DNA of 64,000 nt, taken from positions 28,569 to 92,568 of the forward strand of contig CAJFCJ010000005.1 of assembly GCA_904063045.1 (NCBI GenBank), in the 5' to 3' direction. This document shows, in pieces, positions 1 through 64,000 of the stretch (positions are counted from its first letter, which is position 1; each line of letters begins with the position of its first letter). The notes under the pieces are model-generated. The model made no database searches and had not been told where the DNA came from. It was given only the letters and a program-made list of their open reading frames with translations. The translations under genes and the position numbers were made by a program. Source of the stretch: Dimorphilus gyrociliatus. Taxonomy: Eukaryota; Animalia; Annelida.

Positions 1-39
1 AAAATTTAGTTAAAACTGGTATTGGAAAAATTGAAATAT

Positions 40-693
40 TTACCCTAAACAACTTGATAGGCCTGATAGACAAAATTTCGACATTGCATATAAAAGAATC
101 TTATTTTGTATCCGTCCAGCAAGGGATGACATGTTAATAATTCTACCATTCGCCATATGTAACAAATGGAGAAATTTAAATGACATTATTGCTGGAGCAA
201 CCGCATTAACGTTTAAAACTTCCCTAACTTTATGCGGTAGAATCGTCTCCGGCGAACCAAGATTGTGTCCAATAATTCCAGCATTATTCACTAAAGCGTA
301 TAGACCATTTTCACCAACTTTTTGACTAACAAATTCCCTAAGTTGTTCAATTTCATCGTCATTCGTTACGTTCAGAATGAAAGTTGTCAATCTATTTGAA
401 GAGGATAACGATAAATCTTTAGCTCCTTTTTCAGTTAGGCAAGTAGCTATAACATTCATTCCTTTATTGTCAAGACGTTTCGCCAATAGATTTCCAAATC
501 CTGAAATTTTTTTTTTTTGTCTGTTCATTACGAAGGAAATAAACAATTTCAACTTACCAGTATCACATCCGGTTATTAAAACGTATCTATTTTTAATATT
601 CCTTATATAAATAGATCTTATAAAATGTTCAATACACCTTAATAGTATTATTAGTAGTAAAATACTTGTTAAAAATCCTAAAGTTGTAAGCAT
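40..693 (-). CDS. Short-chain dehydrogenase/reductase (retinol/17-beta-HSD-like, SDR9C type); 3' end continues outside the window
   Basis: N-terminal hydrophobic anchor; VLITGCDTG|FGNLLA after removing a 57-nt in-frame GTAAG..CAG intron (501-557); LVNNAG, INMSS and YAMSK (YxxxK) motifs; probable donor near 43. Confidence 0.9.
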   Translation of the reverse strand: MLTTLGFLTSILLLIILLRCIEHFIRSIYIRNIKNRYVLITGCDTGKLKLFISFVMNRQKKKISGFGNLLAKRLDNKGMNVIATCLTEKGAKDLSLSSSNRLTTFILNVTNDDEIEQLREFVSQKVGENGLYALVNNAGIIGHNLGSPETILPHKVREVLNVNAVAPAIMSFKFLHLLHMANGRIINMSSLAGRIQNKILLYAMSKFCLSGLSSCLG

Positions 694-1048
694 TTTGCTG
701 TGTTAATAATTTAAAATCCCAATTTTGAATCTTCCACACAAACTCAAACCATTAATATAAAATATATATTGTATTTGTATAAAAAAATTTCTTATCTATA
801 AATCAGTTATTTATGTAATGAATTGCTCATAATGGGTGAGATAAGAGAGTGAGGTAGAAAAAGGGGAGGGGAGGCAGGAGGCAGAGGCAACAGTTGTTTC
901 TAATGCGCAGACAACATATGATGCTCATTTTATAAATTATAAATCAACAAAATCAATTTATAACGTCACCTAGTGATCTAGTTTTAGTACAAATAAAACA
1001 ACCCCTCCAATTGCCATAAGCAACTTGGATCAATACTAAAAAAACAAA
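694..1048. promoter_or_regulatory. Short divergent intergenic region (candidate bidirectional promoter)
   Basis: 355 bp between the oppositely oriented ATGs of the SDR and LRR genes; purine-rich GA tract at ~835-890. No motif proven. Confidence 0.3.
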
Positions 1049-2959
1049 ATGGCGTCCAATATTGAATTATCTACACGTAGCGTTCGTAAAAAAATTGAAA
1101 ATAATGATTTTAACGGATACTCAAAGTTATTTAAACAGTTTGAAAATTCATCAAATACAATAACGACATTTAAATTTCAAGGTTATAATTTAAATTATAA
1201 AAATTATTTATCAATTGCTCAACTATTTAGCAATTGTCATCAAATCGAATACGTTAATCTATCGGATAATCTACAAATTGGAAATAGTTTAATCCTAATC
1301 GTAAAACAATTATTACAATGTTCAAATACTTTAAAATATCTTAACGTAACCGGATGTAATTTAAATTCAAAAATTTGTAAACGTTTTGGTAATTTATTAA
1401 TTTATTTTACAAATATTCAAGAATTTTTTATTGGCGATAATCCAAATATGAAAAGAGGATTTTTAAAAATATGTAACGGACTTCAATCATCAACCAATCA
1501 TCTTAGAAAATTCAGTATTTATAATTGTAATTTAAACGCACCAACATGTAATTCACTTGAAAAACTATTGATTAATTGTACTCTAATTGAACATCTGAAT
1601 ATTGGCAATAATCCAAATATGAATAATGAATTTTTAAGTATTTGTAACAGTCTTAAAAAATCATTTAAAAATTTAAAATTTCTTTCATTAAAAAATTGCA
1701 AAATTAATGAAAATAATTCAATTGGTGTGAAGGAATTATTGATGGAATGTCGTGAGATTATTGGAATATATCTGGATGATAATGAAAAGATAAGTTATGG
1801 TTTTTTGGAAATTTTTAAACAACTTGAAAAATCTAAACAAAATTTAAAGTTTATTTCTTTGAATTTTTGTAATTTAAATGAAAATATGGCTACCAGTTTA
1901 GGTAATCTTTTACCAAATTGTTCAGTCCTTGAAGAACTTTATTTAAAAGAAAATCGAAATATTGGACCAAACGGTTTTTTAAATATTACTATTGGGCTTG
2001 AAAATTCGTCTGCTAGTTTAAAAGAATTGGATTTTGAAGATTGTAATCTGGATGAAAATATGAGTAGATATATTGGAAATTTACTTCAAAAGTGTCATCA
2101 AATTGATAGTATCTACTTGAAAGATAATGTTAATATGGGAGATGGTTTAATAGAAATTCTTAAAGGACTTGAAAAATCATCTCAAACTTTACAAGTTCTA
2201 GATTTGGAGAATTGTGCATTGGGCGATAATATCAATAAATACTTAATAAATTTATTAGATAAATGTTCAAAAATTGAGAAAATATTTCTTGGTGAAAATC
2301 AAAATATACAACTTTTTCAAATATTCAAACTGCTTGAAAAATCTAACAGATATTTAAAAACTCTTGGTTTTGACAATTGTAAAATGAATAATGATGATTT
2401 TAATGAAAATCTTGTAAAGTTATTAAATCAATGTATAAAGTTAGAAGCTATATATTTTGAAGGAGATGATTGGATAAGACAAGACTTTATAGGTATATGC
2501 TCAGGGATCAGAAATTCTTGTAACACGTTACAGACCTTGAATTTCGAAAATTGTAATCTCGAGGAAGAAGCATTTAATAGTATTGGAAATTTATTAATGC
2601 ATTGTCATCAAATTGAAGAAATCTATGTTGGTTGGAATTTTTATGGTAAAAATGGAATTTTAAAAATTTGTGAAGGTCTTGAAAAATCTTCTACATTTTT
2701 AAAAATTATTGGATTTCAGTGTTGCGGTATAGATGAAAGCTTATGCGATCATATTGGATTTTTGCTAATGAAATGTTCAAATATTAAAAAAATTCATCTA
2801 GCAGACAACTTTATTAAAAATGGATGGATACCAATTTGTCTTGCATTAGAAAAATCTTTACAAACTTTGGTTCAAATTGATTTTAGAAATTGTTTTTTAA
2901 GTAGGAAAATCTGCAAAAAAATTACAAACCAATTTGGGTCTAAAATTGTTAGACTTTGA
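1049..2959 (+). CDS. Intronless ribonuclease-inhibitor-like (RI/NLR-type) LRR-only protein, 636 aa
   Basis: Uninterrupted ORF of alternating ~28-aa repeats (LKxLxLxNCxL / IExIxLxxNxxM..F..I..GL..S); no NACHT, TM or signal peptide seen. Confidence 0.9.
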   Translation: MASNIELSTRSVRKKIENNDFNGYSKLFKQFENSSNTITTFKFQGYNLNYKNYLSIAQLFSNCHQIEYVNLSDNLQIGNSLILIVKQLLQCSNTLKYLNVTGCNLNSKICKRFGNLLIYFTNIQEFFIGDNPNMKRGFLKICNGLQSSTNHLRKFSIYNCNLNAPTCNSLEKLLINCTLIEHLNIGNNPNMNNEFLSICNSLKKSFKNLKFLSLKNCKINENNSIGVKELLMECREIIGIYLDDNEKISYGFLEIFKQLEKSKQNLKFISLNFCNLNENMATSLGNLLPNCSVLEELYLKENRNIGPNGFLNITIGLENSSASLKELDFEDCNLDENMSRYIGNLLQKCHQIDSIYLKDNVNMGDGLIEILKGLEKSSQTLQVLDLENCALGDNINKYLINLLDKCSKIEKIFLGENQNIQLFQIFKLLEKSNRYLKTLGFDNCKMNNDDFNENLVKLLNQCIKLEAIYFEGDDWIRQDFIGICSGIRNSCNTLQTLNFENCNLEEEAFNSIGNLLMHCHQIEEIYVGWNFYGKNGILKICEGLEKSSTFLKIIGFQCCGIDESLCDHIGFLLMKCSNIKKIHLADNFIKNGWIPICLALEKSLQTLVQIDFRNCFLSRKICKKITNQFGSKIVRL

Positions 2960-3231
2960 AAAATTTTCTAACAATTCATTCAGCCTATTTTTAAATATTA
3001 ATGAAGAAAGAAACTGTCCAAAGAGGGAGTATTTTTTAGACTGGTTCCATTTATATTATGATCAAAAGCTACTCAATTAACATTTCAATAAAAAGACATT
3101 TGAAATAAAATACAATATAAAGAAATGCCAAGTCTATAAATATACACACTTTAGAAAGAGAGTCGTTTAAAAATTCAAGTTAAAGTTTCAAATTGTTCTA
3201 CAATTCAACAAAAAAGACAAACACTAAATAT

Positions 3232-6200
3232 ATGATTTTAATAATATTTCTATTGTTTTGTTGTTTAAATAAAGCAGAAATATTTGAAAATGAGAATAAT
3301 TATTTTTTGGATGTTATCAATGAGACTCAACAATATGCTGAAGGATATTTAAAGATTTTGTTTAAAAAGGAAGTTTTTTCTGTCCATTTTGAATATGAAC
3401 AGAGAGAATTTCCTTTAATAATAGGCGGAATTATGGGATACGACAATTTTTATTCCATTTCCTATGCAACTGATTTAAAAATTTTAACCAAATTTGAAAT
3501 AGTTTTCATTGGAGATAAATGCTGTTTTCTGTAAATAGAAATACCTATTTATTTTTTAGCTTTAGTTTTTAAAAATTAGGCCTATGTTACAATTCATAAG
3601 AAAAGTCATTGACTTGTCATTTTTCCATAGAAAAGTCACTAAGGCGAAGAAAAAACTTGTAAAATTAATTTTAAAATATTTCAAAATGACTTCTCCATGT
3701 TGGCAATTATTTTTTTGTCTAATAAATTAATAAATCTTAATTATTAAATTTTAACAAAACAGATATTCTAAGTAGACCAACTTCACAGCTAAATGTTCAT
3801 AAACTCTTCCTAAGAAAAGGGAACAGTTTATTTAAATTATTTACATTAAATACATACAATAAGAAGAGAATTTGTGAACAAACACTACTCCAAATACAGG
3901 AAACATATGTCAATGAATTGAAATTCAATACACTTGAAAAAGTTCTTTTATTGGTAGAGGATGATGGTAGTTTTACATTTCTATTCAAGTACTCAGAATC
4001 AATGGCAAATATCAGTAGAATATATTGCAAACATAATGAAATGAATGGTATGAAAATTTCATTCTAAAATTAAACTAAACTACTATTTTGTTTTAAAGAA
4101 ATTAAGAGAATTTCAAATGGAGTTTCTCTATTATATGCTCTTACTATGGCAGATGATTTAAAAATGTGGAAATATATAATTGCATCTAAATCTCATGGAA
4201 AATTACCATTAGCTTTTAGTATATTAATTCATATTAAACAATGTTGTTCATTTATTTGTTGGAATATTAATAAACAAGTACCAATAATGTCTACTTGTAA
4301 ATCAATTGTAATCATATCAAAAGTTTCTTATCTTTCACATAGAAAAAATCATAATTCCATATAAACAGCTTTCTTTTTTTTATTTTTTAGAAATATTTTC
4401 CAATAATACATCCTTGTGGTGACTTAAATACAAATATTTTGGATTGTTTTTTTTACAAATATCCAACAATACAAACGAAAAAAATCAGAATTGCAACAAC
4501 ATTTTGTGAACATGATTTTGAAAATAGTTAGTTTTTGTTCTAGGCCTAAGGCAGGAAGGGAGGGATGTAAAAATTTCTTATTTTTTTTAATACTAAATAC
4601 CAGCTGTACAAATCTATTTTGCAGTGCATACAATGAAGAGTTTAATAAATACTCAATTGCTATTCCATAAATATAGAGAGCAAGACAAATATGATATAGG
4701 AGTATTAAAAATGAGATTAAAGAATAATTCATTGGATACATTTCATGTTCAATACAAAAAGCTGCCAACAAATATATTGATTCAGATTTGTTCAGCAATT
4801 GGCTATGATAATCTCTTTTCTCTTGTGTATCCTTGGAAAATTTCCAAAACGGAAAAAAACTACAAATATTATGATATATTTTCAAAGAGTTTGAAGATTT
4901 GCTGTTATTTGTAAGTTGTTTTCCATGTGAAACTATTTTTTTTTTCCAACTATTCACCTTGATTGGGAAAAAGTATGAAATATTATTTGAATCAAAAAAT
5001 TATGATCCAGTTGCACCACTTTTTAAAAAAGAAATCTATATTATAAAATTATGTAAAGATGTTTGTAACCTATTTTCAATGATTTTTAATTCACTAAATT
5101 GCTATTTTGCAACAATAAAAAGAAAGTTGAATGTAAAAATTTGAATTTAATTTTTAAAATTATTTAAAAGATATATAATCTTTTTTCTCTTTAGAAATTT
5201 GACATGTTAAGTTGTTCGCGTAATTCAGGTTATAAAAGCTGTAGTGTGGTAGAGGGAACTTCAAAGATGATATATGAAGCGAATATAATTTGTGATAATA
5301 CAAAAGGAAAATATAGTAATCATCTTTATTAATCTTTTCTGTTCAATTTATGAAACTGATAGAAAGTATAAAAAATTGACAGGCATTTTTCAAATTGTAT
5401 ACAAAAATTCTTGGCTTGCACTTAAATATGTTGAACATTTTGAAATTGGTGTTATTTGCAAATATTTTGGTTTTAATTATGGGAAAATAATTCAAGAATC
5501 AAGTATTGCTGAATATATATATATAAATTTGATGGTTATGAATTCACTTATGTTGACAGTTTTGAAACAATTTCATGTAAAAGTATATCACTTTTAAATT
5601 GTAACTTTAAAAGAAGAAAGTAAGAAATTCCTTTTTTCTTATTGCAAAAGTATTAGTAAAATAATCATGTGAATCATTAAAAGGATATTAAGAAAATGGC
5701 TGCCATATTATTTAGAATGTTCCCATGAAAATGTTATTGAAAGTAAAAATACTAATATTTCATTTTTTTTGTTTAATTATTCTAATATGTTTGAATTTTT
5801 TAACTGATTGCCCCAAAACCTCTGCTTTGCTGATCTACGATGTCTGCTATTATACTTTTGAGTATACTAGACAAGCATTAGTATCAGAGATGAAAGAGTT
5901 TTGTGTAAAAAAGAATTTAACATACTCTGATTATCCAACACTTAATTCATTGTTTGTCACCCTATTCTTATCATATGTCAAAATGCCAAGCGTTGAGAAA
6001 TTTTCGGAGGATAATCCATTCGGTTATCAAAGTAAAACCAAACTTTTTATTGAAAACTTTCTATTTGTGTTTTTTTTATATGTTGTTCTAGTCTTGGAGA
6101 AAAGAAAATATAGGAGAAATCAATACATTTATGTGACAACAAGTGGTAGAACAATCAGTATTCCTCCATTTTATAACAAGGTCAGTAAAAGGAATTTGTC

Positions 6201-8000
6201 AATTTTTCCAATTAGTGATTCATTCTTTTCCTTGTGCCAAAAAAAAACCAAAACAGATCAGAAAGCGTGTTAAATATATAAATCAACAATCATTTGAAAA
6301 TTCTGACAACTATAAACTAAATTGTAAAAGTATTTTATATAAAATTAAATATATTCAAACAGATATCTAAAACAGAAAATTTTTTCAACAAAGTTAAATT
6401 TCTCACTTATTGTTTATTTCAATCATATTGGGTAATTTTTATTCTATATGTTTGATGATGAAAATGGGATAAAGATGTTAGGAATCTAGTAATCAAGAAA
6501 CATAATGAATTAGGAAAATTAAGGGCAACAGCAAGGGCTTTGGATTGGCACCGTCCACTATAAGTGATAGTTTTAGATATGAACCACCATGACAAGAGAA
6601 TTGGGGTTGTCCAAAGCCTCACAGAAAGAGACATTGGCAGAATGAAAAGGATTGTGAAGAGACTTAAAAGAAACAAGGAAAGGGTGACAGCAGGAAAGAT
6701 TTTAAAGAAATTAGAACTGGATATAAGCCTTAGAACAATTCATAGGGAGCTGAAAAGACAAAATTTGAATTATGAAAGAATAAGACGAAGAGACGATCTC
6801 ACACCCAAGGATTACAAAAGAAGAGAACAGTATTATCTTAAAACACCCAAGTATAATTATATAACCGTCACCCTAATCCTGACAAAATATTTGGAATATG
6901 ATGGGTCACAATTCCAGTCTGAGGATGAACTACAAAATGACAAAAATATTAGTCCGAAACCATTGTCTAGATTGTTTTGTTCGGTTTATCAAAATTTGCA
7001 GTGTCTGGGTTTTTCAGACGATTACTATATGTGACTCTATTCAACGAACAATGAATCATTTAACAAATTTAAAAATATTAAAAATGAATAATTATCCTCT
7101 GAAATCAATTTTAAGTAAATCATTCAAGCCATTAAACAATTTGAAATATTTGTCAATGAAAAATATTGTCTTCAAAATGGAATATTTCATTCAAATAATT
7201 AATGGTTTTATGAATATTCAAATTATTCATATTGATTTTTTTAATTATTGCTGCTATGTATGGAAAACGTTGGGTAGTAATGTAATATGTAAATTTAAAT
7301 TCAAAATTTTATACAATTGTAAAAATCTTTTAAATTTAAATATTATTGTTGTTATTTTTTGGTTTTTTGGTATATTTGGTGTTATTTTTAGTTTATAGTC
7401 AATCTATTTATTTTCAAAGTCAGAAACATTTTTTAAATATCAGAATATCTTGTTAAGCATAGTATCATTATCAATTTCTGTGTATTTTCTATCAATTTCT
7501 AGTGTTAATGTATATTTGAAAGAAATCTTCATAGAATCAATATACAATTGGAAAAATAGCATTTTTTGCTCTTTTCTTGGAATACTAATGACATCATCCT
7601 TCTATATGCTAAGGAGCATTTTCTGTATATTAATTCTGAAGAAAAATTATTAGAGAATGATATTGGAACAATTATTTGTGAAGAGTTCTATAAGAATTTC
7701 AAATATTTGAAATGCAGTTTAAAAATTATTTTGGCTATAAAATATGTTCATGAAAAGGAATTGTCATTAAAAGATTCTCCTAATTTGCATTCATTATTTT
7801 ATGATGTATGAAAATATTTTTATAATGATAAAAGCTAACAGATTTCTTTAAATTTTATTTAGAACATGAATAATACCTATTTCCTTTCTGTTAGAGATTT
7901 TTGTGTAAAAACATCAATGAGTGAACAAAGAGATATTTATGATTTTGGTATTATATTAAGAAAAATTCTACAAAAACGAAAACATTTTATCTGCTAAAAA
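3232..8000 (+). pseudogene. Decayed multidomain receptor, probably LGR/GRL101-like (signal peptide, SRCR-like and C-type-lectin-like remnants, LRR, 7TM fragment)
   Basis: Signal-like MILIIFLLFCCLNKA; VICKYFGF (SRCR-like); CPKT...CYYTF...FC (CTL-like); LTNLKILKMNNYPLKSILSKSFKPLNNLKYLSM (LRR); YLKEIFIESIYNWKNSIFCSFLGIL (RXFP/GRL101 ECL1-TM3-like). Many stops and frameshifts; interrupted by a Tc1 fragment. Confidence 0.4.
6540..6845 (+). mobile_element. Tc1/Tc3-like transposase N-terminal (HTH) fragment
   Basis: LTERDIGRMKRIVKR..VTAGKILKKLELDISLRTIHRELK..DLTPKDYKRR resembles the Tc1-family DNA-binding region; related copies at 12370-12880. Confidence 0.6.
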
Positions 8001-8605
8001 ATTTCAATGAAACAATCTTTTTGGAAAATGTTGCAAATGTTTAGTATATCTATCTTTGGTAATAGGAGGAGTTTTCTTCAGTCTCTGCTTTCATAACTCT
8101 CCTTAATACTTTTTTTTTTTTTTATGTGACCACCCTCTCTTTTTATACATTTATTAATTCTGTGACCCATTCCGTCATATAAATGTGGTATTAAGTCTGG
8201 ATTCTTCTCAATAACGTCAATTTATCCTCCAACTCAAACTGTGGCCCATTGTAAACCATTCTTTTTGTAAGGTGCCAAATATTCACAATTGGGCTCAGAG
8301 CAGGGCTCTTTCCTGGCCAATCAATTGGTTTGATATCATTTTTTATAAGCCCTTTTTATTATTCTAGCTGTATCCAGCGTTATCTTGCATTATCAGATTG
8401 ATATTACATTTAATTAAGTTGGAATTGACAGTATAAAACTTAAATAACATCTGTACCTTTTCAAAAAAAAGAATTTACCATGTTAGCTCATTTGAACATA
8501 TTCAATTTAAAAGATATCTTCTTTGTCATATGTTTCCAAAAATCTGGTTTTTGTTCAGAATACTTTTCAAAGGAGAATGTCAACTTTATAACAATAGAAT
8601 CTACA

Positions 8606-11021
8606 GGGTGCAGGAGAAAACGTCCACAAGAGAAAACATCCACAGGAGAAAACGTCCACAAGAAAAAAACGTCCACAGGAGAAAACATCCACAACTGAGG
8701 AGAAAATGTCCATAGTGAAAGAGAATTTTTCTTTTTAAAACCTTTGGAGATTAAGATGAAAAGGAAAATTGAGAGAATAAATATATAATTTGTATTTATG
8801 ATATTATGATATGTTGAAAACAAAAACTAAAAACTACAAAACAAACTGCAAAAAAATTATAAAAGACTAAGTTTATAACATGGTAACAAGCTAAATGAAT
8901 GAGTTATGACGCAATATAAATGCTGGCTGCCTTTTCCAATAAATCTGATGCAGATATTAATCTGAACTCAAATTGCTCCCATAAGCCAAAGATCTGACTT
9001 TGAATTTTCTGATAAGGCTTTCTCTGTTGTCTACATATCTTTTTCTCACTTAATAATTTCTTGTACAATGGAATCAACTCTGCTTCTCTCTTTAATTCAT
9101 CAATGATAACATACAATGAAGAATTGGCATGGATATTCCTGTTTAATCTATTGTGCCATCCTTCCAGGTCATTGTTGGTTCTGATTGCTTCACCATATAT
9201 TGACCAGGTATGTGGTGGGTAATATCCATATAGCCACTGGTTCTTGATGTAATCAATAAATGGTCCTAAATGAGTTGAGGTTGTCTGTTCAATGTTTTTG
9301 AATGCATTTTCAATGATGTTTGATGGCAAAAATGGTAATGCCATTATTTTTTTCATTGTGTGGTAACACTCTCCTTTTGCCTTATATTCACAAGAGTAGC
9401 CCAATTCCTAAAATTATTACATTTCTTAATTTTTTTGCAACAGATGATGATAAAAGTTACCTGAATTTTCCTATATACAGATTGGGTCCAGTGAAAGACA
9501 CATCCTTTAATTATAACCTCAGGATAAACAGATGACAATGCTCTCCAGATACCTTTTTCAAAATCCACCACAAATTTCATTGGGAAATGTTGATTGGTCA
9601 GCTCCTTTATGGACTTTTTTTAAGAATTTTAATACTTAAAAAAATTGAAATTAAAAGTATGTGTACCTGAAATAATTTCTTATAAGCTGTCTTTTTCTTT
9701 GATCCCATAAATGCAAACAGTAATGGAATTTGTTTCATTTCTCCATGTTATTTGATGAACTCATGAACTGTGAACAATTGGTAAAATGGGTCTCTGACAC
9801 ATTTAAATGTTCCATCCAAAAACCATATCTTTCCTTTAGACAGTAGTTCAATTTGTTTGGAAATTATTATTCTGTCATCTTTCATTTTAATATCTTTTAC
9901 CAGAAACTCATCTGGTATAAATGATATTTCAAAATTTGAGTGAATATCTGTCAGCTCTTCTGGCTTGTAAACATATAACCATCATAGGCTAATAGGTCTT
10001 TACCTTTTTGACTCATTCCTTTCAGAATTTTGAAAGTTGGCTCCATATCTACTCTTTTTGATGTTGGAGAATTTATGAAAGAAGTTTCCATCAAATTATT
10101 TAAATCCTGTGAATGATTTTCTGTTGTGATTTCAATGTTACACCCAATCATTAGATCTGTGCTGTTGTTTTCAACAATAACATCATTATCATCAACATCT
10201 GTTCTCATATTTCTATCACTTTCTTTTTCATTTTCATAAATATCTGGACCATTACCAACAACATCATTCATAGTATTTTGAACTTCATATGTCATCTCTA
10301 CTTCCTTTTCCACTTCAGAGTTCACTGTTTTGATTTGACTAGTAGACAGCTGTTGTAAGGTGACCAAACATGTTCTCTTAGAAATATCTTCACAAATATT
10401 GCAAAGAAAGAGATGATTTTCTGTTAATACAATCATTTAAAAAAATGATATATGCTATAAAATTGAATTTAACCTACTTTTCATGCATTTCTTGTGAATT
10501 ATTACCCAATGGTGACATAGTTGACACTTTGCTTTATGCTGTCTTCCAACCATTTTCTCCTTACAATTGTAGCAATATGCCATTATCTATCAGTAAAAAG
10601 AGAAAGTTACCCCAAAATGGCTGCTCAAATATTTTAAAAGAGATTTTATTAATTAAAGTTTTACCTTAAACTGATTCAATTTAAAAGACTTATCAAGAGA
10701 TATTCTGGTGTATTGAATTTTTTTGATATTGTGTTGTACTTGTGAAATATCCTTTTCAGATAATATTTGAATCAAACTCTCCTTTGTATGGAACAAAAAC
10801 AGGAAATCATAAACAGGAAATAGTTCCTCAACAAAATGGAGAACCTGACATTGCATAATTTTTATTATCACTACAATGTACATACATTATTAATTTTAAT
10901 TTCCATGGCCATTTTCCCCTATAGACTTTTTCCACTGTGGACATTTCTCCTGTGGATATTTTCCTCTGTGGACGTTTTCTCCTGTGGACGTTTTCTCTTG
11001 TGGACGTTTTCTCCATAAACC
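8606..11021 (-). mobile_element. Mutator-like (MULE) DNA transposon, complete ends, degenerate transposase
   Basis: 9-bp TSD GAATCTACA (8597-8605 and 11022-11030); inverted termini GGGTGCAGGAGAAAACGTCCAC / GTGGACGTTTTCTCCATAAACC with subterminal ~16-bp repeats. Confidence 0.9.
8904..10583 (-). pseudogene. Spliced PHD-FLYWCH-MULE transposase with lesions
   Basis: MAYCYNCKEK..KCQLCHHW..HKKC|..CNIC (PHD-like); GKDLLAYDGYMF (FLYWCH start); WMDGTF, VVDFE, GCVFHW, TNNDLEGWH motifs; frameshifts present. Confidence 0.8.
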
Positions 11022-12309
11022 GAATCTACATTAGACTACAGTTATGGATATCTTTTGAATTCTCCTGGAGCTGTTATCATTGTACATGAAATTATACAAG
11101 AGATATAACAAATACCTTATGCTATAACTTGGGCTATCATTCTCCAATATCATTTCATACAGCTGGAGAACTAGGCCAAAATCGAAATTGTAAAGAAGAA
11201 GATACCCAAAAGTCTAAAAATGATTGTTGTTTTCAGTGAGAATGAGTTATATGATGAAAAGAAAATGCATTAATTTTTTTAACAAAATGTTATTTTCAGC
11301 AAACAGACTTTGAATTGTAAGGGAAGAAAAATATTAATGCTGAAATGCTTCAACAAAACACGTACTCTAACCAGATGAGAAAATATCCACACTTTTGCAT
11401 TGCTTCCTCCCAAACTCTTTTGCAACTTATAAAACCTTACGAATCATTATACCTGTGATAAAAATGTATTACAAATGTATCCCATCGTCCTGAAATCTCA
11501 TGACTTTCAGTGGACATTTTCTCCTGTCATTAAAAACAAAGCTTGAGCCTAAACTTTTTAAATGTTTTTTTTCCCCATACATTTATTTACAATTTTACTA
11601 TCTTTACAGATGACAATGACATTTTCAAGGTTGAAAAATCACATTCTTACAAAAAGAATCTAATTTGTGCAGCAAGTTTATATAATTTAAAAACAAGCTT
11701 AACAAATCAATTTTATAAAAAATTAAATAAAAATTTGTATGCTACTCTAAAAAAAAATTCAAAAGTTTGAATTTTAAATGTAACAAGAACTTTAAACTTG
11801 AAGATTTTGAATTATTTCAATCAATGTTTGAAAAATCATTAAACTATCATATATTTTCTATAAACATTAAAAATCATATTAATAATAAAGTTTACATTTT
11901 GCATTATGCAAATTTAAGTTTGAATTTGTCGAATTATCTATGCGGCCATTTTGAATATGACACTGTCCATTCTCTCACCAAACCGCTTACAACTTCAGCA
12001 ATTCTGTTACCATTTGCAAGTTTTAAAACTATTATTCAACTGACACCGAAATGTAAGAAACTACAAAAATAGTTTTTTAAGCATAATTTTTTTGATTTTA
12101 AAAAGAAACTTTGTTTGATAGTTTGACTTAATTTGTAATTATATGAATTTGAAAGCAGAAAAGAAGGAATTTGGTTTCTGTGCACTTCATCCTATAAGTA
12201 ATTCTTTGAAACTATATACCTAATTCAATACTATTTTATCTATCAAAAAATTAAAAGAGTGCTTTGTAGAAATTACTTATAAAGTCAATGATGTAAAAAT
12301 TGGAACACC

Positions 12310-12880
12310 AAAAAATTTCAATAGGCCAACTTTTGATTAACTGTAGTTATTTTTAAAAAGCCTTAAAATAATTTAGAGGGAGCTGAAAAGACAAAAATTT
12401 GAAATATAGAAGAATAAGATAAAGAGTTGATCTTACACCGAAGGACTGCAAAAGAAGAAAACAGTATTGTCTTAGAACAACTTAGTGTTGTTAGAATTGT
12501 TTGATCATTACATGGTTATAAAGTGTACGACAGGAATATGTGGACACCGTAAATTTTGATAGGCCAACTTTCAATTATTTGTTGACTAGTATTTTGTGTC
12601 TAAATTCAAATAGAAAACGAGATAAATTGACATAAATTGAAAATTTTTTAAGAAAATGATAATATTTTGTGAATATTATTGGCAAAATGGCACCATCATC
12701 TTGAAGCAACATCTTGAAGTATAAGCAGGCAGAACAAAACAATAGAGGTGGTCGAAAGAAGCTTTCAGACAGAGAGATAGCCAGGACGAAAAGGATTGTG
12801 AAGAAACAGAAAGAAAGCAAGGAAAGGGCGATAGCAGCAGAGATATTAAAGGAATTAGAAGTAGATGTATGTTCATCTCA
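12310..12880 (+). mobile_element. Rearranged Tc1-like fragments
   Basis: 12370-12475 and 12760-12870 match the 6570-6830 Tc1-like sequence in swapped order; repeated TIR-like AAATTT..ATAGGCCAACTTT at ~12313 and ~12552. Confidence 0.5.
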
Positions 12881-13584
12881 GAGAAATTGATGACTAAAAT
12901 TATTATTTTTATTGAATAATTTATTCATTTCAAGAAATTGACATTTTAAGAAAATGGATTTGGTTTATGAAAAGTGCTGTATTAAAGAGAGGACACACAG
13001 TTAATTACACTTTATAAGAAATTATCAAGTGAGACAAAGATATATAGATAGTAAGGAAACTTTATCAGAAAGTTCAGAGTCAGATTTTAGGCTCATGGGA
13101 GCAAATTGAACAGAGATCAAAAGGAGGTCCTTTTCTGGTTTCCTGTGTCATCATCCGCTCCTTCTAAGAAAATGTCCTCTCTTAGTTTCTGTAAGCACAT
13201 TGCTGATGTTGAAGCGAGAAGATATCATGTCATTAATCATAAATAATTATGAATATAACTGAAAATGCACCATTTTTGTGAAAAAATTCAAAGAGAATGC
13301 TTTAGAAAATATTTTCTAAACCAGCCAGACATTTTCTTACACAAAGAACATGCTAAATTCTTCATCAGCAATTGATGTAAATGTGTTGATATGGCATTGT
13401 TCTTTGATCGTTTTACAGCCAAAATACCTCGAGCAATTTGCACATATAGGATTGTCTTTTTGAACTAAGAATCCTTTGGTAGTCATTTTCCTTAAGCAGA
13501 AGCTACTTTTCTTTTTGATATTTATTTCTTCCTGTTAGGCCTATCAGAATAATATTTAATAATATTTTTACTGTATATCCCTCA

Positions 13585-14250
13585 ATGCTTTTCCTATTGA
13601 TTTTGATATTTTGCTTAGTTGGTTTAAAAAATTACATAATTGAAAATCAATTTACAATTTTGTCGAACATATTGTTAATATGTATTTTAATGGTCCTACT
13701 CATAGAGAATGAATGGAATGCTTGGTATTCTAATAAAGATTTCATCTTCTTAGGAAATTGGATTGAATTGGGTAAATTTACAATAATATTAAATAATTTA
13801 TATTTTATCAATTATAATCTCTATATCAGTGGAAATTTGGATTTTTTATGAAATTTAGTCATCATGACAATATTTTTGTATCAGATGATAAATTTTCCAT
13901 ACTTAGCTTTATCATCTCTCTTAGTATGCATCTTGATTACAATACCATCTTTTATCTTTTTATCTCTTACTTATGGTAAAATTCCAAAGTATTATTTAAT
14001 GCATTTATATTGTTTCTTGGAATGTTCAGTAATGCACTCTTTTGCTTTAATTAAAACTCAAAGAGTATAAATTGTACTTTTATAAAAGATTTATAGAAAT
14101 TCATCCTACTATTCATAGAAATGCTACAATTGATGATTTGGCTGTTAAAGTTAATGTATAAACACTTGCATGGTCCCAAAGCAAAAGAATTTGTAAAAAG
14201 GACAAACGTTTTTATTCGTAAAATGTCATTTGTTTTTAACAGGATTTGTG
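13585..14250 (+). pseudogene. Hydrophobic multi-TM remnant, possibly a decayed 7TM receptor
   Basis: Several broken ORFs with TM-like stretches; no diagnostic motif intact. Confidence 0.2.
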
Positions 14251-15028
14251 AAAATGCTGGATATGATCTAGGTTTTCAAAAATGAATTTTTAAATCGTTT
14301 TAATAATAAAGCTGAGAAAATTTCTATGATAAATGCATAGCCACTTTGGCATTAAAGAATAAAAAAGGCGCAGTTGTTCATTCAGTGAATATATATTCTT
14401 TTATTACTGCTATATTAAAAGAGCGCCATTTTGGAATTCATTACTTAAGATTAGTCAGTCCATTTTACAATATAGGGTTTCACCTTAGGGATAGCCAAGA
14501 GACAGGGGTTAGCTTCATTTGTCGACATTTTCTATCTACAAGATTACTTATTTCTCTGAGAAGGTAACGAGAGAGAGAATAAGCAACATATCTTTAAGAT
14601 CTCAATTTGTCCTTAAATTGAAACATTAAATAAAAGTTCTAACCGTATATTTGAATCTTTACTGCAAATTGCTGACAGACTACACTAGAAATCAATGTAT
14701 CCTCATTTGTTATTAAATATTCAGCAGAAAGACAAATATTTGTTTTGTTTGTCAAAAATAGATGAACAAAAATATCTCAAAAGTCTTAATCAAATATACA
14801 AAACGACCAGATGCGGATTGAATGATAATTGATTATCAATAGTTCAGCCATCCAATTTTTTGCAGAATATAGCACTCAACTTTCATTCATAGAACTGCAA
14901 TGTTCCTATTAATCCTTCAAATTGATATTATCGTTTTAATACAAGTTTTACAAACTACTTTTTCAGGTCTGCTTTCTTATTTCTTTTCATGTTCACACCA
15001 AAAACAAAAAAAACCTTTGAAAATTTAG

Positions 15029-18000
15029 CTTGTCCATATGAATATTTCCCGGGAAAAGCGATATCTGTCTCATCAATTCCAATTGCTGAATTTAATGGCG
15101 CTCATAGTGGTATAACATCTGTTGAAAATTGTCAAAAATATTGTGACAATAATCCATTTTGCAAGTAAATTTCTTTTGTTTAAATAGAAATTCAATATTC
15201 TAAGATAAAATGTTATCTTTTAAAGGTCAATTGATTATAAAACAGGATCTAAAACTTGTTTCTTTAATAATGAATCAAAGCACACCAAACCAAATTTATT
15301 TAAAGTTGATGTCAGATATGATTATTATGGAAAAGTTACAGATTGTGGTCAGTATTTTAATTTAATGGAATAACATTTCATATTCATTTGAACAAATCAT
15401 GCTGAAAACTCTCTCATCTTCTTCAAAGTTTATCATTCTTCCCTATTCTTATTGTTTGTTTAAATATTATTAGGACATTATGGGTGTGGGAGAAAATTTG
15501 ACTGATACCTTAAACCCTAATCTAATTGTTTACATGGCTTCTACCCATACCCTGAATTCTAAGATTTTACCTCCCTGAATATTTTTTCTCAACCTCCCAC
15601 CACCCTTCCCAGGGATATTATGTTTCTAACTATTTTAATACTTGTACAAATCTGATTAAATTGTACCTACATATAGATTTTGTTAATTATTTAAGGTAAT
15701 GTGGCTCCACCTATTGAGACAAAATTCAGTGATTGTGCGAACTGCTACTAAAACATAATTGATTAATGATTATAAACATTTATTACCATGAGATTGATCA
15801 TTATGTTGTTTTTGCATATTTTCCACAGAGTGACTAATGGGTGAGAGTCATCAATTCAGAAGTCATATGAAAAAAATTTTTTATTTATCAAGTTTTATTA
15901 AATAATTAATAATAATAATCTTGCTTTTAAAAATGTGTATTGTTGGACTCAAATTAATAGTGAAATTGTTATATATAGTCTGACATATATACTACTGAAT
16001 CAGCCAGCTAACCTTGAATATTAACCTATTTCTTGATGAATTATTATTTTAAACTTGCTTGCTGAACATGTTAGTTATAAAGAAAATAAAAGCTCGAGAC
16101 AATTGCTATTGTTTAAGTGATTTAAAATTTCATGACAATTTGCGAAAGTCTGATAAAAAAAGTAAAGATATTGTTTGTTGATAAATCAATGAGAACAGCC
16201 ATGACATTTGAAATTCATAAATTTTATTAAATACTACTCATTCAATCTCTGAATAGAATTGATAATGTTCAAGGCTTACCTTCAATTTTTTAGAGCTTGT
16301 TAATATTCTTTAGATATAGATTTTAAACTTTTCTCCAAAGTGTACTCATTAATTACTTATTAGAATACTTCTTCAATTAATTTTTGATATTTACTACTTA
16401 ACTCCAATGCTATAGTTAATTAGTATAAAATTAATGATCACAACAACTAAACATTGCTCCCTTTCTGCTATTTTACTCTACAAGTTAATATTTAAACTTA
16501 TCTTTAATTGCATTTGACATGATACTCAACAATGTAGATATAAATTGTAAATATCCTATGCAAACTGTCTGATCTTGGGAAACCACATCCTTGTTCAGAA
16601 GAATGAAAGTATATTTCAAAAACTCTTAAATTCGTAACTGTTTAAACAAAAATTATTAAGGTGCAAAAAGTCTTGTCCACTTCCTGTTTTTGACAAAACT
16701 GTAGCCAATTTTGTTATTTTGTTATTACAATTATTAATTTTATTGTGATAAAATTTTTCTTTTAAATTGAGATAATTAAAAAACAATTAACTCATCAAAG
16801 ATTTGTGTGATTGAAAAATTCCTCTTTTTGGCAAGGAAAAATTGTCTGCTCTTTATCCTAAGGATGCAAATCTTCTACAATGAGCATAGCAGAAGATGAC
16901 AATGGACCAACAATTATCAGATTATAAACATGCAAGTGTACTTTAAAGTGATCTAATAGAAAGCTCAATTGATAATTCTTATGTTTAAGAAAAGGATAAA
17001 GTTGATCATGCAGTTACCCTCTTGAAAGAAAAGAATCAAAAAGATCTTCTACTCAACAGAGGATAAATTATTCTATGAAAAAACAAATGCAGTAGTGTTA
17101 GGCAAAAATTATTCTATAATTAGAATATAGCAAAGTTCAAGTATAAAAAAGGTACAAAGACTGTTGTAATAGTTTTTTAGCATGTTATTCAACAAACACG
17201 AGGATAAGGTCAAATTTTATTTATTTAACTTTTGGTATTTTTGAATATTACATAGAATATCTCAATATAAAAAATGTGTATGAAAATTCTTTTTTTTCTT
17301 TAAGAAATGGAAATTATTTGTAAGTTTATTACTTTTTCCTAATTTTTTACAGATTTATATAAATAAAGAGAATATTTTTCTACAACAATTTAAATTTGAC
17401 TTTTGAAAGATGTTTTGCAAAATTGGTGTCAAAAATATGGTTGATTTACTTTATAGTATTATGGATCTCTTGAATGTTTCATAGAGTATCACATTCCATG
17501 AAACTTTTAGTATAAAAGGTTATACGTTTATTAACGAAATATAAATTATTCATGAACAGAAAGAAGTTTGTTAATAACTCAAGATTTTTGCCAATTATAT
17601 TAAGAGACAAAATAGCCAAACAATTTAAATTGGACTCTGGAAAGATGTTTGCAAAGTTGGTGTCAAAAATATGGTTGATTTACTTTATAGAATCACTTTT
17701 AAGTAAATTATCATCAACAAGTCTGTATTATACTTATACAATTTGTTTAAAAAGTAATTTCCTGAAATCTCCTCTCTATTTATCTATCTATCATTCTCTA
17801 GCTCCTTGCAATTATATAACAACAGTTGGAAAAAGAGTGGATAGTATTCCATTGGCAACCCTTACAAATAGTAATTCGGAAACCTGTAAAAGCATTTGCG
17901 ATAAATTGACAGAATGCAGGTAAGTATTGAAATTTATGTTATAAAATTGATTTTTGGAAAACTTCCTATACTCTCTTCCTTCTCTTTATCAGGTCTATTG

Positions 18001-18680
18001 ATAGCTATTCATCAAGGTGTGAGTTCTTCAATCAAACAACACCATTGATAGATGAACTGCAAAATGATCACAATAGTAACTACGAAAAACCTAATAGTTG
18101 TGGTATGTATTATAATTATTGGAAAAATAATTTTTAAGAGAATAATGTACGTTTGTGTTTATACAGGAATATTTCCTATCAAAGGTAGGCTTCTTTGGAT
18201 GCTAGAAAAAGTGACTCAATATTTCGTATTTTTACCCCAACCTTAACCCATGATGTAATTTCACTATATTTATCCCTAATCATAAAAAAGGCAGGAGCCT
18301 AGCCCTGAGCTTCACCTTTATGAGACATTTTGTTTTACATCCGATTTCTTTATATATAGATTTGTTAGAAAAATATATATCTGTATATCTATTCAGATAC
18401 CAGAGAATTCAGAGAAGTTACCGGAAAAACTTTTTCAGGAACATTTATTGCTAAATTCCAAGATGTAACCATAAATACTTGTAAACACTTGTGTAGCAAT
18501 ATTGCTGAATGCAAGTAAGCTTTTAAATTCAGATCTTTTTTATTACATAATTGGATTTTTTTTTTCAAAGATCTTTTGTCAGAAGTCCAAATTATTGCAC
18601 TTTTTTTTCGGATACGGAAGAAGAATCTGCAAAAGAATTGGTTAATGGAACAGGCAGATCGTATTTTGAGTTAGATCCAG
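15029..18680 (+). CDS. Multi-exon protein with three PAN/Apple domains (first and last exons not located)
   Basis: Exons 15029-15164, 15226-15347, 17802-17919, 17993-18102, 18397-18514, 18571-18680 splice in frame (phase 1/2 repeating) to give CPYEYFPGK..ENCQKYCDNNPFCKSIDY..KTCFF, PCNYITTVGK..TCKSICDKLTECRSID..CEFF and FREVTGK..TCKHLCSNIAECKSFV..CTFF. Confidence 0.85.
17385..17690 (+). repeat. Two ~70-bp imperfect direct repeats about 235 bp apart, in the long PAN-gene intron
   Basis: ACAATTTAAATT.GACT.T.GAAAGATGTTT.GCAAA.TTGGTGTCAAAAATATGGTTGATTTACTTTATAG occurs at ~17385 and ~17620. Confidence 0.8.
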
Positions 18681-19130
18681 GTATTTTTAAATTTACAATG
18701 ATTATTATCATTTGTAACATCTATACATAAATCATTAACAAAAACTACACATTTTTTACATTTCAAGTAGGTCATGTATTTAAAAGTTAGGTACACTAAA
18801 ATTAGGGTAACATTGATTTTATTACAGTTATCCTATCATCTATACATTCAAGCATTTATCATTAACTTTCTTGTAAAAAGAAGAAATAGAAGTCTTCTCA
18901 AAAAATTGTTCTAAAAGAGGTCTAATACAGTGTCCATAAAATGTATTGTGCAATATTAGTGTTTAATTATGAAATATGTGGTAATTGTCAGAAAGTGAAA
19001 CATCAATTTTAATAATGTAAATTTATTATACCAAGCTTGTTTATTAAGATATAGATCAAGCTGCTATTTTGGAGTTTACCTACCTAATGACTGAAATCAC
19101 CTTGACCTTCATACCATAAATAAAGAAATA

Positions 19131-20561
19131 ATGGAGGATTATTGGCAGTTTGGAAAGTCTGAGCACGAGCCAAGAAGACATAGATTTGAAATGATTTGTG
19201 AAGCACTGAAGTTATTATGTAATACTCTAAAACAAATCAATATCACAAGGTGTCATTTAAATGATGAAAAGGCAGAACATTTAGGAGGTGCTTTGTACAA
19301 TTGTTCCACTATAGAAACTATTGACTTATCTGACACCAGAATAATAGGTAATGGATGTCAAAGTATCTTTGATGGACTACAATCATCTTGTAACACTTTA
19401 AAAGAAATCTATGTTGTTCGGTGTGATTTATATGTTGAAAGAGCAAATTCACTTGGAGAAATGCTATTACATTGTTGTTCAATAGAAACTATTGATTTAT
19501 CTTTTAATTATTATATGAAAGATGGTTTTAAAACAATTTGCCAAGGACTTCAAACTTCTGGCAAAACTTTAAGAGAAATCAATTTTGCAGGTTGTTGTTT
19601 AAACGCTCAACAGGCAGAGTATTTGGGAGAAACATTACAGTATTGCTCTTCATTAGAAAGTATTGTGTTGTTTTCCAATGGAACAATGGGAAATGGATTT
19701 GAAATAATTTGTAAAGGACTTCAATCCTCTTCTAAAACCTTAAAATGTATTAAGTTAGGCAAGTGTAATTTAAATTGTGAACAGGCACTCCATTTAGCAG
19801 AAACACTTGAGTTTTGTAATTCATTAGAAGTGATTGACTTGTCATTCAATTATAAAATGGAAAATGGTTTTAAAATGATTTGTCAAGGGCTGAAAACTTC
19901 TTGTAATACCTTGAAAAAAATCAATATTACTAGGTGCGATTTAAATGACGAACAAGCAACTTATTTGGGAGAAATGTTCCAGAATTGTTCATCATTTGAC
20001 ACTATAGATTTATTTTACAATAGATTATTAGGAAATGGATTTAAAGAAATCTTCAAAGGAATTATATCTTCTTTCAAAACTTTAAAAGGCATTTATGTTT
20101 CAGGATGTTGCTTAAATGATAAACAAGCAAAAGATTTTGGAGAAATGTTGCAACATTGTCCTTCAATAGAATGTATTGGTTTATCTTGGAATAGAGAAAT
20201 GAAAAATGGGTTCAAAACAGTTTGTGAAGGACTAAAATCCTCTGCTAAAACATTGAAACATTTTGATGCTGTAGATTGTTGTTTAGATGAAGAACAGGCA
20301 AAATGTTTAGGTGAAACATTACATCAATGTTCTTCATTGGAAAGTATTTTGTTAACTGGTAATAGCAATATGGGAAATGGTTTTAAAACAATTTGTCAAG
20401 GACTTAAATCCTCTTCTCTCACTTTAAAACAGTTGGATATGAGTAATTGCTCTCTAAATGATAAACAAGCAACATTTGTGGAAGAAATATTCAAGCACAC
20501 TTTTAGATATCTTGAAATATATAGAGACAAAACATTGCACAAAATAACTATTTCCAATTAG
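19131..20561 (+). CDS. Intronless RI-like LRR protein, 476 aa, second subfamily; 5' part apparently eroded
   Basis: Regular 56-aa double repeat (CxLNxxQAxxLGExLxxCxSLExIxLxxNxxMGNGFxxICxGLxSSxxTLK); frameshifted LRR remnant immediately upstream (~19035-19130). Confidence 0.8.
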   Translation: MEDYWQFGKSEHEPRRHRFEMICEALKLLCNTLKQINITRCHLNDEKAEHLGGALYNCSTIETIDLSDTRIIGNGCQSIFDGLQSSCNTLKEIYVVRCDLYVERANSLGEMLLHCCSIETIDLSFNYYMKDGFKTICQGLQTSGKTLREINFAGCCLNAQQAEYLGETLQYCSSLESIVLFSNGTMGNGFEIICKGLQSSSKTLKCIKLGKCNLNCEQALHLAETLEFCNSLEVIDLSFNYKMENGFKMICQGLKTSCNTLKKINITRCDLNDEQATYLGEMFQNCSSFDTIDLFYNRLLGNGFKEIFKGIISSFKTLKGIYVSGCCLNDKQAKDFGEMLQHCPSIECIGLSWNREMKNGFKTVCEGLKSSAKTLKHFDAVDCCLDEEQAKCLGETLHQCSSLESILLTGNSNMGNGFKTICQGLKSSSLTLKQLDMSNCSLNDKQATFVEEIFKHTFRYLEIYRDKTLHKITISN

Positions 20562-21105
20562 TCACATTTCTGAAATACATTATTGATCTGTTTGTGTAAA
20601 TGATTAAAGTGAAGGGTTAGGGACAATGGAATTTGTAATATTAGGAAAACAGCTAATTTATGGTCAGGGTTAGAGAATCGACAATTTTGTTGTTTCTCAA
20701 TAATTTAGAGATTATTATTAATAATAATCACTCTGACAATGTTTAAAGGGCAGGACTTTGAAAAGTTATGGTTCTTTTTATCAGGTTGAGAGAATATGTA
20801 ACTTTTATGGGGGAATTATCGATATCCCAACATTTTGTGTTAATGAAATGATGATAAAACTGATAAATGATACTTTATCAACAGGTACCTTAAGCACATC
20901 TTTACACAAAAAATACCATGCCATATGTTTAACAACAATTGCTAAGCCTTAGAGACATTGTAAATAAAATCTGATATCAATTTCTTCCCATTGGGCCTAT
21001 CAGAGGAATGCTTAACAGTAATTTCCTTCTTTTACTATCTTTTCTCAGGTTTTCTCAAAGGAATTAATGTATCTTCAGGACTTTCTTATATGACTATTCA
21101 AAATG

Positions 21106-21312
21106 GGGGTCGACAGAAAAAGTCCACAAATGAGAAATTTCAAGACAAAAATTTGGATTGAGAAATGGTTAGGCAGAAGAAGAGAGCAACTGATTTATAC
21201 TTAGGAGGGTCTCCTCTAAGGGTTAGGGGTAATACAAAAGGTTAGGTACAGCTAAGGGCTGGGTTAGAGTTAGGGTAAAAGCACTCATTTGTGGATGTTT
21301 TCTGTCGTATCC
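21106..21312. mobile_element. MULE-type MITE, 207 bp
   Basis: 9-bp TSD TTCAAAATG (21097-21105, 21313-21321); TIRs GGGGTCGACAGAAAAAGTCCACAAATGAG / CTCATTTGTGGATGTTTTCTGTCGTATCC. Confidence 0.85.
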
Positions 21313-21329
21313 TTCAAAATGGTAGGATG

Positions 21330-21680
21330 CTTTTAGAACTTTCAATTGTGTTAAAATGTTAACTTTGAAATTGTGAATTGTTAAACTCTTAGGAAAGTAT
21401 ATAAACCCTTAGAATTCAACAGTTGTTAGATTAGTTTTCTAACCGCTTGCTTCGAGATAAAAGCTCAGAATATTCAATACATATTCTATCTGGAAAATAC
21501 TGGCTTTCTGTTGAAAGTTTGATATAAAACTTTGGACAAATATCATTTATTTGATATACTTGTGGACGAACTTGAGGTTCTATTTGGACCAGTACTTTGG
21601 CGTAATATTAAATGAGCGGTAGGGACGAATACAGTTGAGACGAGAACGAAATTCCTACAATCATGATACAACAAAGTACA
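21330..21680 (+). mobile_element. 3' part of an LTR of family B
   Basis: Similar to 40480-40706 (CAATACATATTCT..TACTGGC..CTTGTGGACGAA..CCTACAAT..ACAACAAAGTACA). Left boundary approximate. Confidence 0.6.
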
Positions 21681-22151
21681 AACTTATAGGAAATATGTGG
21701 ACAAAGTAGGGAGCATAATCAGGCCTATGGAAGAGCTGACATTGTTGTTATCTTTAGGTAGTTTGAAGGGTTTTGTTGAATGTCCAATGATAACTAAAAA
21801 TGTTATTAATAATAGTGAAGTGTTTTCAAAAGCAATCAAAAGGGAAAAGATCATTTAACATAAAAACGAAGAGAAAAACGGCTACAATTTGTATAGCATA
21901 ACAAAATTAGAAAGTATTCTGCAAGTATCAACCAAAGGGAATAAATTTCACAATTGGAAAAATGAAACATAATTAATCATTCACTAATGAAAAATGCTGA
22001 AGAGCACAATATAATTAAAAAAGAGATTAATGAGAAATGTGCTGATGAAATATTTTGCCTTGGCATTCATTTCTACGCTATCAAAGAAAGAAAACTTAAA
22101 AATGGTATTTAATTGATACTAATGTATTTGAATAATTCATTGATAAGTTTT

Positions 22152-25100
22152 CTAGTATATTTTTTATGTTTCAGATTGTCAGAAACTTTTGGTGGCAACA
22201 TATCTACAAAAATGAAAAATGTAATATTAAAGGTTTATAATGAAAAGGATAATAAAAGAATTTAATTTCAAAGTTCTTACTTTGTAGTTGATCAAAGGTT
22301 AAAATATGAAAATGATGAAAGCATTGTAACAATGGTATTTTTGAATTTAGAGCTTTTCTAATTCTTTCTGATGGTACCATAGAAGGTCGCGATTCTCTGC
22401 AACGAACACATTCGATGCAAGACAGGAAATAATCATATTTCACTCCAGAAAAAGACTCTTCAATTAGTCTCTCGAATACTTCGTGAACAAAAAACAAAAT
22501 ATTATCTGGTCTTGGTCCTCTAACTTTTACAATAACTTTTGAGCTACTATTGTCATAAAGAAATCATTTACAACAATTCTTAGTAATTTTTTTTCTATAA
22601 TACAAACTCTGTTTTCTTAATAAATCCTCTATGTTCATTCTTTTGTAAGAATGATCCATCACTCCATAATTTCAATTCATCACTGTAGTAATGAAGCCTT
22701 ACTTGAGCTCTATTAAAGAGTCCCAATGGAAGATAATCAAATTCATAAACCATTTTTTTTTCTATATCTTGTTCAGTTAAGACGTCTCCTTCCCAAAAAT
22801 TCTTCGGAATAAAGATATTGATGATTATTTAAAAAAAAAGTGGACTAATTAATCTACTATTTGACCTACTTCCATTTGAAATGGTGGAAGAAGACAAGGT
22901 ATTAAGTATTCTTTTTGTGATTTTAATGAAAATAATAAATTAAATTCTTCCATTAGAGTAATAAGCCAACTATGTAATTCAATAGGATAAGTTTTGGTAG
23001 GCCATACTTTTGTTAGATCATCGTGTAATATTCTTCCATCCTTTAATACAAATGCTCAATGTAAATCAAAGAAAATCCTCCAAAATAACTTACTTTAACA
23101 GCATTATTCATGATCTTTTTTAGAAATATTTCTCACTTGACCAGTTTTTGAAGAAACAAAATGAAATCCTTTAATTTGTCCATATCTTCTTTTCAAAGAG
23201 GAGATGTTTATGTCAGCTTCCTCAACCTGAGAAATTAATGTTTAGTTTGCTCTCTCTTTCTCTAAATTACATGGAAAAACATAAATAAGGATATATACCT
23301 CATCTATATGAGAACCAACAAGTAAAATTGGAGCATTTGGAGCATGACGACCAATAGTATTTAACCAAAAATTTAAACCAGCATATTCATAACCTAAACG
23401 AACATTCCATAAAAGAATGTAAATTGCTCTATTTGATAAGAAAAATTGATGAGTATTATAATAGATGGTTTGTCCAGCAAAATCCCAAACTGAATATTCA
23501 ACTGATTGAAGAAGCCACTTTTTTATTATAATTCCATCAGTAACATTTGTATCTGTACTGCCTTCTTTAGTATCATTCATCATTCTATTGACAAGACTAG
23601 TTTTACCAGCTCCACCCAATCCTACCAATATTAATTTAGTTTTTCTGCATCTATTTGAGCCTTCAAGTAATTTTCTCATGTAACCTTGAATAAATTCAAG
23701 GCCTTTATTAACAACTTCTCTTGGTGGCGTTCTAAGTGCAGGACAACCATCTAAATTCAATGATTCAAGTGGCAAATTACAAATTTCACCACTAATTTCA
23801 ACAAGATCAATGTTATAAGATAAATCTAAAATCCTTAAATTAATAAAATTCTTAATACTTTCATCAATTACTTTGAATTTATGATAAGACAATTTTAATA
23901 TTCTTAAAACTTGGCCAATATTTGTATCTTTACACAAATCAAAATTCAAATTTGATAATCTTGGTAGTTGATTATGTATTTTATTCATAAAAATTTCAAT
24001 TTCTTTTTCTTCCCATAATCATCAAGTCTGTTTCTATCAATTTGTTTGAATATTTCTTTGAGAGTGACATTGTCAAAACCACAATTTTGAAGATGTGGCA
24101 TTTTATTCTCTATCCACTTTTTAACATTAGGACTATTCACAAATTCATTATATTGTACACCACTTAATTGTAGATTTCTGAGACTGGGAAGATGGAAGAT
24201 AACAGTTGGAAATTCCTTAAAAATACTGTTAGTTATTTCTAGATTTTGTAGATTGGTTAGTGCTGATAACTTATCAGGTAGAGAAACTATAGACAGAGAA
24301 GATAATTTCAATGTCTTTAATTTGTCAAATTGGCAAATTATCATTGGGAATTCTTTTGTTTTGCATTCTGTCAAATCTAGAATGACAAGTGTTGTTGCTA
24401 ATGAAATAAATTCTTCTGGAATGTCTTCCAAGTCTGTTCCATTTAACTCTAAATATGTTATTGAGTATTTAATGAACTCTTTTAATTCTTTCTTTGGAAA
24501 ATTAATAATATTCTTATTTAAAGAAGAATGAAAATCACAAAGTAGGAATACTCTCTTTGCCTTTCCAATTTTCTTAAATTGAGAGAAAGAAGAAAAATAG
24601 TACTCCCAGTTAAAATGATCAGTTATTTTCCAAGCTAAATATCTACTAACTGCTGTCTCTTTATGTCTTGTTGACAAATAGAATGCGTGAAATGATAACT
24701 GAGCCAGCTCACAATTTGAAGAGTGCTATATTTTGAATATAAATGAATTGATTAGACAAGAATGATGAATAAATTTTTAAAAAAATAGTTACTCTGGAAA
24801 TGAAATAAGTTCTAATCTGGTAAGCTCCCATAATTTCACTTTTTGGTCATGGCTCATTTCAAATGGACTCTTCACAACATGACTACATTCTGTCCAAGTT
24901 TCATCTTCAGTTTCCATAGAGCATAGACCATATGGTATTAAACTCTGGCTTTTTATTATATCTGAGAGAACTGGTATAGATGTAGGGCTTAGTTCCTTTC
25001 TTATCAGAAAACCAGGTAGAGCATCAGCTCTCTTATAAGATTCATAATTGGGCATTATTCCAGAGTAAAACCTAGCTGCTCGAAAAACAAAACAGATGAT

Positions 25101-28100
25101 AAGAAATCTCAAATGCTTCTCCATTATTAATTTTTAAGTCCCACCCACCATTGTATTCTTGAGTGTTTTTTCGAAGCTTAGCATATTTTCTAATAAACCT
25201 GTCATAATTAATCTCAGAATTCGGTCTCTCTTTAGATATTTTCTCAACAAGGAGTTGTGGGACCTGGTCAACATTTAAATATTCAATGAGCCTCTCCCAA
25301 TTGAAAATTTGCTTGTTATCTATTATCAGAAAAAAATACAATAAATATTTTTTTAAAAAGAAAATTGAATGCTAAAAATAAAGATTGTAAAAGATTCATG
25401 ATCTCAGTGGTATTTTGTCTTGAAAACTCAAGTTGTTCATACCTAGGACTATATTTTATCTTTTAAAATTAATGAAATGAATGTTGTAAAGTCTATCCAT
25501 TCAAATTTATTTTTTAGCCAATGATGGCCTATTTTTATCAAATTTGTTGATTTTGCAGAAGATTTAATATCACCTACAAAAAGTCAGAAAGATATGTCAA
25601 TCAATGATTATATATGATGTCATATTATTAATGTTATACATATTGTAGCAATAGTTGGCTTTAGGGATTTATCTTCCATCTCAACCATTGTTTGAAATTT
25701 CTGTCCAATTTTTATACTTATAGGCAAAATTCGATCATTTACCACATCAGACATCTGAAATATATAAATTGTACATACTTTTTGAAGATAAAAATTTAAA
25801 AAATGAGAAATTATATATTTACAGGAGCAAAAGCAAAATCAACATTACTATTAATGGCTAAATCCTCTCTTGTTTCAATGATCAGTTCATAATTTTCATT
25901 TGGAATGGCAAAACAATCAAGTAAAACATTATCAAGAAAAACTTTCATTTCGATTTGTTCACCAACATCATTAAAATTTTTGGTGTGATAATTAATTACT
26001 AATTGAATTTTTACAATGGATAACTCAGTGTAATACACTTTCCTTTGTATAGTCTTGAGGATATTTTTCCAAGATATTTTCATATGTATGGTTAGGACAA
26101 AATTGAATATTTTGCCTATATAGATTTCAGTAATTATTCTTGAAATGATAAATTTAGTACATACCTTTTTTTTGATCTGCAAAAACAAAACAAAAAATTG
26201 AGAATTATTTATTGAGATATTGAAAATTTTTTGGATAATTACATTAATTGAATACTGTGTGTCACATTACTTGGTTTTACTTTAAATGTATGAAAGTAGA
26301 CAGGATCCATTAAGGTTGTACAAAAGTATTTCTTCACTTGAGGATTTGGGTTGCTAAGTCTATAAGTAAATGAACTCAAATTAAATTCTTTATCAGTATT
26401 ATCCTGATCCTTTTGGGATGTAGTTGATATGTTGTTTGTAAAGTTTACATCACTAGAATCAGTTGGGTTAATCTCCTTATGCATTATCCAAATCAAATTT
26501 TGTCTTCGTGATACATTTGTTTTTGTTATATATTGATTTGTGAAAATTAAATTGCTAGCTGTTGAAAGAATTTTACAGATTTTTAAAAAGAAGTTTATAT
26601 TTTCAAAAAATGAAAACACTAACAGAAGTCAAAGTTCACTTGATTACTTTGATCATCTCTACCATCCCATACAGTCTTAACATGTTTCTGTTGTTGATGT
26701 TGGTGTTATTGTTTTGAATAACAGTATATTAAAGAAGTTGATCTAACCTCGTAATACATAGAGTTTTTATGAAGAGCATATTCAATAATTGTTATTATTT
26801 CCATTGCTAGTGTACCAATTGCTATGGCAACATCTACAAAATCAACACAAGAAATAATAACTTCTATGCTTGAATTATCTTCAAATTAAATGCAAGTTTC
26901 TATTGGACCATCATGAAGAATAATTCTTCCTTGCCTCAGTTGAACAATAGTAGAAAATGAGCATCTTATTCCATAGACTGATGTAACCAAGTATAACAAA
27001 AATCTGTATAAATTATCTTTATACAATGAACTTGGTAGATGATAAGTAAAAACAACTGAGATAGTTCCTTTTATATTCTATTAAAAAGAAACAAAAGATA
27101 ATTGAAGAAAGGTTTTTCTATTGTTTCAAAATAACAAACAAACCAGACAACTTTCATAAGGAGTTTCAGGTTTTGGTAAATTATCTGAAAAAATGCAACA
27201 ATTTGGTGATAACTCTAAAACAATTTCCAATTCAAAGAATATTCTTTTGAGTAATAAGCTCACTAGCATTCTGAAAATAACATAATACATTATTATTCAA
27301 AGTTTTAATGAAACATTTTTTTTGGAAAATAAAAACCATTTGAGATGAAAAATTAAATGCTTCATTCATATTTTCACAGATAAGAGTATCCTTTGTCAAA
27401 AAATAATAATCTTTGATGGAATCTTCGCACGGTTTTGAAAGTATTTCAATGTTTTGAAGGACTTTTCCCAACCAATTTTGAGAGACAACATAGTATTCTT
27501 CAAAGAAAATTGTCTTTACAAGTAAAGGTGTAGCCTATTCATGCATACAAATTATGATGAAAGATTTCTGTCATTCAAAACAACAAAAATAATATAGATT
27601 ATTTAAATTACATATCTATCTAGAAATTCTAGAGCCTTAAAATATGGAAACTGGTATAGTTTTGTTGACAAATCATTCATATCTTTAGCATCAAAAGGTA
27701 TTTTTTTAAACTCAAAATAAAAATTATTACTATCCAAATCAAAGGTTTTCAATGCTTCATCAGTGTCAGTTTCTATAGTAAAATTTCTAATTATATTATA
27801 GAATAAAAATATTATCATAAAACACCTGCTTTTATTGAAGCAATTGGAACTTGATTAACTATTTGGTGTAATGGAACAAATCTTTCTTCCTTCTCTATGA
27901 TTTGTGTAATTTGTTCTTCCAATTGAACAACATTTGAGCATATTTTCTGTTGTTATGCAAAAGAGGTAATAGTTTAGAAAAGTAAATCTTTCAATAGCAA
28001 TTAATACTTATACAGGAATACTACTGTTTGTGGTCCAAGAGGAAATCTTTTTTGGATAAAAAATAGCATGTAATACAATTATATTAGGATAGAAAGTTAG

Positions 28101-30000
28101 GAGAAAATGATTGCATTGAACTTGCTCATAACTATGGTGTGTGTGTGTGTGTATGTATGTGTGTTTATAGGTGTTCATTTTCTCCAAAATTCAAAAACTA
28201 TGTACCATGAGTTCAATCTTATAGAAGAAAGCTGGATAATTTGAGTGAGTGGCAAAATTGGATAAATTCTCTTTCAAAGCCAAATTATTATGTAACTTAA
28301 GTTCCTTTCTATAGTTTAATTTTGCCAGATAAATATTCTCTCTTTAAAATAAAAAAGAGATTTTAAAGCTACAATATAGAACTCTTAATTATATACTTAA
28401 GGAATCCAGAATTTTCTTTATCACTAATGGCAGCAGCTCTACTTTCTAATTCCAATTTCAAGTTATCACTATCATACTTTCCTTGTTCTTCTCTTTTCAA
28501 TAAATAATCCTTCTCATCTTCACCATTTTTTTTATCATTCGAAACATCCAGGAAAGTAATTTGCTGATAACAATTTGGAAATAGAGTCTGTTTAAAAAGA
28601 ATGTAAATCAACATTGAAATTTTCATTATATCAATTTTGTTAATGTTTTTACTTTTGTAATGAAATATTGCACAATGTTGCTACATATTTTATACTTTTC
28701 TTTCTCTTCATTGAACTTTCTTGTATATGGTATTACTATTTGGCAATTTTCTGTAGAGACCAAAGGTAGGAAAGCTTCAGAGCAGTCATAAAAAAGTATT
28801 TATCTTGAACAAAACAACGAAATAGTTCAAAATTATTCAATTCCATTCGCTTATTTAAAAAGTAATTTTGAAAGTCAAATCTAGCCCATTTTTTATCTTT
28901 TTCTATTATTTTATCACTGTTGTACATTGATCTAAAGTGAACAATCAAGACTTTTTCAAGCTTTAAATTCTGTCTTTTGCAGTTGCTAATGAGATCTTTC
29001 AGTTAGACAAAGAGTAAAAAAAATTTAAAGCAATAATTAAAACATTTCAACACAATTTATGTTTATAAATATTTTAAAATTACCAAGTTGTTTTTGTTGA
29101 TTTGTCATGTGTAGCAATTCCAAAGGATTAACATAAGGATCTAATGTTCTCATGCTAACTGCAAATTTTAATAATTCTTCCTTCGGAATGTGCAATGCAT
29201 CTAAATTCAAATACTTTTTGTTTTGGGAAATAAAGCATTTTAAACTTTTTAAATGAAAAGAAAAACAGAGACACTAACCGTTTGACATTTTGGGAATTTT
29301 GAAGAAATTTCATAAACTGCCCATGAGGTTATCTTATCACAGTTTGACTAGGAAATCTGAAGATATATAGATATATATATATACAGTATATATATCATTT
29401 TTATATTGAAATCTCCCCTACATCCTTTATCTCTTTCAAATTGCTTTTTAATATCCAATATACACCCCAATTTGTAATGGATTTGCAATTTCTTATCTTT
29501 AAGCTTTTGAGTTTTGTACTAATCTGCCAGTCAGGAAAAAAGATAAAGATAAAAATGCTTGAAGTTGTCGAATGTAAGAAATTCCTTACATTTAAATGCT
29601 TTGCATTTGCGTATAAACAATACCAGAACAAATCATTTAAACTAGCAAGATTCTCTAAGCGGATTGTTACAAGATGGCTATTGAGCTTTGTGTTTGTTCT
29701 TAGAATATTCTTTGAAGAAATTTCAAAAGAAGGATAAATGAATATTTAATTTTTTTTAGTTAATACTCATATATGGACTATTACCAAATACTCCTTGTAT
29801 ATTAAAGCTTGATAATAAATATATTAATGGATCCATTAAAATCTTGTCAGTTAATTGAATTTCTTCAAATTCTTCAACTGAAACAGATTCACATTTCTCT
29901 TCTGCTGAGGAATTTTTGTTAACTTTTTATTTATTTGATATTCAAAAATTCTTTTGATGTTCCTACCACTGATAGGTTCCTTTTCCCTTTCTTCTGCCAT
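22152..30000 (-). CDS. Large multi-exon ROCO protein: N-terminal LRR, possible degenerate Roc-COR, then LRR-Roc GTPase-COR
   Basis: Roc: LILVGLGGAGKTSL, TDGI, WDFAGQTIYYNTHQFFLS, LVGSHID, VSSKTG. COR: LHDDLTKVW..LMEEFNL..IPCLLP, YEFDYLPLGLFNRAQVRL, VRGPRPDNILFFVHEVFE. LRRs at 23985-24677 and 29401-29631. ATG (30000) and stop (22152) are inferred; that all upstream exons belong to one gene is an inference. Confidence 0.75.
28136..28165. repeat. (GT)n microsatellite
   Basis: GGTGTGTGTGTGTGTGTATGTATGTGTGT visible directly. Confidence 0.9.
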
Positions 30001-30907
30001 CTCTTTTGTTTTGTATAAGTATTATTGATAACAAAACGTTGTTACTGGACAATTAACTATAAAATTAATGCAAGTCACTTGTCATTGTTACTGTGGTAAT
30101 CTTACAAGTTCTATCTATTTCTATAATACAATGTTATCAATGGTAATAACTGTAAGACTACTGTTTAAACATTATCTATCTGTATGATAAATATGATTTT
30201 ATTATATAGGCAAAACAGGTAATGTTCGGAAAAAGAGTAGGAATATTTTCTAAAATATAGATGGTGGTGCCATCTGGTTTATTAATTTTTTCCCCTTTAA
30301 CATTAAATCAATTTTAAGAATTAATACTATGAAAGATTTTATTAACACTGTCTACTACTCCGATAGAATTATATTCTAAATATACATTCAGATTCTGTAA
30401 GAAACTTTAATACCAACAATTTACAAGTAGGCAATTGCAAGAGAAGAAAATTTACTCTTACCTTTATCTTGTCTTTTTGTTTTTATATTTAAAGGATACA
30501 AGAGCAGATATCTTTATTTTGGGAACCATTATACTTTTGAAAATATTTCAACTTGGCCTACAAACAAAACACTTACACGTTGCGTTCAATTTGTAAAATT
30601 TAACACATTTATAATAATGTTATATTCAACCAACAAGGTAAACTCATTGCGAAAATTAATAATTAAGACCTTCACATTTTTTGTCAAGTTTACACAGAGA
30701 TTGGCGATCCAATGTGGAAGGATAGAAGTCTTGTTTCAGCTAAGATTGTTTCGAGACGATCTTTTCTAATGACAAAATAAGCAAGATGTGACAGTGAGAA
30801 GATATATACAGTATACTATGGGGTTAGCCCTAATATCCAATCATCACTTTGCCCTTTGCTCCAGTATTTTACAACTAAGATTTTGAGTAAAATGATTTTT
30901 GGTTGAG

Positions 30908-32830
30908 CTAGAATTTTAGCGTTTTTGATGGAAATTGGTATTTTATTTTTTTCTGAATGGCTTTAGTCAATTGGCAGTTGCTTAAATCAAGCTTTATCAG
31001 TGTATTTAGAGATCCTTCTAAACTTTCACATATAGCTTTCCATCCTCTCGTTAAATTTATATTATCTGACAAGAGAACCTCTGTTATTTGTGAACAATTC
31101 TGCAATAAATTTCCAATAGTTTTACATATAGAATCATCTATATTGCTAGCTTGAAAACCAATAATTTTTAAAGAATGAGATGACCTTTCTAGACCTTCAC
31201 ATATTTTTAAAATTCCATCTTTACCATTATTATTCCAGCCAATAAGAATTTCTTCGATATTTTGACAATCCATTAATAATTCTCCTATACAGATAAACAT
31301 TTTCTCATCTAATTGACAATCTTCAAAGCATATAAACTTGAGTGTTGCAGATGAGTTTCTAACTGCATTGCATATTTCAAATATTTCTGGTTCATTCCAT
31401 TCATTCATCTCAAAGAATAAAGCTTCCAATTTGATGCATTGTTTTAATAGTCCCACAAAATTCTTACAATAATTAGAATCAATATTACCCTTAGCAATAT
31501 CTAAAATTTTTAAAGATAATGAAGACTTTTGAAGTTTTTCAAAAATACAGTCCAATTCAAAATCTTGATTATAACCAAGATATATTCTTTCTATATTTGG
31601 GCATTTGTCCAACAAATTTCTAAAACACTTACTAACACTTTCATTTAAATTACAGTTTTCAATGTCAATAATATGTAAAGTTTTACATGATTTTTCCAAT
31701 CCTTCACATATCTTTTTAAATCCATTTCCCATATTGTTATTTCTCTTTAGATAAATATTTTCAATTTGAGAACACTTTGCCAATAAATTGCCAATATGTA
31801 TACACATATTTTCATTTAGGCAACACCTTTCAAGGTCAATGTCTTTTAGAGTAGTTGAAGAATATTCAAGACCTTTTACAATACTCAATAGACCATTTTC
31901 TCCAATATCTGGATTTTCTTGTAGATAGATTTCCTCAATTGTACAGCAGCTTTTTAAAAGATTTCCCAAGGCAATAGCCATGTTTTCATTCAATTGACAA
32001 AAATTTAAATATAGATATTTTAAAGTTTTACAAGAATATAAGAGTCCATCAAAAATTTCAAGTAAACCATATTGCAACTTTGAATTTTCTTCTAGAAATA
32101 TTCCAGTAATTTGTGAACAATTTTCTAATAAATTTTTCAAACCAAGGCAAATACTTTCATCTAAATTGCATTTTTTTAATGGAATGAATGTTAAATTTGT
32201 ACAAGATTTTTGAAGACTTTCACAAATATTTAAAAATCCATTACCCATATTTACATTTTCACCAAGATTAATTTTTTCAATTTTTGAACATTTGAATAAT
32301 AAATCTCTTATTGAATTGCATTTACTTTCATTCAAATTACAATTGTACACACTGATCTTTTTCAGAGTAGTTGTAGATTGTTCAAGTCCTTTACAAATAC
32401 TGTACAATCCTTTTCCCATATTTGGATTTCCTCCTACATAAATTTCTTCAAGTACATTAAAATTTGACAACATTTTACCAAACTTTTCACAAGTTCCTTT
32501 ATCAAAATTACAATTGGTAATATCAAGATATTTTACTGTTTTTGAAGATTGTTGAAGTTCTTTAATAATTATTAAAAAATTGCTTTCAATACCATGATTT
32601 TCAGATAGATTAACCTGTTCAATTTTATAGCAATGACTAAACAGTTCAGCAATACTTAAGCAATTCTCCTTATTTAAATTATAACCTTGAAAATTAACAG
32701 TTTTCAAGGTATTAGAAGAATTTTGAAGTACTTGAAAAATTCCAGTATATCCATTAGTCAATTTTTTCAACTTACGACCTTTATTTTTAGACGACATTTT
32801 TTTGGAGGTATCAGCAACTATAATTCCCAT
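30908..32830 (-). CDS. Intronless RI-like LRR-only protein, 640 aa; paralog of 1049-2959 in opposite orientation
   Basis: Colinear with the 636-aa ORF (NGY..F..L.NSSNT..T..FQGYNLN; FELFSxCxxIExVNLSxN; IGWNxxGKxGILKICEGLE; C-terminal KI.xQFxSK). True start may be MSSKNK at 32797. Confidence 0.9.
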   Translation of the reverse strand: MGIIVADTSKKMSSKNKGRKLKKLTNGYTGIFQVLQNSSNTLKTVNFQGYNLNKENCLSIAELFSHCYKIEQVNLSENHGIESNFLIIIKELQQSSKTVKYLDITNCNFDKGTCEKFGKMLSNFNVLEEIYVGGNPNMGKGLYSICKGLEQSTTTLKKISVYNCNLNESKCNSIRDLLFKCSKIEKINLGENVNMGNGFLNICESLQKSCTNLTFIPLKKCNLDESICLGLKNLLENCSQITGIFLEENSKLQYGLLEIFDGLLYSCKTLKYLYLNFCQLNENMAIALGNLLKSCCTIEEIYLQENPDIGENGLLSIVKGLEYSSTTLKDIDLERCCLNENMCIHIGNLLAKCSQIENIYLKRNNNMGNGFKKICEGLEKSCKTLHIIDIENCNLNESVSKCFRNLLDKCPNIERIYLGYNQDFELDCIFEKLQKSSLSLKILDIAKGNIDSNYCKNFVGLLKQCIKLEALFFEMNEWNEPEIFEICNAVRNSSATLKFICFEDCQLDEKMFICIGELLMDCQNIEEILIGWNNNGKDGILKICEGLERSSHSLKIIGFQASNIDDSICKTIGNLLQNCSQITEVLLSDNINLTRGWKAICESLEGSLNTLIKLDLSNCQLTKAIQKKIKYQFPSKTLKF

Positions 32831-33719
32831 TCAATACTACTTTTTTTGTTTAACAATTTTAGGTTGCACCTATTTACATAAGTCTAGAATTTGCAATGTT
32901 AGTGAGGCCAGTTGGATATTGATCTAGTTTATAATGACAACATAGTAGCAACGTGGAACACGGTACAAAATGGACTTTTACAAGTGTTTATGACAATAAA
33001 TGATATTTAAAAGAATTGCAGAAATTGAATGTTAGTAGGTTGATCATAATGTTGATATGTTTTCGATGTGTATCTACTTGAATACTAAGTAGTTTTCAAC
33101 TCAGTTTGTAGCAAAATGTAAATAAACTTTTAGATCATGTTAACCCTTTGCAAATGGTATCTATAGATTTTGTCCAAAGCTGGAGATTTCTAAATCAGGC
33201 CTTTGAACTCTTTTTCGTTCAATCTTACAATGTGAAGTTACTTCTTTATAGGCAATCCCAAGCGGCTTGAATTAGACTAGTAACATTTAGAATTTATGTC
33301 AGAGTACAAAGCTTTTTTCTTAATTTCAAAACCTCAGAACCAGAAGAATGACGGAAAAGCAGTAAGAACTGCTGTTTCTAATGATAATACAGATTTTTTT
33401 AATGAGAGAAATTCCAGGTAAATACAAATCTGCAAACAATCTATTAGTAAATTTTGTTGTAGCAATGTTGTTTTTACAAAAGACATCAATGATTTTGTGA
33501 GATTTCTGAAAAAGATTTTGATTATTATGATAGAAGTTATCACTCAATAAATCTAATATCCTGTGGATCTGAATGTAAAAACATTTATACATGTAAAAAG
33601 TTGTATCCCTAAATATCAAGCAAGGGCTATTGGATCATCATTTAAAGCTTAGACTTCCATTTGAATATAGTAAAACCAGAAATGGAAGCTGAAATGTTTG
33701 AATGTTAGTTTTAAGTCCT

Positions 33720-34042
33720 GTTTTGTGCACTTTGTTGTATTGTAATTGTAAGAATTTATGGTACATCACAATTTTATTTGTCCTTTCCAATCATTTACAA
33801 ATTTGCGAAAGAACTCAAAACAAATAGAACCTTAAGTTTGTCCATAACATGCCAACCTTTACCATAAATTCAGTTCTAAATAATACAAATGTTTTAAAAA
33901 AAGTCTAAGTATTGCCAATACAGTGGACAAATTTGAGGTTTAATTTTGACCAGTACTTTGACACATTATTAAATGAGTAGTAGGGATGACTGAGGGTGAG
34001 ATGAAAATGAAATTCCTGCAATCACAATGTAACAAATTGTAC
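33720..34042. mobile_element. Two LTR-B end fragments in opposite orientation
   Basis: 33724-33755 is the reverse complement of the LTR-B 3' end (TACAATTACAATACAACAAAGTGCACA); 33920-34042 resembles 21560-21680 on the + strand. Confidence 0.5.
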
Positions 34043-34189
34043 TATGATTAGTTGGTATTAAAAAAATTTAAATTATTTTCAAAAGTGTATATTCAAATTC
34101 AAAAGTCTGATGTCAAGAGTAATTTTTCAAAACAAAAATATTTACCTTGTTTACATTTTTTTTGGTGAATATTTCAGTGAAGATTTATA

Positions 34190-34563
34190 TTGTAAGAGAG
34201 ACTCTTTTTTCTACTTGAACAACTACTCTGGACATTGACAACATATTCAATTTAAGAAATTTTAGTCTGCAGATTTCATATTTTCTTTTCTGTAATTTTT
34301 TCAATTTTCCCTGCTCTATTTAATCTTTTGTGCCATTTCTTGACATTAGTGTTTGTTATAAGAGACAGACCAAAACTTTGGCTTCGAAATTTCACCATCA
34401 ATATACTCCACAAGATCATTGTTTATATTCTTTTCTAAAAGTTCATTCCTAATTTGCTGAAATGATGAAGTAATGAATTCTTTTGGAAGATATTGAAGAC
34501 TCATCAACTTTCTTAACATGTTTCCTTCATGATCGTTTTCTTTGAAGTCATTTATATGAAATT
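34190..34563 (-). mobile_element. MULE transposase C-terminal exon remnant
   Basis: EGNMLRKLMSLQYLPKEFI..KFWSV..TNVKKWHKRLN..LQKRKYENLQ matches the last exon of the MULEs at 59624 and 60491. Confidence 0.7.
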
Positions 34564-34969
34564 CTAAGTGTCAAAAATGAATGATTCACATTTTAAAATT
34601 ATTTAATAATAGATTCTTTATTTTATTAAATGACAAATCTACGATAAAGATATTATCTAGATTTTTTAATATCACTTTTGCTGTATCCTTTAACATATTT
34701 TAAATTTAACATTTGAATAATTAAGATTTTCTTACACCATTAAAATTTAAGCTGAAATTTCTATAAATACATTCTTACTAATGTTTATCCAATGAATATT
34801 GAGTACTTTTGTAAAGATATTCTATCAAAGTCATTTCCCGCTGATAAAATGAAGATAAAATAAAAATGCCTGTCCAAACTCAATATGCAAATAAGGCATA
34901 AGAGTGCCTTATTTATTTATTCTATTAACAACTATAAAAGTATTATTTCAGTGAATGTACAGGTTAGTT

Positions 34970-35871
34970 ACTTACTCTGCTATTGAAATTCCATATAGTT
35001 ATTTGCTTAAGTAATTCATCTTGAATAAACCATTTAAAGTAAATGTTTGTTTAATGGTTTGAGTAGAACCAGTAATGTTGTAATTTGCAAAGGCATAAAT
35101 TGGCCAAGAAAGAGCAATACACCAGCCCAAAATCTAATTTTCAAATATTTCATTATAACTGTTTTCAACCAGTCCCATATTTTACTAAAGGTTGCCAAAT
35201 TATCAAACTGTCAATGTTAAGAAGAAAAAGGTTTGTTCCAATGGAGGTTGTTTTCAGATGATCTCAGATTACTCGATTGAGATATTGTAGTATTTCTTAA
35301 TAATTTTGTTTCAAATTTTATTTACAATACTCTCTGTTCTCTCACCCAATTTTGTTACATTCACTCCCTTTTATACTTCGCTAGCATTGCTTAACTAGGT
35401 ATTTGTGCTCATCAGTGTTTTTTTACCTATTTATGACCTGAGATATCACTCAATGAGACTGAGTTAAAAACCCTGACCATGACTCATAATCATTCTCTCA
35501 TACATTTGCTGACTAATAATAACACATAACATACAAACGTTCTGTTCAGTTGGAATGGAACAGTGAGAATATATATACTTGAAGTTTTCCTCTGATTTCC
35601 AATCATCACTTCACAGTTGGCAAACTATCTAGTTCGTACTTATATTTAGTAACAGGATGTTGCAAGGTTTAACATTTAGCAAGGTTAATTGAATTATAAC
35701 TCGGTCAAACATTAACTGGTACTTATAGATGAACCTTCACGATGACTAATCAAGATCTATGTTTGGCCATATGTTATTGCCTTTTCTTATGCAGGTTTTA
35801 AGAGGTAGATATACTGTATAAGTTGCACATAGTAAAATAATTTAAGCATAAAGTATAATGAAAGTTATACA
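34970..35871. mobile_element. Diverged solo LTR of family A, 3' end inverted, with an internal insertion
   Basis: 35185-35871 matches LTR-A on the minus strand (start TGTATAAC at 35871); 34970-35121 matches the LTR-A 3' end on the plus strand (ends GCAATACA); 4-bp TSD CCAG at 35122-35125 and (reverse complement) 35872-35875. Confidence 0.75.
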
Positions 35872-37223
35872 CTGGGAAATGGTCAGGAGGAATAAAATAG
35901 CTATTAATATGTCCTTGTGGGGCTCCAAACTAAGTGTGGTGGTTTTTTACCACATCGTCATAATATAACTAATTCTTGGTTGTCATAAGAAGTACTCAAT
36001 TATTGATATTCCGACACAAAATCCTATTAATTTATTGTAATTTTATGATGTATCTATAAATTTGGCTGTTCAATATTTATATCATGCATATTCTGATATT
36101 GTTTAATATTTTCATTAACACTCATAAAACTCACCTATCTAGAAGGAATGTTGCCTAAAGTGTTAATAGTCCATCTTTTTATTATATCAGCAACAAGTTT
36201 GATTGAGGGGAATAGTAATTTACTTTTATAATTTTATCACACTTTTTATAGTTGTGTTCCATTTTAAGACTGCTCTTATTCAATCATTGAGGATAGAAAG
36301 ATGATACGTCCTCCAATTATGACAGTTTTCTATTATGATATTGGTGTGGATGGTTGTAAAATTTTATGTACTAATCTACATATTTGCAAGTAAGTAAAGA
36401 ATGGATGTGAAAATTTATTTAATTTTGCCTTTTTTTTTATTAGATCATTCAATGATTTTAAAGATTTTGGAAAATGCAGCATTAAAAGTGAAAGAATAGA
36501 TGATATATTAAATCTTGTCAATGAGACAGGATCTGTTTATTACGAAAGAAATACACTTTGTAGTTAGTTTTAAGTTTTTTATGATTTGTCAAATTTTGTT
36601 CAAAATGATCTTATTTTTAAATTTTTTCATTCAAAAATTTCAGCCAATAAAACAGTTGAAGGTAATTGTAAAGTATTTCTTAAAATGATTAAGATAAACC
36701 TTATTTCTGACAGAGCAAATGTATTCCAAGCATGATAACTTCCACTCAAATTTGATTAATAATCTTTTAGTGCTTGAATTTAAGTTTACAATACCAGCAC
36801 AAATAGTGACTTGCAAGATAGTTTGCAATATTTTATCAAACTGTGTGTTAGTTTTTCAATAGGAAAAATATTTTTCCAAAATTTTTTCACATATCAAATA
36901 TTTTCAGAGGATTTGATTTCAAGGAAAACAAATCTGAATGCTGGCTAAAATCAAAAGCTAATGTCAGTCTTATAAATTTTACTCCAGAAAATGAGATAGC
37001 CTTCTATGGAAAAGGTAGTAAGTGTCAACTAAAATTTAGATTTTATATATTGAAAATTCATATCATCTTCTTATTTTATGCTTGAATTATCTTTCATTTA
37101 AAAAATATTGGCTAGGCTGCAGAATATTCTTTTCATTTCACATTATTATACATATGTGCTAGATGATTCCTATTCAGTAGTCAACAGCCAGCAAGGTATA
37201 AAAGATTTATTTTTTTCGCTTTT

Positions 37224-37548
37224 ATCACGGAATTGTCCACAATTCCGTCTAAATTATATTTAAAGTATTCGTTGATTTCCCACACTGTTCTGACATATTC
37301 ACACTCTTTTATACCCTTGCTGGCGTCACTTAACTGGGCGCTTTACTTTACTCATTCATGGTGCCACGTTCGCGCCACGTCGGTAGTTACTCCCGTGATG
37401 TGGTACCGAGTCAACTGGACCGTCCTAGCTTTGGCTAAGTCAAGTTACCCCTTTAAGTGACGCCGACTCACACTGACATACACTGACATACATACTGATA
37501 TACACTCAGTGACTCAAACTAACACATAATGTCTAACGTTCTGTTCAC
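37224..37548. repeat. CpG-rich ~325-bp element, related to the 35287-35548 insertion (possible solo LTR of a third family)
   Basis: Shares CACTC..TTTATAC..GCT.GC...CTTAACT.G and the end AACACATAA..AACGTTCTGTTCA with 35287-35548; contains hairpin ACGGAATTG-tcca-CAATTCCGT and inverted repeat GGCGTCACTTA/TAAGTGACGCC. Confidence 0.4.
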
Positions 37549-38087
37549 AGAGAAAGATCAATATAAACTCAGTATGGAATAATTGACATTATAGATTTAT
37601 GGATAACAATAATAATTTCATTTCTGAATATTAAAAAACCAGAACAGCAATGCTAAAATATAATAACCTTGGGATTTTTAATGTCACTGAAGATCTAAGA
37701 TATGACTGAAAAAGATGACCCCTGCTGCTGGTAATTATATCACTTTATCTGTTGATGCTTAACCATAAGATTGTATTATAGACACAGACAATTTTAACTA
37801 CAAACCACATAAGAAAAAAGAGCTCTTCTCTGGTCCAATGCTTTTGGCTAAAGTATTCTTTCTTATTGTATCAGCCATCTCACATTTACTCAATAAAATG
37901 TATGAAAAAAGTCCCACCTACAACACAAAAAACGACATATCACTAAGTTATTAATATCGCATAACAAAACAGAGGACTACAATGACTAGAATAGCTACAT
38001 CTTTATATTGATTTTGGATAACATAGTAATTTCTAGAGTTAGGAAAATTTTTATATATAGACTTTTGAGTTTATGTAGGGCTGAACT

Positions 38088-38160
38088 GAGGATTAGGAAG
38101 CATAAAGTGAAAAGAATCTTATTAACTGGTGAGTTACAGTTAGGGTAAAACGCCAAAAAA
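38088..38160 (+). repeat. MITE-like dispersed repeat (second copy ~58781-58925)
   Basis: TAGGGCTGAACTGAGG.TTAGGAAGCATAAA.TGAAAA.AATCTT is shared with 58875-58920; ends TTAGGGTAAAA like the MULE MITEs. Confidence 0.5.
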
Positions 38161-39203
38161 TAGTAGCTGTTATATTTATATCAATATTTTTTATTGACCA
38201 ACAGTTTGGAATATCTGTAATAACACTGCTGTTTGTTCAAGATTTAGTTTAGATTATGATACTAATAATTTGAAGATAACAGAAATGCCATTGATTTATT
38301 CAAACTATGAAGGAAGATTTTTTGGAAGACAGAAACGATTGAAATGTACAAATAGGGAAAATTTTCAACACCTGAAATGTTTAAAAGGTCTCTTTCTTGG
38401 GTAAATATTTTTGTATTTTTATTTTTTAGATTAAAAGAATATATGTAAAGCTTCTGAACAAGGAAAATCTGTTGGGAAATGCAGTAAAATACTCTTGGTT
38501 TGAAAGGAAAATACTAGTCTTGTTCACTTTCTGTGTTCGATAAGTGGTAGTCATCTTTGTTTTTTTTATTACAATTATTACTTTTTTTACCTTTGACTGA
38601 AGGCTAATTGATTTTTGCATCTCTATTTCATCAAAGACTTTTATATTTTGAAGGTACTGATTACAAAAAAGTAAGTTGTTCATTAAATCTTTTTTAGGCC
38701 ATTGTGTCACGTTCGCCTTCAAATAACTTCTTTGCAAATTATGAATTTTTTGTAGGTGATGGCTGAATATAGAATATTTGGAAGAAAATATTACTTATTT
38801 AGAGAGGACAATGATACAACAAACTAAAATCAACTTTATCCTGTATTGTTCAAATATGCCTTGTAATGTGGCCATTGCAATCTATTAGATTCTATTTCAT
38901 ATGAGTTTAGCAATATTAAAGCTTCCATTGAATATTCTGCAAATGACAAATATTTCCATTGTCTTTTGTCACCTTCTGAAATCCAGTAAGAGTATATTCT
39001 AAAAACTGCAGTTAAAGAAATAATTTATATATTTCAATACATATAACTTGACAGGCTGTTTAGAAGTTGAGACCAGGTTGGCTTAGGCACTACTAAAACA
39101 ATGAACCATTTGTCATCGACTAATCTACCCCAGATGGATAAAGTAGTCAATATCTTAATATAATCTGTAGAAAAGTATGGGAAGATTTGAAAATGAAAAG
39201 ATG

Positions 39204-39874
39204 ATGAGTTGGCAATGCACAGTAGTCAGATGGGAGAATTAGCTATAATTAAACAATGGGACCGGTCGAAAACGGCCATAAATGAAATATTTGAAAGTTA
39301 GATTTCAGCCTGGGAAATGGTTAGGAGGAATAAGATAACTGTTGATATGTTCTTAGGAGGGTCCCATCTAAGGGTCAGGGGTATTCAAAAAGGTTAGGCA
39401 AAAACAAGGGCTGGGTTAGGGTTAGGGTTAGGGTAAAACCATACATTTATGGCCGTTTTCTACCACATCCTTAAACAATGTTCATCAATAGACTCAACAG
39501 AAGTGGTTTGTGACATAAGAGTGATAAAAAAGGATAACAAATGTTCTCAATTGTTACTTGTCACCATGAACAACCTGCTTTTCCAAGTGGAACCATTTAC
39601 TCATGTTTTACAGCAAGTCAATCTGGAAGAAATTACCTATAATGAGTGTAAGTCAAACAAGTTGTCCTACAAGACAACTCACAACCCATTAAATCCTTTA
39701 AGAAACCAACCAATGAAAGACAAAACTCTGCTATTGAACTCTCATATTACTACTTGCTTAAATATTATTATTTCGAATAAACCATTTTAATTTAAACATT
39801 TGTTTAAAGTTTTGAGTAAAACCAGTATTGTTATAACTTGAAAATGTATAAATTTGCCAAGCAATAGCAGTACA
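39204..39874 (+). mobile_element. Internally deleted derivative of the env-bearing retroelement (env fragment fused to LTR-A 3' end)
   Basis: 39204-39727 matches env 55778-56078; it then joins LTR sequence (CTCTGCTATTGAACTCTC..GCAGTACA, ending 39874). Confidence 0.85.
39258..39470. mobile_element. MULE-type MITE, 213 bp, inserted in the env fragment
   Basis: TSD TTAAACAAT (39249-39257, 39471-39479); the empty site is seen in env at ~55822; TIR GAAAACGGCCATAAATG; internal (TTAGGG)3. Confidence 0.9.
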
Positions 39875-41218
39875 CTATACCTCCATTTTTCTTCATTTTC
39901 TATATAATTTTTACCAGAATTATAGATGTCAGCACTGCGTATTCCTAAAAAATACACTGAAGATAGAAAATCACTAAATGCTACATTAAAACGATATAAT
40001 CTGTGCACTTAAAAATATCAACATAATAATATTTAGACTTTAGATATTATAGAACTATAGAATGACTTTTATTTCGTAGCAATTATAATTGTGGAGCTTT
40101 TGAAAGATGTTTATTAGATTCTAGAACTTTAAAAAGGCCTTTGTTTCGTAGGAAACATATTCTATGACCAAAACAGATGTTGCATTATGCAATTAACAAT
40201 GGAACAAACAATATAGAAAAAATGCATGTCAAACATGTTTCATCTTATTCAAAAACAGATGCGGAAGAGGCAGGCTTGTTTTTGCACTGCCACATGTTAG
40301 CCATAAGTGATGCAATAGTTTTTCATATCTTTGTTATATGTGCATTGTGAGACTGTTACATTTCAACTTTGTAATCTTTTGACCAAGTGAACCCAAGCTT
40401 TGGTAAATGTATAAAAGGAAATACATTTCCCCAGTTTGTCAGTTCAATTCTGTAACTGTCAGCTGGTTGTTTAAACTTGCTTATTTAGAACTAGAAACTC
40501 ATTGACTCAATACATATTCTTTAAATGAAGTACTGGCATTCTGCTGATTAATTTCTACCAAAATTTCATTTTTTAAGACTACTTGTGGACGAATTTGAAA
40601 GGTTCTATGTGGTGTGAGTACTTTGGTGAGTTGATAAATGATTGAAAAGGACGAATACTGTTCAGAAGAAACAGAAATACCTACAATTACAATACAACAA
40701 AGTACATAATCTAAATGTTTGTTTATCTTTTAATACAATGTGAGAAAGTGCAGCTATGTTGCCAAAATACCAAAATTTTTTTTAATTGTTTTTTAAATAA
40801 AAAATCTAGAGTGAAATTTTCAAACCTCAATATTTTAATCATCTCCAGAGACAATCATTTAAACTATCAAAAACGTTTTAAGCTGAATACAATATCCTTC
40901 ACTATCACATTTATATTGATCAGGTGAGCATTGAGTACTTAAACAGGAAAGACTTGTTCTCTCTACAGAAAAACTAGGATTTGCATAAATATTTCTATTT
41001 CTATCTATTTGAAGTGTGCATGACTCATTAGAAATTCTAATGGCAGAACATAAAGGATTTTGTGAGCAAGAAGTCTCATCACTACCATTAACACAGTTTG
41101 GTATTCCATTACATTCAAGAGATCTTGAAATGCAACTATCTAGGCACAAATTTGTTTTTGAAATGTACAAGCTGCAAGTAAAAACAATTAGATCATTTAG
41201 ATTTGTGAAAGATAACAA
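39875..41218 (-). pseudogene. GRL101/RXFP-like LDLa-(LRR)-7TM receptor remnant
   Basis: LDLa CISRSLECNGIPNCVNGSDETSC and CSPDQYKCDSEGYCI; TM1 end GNIAALSHIVLKDKQTFR|LYRFNVAFSDFLSSVYFLGIRSADIYNSGKNYIENEEKWRYS, split by two LTR-derived insertions. Confidence 0.7.
40002..40706 (+). mobile_element. Solo LTR of family B, 705 bp
   Basis: Starts TGTGCAC, ends AAGTACA; 5-bp TSD TAATC (39997-40001, 40707-40711); the empty site is reconstructed by the paralogous sequence at ~41915-41940. Confidence 0.8.
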
Positions 41219-41859
41219 TAAAGAAGCGTATAGAATTTCTTGTCATAGCTAATAGAAAGTTAAGGGCAAAATTTGGTTACTAATCTTGTAACATTCCATA
41301 AAGAAATTAAATAGAAAGAGTATCAAAGCTTAAAAAAACAAATTAGCCTGAAAAGATGTCAAAAAATGTAAAATCCCATTCTTTGGGATATTTTTTCCCA
41401 ACTCCTAAGACGTTTTTTCCCGAGTAGATGGCGTTTTGGAAATTATATTTTTATTACTGTTTATCTATTTTTTTGTGTAAAGCTCCAACTATTTTCACAT
41501 TAGTTCTGTTTGTTTAGAGTTGGGAGAAGATGTCTGATTAGGTTCAAGTTTCAGGCATCTCTAACAGAGCAGTGAACTTTTCATAAGAAATCCTCATCTA
41601 TGAAGATTTTTGTCTGAGAAGATGATCAATTATTAGAAAAACAGAATATTGAAATGAAGAGAAAAATATTTGAAATTTGGGAAAATTATACACTCGGACG
41701 GCTAATGGCTGATGAAATATTAGCTTCATTACCTTGGCTGGGCATTTCGTCCCTTTTTCCTGGACATTACATTCCTTTAGCAGGGACATTTTTTTATGAT
41801 TTGGTTAGTTTAACCATGTATCAAAAATTTTAAAGGCTATAAGTTGGATTTTTTTTATA

Positions 41860-41990
41860 TTTGGTATTTTTGGCAATATAGCTGCACTTTCTCACATTGC
41901 ATTAAAAGATAAACAAACATCTAGATTTTATCGTTTTAATGTAGCGTTTAGTGATTTTCTATCTTCAGAGTATATTTTAGGAATATGCAG
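41860..41990 (+). repeat. Inverted duplicate of the receptor TM1-TM2 segment lacking the solo LTR
   Basis: GGTATTTTTGGCAATATAGCTGCACTTTCTCACATTGCATTAAAAGATAAACAAACATCTAGATTTTATCGTTTTAATGTAGCG corresponds to the reverse complement of 40707-40765 joined to 39940-40001. Confidence 0.85.
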
Positions 41991-43984
41991 TGTTTGAAAA
42001 ATGATAGTTTCATATTTTCTAACAACTTTGTTTTTTCTCTTCTACAAACTATGTTTAGTCAGAATGTAAACTTGGGAATTATTTTGACTAATTTCTTTAA
42101 TTTATTAACTGTTTACTTTATGGCAAGTAAGCTGACACAAAATAAATTTAAAAAAATGGCTGAGGTAAAATGGTTATAACCCTGATTCTAAATCATCTGT
42201 CAATAGATAACCATTGTATAACCATTCGTTTTAGAGTTATATGATTAGTGTATGGGTTTAAGGATCAAGCAAAATAAAAGCAAGGTAAAAATGAAATATG
42301 TGACCCTCTGGTCTTTTCTAAGGTCAAACAGCCGCTAATAGTCTAAATAGTAATGGCATTAGCAAGAGTATCAAATATTTATTTAACAGAAGGATTTCCT
42401 CTAAAATTATTTACAGACTGTACTCTCTTGTATAGTAGGAATTTCTCATTCGTCACAACTGTATTTGTCCTTTCCAATCATTTACTAATTCACCAAAGTA
42501 CTCAAACAAATAGAATCTTTCAAGTTAGTCCACAATTATTCTTAATAAGTGTAATTTTGGCAGAAATCAATATTCAGTAAGCAGTGCACTAGAAGATACT
42601 TCTCTCTCTTTCTCCCTATCTTTTGCTCTCTTTCTCTCTCCATTCCCATTTTCAAACTGACAAACTTAATCATTCTTTCTTGAGTACTTTCTCATACTCT
42701 TCATAGGAACCTTAGCTCAAATATTACTTTTCATTGCACCAGAAATTTATTATTAAAAAAAAAGTCTGATAATAATTTAATGAATAACTAAACATAATTA
42801 TAGAAAATATAGACATAAATGATTTATTAGTATGCTTAACGCCATTTCTTTCTACAGTAGCTATCTCAGCAATTTCAGATGTTTTTCTTTGTTTTGCAGA
42901 AGTAGTAAAATTACTTGAAACTTTAAATTGTGACATCTAAAAACACGACATACAAAGGATGTAAAAAGGGACATAATGAATGAAAAATTTACAATATTCA
43001 AATATATTATTACAATTAAATGAACATTTCTACTATTTGTGCTCAAAAAAATGATAAAAAAGACAGTTACTGATTGCAGCATGATTTAAATATATTTTAT
43101 AACAACCAGTTACAATTTATAGACAATTTAGTTCTTTGAAAACACTATTTTGGAGTAATGGAGACACTGCTCAATGTCACAGTGCTGGTAGAAGGTCTTT
43201 GTTTAGCCAAAAATTTTCCTAATCATTCTAGGCAGAAAAAATTATTCTTTTTTATTTATTTCAGGAATATGAATTTTTACAAAAAGGAGATGTTGATTAA
43301 ATCATAAAATTGAGTATGACAATCTCATATGGCCAATTTGCTCAAAGCATTTGGATTTAAGAACATTGTCATATTAACATTTTTACATTGCTGAAAATTT
43401 TTATCATCCTTTAAGAAATGTCATATGTGATTTCTTCAAGTATTTTAAATAGAAAAACAAACATAATTTATTTGAATGTGTAGAGGAATAATTGAATTTT
43501 GTTTTGTTGATTGTGAATTTTATAAGAAAATGATTAAAAAAGCAAAAAACAAAAAAAAATTAGACTTACTTATCATTTCAAAAATTGAATTGTCATTGTT
43601 TCTCTTGCAGCCCCTTCAAAAAAATTATGGCGTCACTTCAACAGCTGACATGCTATGTACAAATTTTTAAAAATATTCTCCAAATTTCAAATGCAATGTA
43701 ATTTGCATTCTAATGCAAAAAACTACTAGCAATACACCTCAGAATTTATTCAGATAAACAGATAGTAGTCAAAAACACAGGAAATTTTTAAACAAATGGT
43801 GAAAAAAAAAGAATGTTTCTAAATTAAATATTTAGCAACAAGGAAAAAGAAACACTTGGCTCCCATCCAGGATCTTCATTTTCATGGTCAACAGCAACAG
43901 TTGTTGAATAATACACTGCATACAAAGCTTACTTACAACTCCTAAATTTGCATATTCGCACTAATCTTGATTACTTAGAATTGA

Positions 43985-45979
43985 TTATTCAATCCTTCTC
44001 AAAAAGACAATATATTTCTTGTCATTGTCATGAGTACGCTCATTGCTGCCATAGCTTATTATAACCTTTTTAGTTTGTAGTGAAAAGTCAAACATTGACA
44101 TTAATTTCGATTTATGATAGATAACTGCTCCCATCAAACAAAAGTGACAATTGCCTATTTTTAATTGAAAACGATAGTCTTTAAGAAAGTTGAAATAATC
44201 AATGTTTGATACTTCAAGAACTAAATAATTATAATTTAAGCAGAACATGTAACTATTGCAATCAAACTGAATACAGTATGTATGATTTTCTGTTGTGCAA
44301 TACAAATAAATTGGATATATACGTTTGTTAAAATCGTAAAAATATTCACCAAGAACCAGTCTAAAAATATTATTTTCATCGCTATTGTTATCTATAGCAT
44401 ATCCTTTTTCGTAATATTTGAACCATGCAGTACTGTGTCTTGGTTTATAAGCAAATAGTAAAGATGGTTTTACAATAAGAAATGGGTTTTTTAAATTTAT
44501 ACTTTTATCTATCATTATCTTAATAGAACTCGGATCCGGCTCTGTTAGAGATATTTGCGATTCGATTTCAAATCCAATAGGAAAGTGATCACTAAATGTA
44601 ATATTGTAAAATGGTTTTCCACTATGTTGAACAAAAATTTTTTTTATATCATTCCCTTTGATATATAATCTAAAAATTGGAAAAAAGAGAAGCAATATAA
44701 TTTTGTAATTGAAACATTAAATTCAAACTAGAAATGTTCTTTCAAACCTATCATAGTATGTTCTTGAGTTTGGTTTTGTGTACAACATGTCTGAAGACAT
44801 GACACAAGGCTCCCATCTCCATTCTTTTATTTTACCAAGAAAATAATGTATTTTTTCTTTCTTCATAAATGCCGTTCCAAGATTAAGATCTCCGCCAATT
44901 ATAAAATTTTTTTGTGTTTCCTATGCAAAATGATAATTAATTGTTTGTAAAATTACAACTAGTGTAACTATACTTATGTACATTTTCTAAGATTGAAACT
45001 ACATCATTTAGCTTGTTTAGCTCTGAAAAAGTTTTACCACTTTCTGTAGTTATGTGCAAAGGAATGAATATAAACTCTTCAAGAAGACAAAACTTGGTTT
45101 GAAATAAAACAATGAATGGTGTGAATTTGAAATGTCCTTGTAAATTTTCAATTTTTCCTTCATCATAATTCGGTTTCATGGCAATAAAATATCTCGTATT
45201 GTAAAAGTAAACACATTTTTCCTTCTCACCATCATAACTGCTCTCCAATTTGTAATATAAACAATGCTGAGAATTGTTCTCTAACTTCCAAAGATGCCGT
45301 TCTAGTCCTTTAATATTAATATTGCTTTGAGAAACTTCTAGTAGCACTATTAAATCAAAATATTGGATAGCCTGTCAAATATAGAAATATCTAAATGGTT
45401 TTTCATTGGAAATAGCTTCATCTTACCTTGCTAAGAGCAACTATATCATCGTGTTTCCTTATATTAAATGTTCCAATACGAATATTTTCAATTCGATTTA
45501 GGCCCATATCCATTGTGTCGTCATTAAGCTCAAAATCTATTTCAAAAACATCATGAGGGTTGAAATCGTTTAATGTAACACTTATCTCCCCATGAAAAAT
45601 TACACTTCCTTTCAAAGATATTTTTACTTTATCTTTGATATTCAAGAATTTGATTATTAGTTCTGGAGGATCAGCTGTTGCTACTGAATACAATTTTAAT
45701 GGTCTCTGCTTCAAAGGTTCTCCTAAATTAGCAGCAGTATCAGGATATGGAAAAAAAATACCATTAGGCTTTTCATTACACCGATCATATGATACATAAT
45801 GAAGTAGTTTTTTCACAGGAATTTCAACATGTTGCCGATTATTCCTTTTTTCCGAAAGAGATAAATTTTCTAAATCCTTGTTTAGATCTTGATCTTCGTA
45901 ATTCTACAGAGATAATTTTTATAAAACCTGATTAAATGTTGTTATTTGATTTAAACATTCTTACAGTTTTTGCTGCCAT
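43985..45979 (-). CDS. DNase I-like (EEP superfamily) protein, ~579 aa, no signal peptide, long N- and C-terminal extensions
   Basis: Exons 45979-45965, 45903-45427, 45371-44982, 44920-44748, 44669-43985 (introns 61, 55, 61, 78 nt) give an open 1740-nt CDS containing RIGTFNI, FDLIVLLEV, KEKCVYFY, PFIVLF..FIFIPLH, IIGGDLN, YYDRLYI and FSDHFPI in DNase I order. Confidence 0.85.
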
Positions 45980-46727
45980 GTTTATTTCCAGAAGAATTAT
46001 TCAGAGTATTGATTTCCAGTTGCTAAGAGATTTGACCTTATTATGATCCTATTATTTAGTATATTATTGATTTCTTTTGATTTTGCATTTAAATGCAGTG
46101 AAGGTGAAACTTTTAAATAATTTCTGTTTTACACTCTAAATGGTATTTTATTGTTTCTCAAAATAGGGAAATATTGCACTCAATACAAAGACATAAACAG
46201 TAAAGAAGTTATTATAAAACTGAGCAAATGCAGTTTCAACACAAGTTAAATAGGTGAAAGTAGTCCTATGCAAATTGACCATACTACTATAGCATAATTC
46301 ACAGCCTTCTCCAAATGAATCTGACATTGATTTTTTTTTCGAATTTGAAAACTTTCAAGAAAACAGAATATGAGATTGTACTTTCCTGCTGTTGTTTCGT
46401 AGGTAAGTACTGGCTCAAATAGAACCTAATTACGAGTAAGCCACTTAGAAGAGAGATGTTAAATTGAGGGAAGATTAAAAAAGACTGAAGCTCAGATTTT
46501 GGAAAATTGATTTAAAATATATTTTTCACATTAGATATGTGTCACTTTACAAGTTCAAATAGTTGCTTCAATTAAGCCTCTGACCGTAGAAACCCATGTA
46601 TTCAACAGGATCATACTTTCGATTTTAAAATTCATGGATACATCTTGGAATTTAGCATGTTCCAGCAAAACTTTTTCCAGTAACTTCCTTGAAAGGGATT
46701 AATGTTTAATTGTTGTGATCATCATTG

Positions 46728-47326
46728 TGTACTGCTCTTGCTGGCAAAATCTATGCGTTTGCAAGTTATAACAATACTGGTTCTACTCGAACCTTTAAAC
46801 AAATGTTTAAATTAAAACAGTTTATTCGCAATAATAATACTTAAGCAAGTAACAATATGAGAGTTTGATAGCAGAGTAGATAGTTTGCAAAAGCAGGTTG
46901 CCAAATTACCAAACTGTCTTCTAATGTTGAGGAGTAGATGGATGGTTCCAGTGGAGGTTGTTTCCAGATGATTTTCCTAGGTCCTTGGGTCCAGATGGAA
47001 GCTGCATGCCGAATGAGAATAGTGAGGATTTATATACTTTGAGGTTTGCCTCTGACATCCAATCATCACTTTACAGTTGCCGAAATGTGTAGTTCATATT
47101 TATGTTTAGTAAGAGGATGTTACAAGGTTGAACATTTAGGAAGGTTAATTGAATTATAACTTGGCCAAACCTTTATTGGTAATTAAAGATGAGCCTTCAA
47201 GCTGACTAATCAGACTTATGTTTGGCCAATGTTATAGCATTTTCTTGCCTAGGTTTTAAGATGTACATGTATATGTTGCATAAAATAATAGAGTTCAAGC
47301 ATGTAAAATATAACCAAAGTTGTACA
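46728..47326 (-). repeat. 3' LTR (family A), 599 bp
   Basis: TGTACAAC...GCAGTACA termini; similarity to the right copy stops exactly at 46728. Confidence 0.85.
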
Positions 47327-47327
47327 A

Positions 47328-47341
47328 CTTCCCCCTTCTTT
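47328..47341 (-). other. Polypurine tract
   Basis: AAAGAAGGGGGAAG immediately before the LTR start. Confidence 0.8.
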
Positions 47342-47357
47342 GTGAAGATGAGTCCCT

Positions 47358-50300
47358 TCATCTTGATTTAATGAGAATTACAGGTGGTTGTTCTTCTTCA
47401 TTAGTTTGATGTTGACTAAAGCTACAACTTTGTTTCATTAGTTTTGGGTTTTCAGGAGAGTTATCTGTGCTCTCACTTGGGGTAGTGGTTTCTTCTCTTT
47501 GTTTTCTTCTTCCAATAATATAGTTGAAAATGATGATACATACCATTGACACTACAATACTCAAACAAATATTTTGTATGATAACATAAAGTGTTTTCCC
47601 AGGTTTATAGTACCAACTATGGAAAAACTGTTTAATTCCAGATAAATTGGGTACAATGCCATTTTTCTCTGCAACAGTGACCATGTTATCATACCTTGCC
47701 TGCTTCTGTTCCAGTGAACTGATAACTTGCTTAATTTTTGAGTGCTGGTATGCAATATCCTTCTTTACCCCATGGTGGAGTAGATCAGCTAATCTGGCAA
47801 TTTCAATTTTTGGTTCAGAAAGGTGATTGTGGATATGTAACTGCATGGATTTTGCAGACACAGTGTGAAATTTGCATCCTCTTTCTGAATAATACACATA
47901 CGTTTTGTCTTTCATTGGTTGGTTTCTTATAGGATTTAATGGGTTGTGAGTTGTTTTGTAGAATAACTTGTTAGACTTACACTCATTATAGGTAATCTCT
48001 TCAGGATTGACTTGCTGTAAAACATGAGTAGCTGGTTCTACTTGGAAAAGCAGGTTGTTCATGGTGACAAGTAAAAATTGAGAACATTTGTTATTCTTTT
48101 TTATTATGCTTAAGTCACAAACTACTTCTGTTGAGGCTATTGGTGAACATTGTTTAATTATAGCTAATTCTCCCATCTGACTACTGTGCATTCCCAACTC
48201 ATTTGTTAACACTGTGGTCAATTGAGGATCCAAATTTGCTAGTAATGCCATCATCCTGCTTCTTTGAACAAATTGATTGCAGAGAAGACTTGACAGCTGT
48301 TGGGTAAACTTTTTTAAATTCTTAAAATTTGAATCAATGCCATGTAGTAAGGTAGATGTTTGGGCAGCTTCTCTCATTTCCAATGGGAATTTGTGGTATG
48401 GGTTTTTACTTATATTATGTTTCAGTTTTGCTTCCTTCTTCATCTGCTTTTTAGCCATTCGCATGTGTAGAGTAAAATAAATTCCTTCATGGGTAATCTT
48501 AAATTCTCTGGCTGGTGGTCCTTTATACCATATGCCCAATGTTGGTAATACCTTCTTTTTGATTCTTTTCTCACTGTATACATATTTTGAAATTGTAACA
48601 GATTGTCTTGTTGCCCTTGTCCAATTGACTGCTTGCAGCATTTCTTGGATGTAATAGTTATCCAGCTCCCAGTAAGATGGACTAATGGGTTGTTGTAGAT
48701 GATATATCACAACTTCCTTGAGTGTGCCTTTATTTCTCATTAGTTTATACTTTGTGTTTGTTTCTCTATACCATTGGTTAAGACTTGGTAAGGGGTTGTT
48801 TCGCTTGTATAGTATAATTTGTTCTTTCACTTTATTGGGATAGTTTAATAGTCATTTTTCTTCATTTTTTCCAATCTTCTGATATTGTAGCAAATTGTAT
48901 AGGTGTTCCTTGCTTGTTTCCTGTATTAAACTCTGTTTCTCCAGTGGTACTAGTACTTTTGTTCCAGGACCACCAATTCCATCAATGAACTTATCTTGAT
49001 AAGGGATGTCCAGAATAGAATACCCTGGACAAGAATAGTGACCAGCAAATTTGATACAACTAATTCTGTTGCTAATTTTTGTCCATGGTGATTGTTGCCC
49101 AAGTGTGTAATTATTCTTGAGGTTTCTAGAGACAATAATTGCCTCTTCTGTCTCACAATAGGACTGCCCTGGTAAACAATCTTCCAGGTAGTCCAGATTA
49201 GTTGTAATTTTCATATTAGGAGGTTGCCAATATGCTTTGCCAAACTGGATAATTGTGGTGTATTCCAGCACCTTGGTAGTTGTTGGCCATGTGTAGGCAG
49301 CAGGAAACTGATCTTGGTGGATCCAAGTGTTTCTTTTCACCATTAAAGGTTTTCCTTGAAAAGATTGTTTGTCTTTTACCATCTGTCTGCATTGATCATG
49401 AGTTACTTTAATAACTGAGTTAACAATTCTCCTCTTCTTTGCTCCAAAGAAATAGTAAGTGTAAAAGTTAGTTCTTAGATACACTTGACATTTTACTGCT
49501 CTTGTTTCAATTTCTTCCAAGTTCAATTCATAGATATCAGCTGTAATTGTCTTGATTTCTTCTGATTCTATATTACAAGTTGGCTCATCTGCTAGATCAA
49601 ATGCTTGGCTTGGTAGTTGGTTAGAACAAAAGTATAACAGTGGTTTAAATGTTAAGGTAATGTTTGCACTTGTAACATGTGCACCTTGGTAGGATGGTTT
49701 CAGAACTGTTATTGAGTGGATGCAGCCACAGATCACCATTACAGTCATCACTAGTGGAAGCCACAACATCTGTTTCATGTTAGCTCTTCCTGTGTTGGCT
49801 ATAGTTGAATGGTTGAAAATTTTGTGTTGTTGTTCCACTCTGATAGTTATTCCATCTTCTAACTCTATATATTGTGGTTCCACTTCTTGTTGGGAATCTA
49901 ATTGTTCAGAGATGATTTTAGTCTCATCTAAAAATATGACTGACTCATTGTCTGTGTCACTTGTATTTTCTTTCTCATCTTGGGATGAATCTACCACTAT
50001 GATGGACTCATCATCTGAATGGGTTATGTCAATAATTTCACCTTCAATAGTTGTTGACTCATTATCAGAATGGGTTATATCAATAATTTCACTTTCAATA
50101 ATTATTGACTCATTGTCTGAACTAGATATTTCATCTTCTCTATCAGAGATAATGTTTGCCTCTGAATCTGTATTTTGATCCAGTTCATTATTTGTTTCTG
50201 TGTCATCACTTTCAGATGAGCTTGAAGGTTCATTGAGACTGTAATTACTGTCTGTTTCGAAAGTATTGCTTGTGTCATAACCAGTATCAGAATTAGTAAC

Positions 50301-51119
50301 TTCCATCTCTGAGTCATCACTATCTGAGCTTTCTGATGAAGAGTCATGCTGTCCCATCATGGCTATAGTGACTTTGTTTAGTTGAGGTTGCCTTATTCTT
50401 TCAGCCAGGTTCCCTTTCCTTCTATCAAATTTGAGAGAACACTGTTTAGCTTCAAAATTGAGGTTTGCTCCCACAGTTTGAAGGAAATCACAACCAAGTA
50501 TTATTGCTATGTCTAGATTTTCCATAATGATAAATTCTTGTTCCATACTTTCTCCAGCAAATTGGATATTCAGCTTTACGCTTCCTTTTTGCTTTAAAGC
50601 TTTCCCATCAGCTGAAGTTATAATTGGTAAGCCAATTGTTTCTTTATCCATAATTGTAACATCCATTAACTTGATTTCTTTTTCAGTAATAAAGGATCTC
50701 AATGCTCCTGTATCACACAAGGCAATGACTTCTCTGCCTTTGTGATTCTTCAAATGGAATTGGAAGTCATTTCTTCCTTCTACCTGAGAAAGATATTGGA
50801 GGTGTGTTATTTCCTTCTCCACAAGGTGAAAGATTGTTGTTGTTTCTTTCCCTGTTTCCAACTTATTAGATTCATTGGCTAGTCTTAATCTGCTACCATG
50901 TACAAACTTGCATGTATTATCATCCATTTGTATTTCATATATCCACTTTTGATGATTGAATTTTGTTATTCGGTATGGGCCTAACCATTTTAAAGAAGGG
51001 ATTTTTGTTATTGCAATTCTTGCAGCATCATTTCTTAAGAATACTTCATCATCAACCTCAAAATATTTTGGAAGATTGAGATTTCTATTCTTTCTTTCCC
51101 TATATTGTTCTTTTGCCAT
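47358..51119 (-). pseudogene. Integrase C-term / aspartic protease / acidic spacer / envelope polyprotein frame, 1253 codons with one internal TGA (48852-48854)
   Basis: ORFs 48852-51119 and 47358-48830 are in the same frame; the TGA corresponds to CGA in the right copy. KWLGPYRI (GPY/F), LCDTGA..IILGCDFL (retropepsin), signal-like MLWLPLVMTVMVICGC, TM NICLSIVVSMVCIIIFNYII. Confidence 0.85.
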
Positions 51120-51542
51120 GATGGATTTACAGAAGGCTGTAGCTCTTAACTGTACTAATTGCTGCTGGTGATTGAATACAAATAGTACATTTTGTTTCAG
51201 GAGAGGTAGTATGCATTGTTACATCAATCAGTGTTCTTGTGCTGGTGCCAAAAAGAAGTTCCTGGGGTGGTAGTCTTGTACTTCCTACAGGTGATTGATT
51301 CAAAAATGCTTGAATCAAGGGTAGGTTTGCAACCCAGTTATGCTGATTTTCTTCCACCACTAATTTATTGATTTCCTTCCTCACTTCTCTATTTCTTCTT
51401 CACTAGTCCATTGCTCTGGCTTCTATAAGCTGTTGTTTGGATTTTCTCAATACCTAATACTCCATAACTCTTTAAAAGCTTTACCAACAAAGTTTCTTCC
51501 TTGATCTGTCACATTTGTTTTGGAATTCCAAAATGGGAAAAA

Positions 51543-51803
51543 NNNNNNNNNNNNNNNNNNNNNNNNNNNNNNNNNNNNNNNNNNNNNNNNNNNNNNNNNN
51601 NNNNNNNNNNNNNNNNNNNNNNNNNNNNNNNNNNNNNNNNNNNNNNNNNNNNNNNNNNNNNNNNNNNNNNNNNNNNNNNNNNNNNNNNNNNNNNNNNNNN
51701 NNNNNNNNNNNNNNNNNNNNNNNNNNNNNNNNNNNNNNNNNNNNNNNNNNNNNNNNNNNNNNNNNNNNNNNNNNNNNNNNNNNNNNNNNNNNNNNNNNNN
51801 NNN
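51543..51803. other. Assembly gap (261 N)
   Basis: Run of N; must hide or misrepresent both elements' 5' halves. Confidence 1.
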
Positions 51804-51989
51804 CAGTATGAACATACACCAGAGTTAACTTTTGTAGCTACCAGTGAAACAGTGAAGAGAAAATGATTTGTCTTCTGTTGACTTACAGTCAGAGCAAGAA
51901 AAAGATGTGAATTTAAAATCAATTAAAGAATATTTAACATTGGATGGTCAGCTACCTATTCCTTATTTTGGAACTTTTACACCTTCATA

Positions 51990-53100
51990 ATGGAGATGTT
52001 TGTTCACAAGGAAATGATCTGGATTATCCTTGAAGAAAGAAACATTCTGGTTTTACCTGACCATTTGATGCTAACTCTGCTCCCTAAATTCCATAAAAAT
52101 AAAATTCACAATCACCATGGACCCAGAATGACATTACAAATAATTACAAAGACCTTTTGGCACCCAAAATTAAAGATTATGATTGAGAATTCAATAAAGG
52201 ATTGCACTTTGTGTGAACAAATGAATGGTAGGAGTAGAGTATACCCTTTGGTAGAAACCTTTCACCCTGCATCACCAATGGAGTTGGTAGCCATGGATAT
52301 AATGGGACCCTTACCCATGGTTAAGTCATACAGATTCATACTTGTGATAGTGGATCATTTCAGTAGATACACAGTTTTATATGCACTCAAACAGCAAACC
52401 AGTAAAGAAATTGCAAACCTTCTTTTCAACAGATTTTTCCCATTTTTGGAATTCCAAAACAAATGTTGACAGATCAAGGAAGAAACTTTGTTGGTAAAGC
52501 TTTTAAAGAGTTTATGAAGGTATTAGGTATTGAGAAAATCCAAACAACAGCTTATAGAAGCCAGAGCAATGGACTAGTTGAACGAAGAAATAGAGAAGTG
52601 AGGAAGGAAATCAATAAATTAGTGGTGGAAGAAAATCAGCATAACTGGGTTGCAAACCTACCCTTGATTCAAGCATTTTTGAATCAATCACCTGTAGGAA
52701 GTACAAGACTACCACCCCAGGAACTTCTTTTTGGCACCAGCACAAGAACACTGATTGATGTAACAATGCATACTACCTCTCCTGAAACAAATGTACTATT
52801 TGTATTCAATCACCAGCAGCAATTAGTACAGTTAAGAGCTACAGCCTTCTGTAAATCCATCATGGCAAAAGAACAATATAGGGAAAGAAAGAATAGAAAT
52901 CTCAATCTTCCAAAATATTTTGAGGTTGATGATGAAGTATTCTTAAGAAATGATGCTGCAAGAATTGCAATAACAAAAATCCCTTCTTTAAAATGGTTAG
53001 GCCCATACCGAATAACAAAAGTCAATCATCAAAAGTGGATATATGAAATACAAATGGATGATAATACATGCAAGTTGGTACATGGTAGCAGATTAAGACT
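51990..53100 (+). pseudogene. Gypsy-type integrase (HHCC zinc domain, DDE core, GPY/F-SH3 tail), one homopolymer frameshift near 52445
   Basis: H..HHG..FWHPKL..CTLC; VAMDIMGPLP; IVDHFSR; TDQGRNF; SNGLVERRN; WLGPYRI..VHGSRLR. Confidence 0.9.
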
Positions 53101-53199
53101 AGCCAATGAATCTAATAAGTTGGAAACAGGGAAAGAAGCAACAACAATCTTTCACCTTGTGGAGAAGGAAATAACACACCTCCAATATCTTTCTCAGGT

Positions 53200-53560
53200 A
53201 GAAGGAAGAAATGACTTCCAATTCCGTTTGAAGAATCAAAAAGGCCAAGAAGTCATTGCCTTGTGTGACACAGGAGCATTGAGATCCTTTATTACTGAAA
53301 AGAAATCAAGTTAATGGATGTTACAATTATGGATAAAGAAACAATTGGCTTACCAATTATAACTTCAGCTGATGGGAAAGCTTTAAACCAAAAAGGAAGC
53401 GTAAAGCTGAATATCCAATTTGCTGGAGAAAGTATGGAACAAGAATTTATAGTTATGGAAAATCTAGACATAGCAATAATACTTGGTTGTGATTTCCTAC
53501 AAACTGTGGGAGCAAACCTCAATTTTTAAGCTAAACAGTGTTCTCTCAAATTTGATAGAA
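53200..53560 (+). pseudogene. Retropepsin-type aspartic protease downstream of integrase (frameshift ~53300 and TAA 53527 in this copy; intact at ~50410-50770 in the left copy)
   Basis: VIALCDTGALRSFI..ITSADGKAL...G.VKLNIQF..EFIVMENLDIAIILGCDFL. Confidence 0.85.
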
Positions 53561-54201
53561 GGAAAGGGAACCTGGCTGAAAGAATAAGGCAACCTCAACT
53601 AAACAAAGTCACTATAGCCATGATGGGACAGCATGACTCTTCATCAGAAAGCTCAGATAGTGATGACTCAGAGATGGAAGTTACTAATTCTGATACTGGT
53701 TATGACACAAGCAATACTTTCAAAACAGACAGTAATTACAGTCTCAATAAACCTTCAAGCTCATCTGAAAGTGATGACACAGAAACAAATAATGAACTGG
53801 ATCAAAATACAGATTCAGAGGCAAACATTATCTCTGATAGAGAAGATGAAATATCTAGTTCAGACGATGAGTCAATAATTATTGAAAGCGAAATTATTGA
53901 TATAACCCATTCTGATAATGAGTCAATAATTATTGAAGGTGAAATTATTGACATAACCCATTCGGATAATGAGTCCCTCATAGTGGTAGATTCATCCCAA
54001 GATGAGAAAGAAAATACAAGTGACACAGACAATGAGTCAGTCATATTTTTAGATGAGACTAAAATCATCTCTGAACAATTAGATTCCCAACAAGAAGTGG
54101 AACCACAATATATAGAGTTAGAAGATGGAATAACTATCAGAGTGGAACAACAACACAAAACTTTCAACCATTCAACTATAGCCAACACAGGAAGAGCTAA
54201 C

Positions 54202-56622
54202 ATGAAACAGATGTTGTGGCTTCCACTAGTGATGACTGTAATGGTGATCTGTGGCTGCATCCACTCAATAACAGTCCCAAAACCATCCTACCAAGGTGCC
54301 CATGTTACAAGTGCAAACATTACCTTAACATTTAAACCACCGTTATACTTTTGTTCTAACCAACTACCAAGCCAGGCATTTGATCTAGCAGATGAGCCAA
54401 CTTGTAATATAGAATCACAAGAAACCAAGACAATTACAGCTGATATCTATGAATTGAACTTGGAAGAAATTGAAACAAGAGCAGTAAAATGTCAAGTGTA
54501 TCTAAGAACTAATTTTTACACTTACTATTTCTTTGGAGCAAAGAAGAGGAGGATTGTTAACTCAGTTATCAAAGTAACTCATGATCAATGCAGACAGATG
54601 ATAAAAGACAAACGATCTTTTCAAGGAAAACCTTTAATGGTGAAAAGAAACACTTGGATCCACCAAGATCAGTTTCCTGCTGCCTACACATGGCCAACAA
54701 CTACCAAGGTGCTGGAATACACCACAATTATCCAGTTTGGCAAAGCATATTGGCAACCTCCTAATATGAAAATTACAACTAATCTGGACTACCTGGAAGA
54801 TTGTTTACCAGGGCAGTCCTATTGTGAGACAGAAGAGGCAATTATTGTCTTTAGAAACCTCAAGAATAATTACACACTTGGGCAACAATCACCATGGATA
54901 AAAATTAGCAACAGAATTAGTTGTATCAAATTTGCTGGTCACTATTCTTGTCCAGGGTATTCTATTCTGGACATCCCTTATCAAGATAAGTTTATTGATG
55001 GAATTGGTGGTCCTGGAACAAAAGTACTAGTACCACTGGAGGAACAGAGTTTAATACAGGAAACAAGCAAGGAACACCTATACAATTTGCTACAATATCA
55101 GAAGATTGGCAAAAATGAAGAAAAACGACTATTAAACTATCCCAATAAAGTTAAAGAACAAATTATACTATACAAGCGAAACAACCCCTTACCAAGTCTT
55201 AACCAATGGTACAGAGAAACAAACACAAAGTATAAACTAATGAGAAATAAAGGCACACTCAAGGAAGTTGTGATATATCATCTACAACAACCCATTAGTC
55301 CAGCTTACTGGGAGCTGGATAACTATTATATCCAAGAAATGCTGCAAGCAGTCAATTGGACAAGGGCAACAAGACAATCTGTCACGATTTCAAAATATGT
55401 ATACAGTGAGAAAAGAATCAAAAAGAAGGTATTACCAACATTGGGCATATGGTATAAAGGACCACCAGCCAGAGAATTTAAGATTACCTATGAAGGAATT
55501 TATTTTACTCTACACATGAGAATGGCTAAAAAGCAGATGAAGAAGGAAGCAAAACTGAAACATAAGATAAGTAAAAACCCATACCACAAATTCCCATTGG
55601 AAATGAGAGAAGCTGCCCAAACATCTACCTTACTACATGGTATTGATTCAAATTTTAAGAATTTAAAAAAGTTTACCCAACAGCTGTCAAGTCTTCTCTG
55701 CAATCAATTTGTTCAAAGAAGCAGAATGATGGCATTACTAGCAAATTTGGATCCTCAATTGACCACAGTGTTAACAAATGAGTTGGGAATGCACAGTAGT
55801 CAGATGGGAGAATTAGCTATAATTAAACAATGTTCACCAATAGCCTCAACAGAAGTAGTTTGTGACTTAAGCATGATAAAAAAGAATAACAAATGTTCTC
55901 AATTTTTACTTGTCACCATGAACAACCTGCTTTTCCAAGTAGAACCAGTTACTCATGTTTTACAGCAAGTCAATCCTGAAGAGATTACCTATAATGAGTG
56001 TAAGTCTAACAAGTTATTCTACAAAACAACTCACAACCCATTAAATCCTATAAGAAACCAACCAATGAAAGACAAAACGTATGTGTATTATTCAGAAAGA
56101 GGATGCAGATTTCACACTGTGTCTGCAAAATCCATGCAGTTACATATCCACAATCACCTTTCTGAACCAAAAATTGAAATTGCCAGATTAGCTGATCTAC
56201 TCCACCATGGGGTAAAGAAGGATATTGCATACCAGCACTCAAAAATTAAGCAAGTTATCAGTTCACTGGAACAGAAGCAGGCAAGGTATGATAACATGGT
56301 CACTGTTGCAGAGAAAAATGGCATTGTACCCAATTTATCTGGAATTAAAAAGTTTTTCCATAGTTGGTACTATAAACCTGGGAAAACACTTTATGTTATC
56401 ATATGAAATATTTGTTTGAGTATTGTAGTGTCAATGGTATGTATCATCATTTTCAACTATATTATTGGAAGAAGAAAACAAAGAGAAGAAATTGCTACCC
56501 CAAGTGAGAGCACAGATAACTCTCCTGAAAACCCAAAACTAATGAAACAAAGTTGTAGCTTTAGTCAACATCAAACTAATGAAGAAGAACAACCACCTGT
56601 AATTCTCATTAAATCAAGATGA
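54202..56622 (+). pseudogene. Envelope-like glycoprotein, probably class III fusogen (gB/chuvirus-G-like); premature TGA at 56404 before the TM
   Basis: Hydrophobic signal; Cys-spaced ectodomain (YFC..PTC..AVKC..YFFGAK..DQC..YTW..DC..SYC); LLCNQ..LDP..IKQC..KC..VEP..EC; N-glycan sequons NIT, NYT, NWT, NLS; TM plus GRRKQR. Fold assignment is pattern-based inference. Confidence 0.7.
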
Positions 56623-56653
56623 AGGGACTCATCTTCACAAAGAAGGGGGAAGT

Positions 56654-57288
56654 TGTACAACTTTGGTTATATTTTACATGCTTGAACTCTATTATTTTAT
56701 GCAACATATACATGTACATCTTAAAACCTACGCAAGAAAATGCTATAACATTGGCCAAACATAAGTCTGATTAGTCAGCTTGAAGGTTCATCTTTAATTA
56801 CCAATAAAGGTTTGGCCAAGTTATAATTTAATTAACTTGCCTAGGGTGTGGCCAAGTTATAATTCAATTAACCTTCCTAAATGTTGAACCTTGTAACATC
56901 CTGTTACTAAAGATAAATATGAACTACACATTTTGGCAACTGTAAAGTGATGATTGGATGTCAGAGACAAACCTCAAAGTATATAAATCCTCATTATTCT
57001 CATTTGGCATGCAGCTTCCATCTGGACCCAAGGACCTGGGAAAATCATCTGGAAACAACCTCCACTGGAACCATCCATCTACTCCTCAACATTGGAAGAC
57101 AGTTTGGTAATTTGGCAACCTGCTATTACAAACTATCTACTCTGCTATTGAACTCTCATATTGTTACTTGCTTAAGTATTATTATTGCGAATAAACCATT
57201 TTAATTTAAACATTTGTTTAAAGGTTCGAGTAGAACCAGTATTGTTATAACTTGCAAACGCATAGATTTTGCCAGCAAGAGCAGTACA
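56654..57288 (+). repeat. 3' LTR (family A), 635 bp, with a 36-bp tandem duplication
   Basis: TGTACAAC...GCAGTACA; AATAAA at ~57190; duplication 56813-56878 absent from the left LTR. Confidence 0.85.
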
Positions 57289-57924
57289 ATACTAAGGCTG
57301 AAACCATACTTTTATGGCACAATTTTCCATCACATCCAGTTTCCTTAGCTAAAAATTAAATATCTGTTCAAAATCTTCTTACTCTCATTCAGATGGTAGA
57401 AAAGTTATTATCTTCAATACTACTCTACATCGAATCTGCATGTTATATAATTTCTTTGAAGAATTTATATATTCATGCATTCCTTTCCAATCAAAATCAT
57501 ATTTGCAATTGAGAATGCAGACAGATGATATGTTGAGAATAAATCTTATCAATCCAATAGTTCACATTACCAAATATATTTCAACAGACGAAATTATTTG
57601 TAAAGCTGTTAATAGAACTCAAATTAATAATTCCTTCTTGGATTTGGTTTTTATAAAAGTGAACAAACTGATAAAGAATTTAATATGTGATCTATATTCT
57701 TCAGAAATCTAATGACATGAATCTTAGATGTTTGTTTCTTATGCAATCGTCAATATGTTGTCTGTAAAGTATTTTCTCTGTTTTCATGAATTTTTCCTGT
57801 TCAATAGGAGATGTTTAAAAAATAGAAAAAATTTAGAGGTAATTGAGAGTTTCAAATATATAGAAGGAGCCACTATGGCTAATAAAATATGTCTTTTGGA
57901 AACCGTACGTTACATTTTCATCAA

Positions 57925-58100
57925 TATTTGTACTCAATGGGATATTTTGGTAATGCTATGATAGTTTCATTAGCAGAACAAAGAATTTTAATACTACGAT
58001 CCTACAAATTTATATGAGAGTTCTGGCAGTGTTTGACACATTTTCAATGTTTGCCAATTTCAACATGGCTATGCTATTGTTGATAGATTAATGATCTCTA
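57925..58100 (+). pseudogene. Rhodopsin-like GPCR TM1-TM2 remnant
   Basis: SMGYFGNAMIVSL / KNFNTTILQIYMRVLAVFDTFSMF (GN..., LAxxD) across a frameshift. Confidence 0.35.
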
Positions 58101-60218
58101 TATGGGCAGATGGAACAGTTGAATTTATTCAGTAGGGCGATAATAGATATACTAGTACTGTTTCACGTTAGCATTCAAGCAAAAATTTTCAATTGTATAA
58201 AAATACTTCGTCAGCATTTATTGATAATTTTTTGTGTTGTATAGCTCCTTGTATTGATATTTTATTGATGATTATTGCTATAATATCTGTTCTGGATAAG
58301 AGGAATAGAATGAGGTAAAGGGTAACAACTGCCAGTAAAGAGAATAATTGTAGAATCCTAAATTCACAAACAATATGCAATTTTCACAGGCCTATTATAT
58401 TTTGGCTAACAGCAGTTGTTACTTTTATATTTATTATCTAAGTGGAAAAAAATTAGGAAGGTTTTCTTCAAGATCATCTATTGTAGGAAGAACAAGAAAG
58501 GGCCAACAAACACCAAACACTCCCTCTTAGGTTGTTAAAAGTGGTTGACTACTAACATGTTGTGTTCAATGTTGGGATATGATTCAGCCAATAAAGACAT
58601 CAATATACAGCTGATTAAACAGGATAATAAATCTTTGACCACTCAAAAGAACTACACATGAATAAAACTCGCTCAAACAGGACAAGAATTCCTTTATTAA
58701 TCAAAACCTATATAAAGATGTAGCTGTTCATTATTGCAATAGTCATCTGGATGATATGTCTTTTTAGGTGTTGTATATAAGGGGTTGAGATAAAACGGCC
58801 CAGTAGGCTAAAATTTACTGTAAGTTTTTTGGGCATTTCTAGAAAAATGTTCATGTTAATATTTTTCAGTTCATATAGGGCTGAACTGAGGGTTAGGAAG
58901 CATAAAATGAAAACAATCTTCTTAATTTATGGTTGTAGTTGGATGCCATGAACAATTCGCTTTCCAAAACCAATCTGAGTAAATAGCAGCAATGTTCAAG
59001 TAATTGTCGTGTGAGCTAGTAACGTCACAATATATAGATTTTGGTTCTCTTCAAAGCTACAATACTGTAATAAACTTAAATATTTAAATGGTTCAGCATC
59101 TTTCTCAATGCTTACTCATGTGATAAATGATAGTGAAAGTGATAGAACATTAGAATAGCATGAGTAAAGGACAGTTGACCCCCATCCAGACAGTTGACCC
59201 CAGGACAGTTGACCCCCTTCTGGACAGTTGACCCCTGGACAGTTGACCCCTGGACAGTTAACCCCTGGACAGTTGACCCCCTTCCAGAAAGTTGACCCCC
59301 CTCTGGACAGTTGACCCCTAAGATGGTTAATTCTTAGACTGTTGAACATTTTGACTTGTAAAACTGTCAATCTCATAAAGTTATTGTGTACTTCAATGAA
59401 AATCATCTTTTTTGAAAGAATTGAAAGTTGATAAGCGCTTACTTTTAATTAATGTTTAAATATATTGTTAAAATTGTTAGATTTTTGGATAAAAATGGCT
59501 TAGAAACCAAGCTCTCATATCATAAATCATTGATCTTACAATGAAATTTGAAGAATAGACTAATAATAATAAAATAAACTAAAATAATGAATTTCATATT
59601 CATCAAAATTTGTATTTCAAAAATTATGGAAAATACAAGTTGGAAATTTCTCTTAATACATCATCAGCTGTTTTATCAGCATTTGCAAATTCTTCCCAAA
59701 CTAAACATATTTTACCTTGCAATTCCTTGTATTTCACTTTCTGTATCCTACATATCTTTTTCTCTGACAACAACCTTTCATAAAGGGCAACAACCTTTGA
59801 TTCATGATTTAACTTCAAAATTAAATTGTAAAAATTAATGCTTTGTCCACAGTGACTGTTTAGTCTATGATGGCAGGATTCTACATCATTGTTGGTTCTG
59901 ATGGTCACTTGGTAGATTGACCAATTATTTATTTTCCAAATATTATTTCTGATAAAGATTCTTTCAAAATAATCCAAAAAATCCAGAAATAAATTATTCT
60001 CAACAAGTTCTCCTTTAATAGTTTTGAATTGTCTTTTAATGATGTTAGCAGGTAAGAATGGTAAAGACATTATTTTTCTAAGCATTTCACCTCCATAATT
60101 TTTTTCTTTCTAATCTTTTACAAATCCAAGATGCTTCAATAAATAAAAAACTTTTGTAATTCTCAAATGACTATTTATACAATGAATACTTGTATTTTCT
60201 TAAAAACTGCATTTTTAA

Positions 60219-62887
60219 GGCTTAGGGTCAGAACGCCCCTGGTCAGTACGCCCCAGGTCAGAACGCCCCAATTTTGGGTCAGAACGCCCCATTCTTGATT
60301 TCGAATGCCCCACTCATGAGTCAGAACGCCCCACTGATTTTTGAAGAACATAATATTTTTTAATGCTGTACTTATTAAATTAAAAAAAGTCAATTGAATA
60401 TAAAAATATATATGCATAATGTATTTTTTGTCTTAAAGTACAAAAGCTTAAACAAATATAATAAGTGATCACAAAAAAAGAAATAATTTTTCAAGCAATG
60501 TTCAAGTCAATTAAACCCTTTAAGAGATTATCTAAACTTAATTCTCTTACTTCAAACTTCTTCCACAACTCAAAGATAATATCCTGCAAATCTTTATATT
60601 TATTCTTCTGATTCTGTCTCATTTTATTTTCCACCAACATATCCTCATAAACTTCAATAAGGCTGCTTTCTCTATGAAGTTCAGTGATAAGAGTATAAAA
60701 GTTTTCATTGCTTTTCAAATTTTGATTGATTCTTGTGTGCCAAGACTCTACATGATTATTTGTACGAACTATTAATTTATAAACTGACCAATTTTCTGGT
60801 TTCCAAATATTGCTTTCAATGTAAGTAGATTCCATATACTCAAGAAGATCAGCATATAAATTCAGTTCCAAAAGTTCCTCTTTAATTTGATAAAACTTTT
60901 GTTTGATGAATGATGCTGGTAAGTATGCTAGACACATTAGTTTTCTTAACACATTTCCTTTATAACCTTTCATTTTATAGTCCTTGATGTATCCTAATTT
61001 CTAAAAAGAAAATTTGTATTTGTTAATTTCTTAATTTCACAAATTAAATCTGTAACAGAATTGTTATAATTACTTTAATTTACCTGTATGTTTTTAAGAA
61101 TTGCTTGTTTAAAATGAAAAGCACATCCTTGTAGATCAGAATCAACAAAAGCATTTTTTAAAGATATCCAAAGAGCTTTTTCAAAATCAAGAACAAACTT
61201 TTTTGGGCTTTTTCCATCTATTAAGATTTTTAACTCCTTGTAAAGAAAAATATATCTTTAGAATTTTTACTCAAATATTTACTTTAGAAAGCCAACCTCA
61301 AATATAAATGAATAATGTTTCTTCTTCTTTCCTGTCATGAGGACAAACATTAAAGGAACTTGTTTATATTCACCTTCTTTTCTTATAAATCCATGAATTG
61401 TAAACAATTGGTAAAAAGGTTTTCTCACAATTTTAAATGTGGCATCAATAAACCATATCTTACAATGTTTCAATAATTTAATTTGATGGTCAGTTGCAAA
61501 CATCATGTTTCGGCTTTTCTTCCCTTTTATATCTTTTAAGAAAAAATTATCTGGAATTTCATTTAAATTTAATTCAAACATAATGTTTTCTGGGTGCTTT
61601 GGTCTGGCACCTTCTCTGTATCTATTAGCAGATCTTTTCATGACATCAATGCTTGGAATATGAGAAATATCCTTTCTGAACTTCAGACTGATATCTTCTG
61701 CAATTCTTTTACCAGATTTGTCTTTATCAATAATTGCAGCTTCCTTTAAATTTAACCTTGCTTCAATAATTTTTCTCATATCATTTTTCTCTCTTTTGTG
61801 AATGTGATTAGAATTTTTCAAAATGAACTTTAAATCTTTTTGAATTACAGATGCAAGACATGGTGATTTTTTAGTTCTTTGACTACATTTCCAGGTAATG
61901 GTTGTTTCACTTGATCTTTTTACAGTATAAGTAAAATTATTGTGAAGAAGAATATCTTTTCCTTTTCTGCTCCCATTCTTAAATATTTCAAAATCATGTT
62001 TTAAATTATCATTTAGACAAAGCTCTCTTGTATCATTAAAAGAAGATTCATTATTTATATCAATTCTTCTTACAACTGGACTATTTTCTGTAACAATTTT
62101 AGCAGGTTGATGTTGATCTTCTCTTGAAATTCCATCATTATCAATATCAATATCTTTATCACAACTCTCCATTCCATTATTCCCTGGAGTACTTGAAACA
62201 TCAGGGAAATTAGATTCAAAGTCAAAAGATAACCTCAGCTATAGTAAAACATTAAATAGTTTTTTTAACAGATATTTGTTAAATATTTTGTACCTGTTCG
62301 GAACTTGAACTTTCACTAACAGTTTCATTTCCAAATACTTTTGAACATGTTGGTGATTTTTGTTTTCCAGCTTTTTTATTTTAACAATTAGCTTTTTGTT
62401 TTTTATATTAAAACAGTCTATACAATAATCTGCATCTGAGGAAATGGTTAAATAGAAAAGAAATATTAAAGAATAAAATCTTACTATTTGAACATTTAGC
62501 ATGGTAAAAGTGCCTACATAATTTGCATCTAAACTTCTTTTGAGTCCAATGAAACTTCTTCATACATTTCCAACAAGTTTTTAAATTCATCCTCCTTTTT
62601 TCAGTGAGACATTAACAGCAAAAAAATTAATTATACTAAGATGAATTATATTTAAGCAACACAATTTCTGAGAATAAACTGATAAAAAAAAAACTGGTAA
62701 AAATATTTATAATAACTGGTATATAAGAATATTTTTCTCTCAGCATTGTTTTCTATAATTCTCTAAAGAGAGTGGGGCGTTCTGACTCATGAGTGGGGCG
62801 TTCAAAATCAAGAATGGGGCGTTCTGACCCAAAATTGGGGCGTTCTGACCTGGGGCGTACTGACCTGGGGCGTTCTGACCCGACCCC
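60219..62887 (-). mobile_element. Inner MULE, 2669 bp, apparently intact
   Basis: 9-bp TSD CATTTTTAA (60210-60218, 62888-62896); ~115-bp near-identical TIRs built from GGTCAGAACGCCCC units. Confidence 0.92.
60491..62590 (-). CDS. Spliced PHD-FLYWCH-MULE DDE transposase
   Basis: CWKC..CKLC..HAKC|..CIDC (PHD); GKDILLHNNFTY..TWKCSQR..C (FLYWCH); WFIDATF, VLDFE, GCAFHF, TNNHVESWH; about five exons with GT-AG introns and no stop seen in the exon frames (exon 2 donor uncertain). Confidence 0.8.
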
Positions 62888-64000
62888 CATTTTTAAAATG
62901 ATAAACACATCCTTGAATTGTTGTTGGAAACATTTCTTCAATGGCCTTCCATAAGGCTGCCTCAAAGTCAACTACTATTTTTTTTGGTTGATGACCTTCT
63001 AAAACATCAGCTAACACCTGAAATATATGTAGTGTAATTCATGAAAATGTGATATATATATATTTACCTTGAAAACAGCTTTATAAGATTTTTTCTTTCT
63101 TTGGCTCATAAAAGCATAAACTAGAGGAACTTGCTTATAATTTCCATTTTTCTTTATGAAAGCATGAACTGTGAAAAGCTGTTGAAATGGTCCTGAAATC
63201 ACTTTGAAGGTTCCATCCATAAATAATATTTTTGCTTGTTTCAACAATTCGATTTGATGATTATTACCAAAAATGATATATCTTGCATCATCCTTTTTAA
63301 TATCCTTTATTAAAAAATTTTCAGGAACAAAATCATTGTGCAAAGTAAATGAAAGATCAGCTGGATTGCTAGGTCTCAATTTTCCTTTGTATCTGTCTGC
63401 TGTTCTTCTCATGCTTTCAATAAGTGGAAGTTTCTTACTTTGATCTAAAAATTTCAAAAGAGTAATCTCTGTAATTTTTTTTCCTGAGTTATTGAAATTT
63501 TTTGTTGAATCTCTGCTTTTACAACTTTTCTCATTTGTGCTTCAACTTCATTGGCACTTGTTTTTGGATGTGAATGTTGCCCTTTTTCTAAAAAAATGTG
63601 ATCCTTTTTGTAGAACAATGGCTGGACATTTGTACTTTCCTGTTCTTTTACTACAGCACCAAGTTGTTTGTCTGTCAGATTTCTTCTTCACTGCAAAAGT
63701 AAAGCCATTTTTTGTCAATAGATCTTTGCCTCTTCTTGATCCATCGTTGATAATTTCAAAGCCTTGCTTTTCTGACTGTTTTGTTGATTGACTGGGTGTC
63801 ACCTCAAAAGAACTTTCATCAGAAACATTGATAGAATTTGTGAGATTCTTTGGCTCATAATTGTCATCAGATGATTCTTCAGCATCTATTGAACTTTCAT
63901 GTGAAAAATCAAATGAAAGCTCAAGCTAAAGGTTAAATTTCAAATTTTAAATAATAATAAATTAAATGTCATTCTAAAACACTAACCTCTTGATTATCAA

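Follow-up and report, generated by a model that had tools for sequence, protein, structure and literature searches.

A retropepsin between integrase and a predicted class III envelope glycoprotein in a Ty3/gypsy errantivirus, most likely Dingle, of Dimorphilus gyrociliatus

Results

Two inverted 3' halves of one LTR element

The window, a stretch of 64,000 nucleotides (64 kb) of D. gyrociliatus contig CAJFCJ010000005.1, holds two inverted 3' halves of one LTR element, which are 97.4% identical, incomplete at their 5' ends and separated by an assembly gap of 261 N (51543..51803). With limits at 46728 and 57288, the element extends beyond the interval first noted (47358..56622). Both copies have the order integrase, retropepsin, acidic spacer, signal peptide, ectodomain, transmembrane (TM) anchor, polypurine tract (PPT) and LTR. 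In the left copy, on the minus strand, the end of the integrase core, which is frame-shifted, and the GPY/F tail (50781..51542) lead into a single frame of 1286 codons (51218 to 47358) with one premature stop at 48852-48854. From the GPY tail (aa 80-82) this frame continues through the retropepsin (50370..50780), which carries LCDTGA (catalytic Asp169, codon 50712-50714) and the hydrophobic-hydrophobic-Gly motif in ILGCDFL (Gly242, near 50495), a spacer of about 190 aa that is acidic, rich in Ser/Thr and contains short internal repeats (49779..50348; 31% D/E and 30% S/T over aa 291-450), and an internal signal peptide that starts with Met (49713..49778, its end being approximate; hydrophobic at aa 482-508). 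These are followed by the Env ectodomain (47604..49712), which has 14 cysteines, contains the premature stop and is predicted to be of class III (gB/rhabdovirus G-type) from fold evidence on the right copy, a TM anchor placed by hydropathy (47505..47597, aa 1208-1238), and the cytoplasmic tail with its stop codon (47358..47504). Beyond the stop codon lie a 14-nt purine tract recognised by sequence (47328..47341) and a TG..CA 3' LTR of 599 nt (46728..47326), shorter than that of the right copy.

The right copy, on the plus strand, has the same domain order with breaks of its own, namely frame shifts near 51847, 51863, 51983, 52433 and 53297 and stops at 53527 and 56404. It comprises a bridge region with the integrase H2C2 finger, core and GPY/F tail (51804..53229), the retropepsin (53230..53610; catalytic Asp codon 53267-53269), broken by the last of the frame shifts and the first stop, the acidic spacer (53611..54201), the signal peptide, an ectodomain of predicted class III that is open to 56403, the second stop just before the TM anchor, and the TM anchor and tail (together 54202..56622), a PPT (56639..56652) and a TG..CA 3' LTR of 635 nt (56654..57288). 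For the left copy, the first-pass annotation had described one frame from the integrase tail to the LTR with a single stop; this holds, the frame being continuous only from the integrase tail on because the integrase core is frame-shifted. A third, internally deleted copy lies on the plus strand at 39204..39877, with env at 39204-39258 (98%) and 39471-39726 (93%) and an LTR end at 39725-39877 (90%). Reverse transcriptase (RT) was absent from the 64-kb window by tblastn, and the 5' half of the element lies outside it; subtracting the 4849 nt in the window from the 8048 nt internal length of the published copy leaves about 3200 nt into which the leader, gag and all else ahead of the bridge region must fit.

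Single contigs in three of four runs cross the integrase core, the protease and the start of Env (X1, 52456-55208; X2, 52335-55562; X3, 51805-55627), these three runs belonging to one study that possibly includes the source of the window. In X5, from a second study, coverage extends from integrase to spacer, the main contig skipping 59 nt within the protease. Where they cover them, the run contigs disagree with the right copy at both of its integrase-to-Env breaks, and none of their 11 other listed differences from that copy creates a stop. Both copies terminate at the identical LTR base within different flanking DNA, so both insertions inherited the domain order. Loose ends in the X1 and X2 contigs hint at a second subfamily.

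The protease and the integrase

The first-pass annotation had placed a complete retropepsin after the integrase, a claim open to HMM scanning, and the scans bear it out. Taken in isolation, the left-copy protease exceeds the Pfam gathering score of RVP_2 (32.2 vs 20.3, E 1.1e-7) as well as those of RVP, gag-asp_proteas and Asp_protease_2, four cut-offs in all, and reaches 95.6% against a profile built from 77 Ty3 proteases. The sequence features of a retropepsin (peptidase A2) are found, namely D[ST]G, hydrophobic-hydrophobic-Gly and a profile score above cut-off. Both motifs and their spacing are preserved in the left copy, whose frame is open across about 330 codons of protease and spacer, and in these motif and profile terms the enzyme is intact-looking. 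Between the copies it differs by six non-synonymous and three synonymous changes, too few to show selection; pN/pS is 0.98 for the spacer, i.e. neutral drift, and 0.27 for Env (17 non-synonymous and 16 synonymous changes).

Upstream of the protease, the right copy matches integrase H2C2 (E 8.9e-10) and rve. The H2C2 finger, DDE core and GPY/F tail are all present, and the nearest relatives are Ty3/gypsy integrases, which are only about 26-36% identical. In Pfam the tail matches Integrase_p58_C alone, below cut-off, and no chromodomain. To our knowledge, a protease ahead of the integrase is the common rule among pol orders. None of the 120 integrase homologues examined has a protease after the integrase, and in all 82 with a detected protease it lies N-terminal to the integrase. 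The integrase stands ahead of an RT motif in 67 of the 120, while 38 more show protease then integrase with the RT motif undetected. Most of the nearest integrases thus have the Gmr1-type Ty3/gypsy order, with the protease before and RT after the integrase, whereas in the window element protease, Env and LTR come after the integrase. The Gmr1-type order PR-IN-RT-RH was rejected for the window element, as no RT is found from the integrase to the 3' LTR.

A predicted class III envelope glycoprotein

Env, read from the start as a viral-type glycoprotein, has a signal peptide, a fusogen ectodomain and a TM anchor; both its profile matches and its predicted fold place it among the class III (gB/rhabdovirus G-type) fusogens, its fusion function being likewise a prediction. 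Profile matches to class III fusogens have E values of 0.002-0.015. In the fold search, made with a model of mean pLDDT 52 that is confident mainly at residues 60-230, the best 10 of 48161 chains were all class III fusogens, with matches to HSV gB (Z 9.7, rmsd 8.8, 207 aligned), HCMV gB (Z 9.1, rmsd 6.7, 182 aligned) and Chandipura G (Z 8.2, rmsd 7.3, 171 aligned); a single-sequence prediction (pLDDT 33) was unusable. Env alone has no Pfam and no PDB match, and its relative P0004 passes Rhabdo_glycop_FD. An Atlas-type belpaovirus was rejected on the predicted class III fold, the sole phlebovirus match being sub-threshold over the TM segment (E 0.02).

Word-seeded protein searches gave no match with Env or with the integrase tail plus protease (targets of 1380-3940 aa), which is weak evidence. 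Scans of metagenome contigs with integrase and Env, and of viral contigs with the Env relatives P0012 and P0004, returned no locus, and in these scans no relative outside D. gyrociliatus was found together with its DNA context. None of the six window ORFs is letter-for-letter identical to any entry of the protein collection searched.

Identity of the family

The window element is most likely Dingle (Dinophilidae Gypsy-like elements), named in PMC7854359 and catalogued as Annelida_Polychaeta_Dgyr_errantivirus_1, with seven copies given, in supplementary file 1 of PMC13524379; both papers class it as Ty3/gypsy. The undescribed lineage suspected from the sequence at first is thus most likely a described one. 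Like the window element, Dgyr_errantivirus_1 is a Ty3/gypsy element with a gB-like Env, and its LTRs measure 631/636 nt against 635 nt in the window. Its 12-nt primer-binding site (PBS), a string that occurs 26 times in the PMC13524379 table of 1512 elements, equals the PBS beside the LTR end in runs X1-X3 and is one mismatch off the tRNA-Ser end given in that paper. The terminal features of an errantivirus, an env-bearing member of the Metaviridae, are found, namely a TG..CA LTR, a PPT and a tRNA primer-binding site, the last seen in X1, X2 and X3 contigs. The identification rests on PBS, LTR length, Env type and gene-model pieces, the published copy being compared by description only. The published copy lies at 1669-10983 of CAJFCJ010000063.1. 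PMC13524379 labels that copy GAG-POL, not GAG-POL-ENV, so Pol and Env are annotated apart there, and describes a chromodomain after the integrase (via HHpred and AlphaFold), whereas the window has a retropepsin and no Pfam chromodomain. A protease after integrase goes unmentioned in the running main texts of PMC7854359 and PMC13524379, where the word 'protease' occurs once each, in another sense. A literature search found no account of a second, additional, duplicated or post-integrase (downstream-of-integrase) protease.

The domain before RT in a related gene model

P0010 (DgyrCDS14789), the D. gyrociliatus gene model of a diverged related copy, carries pieces of the env (77% aa over 35) and of the LTR-derived sequence (68% aa over 71) of the window family, which fits the invertebrate host supposed earlier; it also has an RT N-terminus. 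It is one stitched gene model, and its first exon could come from another element. By ESM features its residues 1-130 recall retropepsin clusters (0.90-0.94; 10 of 10 named matches share family or clan), the matches sharing 84-115 of 256 features, fewer than the 170 that true family members typically share. Residues 1-200 contain no D[ST]G motif. Asp16 stands 65 residues ahead of the LLG glycine, the reference spacing being 65-74 in 72 proteases of a mostly Gmr1-type set, but it reads D-D-F; on this count it replaced residues 27-30 as the candidate for a lost active site. A D[ST]G might sit upstream of the first Met of P0010, which would need a spacing above 80, outside 65-74. Pfam gives no protease match for this pre-RT domain, hhalign gives a probability of 0.2% and a score of 10.8, at the level of the shuffle median of 10.2, and a homodimer prediction for residues 1-115 scored 0.00 with an uncertain fold. 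The RT start directly behind the domain is well conserved.

Discussion

We interpret the locus as holding the 3' halves of two copies of a Ty3/gypsy errantivirus, most likely Dingle, in which the retropepsin lying in one frame between integrase and class III Env is likely the main working protease, a reading to which we assign a probability of roughly 0.5. As the 5' half lies outside the window, the evidence for a main working protease comes from a single stitched gene model, itself that of a diverged copy. The first-pass annotation had offered two explanations, a second, Env-dedicated protease or a permuted pol order. P0010, the one view of the 5' pol, suggests a third, in which a degenerate protease-like domain precedes RT while an intact-looking one follows the integrase; with the pre-RT domain of P0010 lacking D[ST]G, protease activity would, on this one gene model, have moved rather than doubled.

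For such an element we propose the following hypothetical course of events: (i) the internal signal peptide would direct Env into the ER, where signal peptidase would free it; (ii) Pol, protease and acidic spacer would remain cytosolic, anchored to the membrane through the remaining signal; (iii) crowding on the flexible tether would permit the protease to dimerise and then to release Pol (and Gag) beside Env. Because the protease would lie on the cytosolic side of the signal peptide, signal peptidase and not the protease would free Env, which argues against the earlier suggestion that this protease releases the glycoprotein. The post-integrase protease would instead likely cut the element's enzymes off the membrane anchor of the envelope. 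In the alphavirus structural polyprotein and at the flavivirus capsid anchor, a cytosolic viral serine protease beside an internal signal separates cytosolic proteins from an envelope in the same frame; the resemblance is one of working only, these being serine proteases of RNA viruses, and we claim no homology. More tentatively, we hypothesise that in Dingle errantiviruses the working protease has been transferred from the start of Pol to the boundary between Pol and Env, a dead protease-like domain still standing ahead of RT. Gag-Pol maturation would then be tied to the membrane into which Env is inserted, by an alphavirus-like polyprotein logic that is not known to have been described for any LTR retroelement.

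It is unlikely, by comparison, that two proteases are active, a canonical one before RT that processes Gag-Pol and a post-integrase one whose sole task is to trim Pol off the Env signal anchor. Every intact Ty3 homologue examined retains a protease N-terminal to the integrase, and P0010 seemingly has a protease-like domain before RT and may begin inside it, hiding an upstream D[ST]G; yet its first 200 residues lack that motif, the position expected from spacing reads D-D-F, and a sequence-level protease signal is missing although the RT start behind is well conserved. We also doubt a pure permutation, gag-RT-RH-IN-PR-env with no remnant before RT, in which the P0010 domain would be unrelated or from another element. 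The space of about 3200 nt left ahead of the bridge region and the lack of a protease in P0010 by profile methods would suit it, but the family brought up by the ESM features is just the one that should stand before RT, and the domain combines an LLG motif with an Asp at the customary distance. That the protease is a passenger which arrived with the env cassette, in a fusion of little function with Env made from its own spliced message, appears improbable. Env may indeed be produced separately from the Met at 54202 (right copy), which opens the signal peptide and has A at -3, with an acceptor-like run near 54046; several distant Env relatives (P0004, P0012) start with their own Met and signal, the spacer drifts neutrally, and the published copy has Env annotated apart from GAG-POL. 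A passenger would, however, be expected to decay, whereas the protease motifs and spacing are intact and the frame of about 330 codons is open in the left copy. An assembly artefact or one-off chimera, a danger recognised at the outset, is scarcely credible and largely refuted: the gap between the facing copies is far too short for the sequence that they lack, which casts doubt on how the scaffold was joined, but either contig arm contains the entire junction, two insertions in different flanking DNA share it, and contigs of three of the four runs cross it.

The fusion of Pol to Env, which had seemed unusual in itself, has precedents. Like the window element, Atlas virus and other nematode belpaoviruses carry an RNA-virus-type glycoprotein behind Pol, in a single Gag-Pol-Env polyprotein; the Pol of Atlas virus is of BEL/Pao type, its glycoprotein a class II phlebovirus-like Gn-Gc, and the parts of PMC9094657 consulted describe no post-integrase protease. 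Two other errantiviruses are labelled POL-ENV or GAG-POL-ENV (PMC13524379). The gB-type metazoan errantiviruses of that paper pair a Pol of Ty3/gypsy type with an Env of class III, as the window element does; the sections consulted give the orders GAG-POL-ENV, GAG-ENV-POL and ENV-GAG-POL, with Pol as PRO-RT-RH-IN, and, unlike the window, describe no protease between integrase and Env. For the integrase-protease-Env order we found no description in text; the envelope and the family themselves have most likely been reported already.

A multi-copy, recently amplified family in which an intact-looking retropepsin lies between integrase and Env would break the rule that protease precedes integrase. 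The annotation of the published element would then be corrected, and a rescan of the 1512 catalogued errantiviruses for domains between integrase and Env suggests itself. Such a family would show that envelope capture can rewire polyprotein processing, and Dingle would offer a small system for testing how a protease relocates while a pseudo-enzyme stays in its old place.

Results

The window carries two 3' halves of one LTR element (a probable Ty3/gypsy errantivirus), a left copy at 46728-51542 (- strand) and, inverted relative to it, a right copy at 51804-57288 (+ strand), separated by an assembly gap of 261 N (51543-51803). Their identity is 97.4% across 4857 aligned bases, and they share the 5'->3' order integrase, aspartic protease, acidic spacer, signal peptide, ectodomain, transmembrane segment, tail, polypurine tract and LTR. 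The first-pass description was accurate. The left copy is a single frame from 51218 to 47358, with 48852-48854 as its only premature stop. The right copy carries its own breaks (five frame shifts and two stops), and downstream of the integrase tail, as far as the LTR, the two copies are broken at different positions. A third copy, internally deleted, occupies 39204-39877, and older fragments related to the LTR (73-82% identity) occur at 34973-35121 and 35554-35871.

The integrase-protease-Env order is inherited and not an artefact, a possibility that the first-pass annotation had raised. Both copies end at the identical LTR base and are followed by different flanks, and therefore represent separate insertions. 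In three of the four sequencing runs compared (the three belong to one study, possibly including the window's source), the stretch from the integrase core through the protease to the start of Env is covered by single contigs; in the fourth, which belongs to a second study, a contig reaches from integrase to the spacer, skipping 59 nt once. Run contigs that cover either of the right copy's two breaks between integrase and Env differ from it there, and the 11 other listed differences create no stop. One contig of run X3 reaches 1751 bases further upstream. The scaffold join is doubtful, since the right copy has 4849 internal bases where the published full-length copy has 8048, and 261 N leave no room for what both copies lack; the gap, which joins the copies 5' end to 5' end, is likely mis-sized or a misjoin. 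Some contigs of runs X1 and X2 match only in short parts (protease, 53403-53513; spacer end, 54094-54155) before continuing into sequence unlike the window, which may point to a second, diverged subfamily that shares the protease-spacer-env layout.

Judged by motifs and profiles, the domain after the integrase is a real protease. HMM scans, proposed in the first-pass annotation, placed the isolated domain (50370-50780) above the cut-offs of four Pfam families (RVP_2, RVP, gag-asp_proteas and Asp_protease_2) and detected the whole integrase in the right copy (H2C2, E 8.9e-10; rve). Against a profile of 77 Ty3/gypsy proteases the alignment probability was 95.6%, and the 73 residues from the catalytic Asp to the hydrophobic-hydrophobic-Gly motif fall inside the 65-74 found in 72 of the 77 members (those with both residues). 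The closest solved relative, ASPRV1, is weak (E 0.03), and the protease changes between copies (6 vs 3) are too few to judge pN/pS.

Env alone has neither a Pfam nor a PDB match, and a search of 1.84 billion representatives returned 12 relatives (68% down to 21% identity), one of which passes the Rhabdo_glycop_FD cut-off. When Env was combined with 15 related sequences into a profile, its fusion domain matched four glycoprotein chains (E 0.002-0.003; 8a1e is rabies G) and its central helix five gB chains (E about 0.01). In the predicted structure (mean pLDDT 52), confidence is limited to approximately residues 60-230; with it, Foldseek matched herpesvirus gB and rhabdo/chu-like glycoproteins at low TM-scores, and the best ten rows of a wide structure search were all class III (among them HSV gB, Z 9.7, rmsd 8.8, 207 aligned). 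ESM features also point to class III, with low recognition. On these profiles and the predicted fold, Env is assigned to class III. Between the copies, pN/pS is 0.27 in the ectodomain (17 vs 16 changes) and 0.98 in the acidic spacer (8 vs 2). P0012, P0014, P0015 and P0016 are four class III-like glycoproteins of 631 aa, nearly identical to one another and each carrying a signal peptide of its own; their contigs measure 7.4-9.6 kb, and they may come from an RNA virus or another env-bearing element.

Contigs of run X5 skip 53295-53353, 55976-56034, 56901-56972 and 56907-56972, each GT..AG on the strand opposite the element, which, if X5 is RNA, points to splicing of an antisense transcript that crosses protease, env and LTR. 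Elsewhere, the window holds three leucine-rich-repeat proteins related to one another, each a single ORF of 476-640 aa whose Pfam match is weak or absent (1049-2959 (+), 19131-20561 (+), 30908-32830 (-)), pieces of an LRR-Roc (ROCO-type) gene in two overlapping frames (23242-24725, -; Roc E 3e-22), a short-chain dehydrogenase exon (40-702, -; adh_short E 1e-19) and FLYWCH and MULE transposase fragments (61279-62559, -; related stretches 9682-9855 and 63083-63256). Near the latter lie short tandem and inverted repeats (59155-59318, 60225-60344/62762-62881 and 8611-8667/10944-11014).

Discussion

The element is most likely Dingle, the main Ty3/gypsy family of the annelid D. gyrociliatus, for which the part of PMC7854359 covered reports a gB-like Env, and Dgyr_errantivirus_1, catalogued in the covered part of PMC13524379 with an HSV/gB-type Env, 7 copies and LTRs of 631 and 636 nt. 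This assignment is strong, though circumstantial, and draws on host, Env type, PBS and LTR length: the 12-nt PBS following the LTR end in runs X1-X3 is that of Dgyr_errantivirus_1, and of the 45 annelid rows examined in the PMC13524379 table no other is HSV-type. That entry is labelled GAG-POL with a chromodomain called after the integrase, whereas Pfam detects none there in the window element. The unusual lineage proposed by the first-pass annotation is therefore most likely already published as to family and envelope type; its protease is not described in the covered main texts of either paper (figures aside), where 'protease' occurs once each, in another sense.

Pol-Env fusion itself has precedents in Atlas virus (PMC9094657 and its 2026 preprint) and two errantivirus labels in PMC13524379, as far as these sources were covered. 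Rotifer elements (PMC5408684) and Cer1 (PMC10309623) carry extra ORFs behind the integrase, with no protease among them in the passages covered. Among the best 120 of 240 integrase homologues, scanned with a purpose-built protease HMM and a simple RT motif, a protease was detected in 82, before the integrase in all 82 and after it in none. Nor did searches of a mainly open-access literature and of preprint main texts find the order published.

The window holds 3' halves only, and the only view of the region before RT is P0010, one of the 12 Env relatives and a D. gyrociliatus gene model (DgyrCDS14789) joining an RT N-terminus, 35 residues of the element's env (77%) and translated element LTR (68%). 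By ESM features its residues 1-130, which immediately precede the start of RT, retrieve retropepsin clusters (0.90-0.94); all ten named matches share a family or clan, but the shared features number only 84-115. Neither Pfam nor hhalign gives a protease signal in this domain, D[ST]G is absent from residues 1-200, and 65 residues before an LLG motif (79-81) an Asp stands in a site reading D-D-F. We read the domain, with caution, as degenerate and protease-like: the model is stitched from a diverged copy's exons, and a D[ST]G motif may precede its first Met. If this domain is dead, the post-integrase protease would be the element's main protease, and relocation of the activity behind the integrase is plausible.

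We propose the following hypothetical scheme, in which (i) Env would enter the ER by way of the internal signal peptide; (ii) signal peptidase would free Env; (iii) Pol, the protease and the acidic spacer of approximately 190 residues would remain membrane-tied through the leftover signal; (iv) crowding at the membrane would favour the dimer that retropepsins need; and (v) the protease would likely cut Pol and Gag loose beside Env. The first-pass interpretation is supported only in part. The predicted topology contradicts release of the glycoprotein by the protease, which would sit on the cytosolic side. Env may also be made alone, because the Met that opens the signal peptide has A at -3 and there is an acceptor-like run near 54046. 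We give a probability of roughly one in three to the combined reading that the working protease moved from the front of Pol to the Pol-Env junction, leaving a dead domain before RT and membrane-tied maturation. Relative to the texts covered, in the parts available, what is new here is an intact-looking protease between integrase and Env.
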